Assembly (NCBI GenBank): GCA_951406725.2
Contig: OX597814.1
Location: forward strand, 57,350,001-57,414,000
Length of the DNA stretch: 64,000 nucleotides
Direction of reading: 5' to 3'
Origin: Octopus vulgaris
Lineage: Eukaryota
The translations under genes were made by a program, and so were the position numbers. Positions 1 to 64,000 of the stretch are shown piece after piece (positions within the stretch are counted from its first letter, which is position 1; each line of letters opens with the position of its first letter). The notes below the pieces were generated by a model. It saw only the letters and a list, made by a program, of their open reading frames with translations. It did no database searches and was not told the DNA's origin.

Positions 1-545
1 GGCCACAGAGTGTTGTTTGGCCTTCTCTGTGGAAAAACGCACCTCCACGGTGGAAAATTTTGCGCACCTGGCCAGGTATATTATATCCGATCAGATGGAT
101 GCCAAACACTTCTCAATTTCCTTCTTCTCTCCTACGTTAATGGATTTTTCCTTTGTGTTGAACGTTTTAAATATCACTGTTTTTTTTCCTCTACGTTCTG
201 AGCCACTTAGCTGAGGGGGGTTAATCTTATTTCATGTCCCTCCCTTAGCAACATATTTCCATACCTTTTCAAATCCTTCATTTCGATTTTTAACACTTTT
301 CTTTTCATTTCGGTTACATTCGCAAAACTCTTCTTTTCCTTTGCTTCTCTCTTCCTCAATCCCTCCTCCATACTATTTACGCACTTCCTCGCTCACCCTC
401 CGACCAATCCATTTTCGGAAGAGCTAATTTCGTCACAGCTCGTTTTTCAATCACACGCTTCCTCCCCACTCCCCAAGCAAGGGGTAACGTCGACAACAGT
501 CCCTCTCGCGCGGAAGAAACAAGGTGTTCAAACACACGTAAAACA
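1..545 (-). mobile_element. Possible 5' end / ORF1 remnant of an L1/Tx1-like LINE
   Basis: Minus-strand reading TVIFKTFNTKEKSINVGEKKEIEKCLASI*SDIIYLARCAKFSTVEVRFSTEKAK is RRM-like, as in LINE ORF1; purine-rich leader. Confidence 0.3.
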
Positions 546-869
546 AGAACCTATGAATCCTATCAAACCCTAAATAACTACGTCCTACTCCAAAAAAATG
601 AGGGGAACGAATGGACAAATTTCGAATACCAGAAACGCGGTTCAAATTGATTTTTATACCCATAACCTATACGAGATGCATGTGCATTTCGATTTTCATG
701 ACAGTTGCTTGCGACTGCCACCCACGGCATTCAACGCGGCTGCGTTTTGGAGTCTTGTTTCAAGGTAAGTTGAAAGGTTACCTGTAATTTGGGTCTTAGC
801 CATAAACCGGCATGCCTTGGAATGTTGATTTCAAATTTTAACATAAGGCCAGCAATAGGGAGGAGGTAA

Positions 870-1011
870 GTAGATTACATCGACCCTAGTACTCGACCCT
901 GAAAGGATGACAGGCAAACTCGTCTTCGGTGGAATTTGAACTCAGAAAGCAAAGATGAACGGAATGCCGCTAAACATTTTGTCCGGCGTGCTAAGGATTC
1001 TGCCAGCTTGC
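870..1011 (-). mobile_element. tRNA-derived SINE family A (MetaSINE-like central domain), degenerate
   Basis: Similar to the copies at 30333-30548 and 51627-51858. Confidence 0.75.
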
Positions 1012-1420
1012 AGTCTTTATTAGTGAGCATATATTAATTAATCAAAATAAGATTATGAAAGAAATTACCAATAAATTTCATTTATGAGAAGCAGAGTTAT
1101 TTCCCCTGAAAAATTTCACTCCTACGAATTACCCGAATCTAAGTATAAGAAGTGTTGTGGAATCATTTCAACCATTCATTAAAAGATATTTATCTTTATT
1201 ACGAAATTGCTGTAATGTCGTTTTATTTGTCAATATGATATTGACGCTACGTGGACAAAAATAATAGCAGACTTGATAAAGAAGAAAATAGAAAGCTATG
1301 CGACTACCTGCAAAACCTTGCGGAGCTGTGTGATAAGAAGTTCACTTTTCAGCCACGTAGTGTCTTCTACTATAATCTTGACATCTTTGTCACCAACTCC
1401 TCTACGTTCGGTCGTTTTGC

Positions 1421-1422
<2 letters not shown>

Positions 1423-1496
<74 letters not shown>
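1423..1496. repeat. (TA)n(GA)n microsatellite
   Basis: Direct inspection. Confidence 0.95.
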
Positions 1497-1499
<3 letters not shown>

Positions 1500-3179
1500 T
1501 TGTATCCTGCTGTGTCCCTTTGTAGTTTCCATTACAGCTGTCCGTGTCATGTCTTCTAACCTTTACAGTTTTCACACACCATTGAGCAGTCGTGTTGTCG
1601 GCATTTTAATCACTTGATAACTGGAGTTAGTTTGTTTATGTCCCTGTAACTTAGTGATTCCACAAAAGAAAACGATAGAATAAGTACCCCACTCAACTAA
1701 ATCCTTCAAGTTTTTTCCCCAGCATGGATGTAATCAAGTAACAGAAACAGCTAAAAAAAGTTACTAAACATTCATTTTAAGGTAGCAAAAAGTTATGTCC
1801 CTTACCTATGTGCATATTTTGCTTTGTACTGATTTTACTGATCGAAAAAAAGAACATATTTCCCTTTTATTGTGGCTAGATATTATGAAATTCAACGAAA
1901 TGGAAATGTGGCTTAGCATTAAGACTAGTAATTTTAGCGGGAGGAGAATGCCGATTACGTTAACTCCAGTGCGAAAAGCAAATTCTACCTTAACGCAATT
2001 TGAACTCAGAACGTAAGGAGCCAAACGAAATTCCACAAAACGATTTTTCCTTCTTTAATTTTTTTTCCAGTACATTAACGATTCCACCAGCTCATTACCT
2101 TCAATAATAGATGCTAATGAACCCATCCTGCGTATATTCCCACCAGATAAAATGCGCTTGAAATTCCAAGGGGAATAACTCTCCAAGGGGAATAACTTTC
2201 TGGTTCTGTAAAGTTCTTAGCATTTTAATCTGAAGAAAAAGTTTCATTCTGAAAATTAATGTAGGAGCTTCTTTGAGGTTGTTGATTTTGATGCGGACGA
2301 TGCACAGATTAAACTTACAAATAGTTGTTGCTGTAGCTATTTAACCCCATGTCAGCTCTCATCGAGTATACCGATACACAAACTGCAATCATCTTTTGAC
2401 ATATTTACGCACTATTATTTATAGCTTATCTGCTTCAACGTTCCAAAAATAAATTAAGTTACCGTCATCAATATTTTTGAGGTATAGCATATCCAGAACT
2501 CCATTTTCCTGGGTAGTCAAGTTTTATATTTTTATGACAGCTGAAAAAGATTTTTTGATCAATTTACTGTTTGATATTCTTAACGAAAAGGTGTATAGGA
2601 ATGAAGTTCCACAGAGTTATACAATTGAAGAGATTAGATTTGAGTGAAGTGTTTTGTTCAATATAATTTCGGGATCTTTTCATTGGCAGACCGCTGCTGG
2701 TATTCAATCAAGACAGATTGCAACTTTCTTCCCCATCTTTAACAATTTACGGTGCACCAATATCTTCGTTTTTCACATTTCCAGATACCTAATGGCTAAG
2801 CCAACGCAGTAAGGGATATTCTTACTCACTATTCTGATAACCAATGAATCTGTGGCAATTCATGTGTGATGAATGCATAATTTACTGTCAATAATATCTA
2901 TTGTTGAACGTTTACAAGTTTGCTTTTGTTATATTTCACGCAGCCAGCATGATCTTACATTCAGTTAAAAAGGATACAGCATCAATTTTTCTCGCGACGA
3001 ACCATGCGATCGTGGTCTTCAGCAAACAAAAGATACTAGCTCACGGCACGTTCATTCTAGAAGCATGTTTCAACATGTAATATGACTTCGAGTAACATAG
3101 GTAAGAGGAAGACGTTAAGAAATAAAGTTACGGGCAAATGAATTGTATCTTCATCATTTGCACAATAGAGTAGAATTTA

Positions 3180-3548
3180 GTAGAAGCTTTATTATCTCTA
3201 ACAAAAGGGATAGTCATCTAGAAAAGTAAACAAACCGTGTTGTCATTGTAGATGTGTAGCCCTGCTGGACGTTGGGTAATTAACGCGGTGCTTCGGTATT
3301 TCCGAGTCAGTTTGCAGAGAATTACTTTCTATTTTGTATCTTTACTAATAAATGGATATTTGGTGAGAACATTTCTCGTTGTCAATGAAATGTTCAGTCC
3401 CTTAGTAAATGAAATAAACTGAGCCAAATTCCCATTGCATTCCTAAATATTATTACCAACAATAACATCGTTGTGATACGTTTTTATATCTTTGATATGA
3501 CTGTCAGAAATTATGCTATCCATCACAGTTTCAAAAGCATTTACCATA
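3180..3548 (-). pseudogene. Highly decayed Gypsy reverse transcriptase remnant
   Basis: Minus frame VNAFETVMDSIISDSHIKDIKTYHNDVIVGNNI*ECNGNLAQF resembles the Gypsy AFQRxMD...YLDDVxVG...EHxxNLxxF block. Confidence 0.5.
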
Positions 3549-3561
3549 TTATCTCCTAAAG

Positions 3562-5595
3562 CAGTTATTCCCAACCTTTTTCAGACCAGGGACCATTTTT
3601 TACTTGAAAAAATTTCTAGGAACCACTTCTACTTTTACTTTATACTGTTCTATTTTCACACTAAATTACTTAATGAAAAGGCAAAATAGTCTATTACACT
3701 TTTAAATTTATTTTAGCAAACAAAAGATAAAATTAAAAATCTATTTTAGTAAACAAAGATAAACACAAGCTATCAAAATCCTTTTTCATAAAGTCGTTCA
3801 TTTTTAGGGCTAATGACTAGCTTGATATTGGTGTTTCTGACACAAGATATCATAATCGATTTTAATGAACTCATTTAGTCTTAGTCTGATAGTTACTCTG
3901 CTGTTGACATCTAATTTATTTCCTTTTCTACATAGAAATATCTACAACAGCTGAAAATGCAGATTCCATCATCCATGTGGTAGGGAAAGAAATAATGCAT
4001 GTGGGAAAATATTTGGGTGTGATTCCTTTATCAATATGTAGGTAAAGACACCTTCTTTTTCAACTCTTCTTCTCAGTTTCATATTCTCTTTCAAATCCAA
4101 CAACATTTCAGCCAACTCAAAATTTTCATCTCCTGGCTCATGATTTTCTTGGTCTACAAACCAGAGTGGATAGTCCATCTTTAATAAATCATTGTATCTT
4201 TTTTCAAAGATCTTTCTGCATGAAGACCTTCAAGAGGAGCAGTGCATGCAGCAATGCATTCTGATGTAGAAACAGTGGTGTTAAAATTTTGAAATGATGC
4301 CAATTTTTTTTTTTTTAAACTGTTTTTCCCAAAATTTTAATTTCCCCATATATATTTCCCTTTTATCTTCTGAGAGCAGGTGACCAAATCTGGTTTGCTA
4401 CCTTGCAGCTCTAAGTTAAGCAAATTCACTGTTTTAAAAATATCACTCAAGTAGAATATTTTTTGATTTAAACTCAGAAAGCCTTTCCAAAATTTTCTTA
4501 GCAGTATCAACTTTTTTCTTTGAGTTGTAATGAGTCATCTGACTCTTGAACATGAGAAAGTTGATTAATGGTTCCCACAAATTCGCTAGCCTTTCAAGGC
4601 TCAGGCCTTTTGACGACCATCTTCTGTGTGAAGCAATAGAGTTTTAAAATCTTCATCTTCACAGAATTGCATAAAAAAATCTATTATTCACTGAGTTTGA
4701 TTTGACAAAGTTAATTGCACGTATGGCAGCGTTGAGTGCTTCTTCCATGTGTCCTCCAATATTCTTAGCAACTAAATGCTGTTTGTGGATAATGCAATGT
4801 ATATAAAAAATGTGAGGAACAACTAATTTCATTCTAGAAACAAAGCCTTTCACTTTTCCAGTCATGGCTGCAACTCCATCTGATGCAATGTTGATCAAAT
4901 TAGTCAATGGAATATTTTTATCATTAAAATACTGCATTACTTCATTGAATATATCTTCTCCATAAGTAGTTTCAGACAAACTTTTAATGAATAACATTTC
5001 TTCCCTTATATCATTTTCATGGATGAATCTGACATAGACCAGAAGGATAGCTTGGTTATGAATTGTGCTATCATCAACCTGAATAGAAAAATTTGTCTTT
5101 TGGAGAATTTCTACAATCTTCTCCTCAACAAAATTAGACATTTCATCCTGTCTTCTTGTAATTGTGTTATTTGAAGGTGGAATTGTACTCAGAGTAAATG
5201 TAGTATCTTTTCTCAGAACCTCATATACACAAGCTATCATAGCAGGCTTGGCACGTTTCTCACCATAAATCTGCAACCTTGGCAATAATTTCAGAGACCA
5301 AATAACTTGGTTTGAGTGTTTTTGCTTTTTCAATATTTATCTTCTTTACAATGTCAGGTAGTTTGATTGATTGTATTTTCTTTTTATTCTCAAAATATTC
5401 CCTATCTTTACCAACAGATTTTGGATGCCTTAATTTCTGGTGTTGTTCCAGCTTAACTTTCTTCATGGAATGATTTGTCATGATGGCATCACATTCAAGA
5501 CACATAAGTTTTGAGTCTACAGATACAAAACCAAACATGATAAAATCTTCTTAGTAGTTCCTCAGTTTTGCCTTTTTAGCCGTTGATTCAGACAT
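3562..5595 (-). mobile_element. hAT (Buster/Charlie, ZBED8/SCAND3-like) DNA transposon; transposase pseudogene 5595->3810
   Basis: ORFs 5260..5538, 4659..5333 and 3969..4178 carry CLEC..H (BED-like), FSIQVDDST, ASDG, HCIIH and a QASH* end; TIR CAGTTATTCCCAACCTTTTT at 3562 after the 8-mer tccTAaag; other TIR not found. Confidence 0.9.
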
Positions 5596-6044
5596 TATTA
5601 CAACTGATCTTAAAAAATAAAAATAATAAATACTTTATTTCTATAAATTAAAAGTATCAAATTTATTATTAAACAATACCCTCCCTTTTCAGTATTATTT
5701 TTTCTTCATAATTAATTATAGGTTAATTAAAAGATTAATTAATATATTACTTATTTTATACTTTTAATAACTACCCATAATATATCATATTACTTAAATT
5801 CTTATAATTACATTCACAATTACTTTTATTTGATACTTAAATATACTTTATATAGATATATACTTTATTACTATATTTTATTCTTTATTTTCATTTTTAC
5901 AATAACTTCTCTAAACATACTACCTTCCCCACTCCTTGTAAGGTTTATACCATGCTCTTTCTATAAAACATTAATCAGTTAAAGGACACACTCCTTACAC
6001 TCAACACACAAAAATATGAAAATGTAATGTTATATCTTTTTCTG

Positions 6045-6124
6045 TCTCCAACGAGATTCAACTTTATGATATTTTTAATTATACTAATTAATTTCTAAAG
6101 TTTTGAATCGAAACAGCTGTCAGA
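6045..6124 (+). ncRNA. Degenerate type-I hammerhead motif (core CCAACGA)
   Basis: tct-CCAACGA-GATTCAAACTTTA...TAAAGTTTTGAATC-GAAAC-AGCT-GTC-aga; stems intact, CUGANGA box mutated. Confidence 0.6.
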
Positions 6125-6389
6125 GATGATGTCTATTTTAGTAATTAACAAATAATTATTAATTTAATTATCTCTATTTTATCATTTTCTTAAATATATA
6201 TAAACTCCGGTTCATCTAATTACCTTACAGTTGAATATTAAATATAATATTCAAAACTTATAATAGGTAATAAACCAGTAGATTCATTGGATTTTATTAT
6301 CACTTACAGAGGTATTGAACTTTAATTGAGCTTTCATATATATATATATATTTACATACATACATGTGTGTGTGTGTGTATGTATATAA

Positions 6390-6397
6390 TCATCATC

Positions 6398-6432
<35 letters not shown>

Positions 6433-6760
6433 TTAATGTCCATTCTCCAAGCTTGCATGGGTTGGACAGTTTGACAGGAGTTGGCCAGCACAAGAGCTAC
6501 TTTGGCTCCATCTGTCTCTTTTGGCATGGTTCTACAGCTGGATACCCTTCCTAATGCCAACCACTTTACAGAGTGTATGCGGTGCTTTTATATGGCACCA
6601 GCACATATATTTTTACATGGTACCGTCACCCACAAGCCCATATCATCATCATCGTTTAATGTCTGCTTTCCATGCTTGTATGGGTTGAACAGTTTGACTG
6701 AGGACTGGCAATCCAGCAAGCTGTACCAGGCTCCAATCTGATCTGGCAAGGTTTCTACAC
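6390..6760 (-). mobile_element. Two RTE-LINE 3'-end fragments with (CAT)n tails
   Basis: (CAT)n followed by ttaatgtc..ccatgc..gggttggac..ggatgcccttcctaa, matching the 3' UTR of the LINE at 24943-26498. Confidence 0.8.
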
Positions 6761-7114
6761 ACACACACATATATGGGAATTTTGACTGGCATCTGTATAA
6801 TCCAAATATATAATCTAAATAAGAAGATAAAGAAAGACTTTAACACATCTTTAATGACCATTTACAACTGTTTCTGTACTAAATCTACTTTCAATGCCAG
6901 TTCATGCAAAAGTTCCAAGGGAAAATTTACCTAATATTTGCAGTTTTAGACATTACAGAGTCACATATTCAGGCCTGTATCAAAAGTATGCTCTTATGTT
7001 GTGCATCTGCCTGGTTTTTGCTTTGTTTACATCAGGAGGAAACAAGAAGTAAATAAAGATGTATATATGTCTGTGTATGAATGTTTATATATGTATATGT
7101 GTGTCTATTTTTTC

Positions 7115-7495
7115 CCTAAAGAAAGCTGACCAGAAGAGAATTAATGCATTCGAGCTTTGATGTTGGAGAAGACTTTTGCGGATTCCATGGACAGCGAGGC
7201 TCATCAAAGGAGAAGTTCTTAAGCAGATAAGGCTGAAAATGTCGCTAGAAGCTAGGATCACCAAGCATAGATTGGCATATTTCGGTCATATTATGCGGAG
7301 AAAATCCCTGGAGAAGGACATCATGCTCGGAATGGTCAGTGGCAAGAGAGGAAGAGGCCGACCAAGAACCCGCTGGCTTGACACCATCAAGAGTGATACC
7401 AGAATGGACATAGCCAATCTGAAAGAAGCGGCCCAGGATAGAACTGACTGGAGGACACTGATCCATTGAGTGACTGAGAGTCGACTTCGACTGAG

Positions 7496-7500
<5 letters not shown>
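7115..7500 (+). mobile_element. RTE-clade (BovB-like) LINE 3' end
   Basis: LKKADQKRINAFEL*CWRRLLRIPWTAR...YFGHIMRR..LEKDIMLG..GKRGRGRPRTRWLD; ends gagagtcgacttcgactgagcgg. Confidence 0.88.
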
Positions 7501-7549
<49 letters not shown>

Positions 7550-7768
7550 TTTATTTTACTTGTTTCAGTCATTTGTCTGCATCCATGCTAGGGTATCGCC
7601 TTGAAATATTTCTAATTGAATGAATTGACCAGTACCTTGGTACTTATTTTATCAATTTTTTTTTTGCTGAACTGCTAAGTTACAGGAATGCAAATACACC
7701 AACACTGGTTGTCAAGTTCTGGTGGGGGACAAACACAGACACAAAGGTGCACACATAGATATATATAT

Positions 7769-7819
<51 letters not shown>

Positions 7820-7980
7820 AGGCTTCTTTCAGTTTCCATCTACAAAATCTACCCATAAAGCCCTGGTCAGCCCAAAACTGAAGCAAAGAATACTTGTCTA
7901 AGGTGCCACACAGTGGGACCAAACCTGGAACCATGCAGCTGGGAAGCAAACTTCTTATCACGCAGTCGCACCTGTGCCTA
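7550..7980 (-). mobile_element. tRNA-derived CORE-type SINE family B with internal (TA)n
   Basis: Homologous to 56215-56585, 9610-10022 and 15621-15895. Confidence 0.8.
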
Positions 7981-8012
7981 TATATATATATATATATATA
8001 GTTACTGGATAA

Positions 8013-8069
8013 CTCCAAATCCTGAATTTCTGGCTCTGCATAAGAAATGCTCTGCCTTCATCAGTGGAA
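8013..8069 (-). ncRNA. Type-I hammerhead ribozyme motif (Penelope-type)
   Basis: Minus strand: UUCCA-CUGAUGA-A-GGC AGA GCAU UUCUU AUGC AGA GCC-A-GAAA-UUCAGGA-UU-UGGAG; stems I, II and III all pair; triplet AUU. Confidence 0.7.
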
Positions 8070-8110
8070 TATACTCAGATAGCACATAAATACAAATATA
8101 TATATATATG

Positions 8111-8488
8111 TGGAAGCACTCCGTCGGTTACGACGATGAGTGTTCCGGTTGATCCGATCAATGGAACAGCCTGCTCGTGAAATTAACGTGTAAGTGGCTG
8201 AGCACTCCACAGACACGTGTACCCTTAACGTAGTTCTCGGGGATATTCAGCATGACACAGAGAGTGACAAGGCCGGCCCCTTGAAATACAGGTACAACAG
8301 AAACAGGAAGTAAGAGTGAGAGAAAGTTGTGGTGAAAGAGTACAGCAGGGATCACCACCATCCCCTGCCGGAGCCTCATGGAGCTTTAGGTGTTTTCACT
8401 CAAAAAACACAACGCGCGGTCTGGGAATCGAAACCGTGATCCTACGACCGCGAGTCCGCTGCCCTAACCACTGAGCCATTGCGCCTCC
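8111..8488 (-). mobile_element. tRNA(Arg-like)-derived SINE family C, near full length
   Basis: Minus 5' end GGAGGCGCAATGGCTCAGTGGTTAGGGCAGCGGACTCGCGG...GGTTTCGATTCCC with A and B boxes; inserted in (TA)n. Confidence 0.85.
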
Positions 8489-8678
8489 ATATATATATAT
8501 ACACCATATGAATACTTACATATACGAATGTATATATGCACGTATGCACACGACCAGTTTAAATTGCCTGCCTAAAACTCGTCATGCAATATGGTCAAAA
8601 TACCACCGCAGTGCATATAATGACAAAGTAAATATATATATATACTCAAAGTAAGCAACAAGAATAACTCCGGTAATT

Positions 8679-8762
8679 TGGTACGATCGTTTTGCACTAC
8701 ATCATTTTATTAAATGTTGTAAGTATTACAACAGTTTTAAAATGCTGAGCACTCATCAGCCA
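8679..8762 (-). ncRNA. Mirror copy of the hammerhead with GAAA->AAAA (predicted inactive)
   Basis: Minus strand reads ...GUAGUGC-AAAAC-GAUC-GUA-CCA. Confidence 0.7.
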
Positions 8763-8806
8763 TATCAAAATATGAAAATTATGTATTAATGGAAAACCTC
8801 TATCAA

Positions 8807-8890
8807 TGGCTGATGAGTGCTCAGCATTTTAAAACTGTTGTAATACTTACAACATTTAATAAAATGATGTAGTACGAAACGATCGTACCA
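8807..8890 (+). ncRNA. Type-I hammerhead ribozyme with long stem II
   Basis: UGG-CUGAUGA-GUGCU...AGUAC-GAAAC-GAUC-GUA-CCA; intact core; palindromic stem III ACGAUCGU. Confidence 0.8.
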
Positions 8891-9026
8891 AATTACCGGA
8901 GTTATTCTTGTTGATTACTTTGATTATAATCACCCCATGGATTTATATGGATAACACCATGGTGCATCTAACTTAAATACCAGATTCATTTGAATCTAAA
9001 TTTTGCTGAACTTATATATATATATA

Positions 9027-9060
9027 CTAGCAGAGATGCCCAGCATTTCTCAGGATTAAA
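9027..9060 (-). mobile_element. Helitron 3' terminus fragment
   Basis: Minus strand cctgagaaatgctgggcatctctgCTAG, like the terminus at 35461-35487. Confidence 0.5.
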
Positions 9061-9411
9061 ATGGCATAGTTTTATATTGTTTTACTTGCTTCAGTCATGC
9101 GATTGTGGCCATACTGGAGCACCGCCTTTAGTCAAAGAAATCGACCCCAAGATTTATTCTTTGTAAGCCTAGTACTTATTCTGTCAGTGTGTTTTGCCAA
9201 ATGACTGTCATGGGGATGTAAACACAGCAACATTGGTTGTCAAGTGATCTCAGGGCTACAAACACAGATGCACACACACACACACACACAAAAAAAATAT
9301 ACACATAAATAAGACAGACTGCTTTCACTTTCCATGTACTAAATCCACTCACAATGCATTGGTGGGCCTGAGGCTATAGTATATTTATATATATATATAT
9401 ATATATATATT

Positions 9412-9562
9412 CTCTCCTTGTTTTTTCTGTGTACCTTTCTGTAGAAGAGTGTAGGCTCAAAACGTAAAAGACTTTTTCTATTCCTGAGCGCTATACTAAT
9501 ACATCTGTTTGTTTTGTACACCATCTGTCTTTGTCTTTTGTTTTTTTCGTAAACTTTCCCTA
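9412..9562 (+). mobile_element. Penelope-like terminal repeat with a degenerate minimal hammerhead (9435-9470)
   Basis: CTTT-CTGTAGA-A-GAGT GTAG GCTC-AAAAC-GTA-AAAG; homologous copy on the - strand at 15240-15410. Confidence 0.6.
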
Positions 9563-9601
<39 letters not shown>

Positions 9602-9609
9602 CTTTCTCT

Positions 9610-9814
9610 TTTCTACTTGTTTCAGTCATTTGAATGCAGCCATGCTGGAGCACCGCCTTTAGTCAAGCTAATCAACCGAATGACTTATTCTTTGGAAGCC
9701 TAGTACTTATTCTATCAGTCTCTTTTGTCGAACCGCTAAGTTACAGGGACATAAACATATCACCATCGGTTGTCAAACGATGTTGGGGGGACAAACACAA
9801 ACACACAAACATAT

Positions 9815-9857
<43 letters not shown>

Positions 9858-10022
9858 TACACGACAGGCTTCTTTCAGTTTCTGTCTACCAAATCCACTC
9901 ACAAGGCTTTGGTCCACCTGAGGCTATAGTAGAAGACACTTGCCCAAGGTGCCACACTGGGAATGAACCCAGAACCATGTGGCTGGTAAGCAAGCTACTT
10001 ACCACACAGCCACTCCTGTGTC
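9610..10022 (-). mobile_element. CORE-type SINE family B
   Basis: Full-length homolog of 56215-56585. Confidence 0.85.
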
Positions 10023-10326
10023 TATATATATATATACATACATACATAAGTTAGCGGTTATAGTATAAATAAAAATATCCGTATTTACTATTGCTATCAG
10101 TTACCTGTGCTATTCCTGGGCATGGATATGCAGGCACACTATGCTCATGGCGTACAGGTAATAACAGAATAAACAAAAGTTTATCAAATTTAAATAATCA
10201 GAAAATGGAGAAAACTTTTGATCAACAAACAAACAAATTGGACCACATCTGTAGATTATTTTTTAATACAAAACATGACATAACATTTCTTGCGGCCGTT
10301 TCTGTTTTCGGCATTGGAATTTCAAA

Positions 10327-10362
<36 letters not shown>

Positions 10363-10431
10363 GATCTAACATGTATATATATATATACATATATATACAC
10401 ACACATATATGTATATATACATATACATGTA

Positions 10432-10482
<51 letters not shown>

Positions 10483-10536
10483 TACAATTGTGAATAATTG
10501 TATATTGAGTTGAGATGACGCATTCTAGTATCTCAA

Positions 10537-10568
<32 letters not shown>

Positions 10569-10699
10569 TCTTTGACACTATATGCTTACATACTTTACTT
10601 TATCTTAAAGTCATTCCTTAACTTCTCCCCTCACTCTATCTACCTATCTTTACTTTTCTTTCTTTTTACCACTTTATAGCCACCTTCTCTACCCTTCTG

Positions 10700-10925
10700 A
10701 TATTGCACGTTGATATGTTCGCGTCTTTTTCCTGGATGTTTACAATATCAGAACTTCAACCCACAGGATTATACCTAAGGACTTATTTCTACAACATCGG
10801 AAAGTTGAACTGTGAACTTTTATGCTTTTTTCCTTTCATCTCCTTATTCCTTTACTCCTGTCTTCTATGTTGTCATTTCATTAATCTATACCCTTCTCAT
10901 TTTCCCTATTTGTCTCTGATGATGG
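10700..10925 (+). mobile_element. Penelope-like element 3' end (GIY-YIG C-terminal remnant and 5' half of a hammerhead); continues at 15085-15190
   Basis: Peptide FSWMFTISELQPTGLYLR resembles the PLE C-terminal WIxxLxTLxPxGLN motif; GTCT-CTGATGA at 10912-10922. Confidence 0.6.
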
Positions 10926-11195
10926 TGTAGTGTGATGGATGAAGAGGACAACAGAAGGAGAAGGAGAAGAAATACAAAAGGCCTTACCTCGGCGAAGATC
11001 AGGTCTCTTACCAATTCGACACGTCCTGTCGCTTCCTCGTCTATGCTCGAACTGCTCGCTTCCTCGATCGCCACAAGTGCGTCCCACTTAACCGCTTCCA
11101 CTTCCCCCCCACACATACGCCCTCCAGTCTTCCACCGGACCCTGCAAGCCCTACTTCCGCCCACCTCATCTGTTGTCCTCTCCACCGACACCACA
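10926..11195 (-). repeat. 3' LTR (270 bp)
   Basis: Direct repeat of 14828-15084. Confidence 0.93.
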
Positions 11196-14041
11196 CGCCC
11201 CCCTGATCTACAGATCACTGAACTGGCTTTCTCACTCACTCTCCGCTCCCGAACTCACACCTTAATTGGTTTCATAATCAGCCAACAAGGGAGGAGGGTG
11301 CCGTTCCCTCTGTGGTCACAGTGCAACCCTAGGACTGGTTCCTGGCATGTTGCTACTGGCCTCATCATCCTATCTACTGATGTTGTTTTCATCTTGCCCA
11401 CTGCTGCTGATCCCATCCTCTGAGGCATGGACAATCCTTCGTACATCCAAAACGTGGCATGGCAAACCATCGACCGAGATGTTGTTCTTTAAATTTACAG
11501 AGGTTATTGTCCCCTTCCCCCATCATGATATACACTGTGCGTTTGGGGGTTTTACCCAAACTTCTTCCCCGACCTGCACGAAGGCATGCTCTTCCTCTGC
11601 CCCGGGTCGCATTGATGCAGTACACGGATGCCAGAATATTGCCCTGTGTGGCACCGACTCCTCAGCCTGTCCTGATCTGGGCGACATATTGTACCAAAAT
11701 ACAGCCTTGATTGGTGAAATTTGACTCCACTCTGCCATGGCCTTGATGGTATGATGATGCCTTTCCACCACCCCATTTCCACTTGGCCGGTATGCCGCCC
11801 TGAAGAAGCAGTTGACCTTCCACCCATCAAGCATTTCTTTCAGCACATCCGAGCGAAATACAGTGCCATTATCCAGAAGCAGTTCATCCACGGGGCCTCG
11901 TTCCAGGAATGTCTCATTCACTACTTTCACAATTTCCACTGCGGTCCCCGTCTTCATCTCCCTCTATATGGCCAACCGCCCCAGTCTGCAGTCAACCATT
12001 GAGAGGTACGTCCCCTGCCGGTAGTGTGTTATGTCCACCACCAGTCGTTTCCAGTCGTGGTCCACTGGAATACTTCCCGCCTCATGTACGCCCGGAGCAG
12101 GGTCGATGGACTGGCACCTGTCACAACTGCTAACCACTCTCTGCACGCTCTGTCTTGTTACATCGGAGTCAACTTTTCTGGCTAGGAACAATATCCTGTC
12201 CACACCCATGTGATGCATGGTATGCAGTCTCCGCAACTCCAAGTTGCTCAGACGGCATACTGCAGCTACAGCCTGCTTCACATTCTCTGGCACCTGCAAC
12301 CAGGCTCGCTTTACCCTGGTCAGGACATCTGCCCTGTTCTTCTCGGAAGGCACAAAGATCACGCTCAGCTTCAGATTGAACTCAGTGGTTAGTTCACGCA
12401 GTATCCCCAATCAATGCTTTACCAGCATCTCTGCAACCCCTTTGGTTCGCACCCTCCGCTCATTGGTGATGACTGCTGTCACCCAACCAAGTACAGTGGC
12501 CGAATCAGTCCTGATTTCTATGGTGTGCAACCCCCACTTCAAGGCTAGGTTCACCCCCTTCAACACGGCATCCAACTCCGCCACATTGATATAATTGCAG
12601 TCATCCGTCTTCCTGAGCCAGGCTGCATCTTCCACCATGACACCTCCCACTTCTAAGACAACCCCTATCGCGATGCTACTGGCATCACACCATACAATCC
12701 CGCTCTTTGATTTGGGAACATACTAACTGCCCCTCACTGGGTTCTCTGCTCCTACTCTGACCAAGACTTCCTGTATCATGTCGATCGTCTTCTCCCACAC
12801 TCTATCGTTCCACTTCACTCCTTCGGCTCGTCTCTTGATGAAGCTACATGCTGTCTGGAGCCATCCTGCAATCAGGTAGTGTCCCACCAGCTTCCCACAC
12901 ACAGAGAACAGTTCCCATCTACTCATGCTGGCACCCAGTTCAGGGACCTCATTCCCTCGCCGGAACACCAACACACCAGCCTTGTATCTCCATAGTTTGA
13001 GGCCCAGTGCAGCACCTCCCTCCATTGCCTCTGGTGGCTTGGCGATCAGTCCAAAACTCTTCAGGTGGCCTATGACCTCCGTTGCTGGCATTACGGTTTC
13101 GTCCACCAGAATGTCATCGATGTACGAATTGGTGGCCCTTTTTACTCTGTCCACCTTTCCCAGGATAGCCTTGAGAATTGTTGCCACAATCTTTGGCGCT
13201 GAATTCAGCCTGAACCCCAACCTGGTCAGACAGTACGTCCGGCCCTTATACCTGACAAGCTGGTACTTCCACAATTTCTCAGCCACATGCACCTGTAGGT
13301 ATGCCGACTTCAAATCAACAATCGTGGAGGCCCCTGTCATCTGCCTCCACTCTTGCAAGGTGTCTCTGCAGACATCTGTGGCCTAGCTGCCTGTATGACA
13401 TGATACGTGGTCATTCAGCTCTCGGAAGTCAAGCACTGGCCTGACCTTATGCTTTGTGGGCTGTATCACCACTATCAGTGGCAGGACTCCGCTCTCTTCT
13501 TTTTCCCAAGGGATCAATATGCCCTCCTTAATCCACCGCTCCACCTCCCCCTCGAACTCACTTCTGGCATCTCCTTTTAGAGTATGCTGATAGCAGCCCA
13601 CTTTATTCTTTAACATCGGGGGCTCTCTCTTCCAGTGCAGCATGCTTTTCCTCACGGTTGTCACCAGTGCATGGTCTCGCCATACGCGGTTTCCTCGCAA
13701 ACCCAAACGTTACACCGGCCTCGTTAACAGTGACATCTCCCAAACGGGTGATTGCATCCATCCCCATCACCACGTCAATCTCGTCCAATAAGTAGCCAAC
13801 CACAATTGCTCGCAGCGTCAGCTGTATTCCCTGCACTACAAACCGTGCATCTGTAACGCCTTCACAGTGTACTTCTCTTCCGTCGACTGCTCTTACACTG
13901 CTTTCTCCACTCCACATCTCTGCCACTTCTGGAGTCATCAGGGTTGTCATAAAGCCCGTGTCCACAAGGGCTCGCGACATCTTCCCCTCCGCCAGAATGT
14001 CGACCACAGGTAGTGACGATAAATGTGCCTCTATTGATCCA

Positions 14042-14085
14042 AAGGGACAACTACCAGCGCAGTAGTCTCCCTCAGTCCGTTTCCC
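14042..14085 (-). other. gag-pol -1 ribosomal frameshift signal
   Basis: G GGA AAC in the gag frame (14085-14079), 6-nt spacer, then hairpin AGGGA GACUAC ugcgcug GUAGUU g UCCCU; the -1 frame is the protease ORF 13603..14094. Confidence 0.8.
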
Positions 14086-14827
14086 CACAGACATTCACTG
14101 GCTATATGCCCCAGTTCTCGACACCGGTAGCAAATGACCTCAGGCTTGGGTGACTTGCAGTCACGCACCATTTCCAGACCCTGGCACCGGAAACACTGTC
14201 CTTTGAACGGTCGCACACGTTCTTTCTTCAACCCCTCTCCACTGCTCCTAGCTCGGCCACTTTTCATTGTTGCAGTCGCTGGTACTGACGTCATTCTGCT
14301 GCATGAAACTAGCACGTGTGCCCGAGATACGATGTCTGCCATTGGCATCGAATGAACGTTCAGAAGCTGCTGTAATTCTCGACCGACATGTTGTCAGGAA
14401 AGCCAGTCACGAACGCCAACCTAACCATCCGGTCCAGCAACTCTTCCTCATAACCCGCCAGTTTAGCCAATCTCCTAAGTTCATTGGCAAATACATCCAC
14501 CTGTTCCCCAGTCCATCTTGTTCTACCCAGGCGATCATATGCCTCAAACATTCCCTCCGCAAAGGCCTCCATCAACCGTATTTCTACTTTCTCCGCGCTG
14601 AGTTGGTCTGTCTCCTCCATCTCTAGATACAGCGCCAATGCCGGACCATCCAAGTACAGCGGTATGAAACTCGCTAGGTCGTTTATACCGTGGAGCTTTG
14701 CCACCAACTTCACCTTCTTCAACCAAGCGATTACATCCGTGTCGCCGCAAAACGGTTTAATCATCTTGTGCGAAATATGGGCACTCATCGTTCATTTTTT
14801 TTTTTTTCTTTATGTGCCGAAATAGCT

Positions 14828-15084
14828 TGTAGTGTGATAGATGAAGAGGACAAGAGAAGGAGAAGAAATACAAACAAGCCTTACCTCGGCGAAGATCACT
14901 GGTCTCTTACACGTCCTGTCGCTTTCTCGTCTATGCTCGAACTGCCCACTTCCTCAATCGCCACACGTGCGTCTCGCTTGACCGCTTCCGCTTCCCCCCG
15001 CACATGCACCCTCCAGTCTTCCACCGGCCCCTGCAAGCCTTACTTCCGCCCACCTCATCTGTCATCCTCTCCACCGACACCACA
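14828..15084 (-). repeat. 5' LTR (257 bp)
   Basis: Direct repeat of 10926-11195. Confidence 0.93.
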
Positions 15085-15239
15085 GACAGAATATCCCATA
15101 CTCTGGGATAACCCAGAAACAGCTGTAAGGCTTTGAATTTCTTCCAATAATAATAATGTATATGACTTAAGATGTTTGCCTTACCTTAATGTTTGTTGTT
15201 TCCTTTAACAATTATATATATATATACATATATGTATAT

Positions 15240-15410
15240 AAAGGGAAATTTTTACGAAAATAAACAAAAGACAAAGGCAGGTGGAGTACAAACAAACAAA
15301 TGTATTAGTATAGCGCTCAGGAATAGAAAAAGGCTTATACGTTTTGAGCCTACGCTCTTTGACAGAAAGATACACAGAGAAAAACAAGGAGAGAAAAAAA
15401 TGCGTGTAGG
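15240..15410 (-). mobile_element. Penelope-like terminal repeat with a degenerate minimal hammerhead (15334-15369)
   Basis: Reverse-complement homolog of 9412-9562. Confidence 0.6.
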
Positions 15411-15585
15411 AATACATATATATGTATATGTACATATATATATGTGTATGATACATATATATATGTATCATATATATGCTACATATATATATGTATCATA
15501 TATGACTGGGCCTGATGAAGCCTTCCGGCTTCACAGACCCCAGTTGAACCGTCCAACTCATGCTAGCATGGAAAACGGACGCTAA

Positions 15586-15617
<32 letters not shown>

Positions 15618-15620
15618 ATA

Positions 15621-15895
15621 GGCACAGAAGTGGCTGTGTGGTAAGTAGCTTGCTAACCAACCACATGGTTCCGGGTTCAGTCCCACTGCGTGGCATCTTG
15701 GGCAAGTGTCTTCTGCTATAGCCCCGGGCTGACCAATGCCTTGTGAGTGGATTTGGTAGACAGAAACTGAAAGAAGCCTGTCGTATATATATATGTGTGT
15801 GTGTTTGTGTGTCTGTGTTTGTCCCCCTAGCATTGCTTGACAACCGATGCTGGTGTGTTTACGTCCCCGTCACTTAGTAGTTCGGCAAAAGAGAT
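15621..15895 (+). mobile_element. CORE-type SINE family B, 3' truncated
   Basis: ggcacagaagtggctgtgtggtaag..ggttcagtcccactgcgtggcatcttgggcaagtgtc. Confidence 0.85.
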
Positions 15896-17290
15896 GGAAG
15901 TCTGCAGGTGCAGAAGTGATACCATGTTGTGTTTGGGGAAAAACTCCTGAGTAGGGAGAACTCAGTGACAGGGTGCATAATTGTTGTGAAGAATTCAATT
16001 CTTCGCACTCCACATATCCAGTTGCTTTCACCAAATGTCCTCCCTCAAATGCTTCAAAATGTCATAGCAGAACTCTCATTTGATGGACTGGCCCTGGGGT
16101 ACAAATTCTCAATGCACAATACTGCAGATGCTGAAAAAAATATGAGCATACTCTTGATTGAGCTGTGGCTCTGTCATGTGTATGAAAGCCTCTTCCATTG
16201 TGACGACTGCTGCTTCATCTCAGAGTTGTACCCATAGACCCAACTCTCGTCACTGGTGATGATCTTTGACATGAAGGATGGGCCATCAGTGGCATGCTGA
16301 TGGGGATCTTGAAGTCTTCAACAAGATGTTCTTTCTGCTCAGTGGTCAGCAGGCAGGGAACAAACTTGGCAGAGATATGCTACATGTTCAATTCAGAAGT
16401 TAGGATTGCCTCGTGAACCCATACGACAGACCAACAACATCAGCAAAGTCATTGATTGTCTTCCAACAGTCTTCCTACACAAGCTGATGGATTTTCTCTA
16501 CAGCAAGACACCTGTTTCTGCTTCTCTGTCATACTCTAACCTTTCATCATTTGACACAAGATCATTTCCGTAAATGCCCTCACTCCTCTCAAAAATTTAT
16601 TGTCTTACAAGTAAAAAGTATCCAGTTCACACTGTGAAGTGGTTTACATTTGGAAGGGCGTCAAGTAGTAAAAACCATGCCAGAACTGACCTCAGCTGTG
16701 CTGGAGTCACATAAAAAGCACTCAGTCTACTCTGCAGGGTGTTAGGAAGGGCATCCAGCCATAAAGACCATGCCAAAACAGACTCAAAAGCTTGGTGTTG
16801 TCTTCTACTTGGCCTGGCTCCTGTCAAACCATCCAACTCATACCAGCATTGAAGACAGATGTTAAACGATGATGATGATGATTTTCTGGGGTGATGCTTG
16901 TGGCAGGTCTTCCAGGTAGCTCATCTTCCAGTGACATTCTTCCACTTTTGAAATGCCTGTGCCACTCAAAACATTGCATATGACCTATTAATTTGTCACC
17001 ATAAGCTTGCCGAAGTATGCTCAATGTCTCTGTAGTAGACTTCTCAAGTTTAATGCAAAATTTCGCATTAGCACTTCAATCCAACTTCTTGCCCATGACA
17101 AAATTACAGACTACAGCATACATGTGATCACAAAAACACAAATTTCACAACTTGTGAAGTAAACACAGTGATGTCACTTGGCACAGTGGCTCATGAATGT
17201 AACTGCTAGCTCTCACTACACACTCAACTGTATGCTGCCATCTGTTTGCATGCTACATAACTAGTCCAGGAACTTTTTAATACCCCTCAT
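15895..17290 (-). mobile_element. Mariner transposon relic (5' TIR and decayed transposase), interrupted by an RTE 3' fragment at about 16500-16880
   Basis: TIR tatgaggggtattaaaaagttcctgga at 17290; QAYG..CFEWHRHFKSGRMSLED; IITSDESWVYGY. Confidence 0.8.
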
Positions 17291-17530
17291 AAAACCCTTG
17301 ATTCAATAGCACTGTGCACAAACACTATACTTGGAATGACCAATTTTAAATACTATTGGATTTTACTCACAAGGTATTGGAATCTTATATATATATATAC
17401 CATTCTGCCTAAATAATGGATCTACAAATGCAATATCTCTGCATATCTCACATCTATTTTCATTCCTCCACTTCACTCTCTATTTTGTATTGTATCTAAA
17501 TTAACTATTGCTTAACCATTTTCTCACACC

Positions 17531-17578
17531 GTCTCTGATGAAGGGATATAATAAATATCCTGGAAACAGCTGTAAGAC
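17531..17578 (+). ncRNA. Type-I hammerhead ribozyme motif (Penelope-type)
   Basis: GUCU-CUGAUGA-A-GGGAUAU AAUAA AUAUCCU-G-GAAAC-AGCU-GUA-AGAC. Confidence 0.8.
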
Positions 17579-17859
17579 CTTCTATTTATAAATGTTCTAA
17601 AATCTTCACAGCCTTGGTTTTTTTATCTCATTCTGAAAAAAATTTTTTATATATATACACATGCTGATATATGACGTATGTTGGACTCCTTATTCACATA
17701 ATCATCGAACCTGGAACTTAACTATGGTCTATCCATAGCACTTACTCAGCATTATCTGATACCTTTGGGTCTTACTGACACCATTACCTCTCATAACCTC
17801 CTATACATATATATATATACAAAATAAAATCCAGGCTACCTATAGCAAAAGTGACCAGA

Positions 17860-18254
17860 TCTGTGGATGGTGAAGAATTGTATTCCTCATCAAGCTCTCC
17901 TCACTTGTGAGTTTCTCCCCCAAAATATGTTATTGCTTCCACACCTACCCTATTCATAAAATTTAGCACCTGCAGACTTCCATCTCTTCCCCAAAATGAA
18001 TATGCAGTTCAAAGGTTGCCTTTTTAACAGCATTGTTGAGGTCCAGAGTGAATTACAGAAGGTTCCCGATTCACTTATGGAAAACAACTTCCAGGCCAGA
18101 TTCCAAAAGTGGCAGGAATGCTCAGACCAGTGCATTGCTGCACAAGGTGTGACTATTTTGAAGGAGATGATGTTAAAACTTAGGTAGTTAAGTTACTTTT
18201 TAGCATAATATTTTTTAACATATCCAGTCCAGGAACCTAATGATACCACCTTGT
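17860..18254 (+). mobile_element. Mariner relic, 3' part and TIR
   Basis: LPHLPYS*NLAPADFHLFPKM...KWQECSDQCIAAQG; ends ccaggaacctaatgataccaccttg-TA. Confidence 0.8.
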
Positions 18255-18271
18255 ATACAAATACATATATA

Positions 18272-18329
<58 letters not shown>

Positions 18330-18462
18330 TAATCCAAACATGAAAACACAAAGAGAAAACACAACGCGAGGACGTGGAACAAATATAGTATTATTGGACG
18401 CTCAGGAAGGAAGGATATATATATTTATGTGTAAGTATCTCATTTATTTCTTTTACCACATG

Positions 18463-18520
18463 TATCACTGACGAAGAGAGGGCTCTCAGTAGCTAACTCT
18501 GAAATTGGTCCAATATGGTA
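18463..18520 (+). ncRNA. Type-I hammerhead ribozyme motif
   Basis: UAUCA-CUGACGA-AGAG..GGCU CUCAGU AGCU..CUCU-GAAA-UUGG U CCAA-UA-UGGUA; all three stems pair; triplet AUA. Confidence 0.78.
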
Positions 18521-19526
18521 ATAATGGAATTTTTTAGAAATTTCTGTCAACCTTTTTTTGAGCAGCATGCATATTGTGAAAAAATTATATGGTTAATGGA
18601 CAATATGTCCAATTTTTCGGCATATTTGGCATTAGAAATTTTTTCCTTTGCCCTCATTTATGAATTGTTTATAAATTTAACCGTTAAAGGTATTTTTTAA
18701 TATGCTGGCCATTGATAAAATTTTTTTCGAGAAAATATTTTTTTCGAAAAGAATTTTATCCTCACATTTTATATATATATATATACATACATACACACAC
18801 ACACACATATATATATTATTTATCTTATTATTTAATTGAAGCCACGCATCCATTTCCAAGTAAGTTTATCTTAACCCTTTTGATGGAACTCTATACCGTT
18901 TTCTCCCCTATCCTCTTTAATTCTCTTTTTCTCCCTCTCACCGTTTTCTATCTGTCTCTTTCTCTTTTTCTCTCCCTTGTTACTTACATGTGACCATTGT
19001 TCATTTTTTTTTTTCCTCACTTGACTATCTTTCTTTCCTGCACAGACATTCTAAGGACTAGATGTCTATCTCTCTCTTCTATCTTTTCTCTTTTCAAAAA
19101 AAAATATTTCTCTCAGTGTTCACTATTTTTCCCTTCGTTCAGGTCTAACAACCCTCCATGTTTATTTGCATTCAGTTTCCCTGTGTGTCTTCACTGTCCT
19201 GTTTTTGTTCTTAACTTTGACCCTCCATAAATCCCAAAAATTTTATTTAGGTATTTATGAGAACAACTGTCTTTGAAGACTCATAATGTCATTGATTGCT
19301 TGAAATGGGGAGTAGATAGACAGCCGACAACTGATGAAGAGTCATTCTTTGTATTACTTGTCCCCTTTTTCTCTCGTTATTTGCATATTTAATGTTGTTT
19401 ACTGTTGTGACATCCTGTACCAATGTATGCATATATATATATATATATATATGATATGACTGTGTGTGTGTGTGTGTGTTATTTATATTATTATTTAATT
19501 GAATGCCATGCAGCCATTTCCAAATA

Positions 19527-19565
<39 letters not shown>

Positions 19566-19570
19566 GTATG

Positions 19571-19603
<33 letters not shown>

Positions 19604-20327
19604 ATATATATATTTATTTGTATATGGATCATGGACTCTCCTGTTGTTAGATGACATATGAGGGTTTGGCAAGAAATTGACGAACAATCACACTGGTAAT
19701 TTGTTTATACTGATCAAATATTGAGATTTTAAAACCAAGGTGCCATTGATGATGGTGCCACATAAAAAACACCCAGTACATTCTGTAAAGGGATTAGCAT
19801 TAGGAAGGGCAGCCAGCTGTAGGAACCAAACCAAAACAGACTATGGAATCTGGCGTGGTCCCTGGCCTTTGCCAGTTCTTGTCAAGCCATCCAATCAAGG
19901 CCAACATGGAAAATGGACATTAAATGTTGATGATGATGATGATGTAAGGATTGGTTGACTAGTGCTTGAGGAGATGAGCAACTGTATGAAAGCTCTTTTG
20001 CTGGCTTGTTTAAATATTTATTTCTTACATTTGTACAAAGCTACACGGGCTAATTGTTGTTCAAATTGAAACAGTATGTTGCTTAGGAACAACCACTCCA
20101 GGAGCAAGGAAAGTCAGGGGGTCTGACGAAATTTGATTCAGCTGGTGATATAAAAAAAACCCCATCTACACTGTAAAGTGGTTGGCATTAGGAAGGGCAT
20201 CCAAATGTAGAAACCATGACAAATCTGGTATGGATCACAATGCAGCCGTGGTTCATTGGGTCCGTTCAAACTGTCCAACTCATGCTAACATAGAAAATGC
20301 ACGTTAAATGATAATGATGTTCTAGTG

Positions 20328-20666
20328 CAGTGTTTCTCAACCTATTTTACCCCAGACCTCACGATAACTTTCCAGAAAGATGTATGCCCCACAGGTGATA
20401 GGAAAAAACTTTATTTTTAATATTTTATAATTACATACTTTCCTTAAAGGAATATCCACATTAGGGCATTTGAATAACGCTATACTGTAACAAACAATCT
20501 TCACATAATATGCTTGGCTGGAGGGATTGGTTTGGCTAAGCGGAGTATAAGTGTATGTTTGCTGGGAAAAAACTTTTTACAATTTCATATCCCACTAAAA
20601 AAAACAAAAAAAAACTGGATCCATGCCCTACCACAATTTTCCCAGGTTCCACATTAGGAATCACTG
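20328..20666. mobile_element. hAT/Charlie-type MITE
   Basis: Termini CAGTGTTTCTCAA / TAGGAATCACTG; 8-bp TSD ttctagtg / atctagtg. Confidence 0.8.
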
Positions 20667-21339
20667 ATCTAGTGAAAATTTATTATAATTAAGTTCTGTA
20701 ACATCAAGAAGCCTAATTAGAGTAAGAGAAATCTAGAAAGGAATTGACAGATATTATTGCTAAAGAGTTGATAAAAGCAAATTCAGAGACACAGTACGGT
20801 AATGTAATTGTCAATCGTAAGAAATAAATATAATGAAAGGGTAATCTGGAGAAAACCATTCCACTGAGAAATGCAGCAAATCTATTTTTCTTCTAATGTT
20901 ACTCCTATTCTTCATAAACTTTGTAACACAGGAGAAAAAGAAACAAAAACAATCCATTGTGAAATATGAGAAATCACTTATTACTAATGGTAGAGGGAGC
21001 CGTTTAACTTCTTTAAACAAGCATACTTATGGGGAAATATTTCGAAAACCACTTTATTTCACAATAGCAGGGTTTACCTATCCTTGTATCTACTATATGT
21101 TATATCATAATTAACACATATTCTTTTCATATTCTCACAAAACTTGCTTTGTTTTTGAATATGCTGTCAAGTGGAAGTAATGGATGAACCAATTTTACAA
21201 AAGAAAGCGCTATATCTTGTTAATTGCTTCACCGAACTGAGAATGATTGAAAGCCTAACTAATTATTTCGAAGTATTGACGCTGGTATTTTTACCCATTT
21301 TTAATACCCGAGTCGTTCTTAACACTGCATATTTTCTGC

Positions 21340-21735
21340 TGTGAACACCGTACACCGAGACGTAAACTTCCGGGAAGTCAAGGCGGCAACTCGTTTTAAA
21401 GCTCATTTGAAGCTAATTCGTTGGACTAACGCTTTTATGACATTGGGCATTATAACTCTCTCTTTCTAATACATATTTTTTTTTAATAGAAAAAGTAAAT
21501 AATAAACGACATACAACCATCTACACAGAGAGAAATCTTTAACTATCTTTAAAATATAAACCAAACAATTACGTAAAATACACAACGAATTTCAAAAAAA
21601 AAAAAAAAAGGATTTATGAATTTCATTCTGTGTGTTTGGAAATGTAAGAAGAGTTCATATCATATCCGGTGTAACGGTTGTCTACCCCTGATTCACTAGC
21701 TGGCGCTAGATTTGTAGTCGTCCCCATAATGGCGG
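21340..21735 (+). promoter_or_regulatory. Probable PRPF40 promoter / 5' region
   Basis: Local CpG enrichment; palindromic double ETS-like site ACTTCCGGGAAGT at 21366-21378; YY1-like ATGGCG at the start codon. Confidence 0.45.
21729..21734 (+). CDS. PRPF40: PRPF40 coding exon 1 (ATG GCG = MA)
   Basis: cataATGGCG|gtaagt, a perfect donor in a locally CpG-enriched region; phase 0 matches exon 2. Confidence 0.65.
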
Positions 21736-24416
21736 TAAGTTATACTAGTTACTTCCTTTTTTGTAGTCATTTATATATATCTATCTATCATAGATATATA
21801 TAAATATATATATATAATATCGAACCATTATGAATGTTTGAATTTCTCTTACGCAATGATGTATTGTTGTATTGTTTTAAAACCCTCTTTTCTAAGCGTT
21901 AAACAATACAAGTTATTAATATCACTCGCGAGAAATGTGGCTATGTTTTTGCTTGTTTGTTTGATCCTTATAACACCCGGTGTTTCCGTCTCTCCCTCCT
22001 TCGTCCTCTCTCTCTTGGCGTCAATGTTCGTTTAGATTATGAAAGCAGGCTTTACTTGGAAGAAACTGTATTAGCGCTTTTGTCTTCCTAGATTTATGTT
22101 ACTATTATGGATGTTTCTCTATTTCTTTCTCAATGTCGTTGAATTCAAATGTTTTATTACTTTGAGAAGCAGACAAAAAACAAAAACATTTACATATTTC
22201 ATCGATTAACTATTTGTCTTTTTTAATATATATTTCTATTAACATAGACACCCACGAAAAAAAAAATTATATTTCTTGTGGTTCTTGCAATATTAATAAT
22301 AAATAATAATAAGCTTTAAATATTTTACATTGTTTATATATCCTACATATATACTTAGGCCATTAGATGTTCAAAATTGAAGAAAACTCTGAAAAAAATG
22401 TTGTAGTTGAAGCTTGTCGGAAATCGGTGATAATATGCCGTCTTTATACCGACCGGTGTATTTTTCCTGGGTAAAGTCGTTTCTTATCGCAGGTGTTGAA
22501 TACACTGTTCAATATATATATATGGGAGACTTTGTACAAATAGCAGATTTGTTTCATTTTAGACAATTAAAAAAAAATAAAACAAATAGAGTTATTCGTA
22601 TATTTCGCTTTTAAATATGTATGAATGTATGTCTATATATATAGTGCGTTTGTGTCAGTATGTACTGCTGTCACGAATTTATACAACAATTGTGTCATGT
22701 TTTCTCCGATCTTGTACAATGTAGCACGTGTCTCCTAAGTGTTTTTTTGAAAATAGATTTTGAGCCAGACTTCATAACCATTTTCGAATAGGCGGGCTGT
22801 ATATCTAAAATAAAGAGAAATCTAAATGTAATAATCTAGAAATCACGAATACAAGATAAGCCGGTTAATCCCCCCCCTTACCAAAAAAAAAAAACACTCA
22901 ATAGAAACACTAACACAAAACCGAAAAAAGCAATTTGAAAAGTGCTTATCTTGATGATTGTATTCATATATGTATATATAAAATATTATTTGAACATGTA
23001 TGATTTTTTTTGTTTGATCATTAAGTTTAACAAAGTATTTTCATACACCCATTCGAATTAATTGTCCAGTTAGCTCAATGACATTTCTCTGTTCGGTTGT
23101 GCCGTAAACTGCACTGCTGATCAATCTTCGCTCTTTCTCTTTTTGTCTATTTTCAAATTTCATTCAGGACAATAAATGTTTCAATCAATAGTAACATTAA
23201 TTAGTAAGTTAGAAATTTCCATTTAGCAATTTTTTTTTTATATATAGACAACTTCTAAAATATAAGCAATCAATGACAACAGATTATTGAGAATTTAAAA
23301 AAAAAAATTTTATTGTCCACTGGAAACATTTCAAACCCGTTCCTCTAATAATTTGAAGCTAAGGCAGTTCCTTTTTTTTTTTTTTTTGTTTTTGTTTTCA
23401 TTGCAGGTTTATTATTTTTGATGTATATCTATTGGTTTTAACCTCATTTCTGTAACCATGCTGGTTGTAGATATCGGTTTAACGCCCGCTAATTTTAGTA
23501 CGGGTTTAAGTGTTCTGCAACTTATTTTTTTCTGCTGCTATAGATCTTTTGGGTTGCCCCACTCTTTTCCCGTGTCATGTCACAAATACGCACCCACGCC
23601 AATATTTTCGTTCAGTGTCACTTTCCATTATGAAAGCAGACCCTAACAATTCGTTTCGTTTTCATGAGGTTCTATTTCCAGTAAACAACTTAATATAACT
23701 TTTAAGAATGGCCGAGTTCATGGTTTGTTTTATGTCAGCCCTGATGGCACGGACTTATGGTGAAAAGATGTTTCAGCTGTGAACACAACCGTTCTTTTGA
23801 GTATCAAGGTACATTGTCCACTCTGGTAGGGTTAGATTTAAAGGACGTTTGTTTGCCTTTTGTAGCGTAACAGGCCGAATGACAACGTAGAGGTGCCCTA
23901 GTTGGATTGTGGGCAGTGTTGTTTAACCGCTGGTCAGTTCTAAACGAACAGTACACCGGTAACTATCCTGCTTCCTCTGGCATTGTATATCATTGTAAAT
24001 TTAGGACTGCATTATCCAATGCATAACCTTCCCTTATCTGCTTCCTTTAGACGTTCGTGCAACCACATGGATGCTGTTTATATTTATTGAGCTTCATGCA
24101 TAAGAAGTCTTTTTCTTTTCCTTCAAATTTTTGTCAGCTTCAAACGCTTGTGGGAAACATGCGTTTACATTACTCTTGAAATCTAAATGTAGGGAATCTT
24201 AGTAATCAGGAACATTAAGATAATTTGTATTAAAATCCTCCAGGATTTTGTAGTGTCATTCTTATTCTTTTGTGAAAGTTGCTTTTTGTGGTATTGATGA
24301 TAGTGAAGCAAGAATTTCTCCTGTGTTTTGTGCACTTCAAATACAGTTTAATAAGAGCAATTCTGCTCTGCAAATCTTCATTTTTTAGTTTTTCTTCCCA
24401 AGAGTCAAAACTGTTT

Positions 24417-24880
24417 CATCATCATCGCTTAACGTCCGCTTTCCATGCTAGCATGGGTTGGACGATTTGACTGGGGAACCTGATGGCTGCACCAGGCTCC
24501 AATCTGATCTGGCAGAGTTTCTACAGCTGGATGCCCTTCCTAACGCCAACCACTCCAAGAGTGTAGTGGGTGCTTTTACGTGCCACCGGCACGAGGGCCA
24601 GTCAGGCGGTACTGGCAACGACTACGCTCAAATGGTGCTTTTTACGTGCCACCAGCACAGAAGCCAGTTAGTTGCTCTGGCAATGATCATGCTAAGATGG
24701 TGCTCTTAGCACTCCACTAGTACGGATGCCAGTCATCGAATTTGATTTCGATTTCACTTGCCTCAACTGGTCTTCGCAAGCAGAGTTTAGTGTCCAATGA
24801 AGGAAAGGTATGCATAGGCCACGAGGTTATGGGCTCACTTGGCTTGCCGGGTCTTCTCAAGCACAGCAGATTTCCAAAGA
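24417..24880 (-). mobile_element. RTE LINE 3' fragment
   Basis: ORF2 end (EKTRQAK*), 3' UTR and (CAT)n tail, homologous to the neighbouring copy. Confidence 0.85.
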
Positions 24881-24942
24881 TTTCAATATATAAATATATA
24901 GTAGACATTAAAATTTTATATATGTATGTATGTGTGTATATA

Positions 24943-26497
24943 TCATCATCATCATTTAGCGTCCGCCCTCCATGCTAGCATGGGTTGGACGGTTCAACTG
25001 GGGTCTGTGAAGCCAGAAGGCTGCATCAGGCCCAGTCTGATCTGGCAGTGTTTCTACGGCTGGATGCCCTTCCTAACGCCAACCACTCCGTGAGTGTAGT
25101 GGGTGCTTTTTACGTGCCACCCGCACAGGTGCCAGATGGAGCTGGCAAACGGCCACGAACGGGTGGTGCTTTTACGTGCCACCGGCATGCCGCTGGCAAC
25201 GACCACGATCGGATGGTTCGCTTACTTATCACCGGCACTGGTACCACAGCTGCAATTTCCATTGATGTTGATCGACTTCGATTTTGGTTCTGCTTTCTGA
25301 TATCGGATTTGATTTGGTTTGATTTTGATTTTGATTTTCACTTGCCTCAACGGGTCTTCACAAGTGGAGTTTTGTGTCCCAAGAAGGAAAGGTATGTAGG
25401 CCACAGGTTATGTTCTCACTAGTCTTGCCGGGTCTTCTCACGCACAGCATACTTCCATAGGTCTCGGTCTCTAGTCATTTCCTTGGTGAGACCTAAAGTT
25501 CGAAGGTCGTGCTTCACCACCTCGTCCCAGGTTTTCCTGGGTCTACCTCTTCCACAGGTTCCCTCAACTGCAAGGGTGTGGCACTTTTGCACACAACTAT
25601 CTTCAGCCATTCTCGTCACATGACCATACCAATGCAAACGTCTCTCTTGCACACCACAACTGATGCTTCTTAGGTCCAACTTTTCTCTCAAGGTACTTAC
25701 ACTCTGTCGATTATGAACACTGACATTACACATCCATCGGAGCATACTGGCTTCATTTCTTGCGAGCTTACGCATATCCTCAGCAGTCACAGCCCATGTT
25801 TCACTACCATGTAGCATGGCTGTATGTACACAAGCATCATACAGTCTGCCTTTTACTCTGAGCGAGAGGCCTTTTGTCACCAGCAGGGGTAAGAGCTCTC
25901 TAAACTTTGCCCAGGCTATTCTTACTCTAGCAGTTACACTTTCAGCACACCCACCCCATCTACTGACTTGGTCACCTAGGTAGTGGAAGCTATCAACTAC
26001 TTCTAGTTTTTCTCCCTGGAACGTGGTAGAAGTTGGTCTCTGCACATTTTCAGTGTTTATTGCTCCTGAGCATCTGCCACAGATAAAAACTATTTTCCTA
26101 GTTAGCCTTCCTTTGACATTGCTACACCTCTTATGTGTCCATAGCTTACACTTGGTGCACCTTATAGAGTTTCTACCTACGCCTTTTTTACAAATCGAGC
26201 AAGGCCATCTACCTGAAGGCGTTTTTGATTGGTCTACCTTCCTACTTATTAGGACTTTGGTTTTGGCTAGGTTGATTCTAAGGCCCTTCGATTCTAAACC
26301 TTGCTTCCACACCTGAAACTTCTCCTCCAGTTCTGTTAGTGACTCAGCAATTAGAGCAAGGTCATCAGCATAGAGGAGCTCCCCGGGGCATCCTGTCTTG
26401 AATTCCTCCGTTATTGCCTGGAGGACTATGATAAATAGGAGGGGACTGAGGACTGAACCTTGGTGGACCTCTACCTGGAATTCTTCACTGTACTCGT

Positions 26498-26498
<1 letters not shown>
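24943..26498 (-). mobile_element. 5'-truncated RTE-clade LINE (RT C-terminal half and 3' UTR)
   Basis: GSVLSPLLF and LLYADDL upstream of ORF 25419..26312 (YLG, LHGSETW, WYGHV, RGRPRKTW); (CAT)n tail. Confidence 0.95.
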
Positions 26499-26528
<30 letters not shown>

Positions 26529-27362
26529 TTAATGTTCACTTTTCCTTGCTTGCATGGGTGAGAAAGGATTCATTGAGGCAGACTTTCTACAGCCAGATGC
26601 CCTTCCTGTCACTTATCCTCATCTGTTTGCAAGCAAGGTATTACTGGACATGTTTTTGCTGAAAATTGGAAATGGACAACATTTGTATGACAGTGGTACT
26701 TGTTTATAACTATCACAATGTCAAGATAAAGACACACATGCACACACATATATTTGGTGAGCTTCTTTAAATTTCTATCTATCAGATCCACTCATGAGGC
26801 TTTGGTTGACTTGAGTTATAGCTGAAGACATTTTACCAAGGTGCCATGCAGTGAGACTGACTCTCAAACCACAAAGTTGGGAGGTGAGATTTTTGACCAC
26901 ACATGACCGTTCCTATACATCACCCTCCTGGGCCATCAAATTATATCCTTCTCCACCTTCATACATTTCTTACACTCCCTATGCTCTACACTGGCCTCCC
27001 ACCCACATCTTTGCATTCTACGAGCCATACATTTCTCTCTTTCTCACATATATAATATTGGTTCATTTCCATTCCTTACACACCATCCACCTCTTAATCC
27101 TACCAATCTCTACAATTTTCACTTATTCTTCTACATCCCTCAACACTTGTTCTTTCATTATATTCACTCCTTCATTCTTCATCTCTAATCATGCTCTCTT
27201 CCAATGCATACTCACTCCCATTCCCTATTCTACCCCCTCCCTTATTCACTCATCTTGTTCTTTGAGGTCCCACCTTAAAACTTATTTTTACCTATTTCAA
27301 TCTCCGCCCTGGTCACTTCCACCCTCTTTTCTGTAATGTGAGTATCTGTATAGCTCCTATAG

Positions 27363-27720
27363 CAATGATTCTCAATCATTTTTTACCTATGGATCCCTTT
27401 GATTATTCTTTTATTCTAGTGGACTGCCCATAACCATTCAGTGATAAAGAACTTAGTTCTATAGAAACTTCTTTCAAAATTCCCATTTTAATTACACACA
27501 TTCACTTGTATAGATTTGAAATAACTCTACCTGAGGGAACCTGTTTCAGTGTCTGGAAACATATTAACTTAGAGAATGAAACTAAGCTGTTTCTTGCAGT
27601 AAATACATCTAAAGCAAAATTTTTTCATGGATCCTTAAAATACTATTGTAGATTCCCAGTTTACTATTTTGCTAGTGTAGATCCATAAAAATCTTATAGG
27701 ACCCTGGTTGAGAATCAGTG
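27363..27720. mobile_element. hAT/Charlie-type MITE
   Basis: Termini CAATGATTCTCAA / TTGAGAATCAGTG. Confidence 0.65.
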
Positions 27721-28285
27721 TCATACATTTGGGAAACTTTTCTTTTCTGGTCCCTTTTCTTGTATTTTAACCCCTCCTTATTATAACTCTACTCATTTGA
27801 AGGGGATCTTAGTCTTGTGAGTTGCATGGTAATCTCATTTATCAGTGCCACAAAAAAAAAAAAAATACTCAGTATGTGCTGTAAAGCAGATTTTGAAGCA
27901 TGATGCAATCCTTGGGCTTGTTGGATCCTGTCAAACTATTCAGTCCATACTAGTTTGGAGGATGGATGTTAAATGTTGATGTTTATAACCTCCTTATCAA
28001 GGCATTGCATGATTGTTGTAGATAAGTGTTACTGTCACTTGAGTAGATCATTTTCCAGTCTTCTATGGAAACATGTCCAATCATGGGGAAATATTACTTT
28101 GTTTAGAAATATATTAAGGGTGGCAACAGGAAGATTTTTCAGCCATAGAAAATCTACTTCAGTGAATTCTGTCTGAAGATAAATTAGTTAGAATGAAAGC
28201 GTGGAAAAGTGGATGTTAAAATGGTGATATGTTCTGACTTGTCATTAAGGCATGAAGAATCATGAAATATGAAATAAGACCTTAA

Positions 28286-28502
28286 CCCTTTCGCATCCAG
28301 ATTACTCTATCACATGTAATGCTTATTTATTCACATTGTCTTGAATTAATCGTGCATTGTCACATAGCTTTGAGATTTCAATGATGTGTTTTAGTTCTAG
28401 AATGACATTGTAGGGTAGGTGTAAGAGGCTGGATCAAGCTGATTTGAACATAAAAGAAGTAGACTATTTTGGCTGGATATGGCCGGTTTAAATGTTAAAG
28501 GG
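28286..28502. mobile_element. piggyBac-like TTAA MITE (other copies at about 29185-29389, 37043-37261, 40428-40770, 46070-46195 and 62900-63080)
   Basis: TTAA-CCCTTT..GCAT ... ATG.TAAAGGG-TTAA termini with a shared internal sequence. Confidence 0.75.
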
Positions 28503-30191
28503 TAAAGTTTAATAAATGCTTTTGTAATGTGAAGGATTAAAGTATTTGGCCCATGATCATATGGTTTGGGGTTTGAGTGCTAGAAAAGGTACTTCATTTC
28601 TCATTGCTCCAACTTACTCAGCTGGAAATAATTACCAGCAGAGTGCTAGTGCAGTCCTTTCTCTTTCCAGTTATCACATCCTTGCTGTTGCATTGGATCC
28701 AAAGTAGGAGGGTTGAGAGGGTGTCTGTGTCTTCTTAAAACTACATAGCCAGTAGTTGGTGAATACGTGTTTCATGCTTTCAAATCATACTCACTCATGA
28801 GTGACAGTTACGATTATTATGAGATAGCATGAGGAAAGTCATTGCCTTCAGTTGGAATGTTGAAAATATAAGGCGGCACAATCTTAAATGGTTAAGTGGC
28901 AGGAGATAAAGAGGGACAAGTGGGAATGGTGTTATGATTATATTTTGTATTTTATTACATCAGAAGCTGAATCTCTATTGTGAAATTCAGAAATTATTGC
29001 TTCATTTTCTCCAGTTAAGTTTTACCATTTATTTCTGTAAAACTAAACATTGCATATAAATTTCATTTCTACCCGATTCATAGTCTCTCCAAAGGCAGTG
29101 ATTTTCATATTAATACACTGTATCTATTTGTTCTTTTCAGTTTTTGGTTCTGTCCTGCCTGATCTTATTTGTGTTGCCTCTAACCCTTTAGCATTCAGAT
29201 TACTTTGTCAAACGTAATGCTTATTCACGTTCTTTTGAATTAATTTTGTAGCTTTGAGATTTTGAAATTCTGATTGTTTATTTTTAGAATGACATTGCAG
29301 GGTTTCTGTTAGAGGCTGGATCTGGCCAGTCTGAAGATAAATTAGGTAGAATATTTGGGATAGATATAGCCAGTTTAAATGTTAAAGGGTTAAAGATGTT
29401 AAGCATCAGTTCTCTTTATATCATATTTGTAGCAACATAGTTTGTTTCTTAGTAGTCACTTTTAAAACAATAGCACAAGGTCTTTGAAAGGATCTCCAGT
29501 TTTAATGGATTTTAGATCAGTTTTTATGAATCCATTGTCTCTCTCGAATATGATTTTGTGAATCATCCTTATAGATTTAACTCTGTCAATGCAACTGGTA
29601 ATTGTATCTAGAAAGCATTTAAAACATTTTACAGGAGTGTAATTTCCTTTTGTAACTATTTTCCATTGAAAAAGCTTTAAATTCAGAATCAATGCTTGAT
29701 AACATGAAACTCCTATCCATTTTCAAAGTTGAATAAAAATCAATGCCGAAAAAAATGTGGAAAAAAAATCTCCCAAAATCCACTGAATTGAGATATCACG
29801 TCAAGCGATGTCGGATACTATACCCAACTATTTACAAAGTGAAATCACATGTTTTAACGAATGTACCAACGAGATTTGAGTTCAAATTTACATTTAAATA
29901 ACAATAGGTTCTCTCAGCTGGCCACGGCCGGGTTGGTATTATGAACCCAAAAATTTTTTGGCCGGGTTAGTAACGAAAGGGTTAATACTGGGTATACTAG
30001 TTGAGTTGTTTGATAAAGTTGTTTGGAACTATAAAGTTGCTTGGTGTGTATGTGTATTAATACTGGGTATACTAGTTGAGTTATTTGATAAAGTTGTTTG
30101 GAACTATTGATTGTATTTCCAGTTTTAATTTAGTGTGGCTATTACTTTCTTGAAGTATAAGGTTTATCTCTATAACAGGGAGAGTGAAATA

Positions 30192-31640
30192 TTAGGTTGG
30201 CAACTAAGTTCCCGCTGTTTTTTAATTTATATTTTTTAAAAGGTTTAATAAAAAATAACAACTAATTAATCAATAATGTATTCACCCTTGTTTACAATTT
30301 CCTCCCAACATTCAACAAGATTTTCAATACCTATTTCTTTATTACCCACAAGGGGACAAACAAGGACAGACATAGGTATTAAGTCGATTACATCGACCCC
30401 AGTGCGTAACTGGTACTTAATTTATCGACCCCGAAACGATGAAAGGCAAAGTCGACCTCGGCGGAATTTGAACTCACAACGTAGCGCAGACGAAATACCG
30501 CTAAGCATTTCGCCCGGCGTGCTAACGTTTCTGCCAGCTCGCCGCCTTGATTTTCAAAAAAGATTTTCAATACCTTGTTGTTAGAAATCACCTGATTTTG
30601 ACTCGGAAAATTAATCCAACTAAGCTCTCAATTGTGCATCAGTATTGAATGAAACTCCATGCATAGCATTTGAAAGAGGTGGAAATCCGTTGCTGCCAAA
30701 TCAAGAGACTATGGTGGGTGTGGCAGCACTTCCCAGCCATACGTTTGAATGGCTTCCTTGGTCATATTGGCGATATGAGGGCAGGTGTTGTCATGCAGCA
30801 AAAGAATCCCATGCTGACGATTAGGTCTTTTCTCTTGAATAGCTGTGTTGAATCGTTTCATCTGTTGAACATAGAGTTCCACTTTGACCGGTTCCATTCA
30901 AGCAATTCATAATGGAACTTCCCAGTCCCACCATATGCACATCATCGTTTTACGCGGATGAAGATCTTGTTTCACAAGTGGATCACTTGTTTACCGTGGC
31001 TAAGCCATTCCTTATGCTGCTTCATATTGATGTACAGGCACCATTTTTTGTCGCCAGTAATGATTTGGTAAAGAAATCGTTGTTTGTGTTCACGAGTTGA
31101 GTGGTGACGAGCAAGCAGACCAGCAGAGATTGTGGCTTGTTGATTTTTGTTGTTGTCACTAAAAGCATGCGGAACCCATGCTCCACACTTCTGAACCTTT
31201 CCCATTGAGTCAAGATGCTTCTCTATAGCAGTATGGGAGCATTCCATTTTCTCTGCCAGTTCTCTTGTCGTTTGATGAGAATCTTAGAGCAAAAGTTGGT
31301 TTAATTGCTTTTCATTGAACTCAAATGAACGGCCAGAACGAGGTGCATCTTTGAAGTCAAAATTTCTATTTTTGAACTTGGCATATCAATCACGAGCAGT
31401 TCTTTCAGCTATGGCACCCTCTCCATACACAGCACAAATGTTGTGAGCAGCTTTTGCAGCCTTAGAACCTTGATTAAAAGCAAAAAGAAGGTGGTGTCGA
31501 AAATGCTCGTTTTTCTTAAATTGACATTACATTTTAATGATCTGAAAATAAACAAAAATTAATTAAAATTAATGAGAAAAAAACAAGATAGATTCCCAAA
31601 TGATTTAAAAATAGATTCCAAAATTTAAAAACGCAATAAA
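30192..31640 (-). mobile_element. Mariner (Mos1-like) transposon; transposase pseudogene 31532->30266
   Basis: TA+TTAGGTTGG TIR at 30190; HFRHHLLF, WVPH, IITGDKKW, LLHDN, EVLPHPP, GEYIID*. Confidence 0.92.
30333..30548 (-). mobile_element. SINE family A nested in the mariner
   Basis: 16-bp TSD aagattttcaatacct at 30317-30332 and 30560-30575. Confidence 0.9.
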
Positions 31641-31669
31641 TTCCATATATATAAATACAGATGTATGTA

Positions 31670-31708
<39 letters not shown>

Positions 31709-31720
31709 GTATTTATTTAT

Positions 31721-32139
<419 letters not shown>

Positions 32140-32998
32140 TTGGGTTGTCTGGAAAGTTCATGCCGATTATAGCAGCTTACCTTTCGACTTATTTTCGAAC
32201 ATGGTTGACTCCATAAAATAGGATTTGACTACACCTCCATTTAGAGCACAGTTTAAGCTATCTTTTCATGGAAGAAGGTTTATGTTCCTATAACCTGTGT
32301 TAATTCTGTAACCCTTTAAAATGGAAGATAAGAGAGTTCATTTTCGGCACTTGATGCTTTTCTTTTTCTGTAAAGGGAAAAATGCCTCCCAAGCAACCAA
32401 AGAAATATGCACAGTTTACGGAAGTGGTTCGCAAGGTTCCGAAATGGAGATTGTAGCCTTATTGATAAAGAGTAATCAGGCAGACCATCCACTACAGATG
32501 ATGACCAAATCAAGTCATTAATTAAGAATAACCCACATTGCACAACCCAAGAATTGGCAGAAAGCCTCAACCTATCAAAATCCGTTGTTCATGAGCACCT
32601 GGTAAGGCTTGGGTACACAAATAGCTACGATGTTTGGGTACCACATGAGTTGAGTGAGAAGAACCTTTTGGATCGCATTTCCATCTGTGATTTGCTTTAT
32701 AAAAGGAAATTGTGACAGGTGATGAGAAATGGATTATATACCGAAATGTTCAGAGAAAGCGATCCTGGAGTAAGCAACATGAGCCATCCTTAGCCATCCC
32801 AAAAGTGGGTCTTCACCCTAAAAAAGTCTTACTTTGTGTCTGGTGGGATTGGAAAGGAATTCTGTACTATGAGCTTCTCCCAAGTAACCAGACAATTCTG
32901 AGAAATACTGCACACAATTGGATGAGTTAAAAGCAGCAATTCAAGAGAAACATCCAGAATTGGCCAACAGGAAAGATGTTTTCCAACATGATAATGCA
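32140..32998 (+). mobile_element. Second mariner relic, 3' truncated
   Basis: TA+TTGGGTTGTC TIR; MEDKRVHFRHLMLFFF, WVPHEL, VTGDEKW, LHPKKVLLCVWWD, FQHDNA. Confidence 0.9.
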
Positions 32999-33319
32999 TG
33001 TGGGGCGTAGGCGGAGATAATTGTAGTTGTTCTGCAGGACTAGCCTGAGCTTAAGCACTCTATTGCATACCCTGACAACCTCTATGACCCTATCTACCCA
33101 TTTCTCCGCAAAGAGTATGCCAACACCCCTACACCATCCATGTTACCTTGTCAGAAGACTTTATATCTATGTGCCTTGCCTATGAGGACCCTAGCTGAAG
33201 CTCCTCTCCATCTTACCTCTTGTATGCAGCATACATCAATACATCTTTCAAGCATCTCTACAATCTCACTAGACCTACCTTTCAGTGTGCCAACAGCGCC
33301 TGGAAAGAAGAGGGAAAAT

Positions 33320-33590
33320 CTTAGATAGAACTATACAAAAACTCAACAGAAACGTAAATCTAAAGATGAAGTGTTTCGATTTTTGCATGAAAAGTGGGCA
33401 GAAATTCCCCATGATACAATCACAAAGCTCATCAGTTCAGTGCCAAAAAAAGTTTCTGAATTAAAAACTGCAAAGAGAATGTCAACTAAATACTAGAGTG
33501 TGTAGTCCTACCTATCGATTACATTTCAATCGTATTAAATAAAAAAATTTTGAAAATTAAAGGTGTGTATTTACTTCCTGAAGTCTGTGT
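33320..33590 (+). mobile_element. Tc1-like transposon 3' end
   Basis: LHEKWAEIPHDTITKLISSVP...AKRMSTKY*, then a terminus ending ctgtg-TA. Confidence 0.7.
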
Positions 33591-33709
33591 ATATACATAT
33601 AATGTGTATATATATATGTATATATATATATATAATGTATATATGTGTGTATGTATATATATGTGTATATGTATGTATTTATATGTATATATAGATATGT
33701 ACATATATA

Positions 33710-34260
33710 TCATTATCATCATCATCATCGCCGTCATTTAATGTCCGCTCTCCACGCTGGCATGGGTTGGACGGTATGAGTGAGGACCTGGTGTGCTGGA
33801 AGGCTGCACCAGGTTCCGATCTGATCTGGCAATGTTCCTAGTGCCAACAACCATGCTCAAAGGTGTTTTCACGTGCCACATGCAAGGTAGCCAGTCCAGC
33901 GGCACTGGCAACGACTACGCTCAAATGTTGCTTTTCCCGTGCCAGGAAGGCGGCATTGGCAATGATCACTCTTGAATTGTGCTTTTTTACATGTCACCGG
34001 TATGGGTGCCAGTCTGCAGCCCTGACAATGATCACATTCAGATGGTTCTTTTAACATTCCACTAACACGAGTGCCAATCAGCCGGTACTGTCATTGGCCA
34101 CATCAGCAATTTTGATTTCACTTGCCTCAACAGGTCTTTGCAAGTGCAGTTTATTGCCTAATGATTGAAGGCTGCTCTTAAATGGACTGATTATGCTGCA
34201 TAGGCCACAGTTATGGTGTCACTTGGCTTGCTGGCTCTTCTCAAGCACAGCAAATCTCCA
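33710..34260 (-). mobile_element. RTE LINE 3' fragment
   Basis: Same 3' UTR and (CAT)n tail; similar fragments at about 15505, 19740, 20140, 38625, 46250, 49360, 55310, 56945, 57400, 59720 and 63640. Confidence 0.8.
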
Positions 34261-34264
34261 ATGG

Positions 34265-35487
34265 AGAGTTACTGACAGAAGTAACTCCATAAATTTCACT
34301 TCAATCCATACACCTTCTTAAATTTGCCTATAAATTTCTTATTTACCTTTGTAAGAGTTTTGTGTTTTTCTGCTGATAACAGCTTTTTTCTGGTTCCATC
34401 AACACTGGCTCTTTGGTTCACTAATAAATTTCACTTCAACTCGTACCATTCATTATTTTCTGTAAAAATTTCTTATTTACTTTCTGCTTTCATATTAAGA
34501 AATATAATTTCCGTTACCCAGTTATTTTCATTGTTTACTATCTTCTGCACCTGTGTATTTCTGTATACATATTTAACCATACCTAGAAGGAAAGTGTCAA
34601 ATTGTCTACGATGTCAAGGTCAGCCAAATGAATGTCTCTGTCCAGAGAAAGAGAGACAGCTGCAGAAAGGGAAGCACACCAAGAAAAGAACTGACTGTGC
34701 ACTACAAAAGCCAGAGCATCTCGAAGTAATGAATAGAGGTATGCACAGCTGACATGGAATAGAATCTCCACTGCAGAACGAAGCAAGCACAGTTGCAACA
34801 GCTCAGAGCAGCAACTTCTATGAAGCAGCTCTCAATTATGATCCAGCAGTTCTTATACAGATGATGCTAGAGTTTCCATTGGTGCAATGATAACTGAGTG
34901 CATACATTGTAAAGCAAGGAAGTGGTCTGGAGAGACACCTGCACTGTGCTGCAGTGGTGGAAAGCTTAAACTCCCTGCAATTCCCCAACCTACAGAGCCA
35001 TTGAAGAAACTGTTGTCATCAACTGACCAAGATTCCAAGCACTTCCAAAACAAAATTAGACAATACAATGCTGCACTACAGATGACATCATTTAGAGCCA
35101 CAAGAGATTTAACTGTGCCAGGATTCATGCCAACTTTCAAGATCCAAGATCAGATTTATCATTGGATTGGCTCTCTACTACTTCTGTCAAATGAATCACC
35201 AAAATCAGCCTTTCATTGTTTATAATCTGTACCTGTTTTTTTCGTTATGAAATAAGCTGCACAAAACATGTTTTTGAATTACATATATTTTCTTTACATA
35301 CACGAGTTGAAAACTTTCTTTTAACATTTCACTTAACGTCTATGTTCCATGGTGGCATGGGTTTGAAAATTATTAATGTAGAAAGTTGGTATGTCAGCTA
35401 CTAGCAGTTGAGACCTGCATAATCTAGATGGCGTTTTTAAATTTCATTATTCTCTTTAACCTGGGCAACACTGGGTATTTCTGCTAG
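34265..35487 (+). mobile_element. Internally deleted Helitron
   Basis: ORF 34887..35225 has the RepHel N-terminal motif CIHCKARKW..E....CCSGGK..LP...HFQNKIRQYN..QMTSF...FKIQDQIYH.IGSL; 3' hairpin ctgggcaacactggg and CTAG at 35484-35487. Confidence 0.88.
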
Positions 35488-35933
35488 TTCAATTATAATT
35501 ATTTATCTGTACTGGATTTTAAACTCATCTGCTTGATTTAGGCCCAAAATGATTTTGGTGGAGGTTCATGTAGCTGATCCAGTATTATTTAGTAATTTTG
35601 TAATGTATAGTAATTTAGACTAGCATTGATTTCCTTAAAGGTATAGTATTATAACATATATTGATTGTATTGATGCCAGAGCTTTGAAAAGCAACCCACC
35701 TACTCTATGGGATAAAACTGAAAACTTTAAGCTATCTAAGTTGTCTATACTAACTGACTGTTTGGTTACATATTCCTCAAAATTGAAAAATCTGTTATTA
35801 GTTGAAGGTTCCAGCTTTGGAAGCTTTGCTCATCAGCTACTGTATATAATTGATCTCTAAAGGTGTTTTGGTAATGTGATGTGTTCACTAGAATGTATGT
35901 GCCATTAATCTAGGAATTTCTTTTTGTTGCTAG

Positions 35934-35990
35934 GGTACGAATCCAACTTCACAACCTCAGGCTAATCCATTAATGCGAGCACCGTTTGGG
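35934..35990 (+). CDS. PRPF40: PRPF40 exon 2 (GTNPTSQPQANPLMRAPFG)
   Basis: Polypyrimidine tract with tag acceptor, gtaagt donor, 57 nt open, phase 0/0. Confidence 0.7.
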
Positions 35991-37877
35991 GTAAGTAATC
36001 TTTTAAAAAAAATTTTTTTTTTGCTGTAGTAGTTATATGTACTCTCTATCTATGTGGTCAGTTATGTATCTAAGCTATATTTGCTACAATTCTTTTTCCC
36101 TCCAAGCATTTTGTCTATTGTGGTTTGTCTCCAGACATGCTGCAATGGATAAAATGCTTGGAGGGAAAACTAGTGAAGAACTAGGTACAATTTAACTTTT
36201 GGTAACTATGGGAAACAACTGTAGATGTGTTTCTATCCTAATTTAACTTCTTTGGTAAAGCATAGCCTTGACCATTGTGAGAATTATTAAAGAAATGTAC
36301 GAGAATGTACACTTGTTGGTGTAGAAAATATTTAGAGAATGAATAACCATATTGGGATTGACTTTCATTTGGTGTGGGTGTAAATATCACATTGAAGGGA
36401 GTGGTCCAAGAATTAGAGCTGCTATTCTTGGAATCCATTAAGTTTTATATGTAAATCCTTGTGACAAAATATTTTTGCAATCTGGTAATAGTAACTAGTG
36501 CAGTAATACTTATTTGCAAATTTGGTGTGTATTATTTTGTTAAACTCTTTTACTGAGAGGTGTTTATGTACACTCACATCTATGTTGGCACTTAAAGCAA
36601 TTACCAAAAGCCACCAAACATCGTTTGGTTTTTAAGTGATGACTGCTCTTTTTTTAATATAATTGAACTGGAGCACCACTTTCTCTTCAGTACTTGTTTT
36701 AATCAGGTACAGTCTTTATTACTAAGTTATACTTTCACATAAGGAACACAACTTGACACCACCCATTAACATGTGTAAACATACAGACACAGATATATGC
36801 ATACATGTCATAGCAAGGGAGACACCATTAATTACCATTGTAAAAAGAACTTCGGTGGTTTTGCTCATACAATTTTGCTGCTTTGCTGAAACTTTTCAAT
36901 GGCACTTCATTTGGGTTTTGCAGTATTACTGCCACTCCATTTGTTATGACAATAAGCGTTCCTGTTGATCCGATCAATGGAACAGCTGTTCGTGAAATTA
37001 ACATGCAAATGATTGAGCACTCCACGACCCTGCATACCTTAACCCTTTAGTGTTCAGATTATTCTATCAAACATAATGCTTATTGATTCCCATTGATTTG
37101 AATTAATCATGCATTATCCCATATCTTCAAGATCTTGATGGTGTAATTACATAATGTAGAATAACATTGTAAGGTAGGTGTGAGAGCCTGGATCTGGTCA
37201 GTTTGAACATAAGACAGATTAGCTATTTTGGCCAGATATGGCCGGTTTAAATACTAAAGGGTTAAATGTAGTTTTCAGAGAAATTTCATGTGATACAAAA
37301 TGTGACAAGACTGGCCCTTTGAAATGCAAATACAGCTCATTTTTGCCAGCTCGGTTGACTGGATCAACTTGAAATAAAGTGTACTGCTCAAGGTCATAGC
37401 ACACTACTAGGTGTTGAACTCATGACCTTATGATTGTAATCTGAATATGCTAATCACTTGGCCTTCGCTTGCAGTAATACAGGGCTATCAAAGCCCTCCT
37501 GCATTATCTCTATCTAACTTTTTATAGCTGTTCAGTGCTGTTGCGTGGCATCTTGGACAAGTCTCTTCTATTATAGCCCTGGGTCAACCAAAACCTTGGT
37601 TGACCCAAGGCTATAAAAGTTCATCATATTAGTGTGTGTATATAAATGTTTTTGTACCCTTGTCCTTATTGTAAATGAGCATCACTATCATACAAGCAAC
37701 ATTGTTTGTTTTTAGTCACAAAAAAATATGCCTAACCATGATGGAAATATTTCTTTGCTTGGAACAGTTAGGGGTTGGCAACCAGAAAAGCATCTACCTC
37801 AACCAATTCCATCTGACCCTTGCAAACATGGAAAAGTGGACACTAAATAATGATGATTAACACATTATCATCATCAT

Positions 37878-38566
37878 TACCTCTACCAAGGAAGGAGGTT
37901 ATATTTTCATCGGCGTTGGTTTGTCTGTCTGTCTGTCCGTCTAATAACTAAAAAAGTTGTGAATGGTATTCGAAGAAACTTGCGTGAAAAGTTGGTAATG
38001 ACACAAGGAATAGATGATGAAATTTTGGTAGTGCTCCGGGAATTTTTATGGATTTTCGAAGGATTTTTTATTTGTTATATTTGCTTTACATGAAGTATTA
38101 CAATGTTACATTCTTTGATTATCTCCCTTGAAAACATGATCATAGTCTCCACTTAACCTATGGTGGTGTTGCTGCTTCCAAAGTTTATTTTCGTTTCTCT
38201 ATTAGTAATTTTACTCGCGTATCTATCTTAAAATGAGCTGCTTGGTGGAGGTCTGCAGAGGATGAGGTGACAAACCTTGACTATTGGGATCGACTCAAAA
38301 AGCCAGGCTTTGCTCCCTCTACCGCCGCTGTGAGCTCTATATCATCTGTATGATGTGGAAAATATTCCATCAACATTGCCCATCTCTCTTCAACATCATG
38401 CCAGACACACATAAAGGAGGAAAGTGGCTGTGTTATTTTTTTAAACCCCGTCAAGGAGGTTATATTTTTGCTAGTGTTGGTTTGGGAAATTGGACAATTT
38501 TCAGCATGTGTGTATATGGGTGGAAATGAGCTGCTTGGTGGAGGTCTGTGTTCTCCGAGTGCTTAT
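37878..38566 (+). mobile_element. Two Helentron-associated (HINE/DINE-1-like) elements flanking a CR1-like fragment (about 38270-38400)
   Basis: Subterminal inverted repeats cctctaccaagg / cttggtggagg, internal (GTCT)n, 3' stem-loop. Confidence 0.6.
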
Positions 38567-40491
38567 TTTAATGACAAGCAGGGATGCTGTATATCTTTTC
38601 TAAAAGCAGTATACACCTGGTAATCATCATCATCATTCTTTAATGTCCATTATTCCATGCTGGCATGAGTTGAACGGTTTGACTGATGTATGGAGAGCCA
38701 GCGACTGCACCAGGCTCCAATCTGATCAGGCAATATTTCTACAGCTGGATGCCCTTCCTAGCGCTAACCACTCCGAGAGTGTAGTGGGTGCTTTTTACGT
38801 GCCACCGGTAGAGGAGCCAGTTGGGTGGGCCTGACATTGATCACGTTCGGATAGTGCTTTTTATGTGCCACTGTCACAGGGGCCAGTCAGTAGGTATTGG
38901 CATTGGCCACATTCGGATGGTGCTTTTCACGTGCCACTGGCAAAATGAGTACAAATTCTGTTGCTCAATGTTATCTTACATCACACCAGGATCAATAAAA
39001 TAAAATGCTAATCAAGTTCTGAGGTTGATTGTATTGACTAAGCCCCTCCCCATCCCCTCAAAATTGTTGGCCTTGTGCTTAAATTAGAAGCCTCTGCTAA
39101 TACTCATCATCATCATCATCATTTAACATCTTTTTTCCATGCTAAATGATGATGATCACTAGTCTATTCATTGTCATATAATACTGTCGTTATTAATTCA
39201 TAATTGTCACTACTGCCACCATATCAGCAACAATAACGAACACCCATGTGATTCCTTGACATCTCACAATATTACATCCTATTATCAAATGTCATCAAAT
39301 GTAGGGGTTACATAAGAATAGCAACATTGACAACAAAATTAAATTGTGCAAAAATGTAATTAAAGACTAAAAAGTTTTGCAAACTTGTAGTTTTTGGATT
39401 TAACTGCACTGTGTGGTCTCTTGAGTGATTGTCCTCTACAATAACTTTAGGTTGGTAAATGCTGAGTGGATTTTGGCGAATTGAAATCATTATCATCGTC
39501 TTTTAATGCCCATGTTCTGTGCTGGCATGAATTGGACAATTTGAAAGGGTCCAAGAGGTGTATTGTGTTCTGGTGTCTGCTTTGGCATGGTTTCTATGGC
39601 TGGATATCCTTCCTTATACCAATCATTTTACACAGTTGTGTGCTATCTTTGTGGTACAAATGAGATCAGTGTGTTGCTTGCAAGACAAAGATTTCCTTTA
39701 AATAGGGCTACAATAGAGAGGCAAGTTTATGCTAGGAGAATGAGAAGTTAAAGTATGAGAGAAGTGGCCAGAATAGAACAGGTTTCTTGCTATAGAGGTT
39801 CTGCATAGCAACTTGCATTATAGAAGAGAGGTTGGGAGTAATTGTGGATCTGGAGAGATAAAAGTAATGGTGATAAGGTGTTGGGTACAAAGTACAAAAA
39901 TGGTGATTGAAGATAAGTGGGAACAAGAAAAGGGAATGTGGGTGAGTAGAGGTTACAGGAACATTTGGTGAAAGTGTGAGATAGTTAGATATGGGGAATG
40001 GATTAGAGGGTGAATATAATAAATACAAGTATTGAAGGGTGATAAGAGTAGGTTGGAGGGAAGAGTAGGTGATGATTTTAGGATTAGGTAGTGTTCAGTG
40101 GTAAATAGAAGTTGACTGACAGTACAGAAGGGGTTGAATAATGGCAAAGTAATAATGAATGATGCATTAGATGGGAATGATGAGAGAAGGATGATATGGT
40201 GTATAGAAACATGTAGTGTTTTTTTGTGTTTGTATCGGTATATTTTGTATTTGACTTGGCCACTGCTCAAGTAGTGATGTATTTTTATGTTTTATGCATA
40301 CTGCAACTCAGTTTGAATTATCATCACCTTATTTGGAAAGCAAGTAGGAGTTGACATCACATAAAAATGTTGCCACAGAAGTTTTATCTATCCTAGTAGG
40401 GTAGAAAAACAGACATAAATAATTTAATCCTTTAGCATTCAGATTTTGCTCTCAAATGTCATGCTTATTTAATCACATTGTTTTGATTTAA

Positions 40492-40710
40492 CCCTTTCAT
40501 TACTGTATTATTTTGAGATGCTCTGTGTTTCTTTCAATTATTTTAAATACAACAAAGAATTTAGTAAAATAACTTGGTTATTATTAAGCTAGTGCTAGGA
40601 ACATAAATTGTGACTAAGGTTTGGTGGAAGATTTTAATTCAAAACTTATGGAAACAAGACATTTGTACTCGGAGCCAGAGCCGGTTTCAGCCGGGTTGGT
40701 AACGAAAGGG
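40492..40710. mobile_element. Second piggyBac-like MITE nested at a TTAA inside the first family
   Basis: TTAA-CCCTTTCATTAC ... GTAACGAAAGGG-TTAA. Confidence 0.8.
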
Positions 40711-41389
40711 TTAACCATGCATTATTTTGTAGCTTTGAGATTTTGATGATGTGATTGTTTATTTTTACAATGTTGAAGTGTTAAGTGAAATTTGGCAATC
40801 GAGGATCGAATCCATGCTATGCTTGCATTAAGCCACTACAAATACGTTTTGGAATAAAAAATTTATGTACTGTCATGGTAAAAGTGTAACTGTAAAAATG
40901 CAGAATTATCGGAGTAATGGGCATTCAAAAAAGTATATATGTATAGAAATATATGTACGAAGTCTTTAATGTTTAATATACAAATTATGGAAGTACAATA
41001 ATAATGTTTATCAGTTCAAAACTGTGAGCAGTGAAATGCAGAATTAGTCGGCTGATCACTTTGCTAAACTCTGCAGGTAGTATGAGTTATTTTCCTTGGG
41101 ATTTTTAAATAAAATATTAGTAATATGTAGTAGATAGAAGGATCTGTTGGAAGGGCCCTATTATTGATTTTTTCAACAGTCACGAGGTTTCCATACATGA
41201 GTTCTTACTCACATATCAAATAAAGTATAAAAGTGATATTGTCTGCAAAAATTAGAAATAGGACACACAAAAAAATCAATATTCAAAATAATTGAACCGA
41301 GGCTTCCTTCTCTTGTTACTCTTGTGTTTGTTGTCTTTGTTTTTCATACTTTGCTATATGTCTAATCTCTATATTTTTTGCTTTTCTAG

Positions 41390-41513
41390 ATTGGGCCTGT
41401 TCCTCCAGGCCCAGCACCACCTGGTTTTATACCCACAATGGTTGCAGGTGGTCCAGGACCAAGTCCAGATATGATCAAACCTCCTCCAGTTATGCCACCT
41501 GGAATACCACCAG
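41390..41513 (+). CDS. PRPF40: PRPF40 exon 3, Pro-rich (IGPVPPGPAPPGFIPTMVAGGPGPSPDMIKPPPVMPPGIPP)
   Basis: ttttctag / gtaaga boundaries; 124 nt, phase 0/1. Confidence 0.85.
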
Positions 41514-42399
41514 GTAAGATATTTTATTGCTTTTGGTTTCATGTATAATAGAAAGGGATACAGGGACTAAGGGTAAACTGGCAATCAAACGATAATTTCA
41601 TCAATGTTTGTGTATTTGCTGGCATAAGATGGACAGATTTGTTTCAGTTTCAGTGTGATTTGAAGGGAGAGAGCTAAACCAGTCTCTCCTATGTTATAAG
41701 TTCGCTGCTAATTTGTTGCTTTATACAGCATCTTCTTTTGCAAGCGACTTCTATTTACATTATTTGACACATTTTCACCAACTCCTTCATGTACATCACA
41801 TATCCATACCAGTGTATTCTTTGTATTAGCATACTACAGCTGATACCTTTAATACCTAGTTTTTCTCTTCTCTAACTTGTATTCTGTCAGTATATATATA
41901 TCCAGTAGAACATGCTCCATTTATTTCTTTTCCAACCATTGCACTTCCTCCACATTCAGAATATAAAACCATGCAGTTTTGTATTCTGTACACAAATGTT
42001 GGGAAATGAAACGCATTATTACCAAAGGATAATAGCTCCATGAACTTTCTACCTTGTCCTTACTCTGGCTACTATGCTTTTGCAACACCCAGCTGCACTG
42101 CTGAATAGGTCTCTAAGTATCTTGAGCGAGCTGCTGAAGGATTTCATATCTTGGGTGTTCTTACTGCGTATTACTTTTGTGCATCTATGAAATCTTTTGT
42201 CTGTCATCCTGTATGAGATTCCTCTACAATGCTTTTCTAATCATTGTTTAGCTATCAAATTGCTAAGAAGAAATATTTCCTGAAGTATAACATGTGACTG
42301 GCTAGTAGTATAGTCAATCATGTGATGCAATGAATGACATAGCAGCATCATTGTTAGTTGCTACAAGAGCACAAGAGATTCTCTGTAAAGATGTTACTT

Positions 42400-42830
42400 C
42401 AGAGAAATTAAGCTGATGGACTAAACCATGAAAGTGGCAGAGAAATTCTGAGATGAGATGCAGTTTAGGATTGTAGTTGGATGTGGAAGCACTGATGCTA
42501 TCTTTGAGAGGCAGTTACACAAATTCTTGCCCTAACTATATCTAGCACTTTTTTGATTTGGAGACAGTTTTTAAGAAACTATATTCACTATTTTGGTGGT
42601 TGCTCTAAAAAAACCCAGAGAAAGGTGAATAGCATGTAGTTGCTGTGCAAACCTTGTACAAAGATGCTCTTAGCAGAATGAGAATTGGCAAGCTCAGTGA
42701 CAAATTAAGCTTGTGATTAAGTGCCTTTCAAGGAATAATTTTTAGTCCACATTTTAGTTCTCTAAGCTACATCTCTAGAGTTCATGACGATTTGTCCATG
42801 GAAAGTCTTGTTTAGCAATGACCTAATAGT
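42400..42830 (+). pseudogene. Old decayed RTE RT fragment
   Basis: MQFRIVVGCGSTDAIF, LAxFDLE and VQTLYKDA-like remnants. Confidence 0.5.
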
Positions 42831-44035
42831 TTCTTTAAGAAGAGAGCATCAGTCCTGCATCTCTTCTCAGAGAATTCCCTGATGAACTTCATGATCTGCT
42901 CCATAAGTTTAATTTCTCTTGGTAAAGCATCTTTTTTGGCCTTGGAGCAGTTGACAGTATGCTGCTCCAGCTGTTATTGCACCACCTTATTTCACTGTTA
43001 TTAGTCAGCATGTGTCCTACTTCACTGAATATTTCATGATCTTGTTGACTATCTCTGATGGCCTATTGCTTTCTTTACCTTCATGTCTTTAATAACCCCC
43101 TTAAGAGCTGGTTCCTTTGTTGGATCTATTTCATGTAATTCCTGTTTTTATCACTTATTCTCTTAATATTTGTTTTTGTAATTTCCATGCCTCTTGTCTC
43201 TTGGTGAGAGTGAGTGCTCTGCAATTATTCTTTATTAGTGGTGCCCTGATGAACACAGACATACTGCCCCTCAATTTAAAATAGCTCCTAACAAAGAACA
43301 TTGTTAAATCTCTAACATTCAGCCTTTTCTCTGTTTGATATACATATTTTTACATATTTTTAGCTTTTTTGTCTACCTGATACCATTCTTTGCTTCTTAC
43401 TTTTTCCATGTTTTGTTCCTTTTTAATCCTTTCTGAGTTTTCTTTTTTAGCTTTGTCTGTTGTACTATTCTACCATCATATCAGTCTTTGCTTGCTAGAA
43501 CCTTGTTACATAAAAAAAAAGAAAAAAGTTTTGTTCCTACCTCTTTAGAAAAATGCATTATTTTCCCTTAACTTAGATTGCCTACATTTTTATGTTGCTG
43601 TTGTTTTAGTAATTTATTCTTAAGTCAGCCCTGGTTAAGCAGATATAAGATGAAAGATTTCTGAGTTATAACCTCCTGTCTTTGGATTATATTATTCAAT
43701 GTGCCCACTGTTCAAGACAACAGACGGAGATTTGGCTGATATTTCTTGCTGTTTGAATGTGTAAATTTTTCTCATTTGGTCTCAGCTGAGTTAGCTTAAG
43801 TAAAATAATCTACATATAAAAAATAAAGATTGTTCTGTTAATATACATCCATCATATCCATGATGACATACAGCTTTCTCCTGTTTCAGGTTTTCAGTCT
43901 TGCTTTTGATTCAATGTTAGCTCTTGAATTTTTGTGATTTGTTTGGCTAATTAAGTCAAACAAACCACAAGCCAATGAAACTATTTTATTGAAACTTTGT
44001 TCATTTTTTTTTCCATCTTAATATTTTTTTTCCAG

Positions 44036-44173
44036 CTTATACACCTGTACCACCTTTTGTTCCTCCCCGTTCTAGTTCTGGAGCTGTACCAACACGACCT
44101 GGGGTACCACCACGCCCTGGAATACCACCTCCTGGATTACCTATCCCACCTCCAGGCTTTCCACCCACAACAG
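44036..44173 (+). CDS. PRPF40: PRPF40 exon 4, Pro-rich (AYTPVPPFVPPRSSSGAVPTRPGVPPRPGIPPPGLPIPPPGFPPTT)
   Basis: tttccag / gtatgt; 138 nt, phase 1/1; a second in-frame donor follows 44182. Confidence 0.85.
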
Positions 44174-46644
44174 GTATGTCAGGTAATCATTCATTGTTTA
44201 CTCTTCCTTAAGGTTTGTGAGGTGCTTCAAAAGTTTCCTTTCTTCTCAAAGAATCTTGAATTTTAAATATACAGATATTTACGATGCTATATCAGAAAGC
44301 TCTAAGAACATTTACATTCTTATGTTGCTTTTTTTATTTACTGAGGGCTTTGCTGGTCAATGTTGGCTGTGTATCAGTGCATGTATATGCAATCCTGATA
44401 AAAATCTTTTGAAGGAAGATTGATAGCTGTCTATACATGCAAGTCTCCCCGCTTCATGCTATTGATGTTTATCATAGGGAATGGCCACTAGGTTGGGCTG
44501 ATCCAGCTTGGCAGCAGTGCTGTTGTGGGTGTCACTGTTGGAATGCAAGGAAGCAGAACAGATACTCAAGGTATCTTGCCTGATTCGATAACAAGTCTGC
44601 TAATCCACTGCCTTAGATTGGTTATTATTCTTATTGATACTGAAAAGATGAAGCTGATTGCTGCAGGATTTGATTTTGGAGCATAGAGAATTTGGCCAAA
44701 TACCACTGTGGCGTAACAACTTGGACAATTTGCTTACTAGTTAAGCTATATTCTAGGCCCAGCTCTTCTGTTTCCCTGCTGGCATGGGATTCAACATGAA
44801 CTGATGAACCAAAGTGCAGCATTGAGCTCCAATGTCTGCTTAGGTATGATTCTACAACTGGTGCCGTTCCTAATGTCAACTTCTTTACAGAGTGTACTGG
44901 ATGCCTTTTTCCTTATAAGATAATCTATCGTTGTTTATACAGAAGCAATTGTATAATTTCATTTGCATCATTTGTGACTAGGATGATGATGAATTAATTT
45001 CTTAATTACCATACTGTCATTAAATTCAACAACCAAATCTTTCACTCAACATTATAGATTTTCAGTATTCATATGTCAGTTATTAAGATACTATTGTAAG
45101 TTTATTGAGGAAAAAGGATGTTAGGCTTCTTATGTAGTTGCTGGCAATCTGTCTGTATACTAGTCTCACAGGATCTTCTCATGAGAGATAGGAATAGTAC
45201 ATATATGTTGTTCTATTGAACTTTTTATTTCAAGACACTAAAACTGAGTAGGCTGGTGTAACTATATGTAGGCCAATTTTCCTATGTTGTTGAGCCATCA
45301 GGTTCATATTGTGGGAGCTAATGTTGAAAAGCCTCATGCAGTATGGTGTTTTTATAAAAAACATTGACCACTATATACCGTTAGTATGTTGGACAAAATA
45401 CTTAGTAGCATTTCTTCTGGCCTAACATTCTTAGTACAAATTCTGCTGTGGTTGACTTTGCCTTTCATCCTTGAGCACTGGTAGTTGAGGTGATTGACGA
45501 ATACTCTCCCACCAAATTTCAAGGTGTCTTTCACTATAGCCCCGAGCTGACCGGAGCTTTGTGATTGAATTCGGTAGGTGGAAGTTACTGCCGTGTGTGT
45601 ATATGTGCGTGTAGGTGCTTGTGCCTCTCCGAAAGAGAGAGAGGGATTACATGGTTAGTTTATGTGGAAAAATCATATTGGAATCTCATAACACTTTTTA
45701 CAAAAACAATTCAGGCTGGTGTTGATATATTTTATACACTATGAATCCAAACTATTTAACTTCCCAATGTATCATATCACTTTCCTGATCTGCTTTTTTC
45801 TTTCTTTCTTTTTATTAAAGAATCTTTTTGTACTAATGTATTTTCTTGTTTGTCACAATTTCAAACTGTACTAATTTTTGTAGCCCCTGTCTATTTTTGA
45901 CACACACACAATCGGCTTCTTTCAGTTTCTGCCTATCTAATCCACTCACAGGCTTTGGTCAGTTTGAGGCTATAGTAGAAGACACACGCCCAAGGTGCCA
46001 CATAGTGGGACTGAACCTGGAACCGTGTGGTTGGTAAGCAAGCTTCTTGCCACACAGCTATGCTGATTTCAGTGATGTCATTGTTTATTTTTAGAATGAC
46101 ATTGTAGGGTTGGTGTAAGAGGCCAAATCTAGCCAGTTTGAACATCAGAGCTAGAATATTTGGACTTGTTATGGCTGGTTTAAATGCTAAAGGATTAATT
46201 GATGATGTTGAATGATATTGTATATGAATAATGTGATATTTTATCGTCATCATCATCCACATTTAGCATCTATTTTTCCATGCTGGCATGGGTTAGGCAG
46301 TTTGCTTGGAACGGATAAGCCAGAAAGCTGCACCAGGCTCCTGTCTGTTTTGGCTTGGTATCTGGCTGGACACCCTTCCTAATGCCAAGCACTCCACGGA
46401 GTGTAGTAGGTTCCTTTTAATGTGTCATCGGCACCGGTATCTTTTATTGGCCACAACTACAGTTTCACTTAGCTTGGTGTGTCCTCTCAAGCACAGCTAA
46501 TTGCCAAAGGTCTTTCTCACTTATCATTGCCTCCATGAGACTCAACATGTGAAGATCATACGTCACCACCTTGTCCCATGTCTTTCTGTCTTTGATTGTA
46601 ATATAAGAAAACATTGTAATTTTGTGTTTAACATTGAATTTCAG

Positions 46645-46766
46645 GCACTCCTGTCTCTCTTCCTGGTGCTTTACCTGGATCTGTTGGTCAGACACAAACC
46701 ACCCAGCAACCATCTTCCATTGCAGCTTCCTCAACCACTTCTATAGAGTGTAAACCTGCTGAAAAG
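46645..46766 (+). CDS. PRPF40: PRPF40 exon 5 (GTPVSLPGALPGSVGQTQ...ECKPAEK)
   Basis: tttcag / gtcagt; 122 nt, phase 1/0. Confidence 0.8.
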
Positions 46767-48245
46767 GTCAGTGATAGTTTTGTTATTGCTTCACGAGCAT
46801 TTTGTTTCTCCTGTTACAATGTTTTTGTATAAATATAATAATGATAAAGATATATGTTGGCACAAATCTCAAATTTGAACTTAAATTAATAATCAAGAGG
46901 TCTCTATGTAGTTGCTCTACTGTTTCAAAGCAGCGCTTATTGCTCCTTCAGCTCGTACCTTACCTCTTTTTTAAAAGGACAGGAAACATTGAATGTACAA
47001 TATCTAAATAAAAGCCATATTGGTTATGGCTGGAACACTTGATCATATGTCTGCTCAGCAAAAAAGGAAAGTAATCTCTTTTAGGATTTGAACTCTAAAC
47101 ATAGAGACCTAAAATTTAATAGTTTTAGTGATCTAGTATGGCCTACTAATATTTCAGTTACTTTTCTGCTTCATGTACTTATTATAAATGAAAAGGCAAG
47201 TAGCAGTGTTTGCATCTTTATTCTGCCAGTATATTTTTAACCATTTTGTGAACATGTTCCTAATGAAATGCCATGCCTGTAATCATATACCCTTAACTCT
47301 TGGTGGAATTGTTAAGTGTACCTTTGTAACAAATGGCATATCTTGGACATTATTAAAACCTGGCAGAGCCCATCCCTTTTGAAGTCTGACTGAACTGATT
47401 TCATCCAGAAAAGGCGAGAAGAAACAACTCAGTACTTGTCTTGTATGCATCTTATTGATCTTGAAACAATGAAAGAAAAAGTTGACCTTCGTGTGATTTC
47501 AAAGCAGAGAGAGCTGGAACTAATGCTACAAACAATCTATTTTTTGTTATAATGACTTTGCTAATTCATTGCTTTATTCTGCCTATGTATTTCATTGAAT
47601 TTTTAAAGTAATTGAAAATTATGAGGGATTTAGCAAAATTACATTTTTGTTATTAAGTAGTATTTGGAAAATAAACTACCAAAAAATAGTTAAATGAAAT
47701 TATTGCAATAGCTTTTTAAATAAGAGCATTTCAAATGAGTTGTTTTGTGTTACAGAAACTGGTGGTAGTCTCAAGAGATTGGATATTATATCATCATTGT
47801 CATATCATCATTTAACGTCTGCCTTCCATGCTAGCATGGGTGGGACTATCTATTTTCTTATACTAATGTTAGGATAAATAGCTTTGCAAGTGTTAGATAC
47901 TTGCATCTGAATTGTTACAGCAAGTATCCTGTTACTATACTCTTTATACTGCTAGTTACTTAATTTTGATAGTTTTTTTTTCTTCTTTTAAGTAGGTATA
48001 TTTAGGTAAACTATTGTATTCTTTGCTTTGGACATGACAATGATGGTTGCAAGAAAGCAAATAAAAAGAAAAAACTTTCCATTAACCTTTAATGTGTTAC
48101 TGCTTAAAACTTCTACCCTGTCAAAAGTATTAACCTGGCAGAGCTCATCCTTTTGTTGGTTATGGATTATGAGCTAGTTGAATAGAGACTAGAATTTACC
48201 ACAGCTTGAACTTAATGAACTGCATAAATCTTCTGTCATAGTTAA

Positions 48246-48395
<150 letters not shown>

Positions 48396-48748
48396 TGAAG
48401 TGTTTCTGATTTGTCAGTTTAGAATTACTGTATATCTGTGTGCACCTTTTGGTGTGTATTATTTTCTCACAGCTTTAACTTACATGTGTAGTATGCTTAA
48501 TATAAGGAATATTTAAATACTGCTTGTATATAAATTACAAAGCTATATAAATATGTATTTGCTATTATTTATTGTAATCTTCTCAATGTAGTACTTACTG
48601 TCAGTATTGTGTACTGGTGATAGTGTCTTCATGTCCCTGTAGTTGATATGCATAAAAGACAGTTTATTTGTTTTATGGCTGTTATTTCCCCTTTTATACA
48701 CATGTGAAGCCGTGTTTGAATTGTAATTTTTTTCTTTTCCTAAAATAG

Positions 48749-48937
<189 letters not shown>

Positions 48938-50370
48938 TAGTTTTTAAACTTCATTCCACAGTCATAGAACCGTGTTTTCATCTACAAATTTTACAGCAGG
49001 TAATCATATAGAAACTCCTAATTGTCGTCTATGTTATAAGTCTATCCTCTTCTTGACTTAGCTATTAACTAGTTCTTTGAATTTATGTTCATATCTTCTT
49101 TCATCAGATTTTTCGTCTCCGAGTTTGTTTGACTATTATTCAGTAATTACTTGATCACTCATCTTTATAGACATATATAAAAGAAAATCTTTTACTAAGG
49201 GCAATGGAGACAGATTTTTCAATTTGCACAGTTTTTACTTATTGCTTGCTGTTAGTTTTTTGTTAATCTTTTTTCTCTTTTGAATTATTTTTTAACTTTT
49301 GGTCTAATTTGTTCAATAGTCAGAGACTTAAGACTAGAGTTGTGTGTATAAATGATGTTGATCATCGTCATTTAATGTTTGTTTTCCATCTTGGCTTGGT
49401 TGGATGGTTTGATGGGAGCTGAATAGCTGAATGGTTGTTCAGGTTCCCTATCTGTTTTAGCATGGTTTCAACAACTGGATGCCCTTCCTAATGCTAACCA
49501 CTTTACAGTGTGTCCTGGGTGCTTTGTATGTGGCAGCAGCACCTATGAGCCTGCAACATTAGGGATGCTTAGCTGGAGAGGGTTGCAGGGGATGAGCATG
49601 CATGCAAGGGCAACCATGCTTTTATTTAGCTTGACATCTTTTCAAGTACAGCAAACCACTAGGAGTCTCAGTCCCCTGCCATCCTCTGTGAGTCCCAACA
49701 TCTTTGGTTTGTAAAATATGAAATTTCTACTCAAGATACTGAGTCCTTTAATCATGACATGCTGCAGTATTTACTTACAGTTGTCACAAAAATGATACCA
49801 TTTTGTTCATATGGGAGCCTCTATACAGTAATACTAGTTGTAAGTCTTCAAATCACATTCTACTATCATCATAGAAAGTCAGAATGCCTGACTTATTGGG
49901 TTGTGGATATGTTGTCTGAATAGGTGGGGAAAAGATGGACTATTCATGGCTTGAACACTTTTAATGTTTGGCCTACTGAGCTAGCCTGCTCATTAAAACT
50001 TGCCTCAAAGCAAAACACTGTATGTGTTCATTTCTTCAGGATAATTATTGGGATTTTAAAACTTTTATTATGGAGCATTTATAATAATTATGTTACATTG
50101 TTTTCTACAGCATTGAAAATCATGCTTAAACTTGATAATTGTGACATCAAAAATAAGAAAATAATTTCTGAAGAGAGCAATTAAATGTTACTGTGATAAT
50201 TCCATTGAAAATATTTAACACTCCCCAACCATTGTGTGATTGCTAAACTTATTGTTAATGAATACATGTTCCTAAATATTAATCCTTTGATTACAAACTG
50301 TTCTAAAGCATTATTAATCAAATGTTTTCTACAAAAGTTACATCTTCAATTATATTCCTTTCCATTCCAG

Positions 50371-50398
50371 CTATGATAGTCAAGCAAGAATTAGATAA
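50371..50398 (+). CDS. PRPF40: PRPF40 exon 8, 28-nt microexon (AMIVKQELDK)
   Basis: ccattccag / gtgagt; needed to bridge phase 1 (exon 7) to phase 2 (exon 9). Confidence 0.85.
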
Positions 50399-50979
50399 GT
50401 GAGTAGTCTTTTTGTTTTCTTACTTAACTCTTTTCTTACCATATTCCTGTTTGAAATACTCTGAGTTTGTTACCATTAATTTTTAAAACAAAAGTGAATT
50501 TAGTAAAATAACTATTGTAATATTGACAAATAGTTTCTTAATAAACATATCCCAGTGTTTCAGTTTCTGTAGAACATTTAGGAATATAAAATTAATGCTG
50601 TTTAAGATGCTATCAAATTTTTTTTAGTTCATTCAAGAATATACTGTATAGTATTCTTGAATTAATATTAAATTTCTGTGAAATATAAACAAGAAACAAA
50701 AAGCGAAATATATAAAGGCAAAAATGGAACATTAGAATATGATATAAATTCACTCAATAGAATCAATAGTCCAAATATTTTGCTAAAGATTTATTTACCA
50801 AGCTATGTGATGAAGTGGTTTGCTTCATAATCATGTGATTTCAGGTTTGATCCCCTAACTTAACAATTGCTGCATGTGTCCAGTGTTGGGCAAATAAAGC
50901 TCTGGCAGAGCTAGTGCTTCATTTGACAGGCTGCAGGAGAGGCTCTGGAAGACATAGACATGTTTCTATATGGGTCTTG

Positions 50980-51450
50980 TGTAAGATATACCTGTCTATC
51001 ATGCTTTCTTCCATGCTGTATGGAGCTGAAACCTGGACAGTCTATAAAACTCAAGTAGACGAGTTACATTATATGATAAGACAGCTGTGACAAATTGTGA
51101 ATATTATTGTGTTTGACAAGATCAGGAATGAAGAGATCTTCTGTGCTGGTCTCCCTTCTATGATGGAAATCTTTGTTGATAGAAATTTATGTTGGTTGGG
51201 ACTCGTACACAGGATGGACTACAGCAGATTTCCCCAAACAACTCCTTTACTCTTGACTATGATGAGGGAAAAAAAAAACTTTCGAAGACCTGGACTGAGT
51301 ATCAAAGATACTGCAAAATGGATTATAAAGTGGAAAGGAATTGAATCATAATAAATGGTAAACTCATGCAAAAAAACCAACCTGTTTGGAGAAAGTTGAT
51401 CAAGTCATGCCAAAGCCATGAACAGTCATAGTCATGATGACTGACTATAG
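50980..51450 (+). mobile_element. Decayed RTE-clade LINE 3' fragment
   Basis: LYGAETWTVYK...DKIRNEEI...WLGLVHRMD. Confidence 0.7.
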
Positions 51451-51626
51451 GAGAGATGCAGATGACCTGTGGTGTTTCTCCAATGCTGGGAAAGCTACTT
51501 TTGCCATTGAAATTTCTTTCTTTCTAAGAAGCTGTCAGTGCAGCTTCAGCTTGGAACCCTGAATTTTTCCATTACCTGTAGTTCTCTGTTGAGGGTAGAT
51601 CATTTTCACATTCACGCATCAATATA

Positions 51627-51858
51627 TATTTCTTTATTGCCCACAAGGGGCTAAACATAGAGGGGACAAGCAAGGACTGACAAATGGATTAAGTCGATTA
51701 CATCGACCCCAGTGCGTAACTGGTACTTAATTTATCGACCTCGAAAGGATGAAAGGCAAAGTCGACCTCGGCGGAATTTGAACTCACAACGTAACGACAG
51801 ACGAAATACGGCTACGCACTTCGCCCGGCGTGCTAACGTTTCTGCCAGCTTGCCGCCT
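51627..51858 (-). mobile_element. SINE family A, young copy (older copy at 52112-52250)
   Basis: Near-identical to 30333-30548; minus 5' end ggcggcaagctggcagaaacgttagc..gagttcaaattcc. Confidence 0.9.
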
Positions 51859-52502
51859 TTATATTCATTAATATATGTATATATAAGACCCATATTTAGC
51901 AGTTAGATATAAAAAGGATTCTGTCGTCATGTAACTTTATTCAAAGTTATGGTAATTTCAGAAGGCTAGAGGGACTGTGTCCTCTAACTGTTTAGCCAAG
52001 CTTAGAAATGTGTATGTTGAAACAATGATATATGATGATATATGTTTGTTATGAAGTGATATCAATATAAAAATGGTAATTTAAATACAAGCATTCTAAT
52101 ATACTTTCTACTTGACTGGTACTTAATTTATTGACCCTGAAAGGATGAAAAGCAAAGTCAACCTTGGCAGAATTTGAACTCAGAACATAGCGGCATACAA
52201 AATATCGCTAGGCACTTTTCCTAGCATGCTAACGATTCTGCTAGCTTGCTATCTAACAAGCATCCTAATATAGGTAGACTTAACTGAGTTGTGAGGATTA
52301 AGCAATTTACTAAGATTAAGGTGTTGGACACGTGCGCATGAGTTCAAGCTGTTGAGTTGTGGACTAATTTATGGTTTTAATGGATTGATTTTTCTTCAGG
52401 GGTGGGTGGGGGTCTGTTTTTTTTATAGATATGAATGCTAAATGACTGCTGTTGTTGCTTCGTCATTTAACTGAAATTTCTATTTGTGTTTTTTCTCTGT
52501 AG

Positions 52503-52907
52503 GAAACCAGTTGGAGAACTTGGTGTCAGCTTGAGTCCTAATGTCACCAGTGGTGTTCCAGTTGTATCATCAACATCTCAGTCGTCGGCTTCAGTTGTTC
52601 AGGCTCCTGTTTTGGTAGGATCTACAAGTAGTGCTACTTCTCAAGTTCATAATACAGGCCCTCCGTCTGCAATTCAGCAAGCTATTCAAGCAACATTGGC
52701 TTCTATTGAACTTCCTCCACAACCATCTGTTGTCCTTCAGCAACAAGTCCAACAACATCAACAGTCTGCCACACAGCAAGCACAGTCAGCTGTAAGTAGT
52801 TCATCAACTGTTACATCTGCAGGATCTGTGACTCCTGTTCCACAGAAACAAACTCCAACTCAAGTTGTTATCGATGGCAATAAGACAGACTCATCATCAA
52901 ACAGCAG
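52503..52907 (+). CDS. PRPF40: PRPF40 exon 9, S/Q/T-rich linker
   Basis: ORF 52486..52911; ctgtag / gtaaat; 405 nt, phase 2/2. Confidence 0.88.
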
Positions 52908-53193
52908 GTAAATTGCATGATTTTTCTTTTCTTGCTTTCTTTTTTTGTTACTCCTTTCATTGGTTTACCTCTTTCTACCATATTTTATTTATTTTTCTAC
53001 TTTGTTGTACAGCTTATATTTTAAAAGCTATGGTTAAGATTCTGGACTATTTAAAATTTTATTGTAAATCCAGGTGTGTTATCTTTCCTAAACTGAATTA
53101 CACAAACTGCATAGATGAATAGATATTAATATGAAGGTCTGTTAGTATACAAGTCATATAATTTTGTATTATATAAATTAACAAACTAAAGTA

Positions 53194-55222
53194 CTGCCAA
53201 CAGCAACACACACATTCGACGGCTATCGCACTGCTTGAATCTAAAAAATATAACCTCCAACAATGCATGAAGACCCTCATCAATAACCAAAGATCAGCTG
53301 AGGAGAAGTGGGCCATTGAAAAAATCAAACTCAACCCCAAAGTGTTCTTTTCATTTGCGAGGAAACGCAGGGTCACTGTCTCCACTGTAGGCCCTCTAAT
53401 TGACGAAACTGGCACTCTCCAAGATAATGCCAAATCCATGGCCGAGATACTGCAGAAACAATACTGCTCTGTTTTCAGCAATCCTGATATGGCCGATCTG
53501 GGCTGTATCAGTGATGTCAACCCCCAACACACTATATCGGACATAACGTTTAGTGCCCCTGATGTGTTAGCGGCGATAAACGAAATAAAACACAATTCAG
53601 CAGTAGGCCCCGATAGGTTCCCTGCTTGTGTCCTGAAGGTGTGTCGACACCAACTTGCATCTCCCCTTGCTAATCTGTGGAGAAACTCACTGGATGCTGG
53701 CTATATTCCAAAAAACCTTCTGTCCCAGTCTGTTGTCCCAGTTTTCAAAAAGGGAAAAGTCCCTTGCAGTGAATTACCGTCCGATCTCACTCACCTCTCA
53801 TATCATCAAGGTATTTGAGAGGGTGGTGAGATCTCGAATAACCCAATTTCTGGAAAGCAACAGACGGCTGATCTCCAACCAACATGGGTTCCGTAATGGA
53901 AGGGACTGCCTAACGCAGCTCCTGCATCACTTTGAGGACATTTTGAGAGCTTTGGGAGAGGGCTCCAACACCGATGTCATCTACCTTGATTTCAGTAAGG
54001 CCTTCGACAGGGTCGATCACAAGATCCTATTGAAAAAACTATCCAACATTGGTGTCTCTGGAAAGTTACTGAAATGGATCAAGTGTTTCCTGACAGACAG
54101 ATCTCAACATGTTGTAGTTGAAGGGGTAAAATCAAGCCCAGCCAAAGTCAGTAGTGGCGTTCTGCAAGGCACTGTGCTGGGCCCACTTCTTTTCATCATT
54201 TACATTAATGATATTAATGACATCATCAAGCACAGCAACATAAAAATCTTTGCAGATGACTCCAAGCTACAGAAGGTCATAAATGAGGCGAGTGACCGGA
54301 CATGCCTTCAGTCAGATCTACTGGCTGTTATCCAATGGGCAGAAAAAAACAATATGCTGCTGAACGAGGATAAATTTGAGCTAATCCACTTTGGAAAAGA
54401 GGATGCCCTGAAACTCCCATACTCCCTTCCTTCAGGTGAAACTCTCGCGGCGTCCAACAACATCAGAGACTTGGGAGTAATTGTGGACAACAACATAAGC
54501 TGGGCCACTCATATAAACACCAAAGTTGACATGGCCCGCAGAATGTGTTCCTGGATTCTCAGAACTTTCTAGTCGAGAGATATCCACACCATTATCCTTC
54601 TCTTCTCCACTTTTGCCCGACCCCACCTTGAATACTGTTGTCCACTGTGGTCTCCCCACACAATACAAGGTATCATAAAAGTTGAAGCACCTCAAAGGGC
54701 AATCACAAAAAAGATAGATGGCATGACAGGCCTCGACTATTGGGGTCGACTAGAAAAGCTAAAACTCTATTCTCTTCAACGTCGTCGTGAGTGCTACATC
54801 ATCTGCATGATGTGGAAAATATTCCATCAGCATTGCCCAAATGATGTTGGCATCACCTTCAAGGTACATCCAAGGCTTGGGCCCCGTGCCATCCGCCCAA
54901 AACAAAAATCGCACTCTCATCTCATAACAACAATACGGCACAATTATTTCACCTCAATTGGCCCCGCTCTCTTTAACATTACACCAAAACACATTAAAAC
55001 AGAAACTGACCCTATAGGGTTCAAGAAGTCTTTGGACAGATTCCTTCAAGAAATCCCGGATAAACCCCCTACACCCGGATATGTCTCTGTAAACAATAAC
55101 TCTCTACTTGAGTGGGCCATAGTGCCCAAATTCTGACTTGAAAGACTTCACCAGGTGGTGCTATTAAGTTAGACATGGCCTGGGCCAATAATGGCCGAAA
55201 CCTATCAAAGTATCAAAGTAAG
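53194..55222 (+). mobile_element. 5'-truncated CR1/L2-group LINE in PRPF40 intron 9
   Basis: ORFs 53267..53818, 53655..54572 and 54723..55136: NYRPISLTS, NQHGFR, YLDFSKAFD, QGTVLGPLLF, FADD, RDLGV; one frameshift near 53755, one stop at 54570; tail (tatcaaag)n. Confidence 0.95.
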
Positions 55223-56080
55223 TATCCATTATCTTTTTGTGTGTATACATGTGGTGTATATATATAAGTTTTGCGTGCGCATTCTCTCTCTCTCTCCCAC
55301 TATATATCATCATCATCATTGTTTAATGTCCGCTTTCAATGCTAGCATGGGTTGGACGATTTTGACTGAGGGCTGGCGAACCAGATGGCTGCACCTGATT
55401 TGGCAGAGTTTCTGCAGCTGGATGCCCTTCCGTATGATATTTTACACCTGTTTTCGATGCTGGCATCTATCCACTTCAAGGGTTATGTTACCCTGGATGT
55501 ATGGAGACAACATAGAGCACTGAAAATCCTAATCCAAACAATATGACAAATGCCAGTACTATGATAAAGTGCATTGATTACACCTTGTGAAATGTTGGAT
55601 AAATGAACTACAGCAATAATCTAAAGCCTCAAAACAATTTTTGTGAATATCTGTTTAGTAATCCCTCTACTATTGCAGGTGTTACATTCCAAAACCTCCG
55701 ACAGAAATAATTAAAATCTATAAAAATATACCTATCGGCTGCAGAAACCTGCGCTATAAATTTACATATATTAGCCAGAAAAATCTGCAATGTACTGAAT
55801 GCTTGATAGGTGAACCATGATGATATGGTAAGGGACTACTGTATTTAATGTAGGGATCTATATTAATTCAGTTAAATATTTGAAATATGATTATAAAAGG
55901 TTTCATGGCCCATGGAAATTTTGACTTAAATTTTAATAAGACATTTTCAAAACTGGATGTTTGTTAGTATTGTATTCATTTCTTTGCCTTCAATTATTTT
56001 GAGCACTAGTAATTATCTGTCTAACTTTTGTTTGTTGAAAGCCACCATATTTTTTTAATATTGTCATTCCTCTTTTGTAG

Positions 56081-56180
56081 CAGCGAAGGTGAAGATGATG
56101 AGAAAAATGAGAGAAAAGAATATATTTTCCGGAACAAAAAAGAAGCTATTGAAGCATTTAAAACTCTCCTACGAGAAAGG
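56081..56180 (+). CDS. PRPF40: PRPF40 exon 10, start of FF1 (SEGEDDEKNERKEYIFRNKKEAIEAFKTLLRER)
   Basis: ORF 56028..56240 peptide; tgtag / gtattt; phase 2/0. Confidence 0.92.
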
Positions 56181-56214
56181 GTATTTACTCCTTTTTTTTT
56201 AATTTTTTTTTTTA

Positions 56215-56585
56215 CTCTTTTATTTGTTTCAGTCATTTGACTGTGGCCATGCTGGAGCACCGCCTTTAGTCGAGCAAATCGACCCCAGGACTTATTCTTT
56301 GTAAGTCTAGTACTTATTCTATCGGTCTCTTTTGCCGAACCGCTAAGTGACGGGGACGTAAACACACCAGCATCGGTTGTCAAGCAAGACACACACACAC
56401 ACAATTATATATATACATATATACGACAGGCTTCTTTCAGTTTCCGTCTACCAAATCCACTCACAAGGCATTGGTCGGCCCGGGGCTATAGCAGAAGACA
56501 CTTGCCCAAGATGCCACGCAGTGGGACTGAACCCGGAACCATGTGGTTGGTTAGCAAGCTACTTACCACACAGCCACTCCTGCGT
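56215..56585 (-). mobile_element. Full-length young CORE-type SINE family B just downstream of the exon 10 donor
   Basis: tRNA-like head, ggcatcttgggcaagtgtcttct core, A-rich tail; CpGs retained. Confidence 0.9.
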
Positions 56586-57958
56586 ATGTTTATGTTTAAT
56601 AAATTTCTCTCATGGATATCTTTCTAAGCTCACTATCAGGACACAAACTATGTTCTAAATTTTTTTTTTATTTGGCCTGGAGACCATATCGTCAATTACA
56701 TTACAGAGCACCTACTATTCCATCTCAAATTTGTTATTGTAATTTATGCTATTTTAACTATTATTTATCTCTACAACTTTATTTGTAAGTCATTTGGTAC
56801 CAGCAAAATTGTCAGTTCTGTTTATATTCAACATGTTGTGGTTTTCTGCTTTAGTTTGATGTTTGCACAAAGGAAAAAAAACAAAAAAAACCCACAAAAA
56901 TCGTAATTAGAAATTTGTCGCTAAAATTTGAATTAGTTTTTACTTGGTCGTTGCCAGTACAGCCAGACTGGCCCCTGTGCCGGTGGCACATAAAAAGCAC
57001 CCACTAGACTCTCGGAGTGGTTGGCGTTACGAAGGGCATCCAGCTGTAGAAACTCTGCCAAATCAAGATTGGAGCCTGGTGCAGCCATCTGGTTTGCCGG
57101 CCCTCGGTCAAAATCGTCCAACCCATGCTAGCATGGAAAGCAGATGTTAAACGATGATGATGATGATTAGCTTTAATAATTATCATTATTTATATTTTTC
57201 CTATCTAAATGAATTTGATGTATTGACTTGATAATCACTCTAATTTGAACCTTAGCCATCTGCTTTATCAATTTTTGTTTGAACCCCCACTCTCGATTTA
57301 CTGTCTTTATAAATCCAATGCGTTCTAGTTATGCAAGAAATTAGTTTTCCTTCTCCACTGTCTTAATTCTCCCTCTCCTATTCATCATTTTTATATAATG
57401 TCTCTCTTCCATGCTGGCATGGGTTGGGCTGTTTGACAGGAGCTGTCAAGCTAGAGGACTGCACCAAGCTTCACTGCCTGTTTGGCATGGTTTTTACTGT
57501 TGGATGCCCTTCATTTACAGAGTGGACTGGCTGCTTTTTATGTGGCACCAATTGTAATTCCTCAATTATAAATAACCTAAATATATCATTAGTTTATAGT
57601 TCTCTGAGATTTATGTAAAAGTGTCCTTTAATATATTTTACTTGTATATTATTTCTTTTATACATTATATTTTACTACAAGGTAAAACTTTGATTTTTAA
57701 TTTCTTTCAGTCCTGCTTAATATAATACACAACTCAAAAGTTTTCTGTTTACACATTTATTTTTTATGTTTCTTATCTAACTAGACATATCAATGTAGTT
57801 CTGTATATAAGATGACACTGTATTTAGTTATCCTAACTATATCTTAATCTAGTCTCTGTACTGGACTGAGATGGAACTAGTTTCTTTTCCATTCAAAATA
57901 ATATCACTTGAAAAGAAGTGAAATTAAAATTTTTGTTGAACCGGATGGAAAATGTTGA

Positions 57959-58261
<303 letters not shown>

Positions 58262-58309
58262 TAGAATTTTTGGCCTTTAATTCCACTGATGTATCCATTG
58301 TTATTTTAG

Positions 58310-58401
58310 GAAGAACAGCGACTTCGAACGAAACAAGCTAAAGAAGACCTGGAAAATTTTCTATTAAATAGTGACAAAATGAATTCTACTGTAAAATATT
58401 G
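58310..58401 (+). CDS. PRPF40: PRPF40 exon 12, FF2 start (EEQRLRTKQAKEDLENFLLNSDKMNSTVKY)
   Basis: ttttag / gtaaat; 92 nt, phase 0/2. Confidence 0.93.
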
Positions 58402-59260
58402 GTAAATATATTTTAGTTGTCTGATTTTCTGAGTATTTGAATTAAATTTCAAGCTCCTTGAATCATTGGTTTATCAAGTGTCACATCTTTAGACAAGAAT
58501 TATAATTTGACATCAAGTGGTCATATTCCATTCTTGAGAGAAAAATGCTGTTTACATCATCACTATCATATAAAACATTATTTTTACCTTTTTGTTTGTT
58601 TCAATACTTCATAGCATGATTTGTCTCTGAAACAAATTGCTCTCCCTTATTTGCTACCACAATAAATTAGCTAGTATACTCTCTTTTTGATGGAGTATTT
58701 AACATTCGGATGTTTATGTGTTTACTCAATTTGTATAATTAAAAATCATAGCAGCACCAAATTTTGCAGATCATAACTTTTTTTTTGTATCAAGGAAACC
58801 ATTTCCTAAAAGGATCAGAAGATTGTAAGCCTCTGATAGGTGAAGAGTTAAATATTTTCATAGCCCACATCAAAATACTTTTCTAATAAACACTTCACCA
58901 TTTATTTCCCTGTGTTTATAAAATGTCTCCTTCATGGCTCCCAATTACAAATTTATCCTCTTGCATAACAGTATTACAGTAGTATCATTATTATTGTACT
59001 ATTCTACTCTTGTTATCATTTGAACACCTTTTGTTTACTTGTATAGCAATTTGCAATCTGGCAGAGCCCAACTGTCTTAAACTATTGGTTTTAATATTTA
59101 GTATGTCAATCTGGACATTAGGTTGAGATTTAAACTCATTGATTTTTGTTGTGTTAAATAGTCTGGCTACATAATAACTGAACTAAACTTAAGCATTCAT
59201 GTATTAATGGTATACACAGTTTCATCCTTTCTAATTATTGATGCTTTTTTTTTCTCTTAG

Positions 59261-59370
59261 GAAAGCAGATAATATTTTTGGTGATTTAGATGTCTGGAAA
59301 AAATGTCTGTGATCGTGATCGACGGGAACTCTTCGAAGATGTCTTACACATGTTGGCAAAGAGAGAAAAG
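59261..59370 (+). CDS. PRPF40: PRPF40 exon 13, FF2 end (WKADNIFGDLDVWKNVCDRDRRELFEDVLHMLAKREK) with an apparent +1 A in the run at 59298-59303
   Basis: ctcttag / gttggg; 110 nt where phase requires 109; removing one A restores an FF-like reading. Confidence 0.88.
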
Positions 59371-60337
59371 GTTGGGTTTCTTAACAAGGATCTTGTTCCT
59401 CACATATGCCTCAGTGCTTTTATTTTCATAAAACATACTTTATAAGGTGCTTACATGAGGGAATTGGGTAGTACTTAATTGTTATTTTAGTAGGTTTAAA
59501 TTTTTTTACTTTTTCTGAGGCAATTGACATTTCTCAATTTATATTCTGCCACTAAACATTAAATAGATGTAATATGTGATTCGATCTAACTATATTAACC
59601 AAAGGAATATGGACAGAAATTAAGATATTATTGTATTCGTTATTAGCAAGAGAACCAGTGTTAGTTCAAATTAGCAATCCATAACTCATATTTAAAGCAT
59701 ATATACTGTTGAAAGCTTTCATCATCATCATCATTTTCATTTAGCATCTGCTTCCCATGCTGGCATGGGTTAGATGGTTCGTCTGAAACTGGTAATCTGT
59801 AGGGCTACATCAGGTTCCAATCTGATTTGGCATTGTCTCTATGGCTGGCTGCCCTTCCTAATTCCAACCACTCCAAGAGTGTAATGGATGCTTTTTATGT
59901 GCCACTGACGTGGGTGCCAGTTACATGACACCAAAACTGCAATATTTGTCTTGAGAATGCATTGCTTACAGACAAGACTATATGTCTATAAAAATTGCTT
60001 TCTTGAATGCCATAATTTACATGGCTTTCAAGAGTATTTATGCTTTAAGTATGATATGCAGCTTGTGATTGTTGGATTAAGAATATGGTACAATTCGTGT
60101 AGTCTTTGTCAACACAATAGTTCTAAATACTACCCCTGCAATTGCAAGCAAAGTTGCAAACAGTATATGCGAAAAGCAACATAGATCTTGTGTATGTATC
60201 AAAAAATGTGCAACTAAAGATACAAGTAAATTAAGTGTAAACAAGAAAATAATTGACAGCACAATAAAAATATGACTTTAAAAATGAATAAAATTTTGGG
60301 TTAACAACAAATGCATTTATTACTTCTTTTATCACAG

Positions 60338-60488
60338 GAGGAAGCCAAAGCCTTACGAAAGCGTAATATTAAAGTGTTTTCTGAAATCCTTGATAGTATG
60401 CCAAGTCTGACATACTGTACAACATGGTCAGATGCTCAACAGATGTTACTTGACAATCCCAGATTTACAGAAGATCCAGATTTACAAA
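60338..60488 (+). CDS. PRPF40: PRPF40 exon 14, FF3 (EEAKALRKRNIKVFSEILDSMPSLTYCTTWSDAQQMLLDNPRFTEDPDLQ); gene continues beyond the window
   Basis: ORF 60311..60565 peptide; tcacag / gtgagt. Confidence 0.95.
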
Positions 60489-63400
60489 GTGAGTGTTGTC
60501 TTCAAAGCAAAAGTCTATATTTGATATTATCACAATATCATATGATATCACAATATCAAATATAGTGATATTATCATGGCATGTGTTATATTGTTTTATT
60601 AGTTTTTTTTGTGCATTCCTGGTGCATTATTTCTCTTTTGTGTATTATTATTGCATAATTTAATATTTCTCATTTTCATTGTAGCTTAGATGTTTCTGAA
60701 AAGAAACATTCTCATTAAGTGTTGGAATTCCATCAAACACTCTTGGAATTTTTATTAAAGAGGTTCTCTTTAAAAACGTATGAATATGAAAATATTTATT
60801 TATAAGCAAATCAAATGTAATTTTTTAATAAATGAAAGAGGAAGATATTCTACACATTTAGGTGCAGAATCAAAACACACAAGAACATGATTTGTTTCAG
60901 CCTTTCGTTATCAATCAGACCTGCCAATCATCATAGAATACTAAAAATTCTCAGATTGTCTGCATAGTGTAATTTATATTCAAGTGAAAATTATTAGCAT
61001 AAATGTCTGTGCACTTTTCAATGTTTATACAACATTAATTTTGTCTTGTCTAAAATTTTGGGTTAATAGTTGCCAGATCCTTTTGTGAGTTCTAAATTTA
61101 GTGATATAGAATTTGAATGATTTCAAATGTAACAAGGGAAAAGTGTCAAGTATAAATCATGGTAGACTTCTGAACTGGATGTTTAAACCTTATTTGACAG
61201 CAATCACGAAAGCAATTTATAGGAAGAAAAGGGGCTGCAATCTTTGAAATATTTCTCTTTAAAAATTTGACCTAATTAATCATCATGATTCAATATCCAG
61301 TGACTATTTTACTTTTGTTTATTCCAATTCTAGTGCTTTATATAATAACTGCAAAAACTAATTGTTGCCTAAAATGTAAACAATAGAGAAAAGACAAACT
61401 GGGACAAAATTGAGATATTTTTATCATAAATACAGTTGTAGGCATTTAGTAAGCTATAATACCATATTAGATAATAATTGAAAATTGATCCTGTGTCATG
61501 TTTGATGAAGAGTGCTCTAGTTGTTTGATCACCTGAAATACTTGCTCATTGAATTATAGTGTAATTTGCTGAATATTCCACTGTCAAATGTACCCTTACT
61601 GTCATCTTGCAGCAAGAATAGGTATGACACAATGTGATGAGGTTGGTCCATTGAATTACAACTGCAGTCTGATGAGCTTGCTTGTAGTTTCCATCATCTC
61701 ACTTTCACTTACAAAGTTCGGGACAGTGTGAGGCTGTGATAGAAGACACTTACCCCAAGGTGGCACACTGCTATTAAACCTGTGATCTATGACTGCAAAG
61801 TAAACTTCTTAACTACTTGGCCATACCTGTCCCCAAAACCAGTAGTTAGTGTAAAAGTAAAATAGATTTATAGGAGTAGACTTTTGCTGAATTCTAGACA
61901 TTACTTATATAAAAAAAAAATTGTATCTATTGCATTCTAAATTCATATTGTAAAATTAAATGGTTACTCCAAAAAAAGTAAATTTAGTAATATAGTAATG
62001 AAAGATTTTAACCAAAATACCTTGATGTTTTCATAGTTGTGAAGTTTTGGAAGTAATTCTATAACATAAAACTTTGAGGATATCCTTACAATTAAAAGAT
62101 GAAAACTTGCTCTAGGTGTATTCGAAATCTAAAGATTTACAAATCAGTAAAAGTAAAATAACTCCTGCAATTTCAGCTAGGATAAAGACAATGCAGTTGG
62201 GAGTGAATCTTGTCTTAGAAAACCAACTGGTGAAAGCAAGAATGTTTCAATCGTATTAGTTTTCATTACATTATTGGAACATATTCATCTCATTTGACTG
62301 TGTTTAGAAGACACCAATAGATGGAAAATAGAGATACAAAATATGAATATTAATAATAGGGCTGAGAGAAAATATTTATCTTCAATACAGTTATGTTAGT
62401 CTCACTCTTTAAAGGTGGGATTCACTTGTAATTACACCATCATCATTTTAACAGTCACTCTTGCATGGTTGTAGAGGAATGCATTAAGGCAAACTGTCTA
62501 AAACTGGATGCCCGTCTTGTCAACCCATACCTATTTCCAAATAAGGAAATATTTCCCCATGACCAGACATGTTTTCAAGGAGGATTGGAAATGAATGCTG
62601 CTAATTGTGCAGTGGTGATACCTGTTTACATTTGTGTGATATCAAGACAGGCAGGCACATATACATGTATGCATTTATATGATGGGTTTCTTTCAGTTTC
62701 TGTCCATTCAAATCTATTCACAACACTTTGGTTGGCTTGATGCAGTAGTAGAAGACACTTGCCCAAGGTGCTCCATATGGTGTGGAAGCAAACTTTCTAA
62801 CTGCACACCCATTTATGCATCTTTATTGTTTTTATTTTCCAAAATATTTGGAATAATTGATATTAGTTATCTCCCTTGTTTTTTTTTCTTTTCTTAGTAA
62901 CCCGTTAGCATTTAGGTTAGTCTGTCAGTCATTTATTTACGTAGTTTTGAATTAATCAGGTATTATCAGTTTTGAAATTTTGATGATGTGATTGTTTATT
63001 TTTTAGAATGACATTGTAGGGTAGGTGTGAGCATCCAGATCTGGTCAGTTTGAACATAAAATGGGTAAAATATTTGGGCTAAATAGTTTTTATTACAAAC
63101 AAGAGATGTTTTTTCTAGGGTTTCATATCTTATAATTGTGTGCATAATATCTGAGTGCATATTGCATATGAATAAATATGGCTTGTGAGATGCTTCTGTA
63201 TTTATATTTAACTTGAATGCTCTCCTGGGGGTATTTTCTTTAGCTTTATTGTTGATATTAAATCAGCATCACTACCTTCCCCTCTGCCCTCAGTGTGTCC
63301 CTAGCAAACCTCTCCCTCCCTCTATCCACGTTCTTCATCCATTGTTTCTCTCCCTTCTATCTCCTGCTCTCCCTTTACACCTTTGCGAACCTACCTGCAC

Positions 63401-64000
63401 ATACTGTGTGTCTGTTGAATCTCTTTCTCTCTACCTGTGCCCACTCATTACATTTCTCCTTCCCTATCCTCTCTCACTCTCCTTTTGCAATTTCACTAAC
63501 TTACCCTCTCACTTTATCCAATTCTTGGTTCCACTTATATACACCTCCCTGTAACTTCAGTGTATGCTCCATCATGACATCCCCCTCTCTCTCTCTAAGT
63601 TAGGTAGCCATAAATCTCCTTTACTGCAAGAAACTTATTTCTAACCTTTCATCATCTGGTACAAACTCACCTCCCTCAATACTACAGCCCACTTCAGTTG
63701 AGGGGATCTTGTCTTGCAAATTACTTGATGAGCTTACTGCTGCTGATGCCACATAAAAAGCACCCAGTACACTCAGTAAAGTGGTTGGCATTAGGAATCC
63801 TGATTGAAGTGAACAGTAAAGCTTGGCACAATCTTCTGACTTGCCAGCACCTGTCAAATTGTCCAATACATGGAAGGAGGCTGTTAACCCCTTAATGGAT
63901 TATCCCGAGTTTATTCGTGCATCGCAAATGTATCTTTTTAGAACCAGACGAGTATACTCGGTCAAAATTAACTTTTAATTTTAGCACTCAAACGAATTTA

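Follow-up and report, generated by a model that had tools for sequence, protein, structure and literature searches.

The ten hammerhead-like motifs upstream of PRPF40 in a 64,000-nucleotide stretch of the Octopus vulgaris genome (hereafter, the window) are most probably (probability about 0.85) minimal type-I hammerheads carried by short copies from seven families of repeats, of which three demonstrably represent 3' ends of Penelope-like elements (PLEs) and the other four likely do; here the motifs probably persist as silent relics. The cluster is nothing out of the ordinary for the octopus genome, and some of the apparent mutations in its motifs are cores shared by whole families.

Hammerhead motifs in the window

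All ten motifs of the preliminary description were recovered, and the order stem I, core box, stem II, GAAA, stem III, UH and stem I' was confirmed. They fall into seven genome-wide repeat families (A-G), in line with the several families that had been proposed, and their assignment to minimal type-I hammerheads with a palindromic stem III is supported: stem III in the window reads CAGCTG, CGATCG or CG, with near-palindromes in families C and D, and the G10.1-C11.1 pair is present, often with an extra base after A9 and, in families A, C, D and G, also one before G12.

The first motif (6045-6124, plus strand) belongs to a family E copy spanning approximately 5991-6200 (470 first-look candidates); it has stem III CAGCTG and the core CCAACGA, the family mostly carrying CCGAYGA. 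It is followed by the motif at 8013-8069 (minus strand; core CTGATGA, extra A on both sides of the stem II base) in a family C copy (8002-8109; 1172 candidates) located between (TA)n tracts; three bases of its stem III and cleavage site are changed relative to the family. The next two motifs, previously counted as separate, represent a single inverted-duplication insertion of family B (1859 candidates). The PLE 3' end at 8770-9026 (plus) encloses the motif at 8807-8890, with core CTGATGA, G10.1-C11.1, a long loop II and stem III CGATCG, and the inverted copy at 8641-8763 (minus), with a motif at 8679-8762 carrying G12>A, forms the left arm of a 123-bp, 97% hairpin. Family F is represented by a PLE 3' end at 9410-9575 (plus), in which the motif at 9435-9470 combines the family core CTGTNGA (U6) with G12>A, and by a second motif at 15334-15369 (minus) with U6, G8>A, G12>A and a mismatch in stem I. 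The family A PLE 3' end at 17289-17819 (plus; 3729 candidates) holds the motif at 17531-17578, with an A.G opposition at the stem II base and stem III CAGCTG. A truncated piece of an F-related family (18340-18414, minus) ends ahead of its hammerhead. The family D copy at 18426-18790 (plus; 2012 candidates) contains the motif at 18463-18520, with core CTGACGA and a 4-bp stem III, which, judged from its sequence, would be the best monomer candidate among the window motifs. Two CpG positions in its stem III depart from the family sequence with pairing kept; this paired change is explicable by CpG decay. The tenth motif (31721-31806, plus) is present but degenerate, a relative of family B that fails the descriptor described below.

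The motif described as split is real, its two halves adjoining in uninterrupted members of family G (890 candidates). The 5' half (10912-10925, plus) ends in the target-site copy GATGG, and the 3' half (15085-15131, plus) comprises the target-site copy GACAG, stem II, GAAA, CAGCTG, UA and stem I'. The insertion in this hammerhead is a broken Gypsy-type LTR retrotransposon (10926-15084, minus) with LTRs 86% alike, and both of the 5-bp target-site copies flanking it are found in uninterrupted family G members.

The earlier division into four intact and four mutated motifs held only in part. Those described as intact are so in relative terms, with 8013, 17531 and 18463 each deviating from their own family; among those described as mutated (6045, 8679, 9435 and 15334), the U6 of 9435 and 15334 is the family norm, whereas the other lesions of these two (G12>A in both, G8>A and the stem I mismatch in 15334) are genuine. 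In all, six copies are either mutated or split, and the other four have drifted from their families.

A first, strict descriptor allowing no bulges matched only the motif at 18463 and was later relaxed from the family alignments. The relaxed type-I descriptor gave 5 matches at positions 6000-18600 (one at 6048 with a single mismatch in the core; 8064, 8810, 17535 and 18468 with none) and none in the remainder of the window. This density, 5 matches in 12.6 kb, was not equalled by shuffled AT-rich sequence, 40 dinucleotide shuffles of the region giving 0. Since the relaxation used family alignments, matches to the window's own motifs are partly circular, and two further tests were therefore added. 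In random genomic sequence, 24 matches per 600 kb were found versus 0-2 in five shuffles. With stem III unconstrained, there were 25 matches in 600 kb versus 2 in ten shuffles, and stem III was an exact palindrome in 16 of the 25 genome matches versus neither of the 2 shuffle matches. The covariance-model check that had been suggested returned no hammerhead among 69 Rfam matches at E<=10.

Shown and probable Penelope-like origins of the families

The Penelope-like origin proposed for the motifs is shown for families A, B and F, in which copies are continuous into GIY-YIG or RT/GIY-YIG frames, and is only likely for C, D, E and G. In family A, a GIY-YIG-type frame runs into the 3' end in the L256-L263 alignment (1679 bp at 81%), and in family B, L245 has such a frame, in the same orientation, approximately 600 bp upstream. 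For family F, the L341-L345 alignment extends over 1134 bp at 79.5%, and of 18 loci retrieved via the GIY-YIG protein (two of them being the same place), 17 have the motif downstream in the same orientation, with U6 in all 18 motif copies. At L364, two motif copies 4.4 kb apart flank the ORF, and U6 is present in both terminal repeats. The 826-aa frame of this family contains RVT_1 and a weak GIY-YIG in Pfam, the GIY-YIG scores of the linked frames being below the cut-off. For families C, D, E and G, no ORF link was found before any additional upstream genome walking; the GIY-YIG nearest to family E copies is on the opposite strand or downstream of them. GIY-YIG pieces near L017, L023, L115, L118 and L143 were rejected as ORF links, being on the wrong strand or side or without demonstrated continuity. 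The initial GIY-YIG search returned mostly a 781-aa PLE family from the same genome, for which our descriptor detected no hammerhead of its own.

The 3' ends of the copies lie about 20-250 nt beyond the cleavage triplet and adjoin (TA)n; the proposed insertion in (TA)n was borne out, such tracts being located at one or both ends of most copies inspected. The 5' ends are ragged in families A, E, F and G, and an inverted second copy was observed in 9 of 30 family A loci.

The closest match is to the minimal hammerheads of metazoan PLE pseudo-LTRs, as reported by Cervera and De la Pena (2014, PMC4209133). Both have the type-I layout, a short stem I, a stem III that is palindromic or absent, an extra base following A9 and the G10.1-C11.1 pair; in both, a genome holds many families, and most copies stand alone or as inverted pairs close together, on the 3' side of truncated RT/GIY-YIG frames. 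However, octopus is absent from the alignment of that paper, in which the molluscs are Lottia and Crassostrea, and the octopus motifs differ in their long loop II, in often having an extra base before G12 as well, and in copy number (~110,000 versus up to ~9,000). The family F parent is likened, by domain layout alone and with a GIY-YIG below the Pfam cut-off, to Neptune/Nematis-type PLEs (Craig et al., 10.1101/2021.04.23.441226), L361 containing RT, a CX2-5CxxC linker and, at its C terminus, GIY-YIG; 5' truncation, inverted 5' copies and tandem terminal repeats are also in common. The same source describes (TA)n targeting for Naiads and reports octopus Naiads, which are without hammerheads. 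As in Poseidon of Anolis (PMC11167929), the hammerhead is located just upstream of the genomic copy end and the targets are AT-rich; activity and protein dependence were measured for Poseidon, whereas the octopus motifs are known from sequence alone.

Family-wide non-canonical cores

The canonical core CUGANGA is found in families B, C and D, whereas A and E mostly have CCGANGA, G is mixed and F has CUGUNGA. Among the first 100 family A copies listed, 79 read CCGATGA and 21 CTGATGA, the minority state carried by 17531. A genome count for family F gave 12,412 exact copies with U6 versus 385 with other bases. In 28 incidental copies of this family, polymorphism beyond CpG decay is confined to the free positions 7 and 17, and G5, G8, A9, G12-A15, U16 and a non-G at 17 are invariant. 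Because U6 is kept while positions 7 and 17 vary, these sequences suggest selection on the fold of family F together with a tolerated, probably slow, variant core. Covariation across copies is present but thin: one of eight pairs is altered on both sides, through a compensatory G-C/C-G change in stem I between family F and its relatives, which among the 12 related rows compared amounts to one event passed on by descent.

The natural variants described by Perreault et al. (2011, PMC3088659) also include position 4 and position 6 changes that keep low activity. Those, however, are single viroid or phage cases, whereas A6U is fixed in more than 12,000 octopus copies belonging to several subfamilies. 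The core-variant passages of that paper do not contain A6U and report A6C as slow (<0.1 per min). Family-wide CCGANGA and CUGUNGA cores were found in none of the Fig. S3 rows examined of PMC4209133, and the descriptor of that study would miss both. Our literature search returned no matching report of an A6U/CUGUNGA core, although Lunse, Weinberg and Breaker (2017), on small PLE variants, may already describe such cores; nor did it return a report of octopus or cephalopod hammerheads, and the main text of an O. vulgaris repeat paper (PMC13282606) has no occurrence of 'ribozyme' or 'hammerhead'.

With odds that we place a little short of even, octopus PLEs may use active hammerheads with non-canonical cores, A6U being fixed in family F and U4C in several families, and the element's protein would then compensate for the weakened core. 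Possible as well, if on balance doubtful, is that the cores with U6 (family F) and with C4 (A, E and G) are dead ribozymes, amplified since PLE insertion needs no cleavage, the rest of the motif serving as a protein-binding or folding signal. In its favour, activity in vitro is reduced by A6C as well as by U4C (PMC3088659), and hammerhead mutants leave Anolis PLE insertion in vitro unaffected, making cleavage dispensable there (PMC11167929). It accounts less readily for the retention of the invariant positions listed above while 7 and 17 vary freely, for the tolerance of U4C in a viroid in vivo (PMC3088659), and for the CCGAAGA core of a very young PLE (L239), the inverted copy of which is 100% identical.

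Non-autonomous units and retrozymes as alternatives

The elements had been described as non-autonomous or retrozyme-like, which as stated is not supported: longer copies of A, B and F run into GIY-YIG/RT frames, and 5' ends are ragged. We consider it unlikely that any of C, D, E, G or a short F subfamily consists of dedicated units of this kind, copied in trans by PLE proteins, possibly via circular RNA. Such units would be consistent with the missing ORF link in four families, with same-strand pairs about 500 bp apart at the family D loci L102, L104 and L105, and with a 2026 preprint in which the terminal repeats of PLEs are given as the source of animal retrozymes (10.64898/2026.07.22.740005). 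Moreover, because many family F copies start near one point, a short non-autonomous F subfamily is possible. Non-LTR retrozymes (PMC7229834; 10.64898/2026.07.22.740005) resemble the octopus repeats in being PLE-related animal repeats with type-I hammerheads, yet they form 150-450-bp tandem arrays expressed as circles, whereas the window copies are single or inverted and no tandem array in the window contains any motif. Head-to-tail 150-450-bp units were not found, the parents of A, B and F are coding, and the ragged 5' ends of A, E, F and G also argue against dedicated units.

Motif density and PRPF40

The background of 24 matches per 600 kb corresponds to an estimated 100,000-110,000 motifs genome-wide, spaced about 25 kb apart, and a 1.35-Mb enriched sample contained 35 hammerhead sequence clusters, a few singletons of which may be due to chance. 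Locally, the cluster exceeds the background ~10-fold (single-bin P=1.8e-4); the window as a whole is not significantly enriched (P=0.12), and ~40 equally dense 12.6-kb bins are expected genome-wide under Poisson alone. General repeat density does not explain the local density, since repeat coverage is 0.37 both at the cluster and at 18.6-35.9 kb.

No tie to PRPF40 was found for what had been presented as a special cluster: similar density is expected elsewhere by chance, and the gene is 17 kb away, its first coding match (35934-35993, plus; given for context) being 17.4 kb downstream of the last motif of the cluster. Pfam searches of 54 of the 107 frames (at least 75 aa, 1-36 kb) yielded transposon domains only, with which small exons or a long upstream intron remain compatible. 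Four assembled contig sets, presumed to derive from RNA, had repeat-dominated cover, gave neither a locus-specific bridge nor any listing of molecule ends, and are uninformative on expression or cleavage.

The suggestion that intact copies could cut any crossing transcript is also unlikely to apply. The window holds no intact same-family pair on one strand, the motif at 8807 would be locked in the 123-bp hairpin (-192 kcal/mol, predicted), and the minimal PLE hammerheads in the literature show no activity as monomers and little as dimers (PMC4209133); that of the Anolis PLE needs the element's protein for cleavage (PMC11167929). The monomer hammerhead fold has a predicted probability of 1e-7 to 2e-4 and is never the minimum-energy structure, which is not evidence of inactivity because nearest-neighbour energies leave the hammerhead core unscored. 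For five window motifs, the dimer is 10-16 kcal/mol below two monomers (helix energies only).

A host function for the cluster, in which it would be retained for cleaving or terminating read-through RNA ahead of PRPF40, is very improbable. The local enrichment, the 12 descriptor matches over the 78 kb ending at 18.5 kb versus 0 in the next 85 kb including PRPF40, and the 4-bp stem III of family D are compatible with such a role, and a mixed dimer is conceivable, because A, E and the 3' half of G all have CAGCTG on the plus strand. However, the copies are mutated, split or drifting, lie on mixed strands and include one trapped in a hairpin, equally dense bins are expected by chance, and the lack of motifs in the gene is what ordinary selection against insertion into genes would produce, as reported for frog retrozymes (10.64898/2026.07.22.740005). 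Chance matches in AT-rich DNA, which the short stems (3-5 bp), the missing Rfam hit and the unfavourable predicted monomer fold might suggest, are refuted by the shuffle controls, family membership and ORF linkage.

Accumulation of hammerhead-bearing copies and its implications

Judging from the Anolis PLE (PMC11167929), reverse transcription would start shortly downstream of the ribozyme and usually abort, so that even the shortest copies would keep the hammerhead, and the PLE endonuclease would prefer AT-rich DNA. In the parent element, the two terminal repeats may pair via the palindromic stem III and cut the tandem transcript, probably with the assistance of the element's protein. The local pile-up could reflect repeated insertion into a microsatellite-rich stretch in which no host coding sequence was detected.

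For ribozyme and transposon specialists, these families constitute a natural experiment, in which core changes at positions regarded as near-invariant passed through large amplifications. Considered against the Anolis result, where cleavage is protein-assisted and dispensable for insertion in vitro, A6U opens the role of PLE hammerheads to direct testing: either U6 is compatible with a working core, or the fold is conserved in PLEs for some purpose other than cutting. If non-canonical cores are indeed active, standard descriptors and Rfam would miss a large class of natural ribozymes.

Hammerhead motifs in the window belong to dispersed repeat families

All ten hammerhead motifs of the preliminary description were located in the sequence at the positions claimed (10/10). 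The Rfam comparison it had proposed did not recover them: the search of the window returned 69 matches at E<=10, none of them to a hammerhead model. A relaxed type-I descriptor (core CYGWNGA, stem II with one extra base allowed at either side, and a near-palindromic stem III) gave 5 matches in 6000-18600, none in the rest of the 64-kb window and none in 40 shuffles. Because this descriptor had been tuned on the window's families, the excess was checked in two further, independent ways. Sixty 10-kb stretches, spaced evenly through the genome, gave 24 matches (20 without core mismatch) versus 0-2 in five shuffles; with stem III left free, there were 25 matches, 16 of them with an exactly palindromic stem III, versus 2 in ten shuffles. 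Motif density was higher in real than in shuffled DNA in these comparisons.

Each motif is a member of one of seven dispersed families (A, 17531; B, 8679/8807; C, 8013; D, 18463; E, 6045; F, 9435/15334; G, 10912/15131), with 470 to 3729 first-look candidates per family, 40 of which were scored per search. The copies have ragged 5' ends and stop near (TA)n, ~20-250 nt past the cleavage triplet. An inverted second copy was present in 9 of 30 family A loci and likewise in the 8679/8807 insertion. The motif described as split is indeed a family G copy, broken by a Gypsy-type element (10926-15084, minus strand) inserted between two target-site copies.

Association with Penelope-like elements

We conclude that the motifs are real and mostly ordinary relics of Penelope-like elements (PLEs), the PLE hammerhead as such being of an already known kind. 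The Penelope-type partners anticipated earlier were found for families A, B and F, which are joined to GIY-YIG or RT/GIY-YIG frames and on which the link to PLEs rests; none was established for C, D, E and G. Two independent family A loci share a 1679-bp alignment (81%) that extends from a GIY-YIG-type frame into the 3' end common to the window. In family B, one locus (L245) has a same-strand GIY-YIG-type frame ~600 bp upstream, a layout repeated in a relative that precedes the window by 10-20 kb. A 5'-truncated PLE related to family B (L200:1-3990, ~16-20 kb upstream of the window) has a GIY-YIG frame, a long 3' region, a hammerhead and an inverted copy. Family F loci, walked upstream, run unbroken from GIY-YIG to hammerhead. 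A protein search with the family F GIY-YIG domain gave 12,977 candidates, and the hammerhead lay downstream in 17 of 18 loci examined, two of which (L358 and L367) are the same place. Locus L364 carries two family F hammerheads 4.4 kb apart, flanking the ORF. In the 826-aa frame of L361, RVT_1 is accompanied by a CX2-5CxxC linker and a GIY-YIG match that is weak; the frame has 27% identity to another PLE of the same genome.

A further PLE family (L236:930-6172 and many other loci) is rich in open RT/GIY-YIG frames of 781 aa and also has a second frame upstream and direct repeats of 456 bp that are 99% identical; the relaxed descriptor detected no hammerhead in it.

Cervera and De la Pena (PMC4209133) describe PLEs with the same hammerhead architecture, whose monomers do not cleave and whose dimers cleave weakly. 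For an Anolis element, another report (PMC11167929) describes reverse transcription beginning shortly downstream of the ribozyme, AT-rich targets, hammerhead cleavage that requires the protein and in vitro insertion independent of cleavage. By analogy, short copies would keep the hammerhead because reverse transcription starts just downstream of it.

Clustering and neighbourhood

Extrapolated from the 60 x 10-kb sample to the 2.8-Gb genome, the background is 0.50 matches per 12.6 kb, or ~110,000 genome-wide, and no 10-kb sample held more than 2. Five matches in 12.6 kb have P=1.8e-4 for a single bin, and ~40 bins as dense as 6000-18600 are expected genome-wide; the motif count of the whole window is not remarkable (P=0.12). 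The 60 kb upstream contain 7 further matches, three in one 8-kb tandem repeat and two in one inverted element, and the 40 kb downstream contain none. A tandem repeat of ~8.15 kb (L196-L198) carries the same hammerhead in every unit. Repeat coverage is the same in 6-18.6 kb as in 18.6-35.9 kb, so the pile-up is specific to hammerhead elements; it would arise by nested insertion into (TA)n.

The gene in the window, which spans G000:C1:57350001-57414000, is PRPF40 (98% match to Octopus bimaculoides, 78% to Argonauta PRPF40). The cluster does lie upstream of it, at some distance: the coding match begins at 35934, 17.4 kb beyond the last motif. The 54 frames scanned, of 107 frames of at least 75 aa in 1-36 kb, gave transposon domains and no other kind. 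Other transposon remnants lie at 4659-5336, 16824-17075, 25419-26528, 32476-32930, 34842-35225 and 53177-55136; Pfam identified Mariner and RTE-type LINE among them, and the remainder we take to be hAT-like, Helitron-like and an intronic LINE from the resemblance of their translations.

The primer-binding position of the Gypsy-type element (14816-14827, minus strand), adjoining the 5' LTR, is complementary to the first 12 nt of host tRNA-Phe(GAA) genes (L370, L372) and not to a tRNA 3' CCA end. A short 5' tRNA fragment would be an unusual primer, and a literature search on this found nothing. Arrays matching the tRNA-Phe 5' end also occur at G000:C18:30147734-30149746 and C6:130.88-131.01 Mb of this assembly, one with an exact 200-bp period.

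Cutting at this locus

The claim that intact copies could cut any crossing transcript is not supported as it stands. Cutting here is unlikely, because six of the ten copies are mutated or split, the window's ten motifs include no intact same-family pair on a shared strand, and 8807 lies in a 123-bp inverted repeat (8641-8928, 97%). The predicted hairpin (-192 kcal/mol) would sequester 8807 on both strands and, if transcribed, is a likely A-to-I editing substrate. The best monomer candidate is 18463, with a 4-bp stem III; a mixed dimer of 17531 and the 3' half 15112-15131 via their common CAGCTG is conceivable but speculative.

Family-wide core variants

Core positions follow the general hammerhead numbering and the papers cited; the hammerhead consensus leaves positions 7 and 17 free. 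In family F, an exact 35-nt pattern had T at position 6 (A6U) in 12,412 occurrences versus 385 with another base (62 C, 26 A and 12 G by our count in the first 100 listed of the 385). Among 28 distinct copies met incidentally, position 6 was T in 27, and strong polymorphism beyond CpG decay was confined to positions 7 (6 T, 8 G, 9 A, 5 C) and 17 (12 T, 15 A, 1 C). Such variation, chiefly at consensus-free positions, points to selection on the hammerhead fold during the rise of the subfamilies. Relatives of family F have CCGACGA or CTGAAGA cores, and their stem I has changed in a compensatory way; as a single event in a set of 12 related rows, this is weak evidence.

The family A core is CCGATGA in 79 versus CTGATGA in 21 of the first 100 of 324 exact matches, and the canonical-looking core of 17531 is likely a product of CpG decay. 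The majority of family E copies have CCGAYGA, and family G is mixed. A very young PLE (L239:1821-4983), with a 766-bp inverted copy that is 100% identical, has a CCGAAGA core and GTAC stem III. In families A, C, D and G and several singletons, the foot of stem II has one additional base on each side, not merely after A9, the pairs there being A.G, A.A, A-U, C.A and U.U.

Perreault et al. (PMC3088659) describe U4C and A6C as rare, slow core variants. The octopus U4C cores (CCGANGA) are family-wide. Literature searches found no report of Octopus or cephalopod hammerheads and none of A6U cores, which Lunse et al. 2017 may cover; the main text of the O. vulgaris repeat paper (PMC13282606) does not mention ribozymes. 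By this literature search, A6U and U4C would be new as family-wide cores, and as predicted ribozymes these are worth one cleavage assay.

Follow-up and report, generated by a model that had tools for sequence, protein, structure and literature searches.

An LTR retrotransposon inside the hammerhead motif of a Penelope-like element in Octopus vulgaris, and its putative primer-binding site for a tRNA 5′ end

What split the hammerhead motif of this locus, was the event targeted, and what kind of element was responsible? In the window, i.e., the whole 64,000-nt stretch of Octopus vulgaris DNA analyzed here, a 4,159-bp LTR element (10926–15084, minus strand) interrupts the motif, which belongs to the 3′ UTR of a Penelope-like element (PLE) that is itself truncated. 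We consider it probable that this was a chance insertion, and that the LTR element comes from a divergent animal lineage carrying a site that pairs with tRNA bases 1–12, likely primed by a 12-nt 5′ tRNA fragment. The primer site outweighs the split hammerhead in importance: the latter is an ordinary nested insertion of unlikely consequence, and the broken motif likely has no function.

A hammerhead motif split by a nested insertion

Both halves of the motif are on the plus strand. The left half (10912–10925) holds the 5′ strand of stem I (10912–10915), the core box CUGAUGA (10916–10922), and the start of stem II; the right half (15085–15131) holds the stem II hairpin, the GAAA box (15116–15119), a palindromic stem III (15119–15126), the GUA triplet (15125–15127), and the 3′ strand of stem I (15128–15131). 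Other copies of the PLE show these halves joined: a gapped two-half pattern search of the window's own genome (G000) returned 228 uninterrupted hammerhead copies, versus 0 for a reversed control, and both window flanks align to such copies (e.g., L051, L049, and L269), bridging the junction end to end. The claim of an earlier, sequence-only reading that one retroelement broke the hammerhead of another is thus borne out: an old LTR retrotransposon sits inside the hammerhead of an already truncated PLE fragment.

The insertion is flanked by target-site duplications on the plus strand, namely GATGG (10921–10925), covering core positions G8, A9, the extra base, G10.1, and G10.2 in the numbering of the accessible text of PMC4209133, and GACAG (15085–15089). 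Their proposed descent from a single GACGG duplication by reciprocal CpG decay was confirmed by the target 5-mers of 32 uninterrupted copies: GATGG in 15, GACGG in 13, GACAG in 3 (under-counted, most copies having been chosen by a pattern requiring NGG), and GACAT in 1. The LTR family generates 5-bp duplications, exact on both sides at 8 of 30 LTR loci and matching at 4 of 5 positions at 2 more. An orthologous empty site was not found: a raw-read run searched for the joined form yielded 3 reads, and the contigs that carry it, from runs of three organisms (A, B, and C), could equally be paralogous copies of the PLE, since their shorter flank spans ≤44 bases and their depth is very high.

The host repeat is a PLE, as previously suggested. 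Its left part (10565–10925, plus strand), a 5′-truncated 3′ UTR/pseudo-LTR fragment that starts beside a (TA)n tract, is 73–79% identical to uninterrupted copies L051, L248, L258, L269, and L262, where it maps ~500 nt or more downstream of the end of the endonuclease ORF. The right part (15085–15215, plus strand), which is the 3′ end and stops at a (TA)n tract, is 84–89% identical to L050, L049, L042, and L269. Copies L248, L262, L264, and L269 carry Hydra-clade endonuclease motifs, i.e., a C-terminal GIY-YIG with a CxCX5C linker, CxxC, and CxH, without CCHH. Of five pieces compared with Pfam, only one matched GIY-YIG, and weakly (E 0.063), and a search with an endonuclease piece against longer proteins found no relative; broken RT-like pieces in L248, L250, L252, and L259 have no Pfam match. 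The element combines 5′ truncation, tandem and inverted copies, (TA)n sites, and a hammerhead near the 3′ end. It resembles Hydra-clade PLEs, as described in the accessible part of PMC8557442, in its CxCX5C linker, in CxxC and CxH around conserved E and N, and in its (TA)n insertion sites; it differs from their hammerheads in that most copies have an additional purine ahead of GAAA, and the window copy is a 3′-UTR fragment only. The peptide WMFTISELQPTGL, formerly taken for a PLE C-terminus, is UTR: in long copies this stretch falls ~700 nt beyond the final endonuclease motif on the 3′ side, and its reading frame is not open in most copies.

Whether the rejoined sequence is a complete hammerhead, as had been stated, has a two-sided answer. 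The motif is present, with the features that mark the minimal type I hammerheads of PLEs (the boxes CUGAUGA and GAAA, an extra base after A9, a palindromic stem III, and an NUH triplet), and it shares the extra base, the palindromic stem III, and a long stem II with the minimal dimeric hammerheads covered in the accessible text of PMC4209133. However, this is a minimal form whose palindromic stem III calls for a second copy, and none of the 33 matches in an Rfam scan of the window at E ≤ 1 is a hammerhead; they either fall below threshold or are miRNA-like matches to simple repeats. In most copies, the GAAA box is also preceded by an additional A or G, where C11.1 directly before G12 is expected. 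The intact motif at 17531–17578 (plus strand), once described as closely related, turned out to belong to another PLE subfamily (82% identical to L053 over 250 nt), being ~75% alike within the motif with different flanks.

Chance versus targeting

The possibility that the LTR family targets PLE hammerheads, which the first reading had left open, gained no support and now appears extremely unlikely. Among 193 distinct insertions (210 loci), the window locus alone adjoins a hammerhead, and a hammerhead half occurred at 0 of the 192 others examined; the duplications around solo LTRs are unrelated 5-mers. Both junction patterns, searched genome-wide, likewise returned the window locus only: the left half followed by an LTR start gave 27 matches (9 in the control), with an LTR in 1, and an LTR end followed by the right half gave 101 matches, with an LTR in 1 of 30 inspected, most others belonging to a long-stem hammerhead family. 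What speaks for targeting is that a single insertion fell in a 20–54 bp target when 0.003–0.08 would be expected among the 193 examined, but this locus is what prompted the look. Exact hammerhead half-motifs number 20,769 in the genome versus 190 in the control, and on this count 0.4–1.1 hammerhead insertions are expected over 2,754 LTR-element candidates. A strict hammerhead count of 2,158 lowers the expectation to 0.04–0.12, and the window event would therefore be a lucky one. Insertion by chance is most likely, and weak targeting, at less than ~1% of insertions, may be compatible with these data.

Structure and affinities of the LTR element

The inserted element is an LTR retrotransposon, with a direct LTR pair, TG…CA ends, a target duplication, a polypurine tract, and gag-pol, all on the minus strand. 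The 270-bp 3′ LTR (10926–11195) and 257-bp 5′ LTR (14828–15084) differ by a K2P distance of 0.10 over 255 columns. A polypurine tract (11196–11209) adjoins the 3′ LTR, with the same sequence beside the 3′ LTRs of L020, L022, L026, and L030. The gag-pol region (11400–14788, left end approximate) is dead, with frameshifts and several in-frame stops, and encodes gag with a CCHC knuckle, protease, RT (YIDD), DUF7047, RNase H, and integrase, in that order.

The original label of Gypsy held only in part. The gag-PR-RT-RH-IN order, TG…CA termini, 5-bp duplication, lack of env, and single RNase H all resemble Ty3/Gypsy (Metaviridae), but an atypical RT-RNase H makes the assignment doubtful. The window RNase H matches RVT_3/RNase_H only, and Gypsy-type RNase H profiles (PF17917/PF17919) matched none of five relatives at E ≤ 1 and none of 12 at E ≤ 0.001, while canonical Gypsy elements of the same genome score 101–122 bits with the Gypsy-type profile. 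When the RT is compared with those of 20 canonical Gypsy loci in this genome, identity is 22–29% for 19 of them. Fold searches and the Atlas did not place the RT: the nearest Foldseek matches to the RT are caulimovirid RTs (≤18% identity), Ty3 RT is absent among the 60 PDB matches listed, and the leads from the Atlas point to clusters of hepadnavirus P and of Euglenozoa. Mollusc Metaviridae clades described in the accessible portion of PMC6238403 include Cigr-1 and MolGy1-16; its readable supplements contain no matching sequence, that portion gives no primer data, and the element was assigned to no named clade.

Relatives are widespread, with 758 clusters at 50% identity (E ≤ 1e-30), and the proposed hosts comprise a sponge, molluscs, crustaceans, and a sea spider. 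A protein scan of viral contigs found no relatives, and none of the 58 matches of the primer-site 15-mer in viral contigs encodes one. From what is accessible of PMC12440569 and PMC11673190 (Troyka/Kuafuorterviruses) and PMC9040795 (Odin), these are likewise deep, long-overlooked animal LTR lineages formerly filed under Gypsy. Troyka elements have CG…CG ends, a 3-bp duplication, and I/V/LADD, and TG…CA, 5 bp, and YIDD rule out membership of Troyka/Kuafuorterviridae here. Odin has a tether plus a second RNase H, unlike the present element; with 144–146 aa from the catalytic DD to the first RNase H Asp (147 in canonical Gypsy of the same genome), Odin/Loki/Retroviridae membership is ruled out as well, and a structure model predicts one RNase H.

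A putative primer-binding site for the tRNA 5′ end

Directly adjoining the 5′ LTR, without spacer, lies a putative primer-binding site, AGCTATTTCGGC (14816–14827, minus strand), the exact reverse complement of nt 1–12 of tRNA-Phe(GAA); it had previously gone unmentioned. We evaluated the site in 90 copies chosen by gag alone, and hence unbiased: 49 match tRNA-Phe 1–12 perfectly, 31 at 11/12, 6 at 10/12, and 2 at 9/12, with the site absent in 2, i.e., 86 of 90 match at ≥10/12. Departures from the perfect site are CpG-type in 19 of 49 cases. Site–LTR junctions numbered 195 versus 3 in the control. In a second set of 90 copies, picked by junction and so perfect in 88 by construction rather than as evidence, the site accompanies 29 LTR clusters, the next base is A in 36, C in 20, G in 20, and T in 14, and 80 copies lead into the lineage's gag. 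Conservation stops sharply at tRNA base 1, with none beyond. The predicted duplex of the site reaches −18.8 kcal/mol with tRNA-Phe 1–12 and −7.3 with its 3′ 20 nt.

The site shows neither the tRNA 3′-end complementarity (or self-primer) expected of Ty3/Gypsy nor the anticodon-arm complementarity of hemiviruses, the match being to tRNA bases 1–12. Tf1-like self-priming, in which the element's own transcript would supply the 5′ end that pairs with the site and the resemblance to tRNA would be incidental, is known from fungi to vertebrates according to the accessible text of PMC4600332, and in the window's own family U5 is predicted to form a hairpin with the site (−13.6 versus −10.8 shuffled). 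Yet the required complementarity is lacking across LTR sequences: among 90 LTRs, the best self-primer partner reached 9/12, and mean pairing equaled that of shuffled controls (−10.5 versus −10.4). The site also stays constant over 29 unrelated LTR clusters, whereas in relatives it switches to the 5′ sequences of different tRNAs, which makes self-priming very unlikely.

In all five distant families with a visible junction (38–45% amino acid identity), AGCTA begins at the same place. Against octopus tRNA-Phe, L389–391 match at 12/12 and L387 at 11/12; L097 matches a natural tRNA-Phe variant (L392) at 12/12, and L385 and L388 match tRNA-Lys genes at 12/12 and 10/12. The tRNAs matched to the five relatives come from other organisms that may not be their hosts, and in L385 the site is preceded by AA instead of CA, with the LTR edge not established. 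The count does not include L098, L384, and L386 (5′ junction off the contig, or gag start not found). Bases 8–12 are common to many tRNAs.

Complementarity thus points to likely priming by a 12-nt 5′ tRNA piece. The 12-mer might instead bind a tRNA or protein for packaging, dimerization, or translation control, with the minus strand primed otherwise: a tRNA 5′ strand has no free 3′-OH unless cut, and priming is indicated here by complementarity. We regard this as quite unlikely, given that the site occupies precisely the place required for a primer's end, with zero spacer, and that no other primer-binding site was found after the LTR.

To our knowledge, LTR elements are primed by the 3′ end of a tRNA, by half a tRNA, or by their own 5′ end, and a 12-nt 5′ tRNA piece would be the shortest tRNA-derived primer; the Tf1 self-primer is reportedly 11 nt. 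If true, priming by such a piece would add a further LTR primer type, linking half-tRNA priming with Tf1 self-priming, and these elements could be regulated by tRNA fragments from the 5′ side instead of the 3′ side. In the accessible text of PMC10886601, truncated tRNA primers are reported for Copia lineages only, i.e., Drosophila Copia, Ty5, and fungal Helenus/Copia, whose primer is a 3′-truncated tRNA ending in the anticodon loop. The likeness is a 5′ tRNA part that needs a cut for its 3′-OH; the site here differs in covering bases 1–12 (acceptor 5′ strand into the D stem) of tRNA-Phe or -Lys, within a Gypsy-type domain order. Tf1/Tj1, from what is accessible of PMC4600332, share a short primer derived from the extreme 5′ end of an RNA, and their RNase H cutting of an RNA duplex is the model for the mechanism favored below; here, that end would come from a host tRNA in trans, the LTRs having no complementary stretch. 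No report of such a 12-nt 5′ tRNA primer site was found in the openly accessible literature searched. LTR finders that score tRNA 3′ ends are predicted to overlook the site, and it provides a simple marker for a widespread lineage whose RT-RNase H looks un-Gypsy-like.

Under the mechanism we favor, bases 1–12 of mature tRNA-Phe would anneal to the site, and the tRNA would be cut after U12. The cutter we prefer is the RNase H of the element, which would act on the RNA duplex in the manner of Tf1 self-priming; the alternative is a host nuclease. RT would then extend the new 3′-OH straight into U5, and plus-strand synthesis would copy the primer and run off the tRNA 5′ end, so that exactly 12 bases are regenerated and base 13 is variable. 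Trimming of two bases by integrase would allow a primer of 10 nt. A host-made or host-trimmed 5′ tRNA fragment, with no part for the element's RNase H in the cutting, would fit all sequence evidence equally, and the 3′-truncated tRNAs of Copia and Ty5 provide a precedent. We nevertheless find it doubtful: the cut register at base 12 appears constant across different tRNAs and distant hosts, as would suit a cutter measuring from the 5′ end of the duplex (5′-end-directed RNase H cleavage exists), and free 12-nt fragments would be shorter than commonly described 5′ tRFs. Tentatively, these elements may represent an unnamed, superfamily-level animal LTR lineage (DUF7047, non-Gypsy RT-RNase H) that uses its RNase H to sever the first 12 bases of a host tRNA, which would amount to Tf1 self-priming in trans.

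The LTR element and its primer-binding site

The LTR retrotransposon occupies 10926-15084 on the minus strand and is delimited by paired LTRs of 270 bp and 257 bp (termini TG...CA) and a flanking duplication, GATGG on one side and GACAG on the other. Comparison of the two LTRs over 255 columns shows 19 transitions and 5 transversions (K2P 0.10), and frameshifts and stops interrupt the pieces of gag, protease, RT, DUF7047, RNase H and integrase between them. Duplications of 5 bp are typical of the family (exact at 8 of 30 LTR loci, 4 of 5 bases at 2 more). Directly after the 5′ LTR, with no spacer, lies the primer-binding site AGCTATTTCGGC (14827-14816, element strand, i.e., minus), the reverse complement of bases 1-12 of tRNA-Phe(GAA) from the same assembly (G000), where this tRNA gave 94 pattern matches and ARAGORN assigned Phe to 6 of 7 genes.

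A pattern search of G000 returned 195 LTR/primer-site junctions versus 3 in the control. The 90 junctions retrieved fell into 29 LTR clusters, with A, C, G and T following the site in 36, 20, 20 and 14 cases, and gag of the element's lineage was reached downstream in 80. Among 90 copies chosen by gag only (the top 30 plus 60 sampled down a list of 150), the site matched at 12/12 bases in 49, 11/12 in 31, 10/12 in 6 and 9/12 in 2, and was absent from 2; CpG-type changes made up 19 of the 49 departures. The predicted duplex energy was -18.8 kcal/mol with tRNA bases 1-12 versus -7.3 with the 3′ 20 bases, and a search of the LTRs for a self-primer partner yielded none above shuffled level, except that U5 of the window's family can form a modest hairpin. 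The position, sequence, sharp limits and conservation of the site are direct observations. LTR primers described in PMC10886601 are tRNA 3′ ends and, for Copia lineages, truncated tRNAs ending in the anticodon loop, whereas this site matches bases 1-12; we found no report of such complementarity in the literature searched, i.e., outside Repbase, GyDB and subscription journals.

Separately, ~48 tRNA-Phe genes form a tandem array with 200-bp spacing at G000:C18:30147675-30157146, and 11 junctions lie within ~5.4 Mb at G000:C4:93.7-99.1 Mb, denser than the rest of the junction list and a possible insertion-rich region. Within the family, the solo LTR L012 (G000:C24:17531371-17531641), flanked by a perfect 5-bp duplication, is nested in the pol region of another copy, and L020/L026 (G000:C23:9606730-9608034) is a 1.3-kb internally deleted copy retaining both LTRs, primer site, PPT and exact 5-bp duplication. 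Ten loci (L002, L005, L008, L015, L017, L018, L021, L023, L027, L029) form a sister subfamily sharing an LTR extension past the end that matches the window LTR.

Distant relatives, proposed priming and lineage

Ten loci of distant relatives, 38–45% identical at the amino-acid level, were found on metagenome and MAG contigs that are apparently eukaryotic DNA. The LTR/site junction was visible in 7 loci, representing 5 families, whose sites we compared with tRNAs other than those of their own hosts. The 12-mer was identical to AGCTATTTCGGC in L389-391 and one base off in L387; the L097 site matched a natural tRNA-Phe variant (L392) at 12/12, while those of L385 (LTR edge uncertain) and L388 matched G000 tRNA-Lys genes at 12/12 and 10/12, respectively. 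The pairing register was constant over all 5 families, ending at tRNA base 12. L389-L391 sit in a ~8.2-kb tandem unit with two tRNA-Ser(TGA) genes, present three times on a bacterial-MAG contig (CAXXMW010000015.1) that is probably eukaryotic, possibly reflecting insertion near tRNA genes.

The primer site is a robust sequence observation, from which a new priming mode is inferred. Bases 1-12 of the tRNA would anneal to the site, the tRNA would be cleaved after U12, and RT would elongate from the cut piece into U5; plus-strand synthesis would then end by running off the tRNA 5′ end, thereby restoring exactly 12 bases. Also compatible would be a 10-nt primer, if integrase removes two bases. As for the cutter, cleavage by a host nuclease is a real alternative. 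Tf1 primes itself through an RNase H cut. We favour the element's own RNase H, by analogy with Tf1 (PMC4600332).

The sequence-only reading had called the element Gypsy, which agrees with the domain order, termini, target duplication and single RNase H of its lineage (spacing 144-146 aa vs 147 in a canonical element). However, the Gypsy-type RNase H profiles PF17917/PF17919 had no match in 17 relatives, and the lineage RT is only 22–29% identical to canonical Gypsy RT of G000. The nearest named relatives are from argonaut, sea slugs and crustaceans, the host of the window element is probably a cephalopod, and named hosts of the lineage include Argonauta, Aplysia, Plakobranchus, Oratosquilla, Palaemon, Trinorchestia, Amphibalanus, Nymphon and Sycon. 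A lineage profile search gave 758 clusters at E<=1e-30 and only 6,964 at E<=0.001; structure and Atlas searches placed the lineage among reverse-transcribing elements, and no finer. The lineage may correspond to a mollusc clade already described, Cigr-1 or MolGy (PMC6238403). Troyka and Odin were ruled out as its identity. Another family of the lineage forms a local tandem triplication 35–50 kb before the window, which spans G000:C1:57350001-57414000 of the 2.8-Gb genome; its three copies (L069-L071; G000:C1:57299259, 57307397, 57315553) are near-identical and spaced by ~8.15 kb.

The interrupted hammerhead and its host repeat

The interruption of a PLE hammerhead, as first described, is real and ordinary: a two-half pattern search found 228 uninterrupted copies spanning both halves in G000 versus 0 in the control, and both window flanks align through the junction in such copies. 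The target 5-mer in 32 of these was GATGG (15), GACGG (13), GACAG (3) or GACAT (1), a GATGG/GACGG/GACAG spectrum predicted by CpG decay from one GACGG, the origin suggested for the two flanking 5-mers.

Host-repeat copies share a 3′ end ~130 nt past the motif and vary at their 5′ ends, some including inverted partial copies. Longer ones carry a broken endonuclease with the CxCX5C linker, CxxC and CxH motifs reported for Hydra-clade PLEs, which insert into (TA)n (PMC8557442); the window copy, only ~490 nt of 3′ UTR, is bounded by (TA)n tracts. The Pfam match was weak (GIY-YIG, E 0.063 in 1 of 5 pieces), and a protein search found no relatives of the endonuclease. A peptide taken by the sequence-only reading for the PLE C-terminus maps ~700 nt past the last endonuclease motif and is interrupted in most copies, and the intact hammerhead at 17531-17578, supposedly close kin, is a member of another subfamily. 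By motif, the host-repeat hammerhead belongs to the minimal, dimer-dependent type, described in PMC4209133 as cleaving poorly in vitro; most copies have one extra purine ahead of GAAA.

Targeting of hammerheads, raised alongside chance, was not borne out by the insertions examined: of 193 distinct insertions, represented by 210 loci, the window insertion alone had a hammerhead half at its flank, and 14 other BLAST matches lay outside the motif. Searching G000 for the left half joined to the LTR start gave 27 matches versus 9 in the control, with an LTR in 1 of 27; the LTR end joined to the right half gave 101, with an LTR in 1 of 30 inspected, most being another long-stem hammerhead family. 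G000 contains 2,158 strict motifs and 20,769 exact half-motifs (190 in the control). Over 2,754 LTR-element candidates (565 by gag and 2,189 by Gypsy RNase H; lower bounds, solo LTRs excluded), we expect 0.4–1.1 chance insertions into hammerheads from the half-motif count or 0.04–0.12 from the strict count. Chance suffices to explain the insertion; a weak bias toward hammerheads may exist. Candidate orthologous empty-site sequences were indistinguishable from paralogous PLE copies.

Common short interspersed repeats, in several direct and inverted copies, surround the element at 9080-10030 and 15290-15894. A further hammerhead family (L423-L452), alike in its palindromic stem III, has a stem II region of ~45–50 nt; its 3′ part is common to ~90 listed copies.
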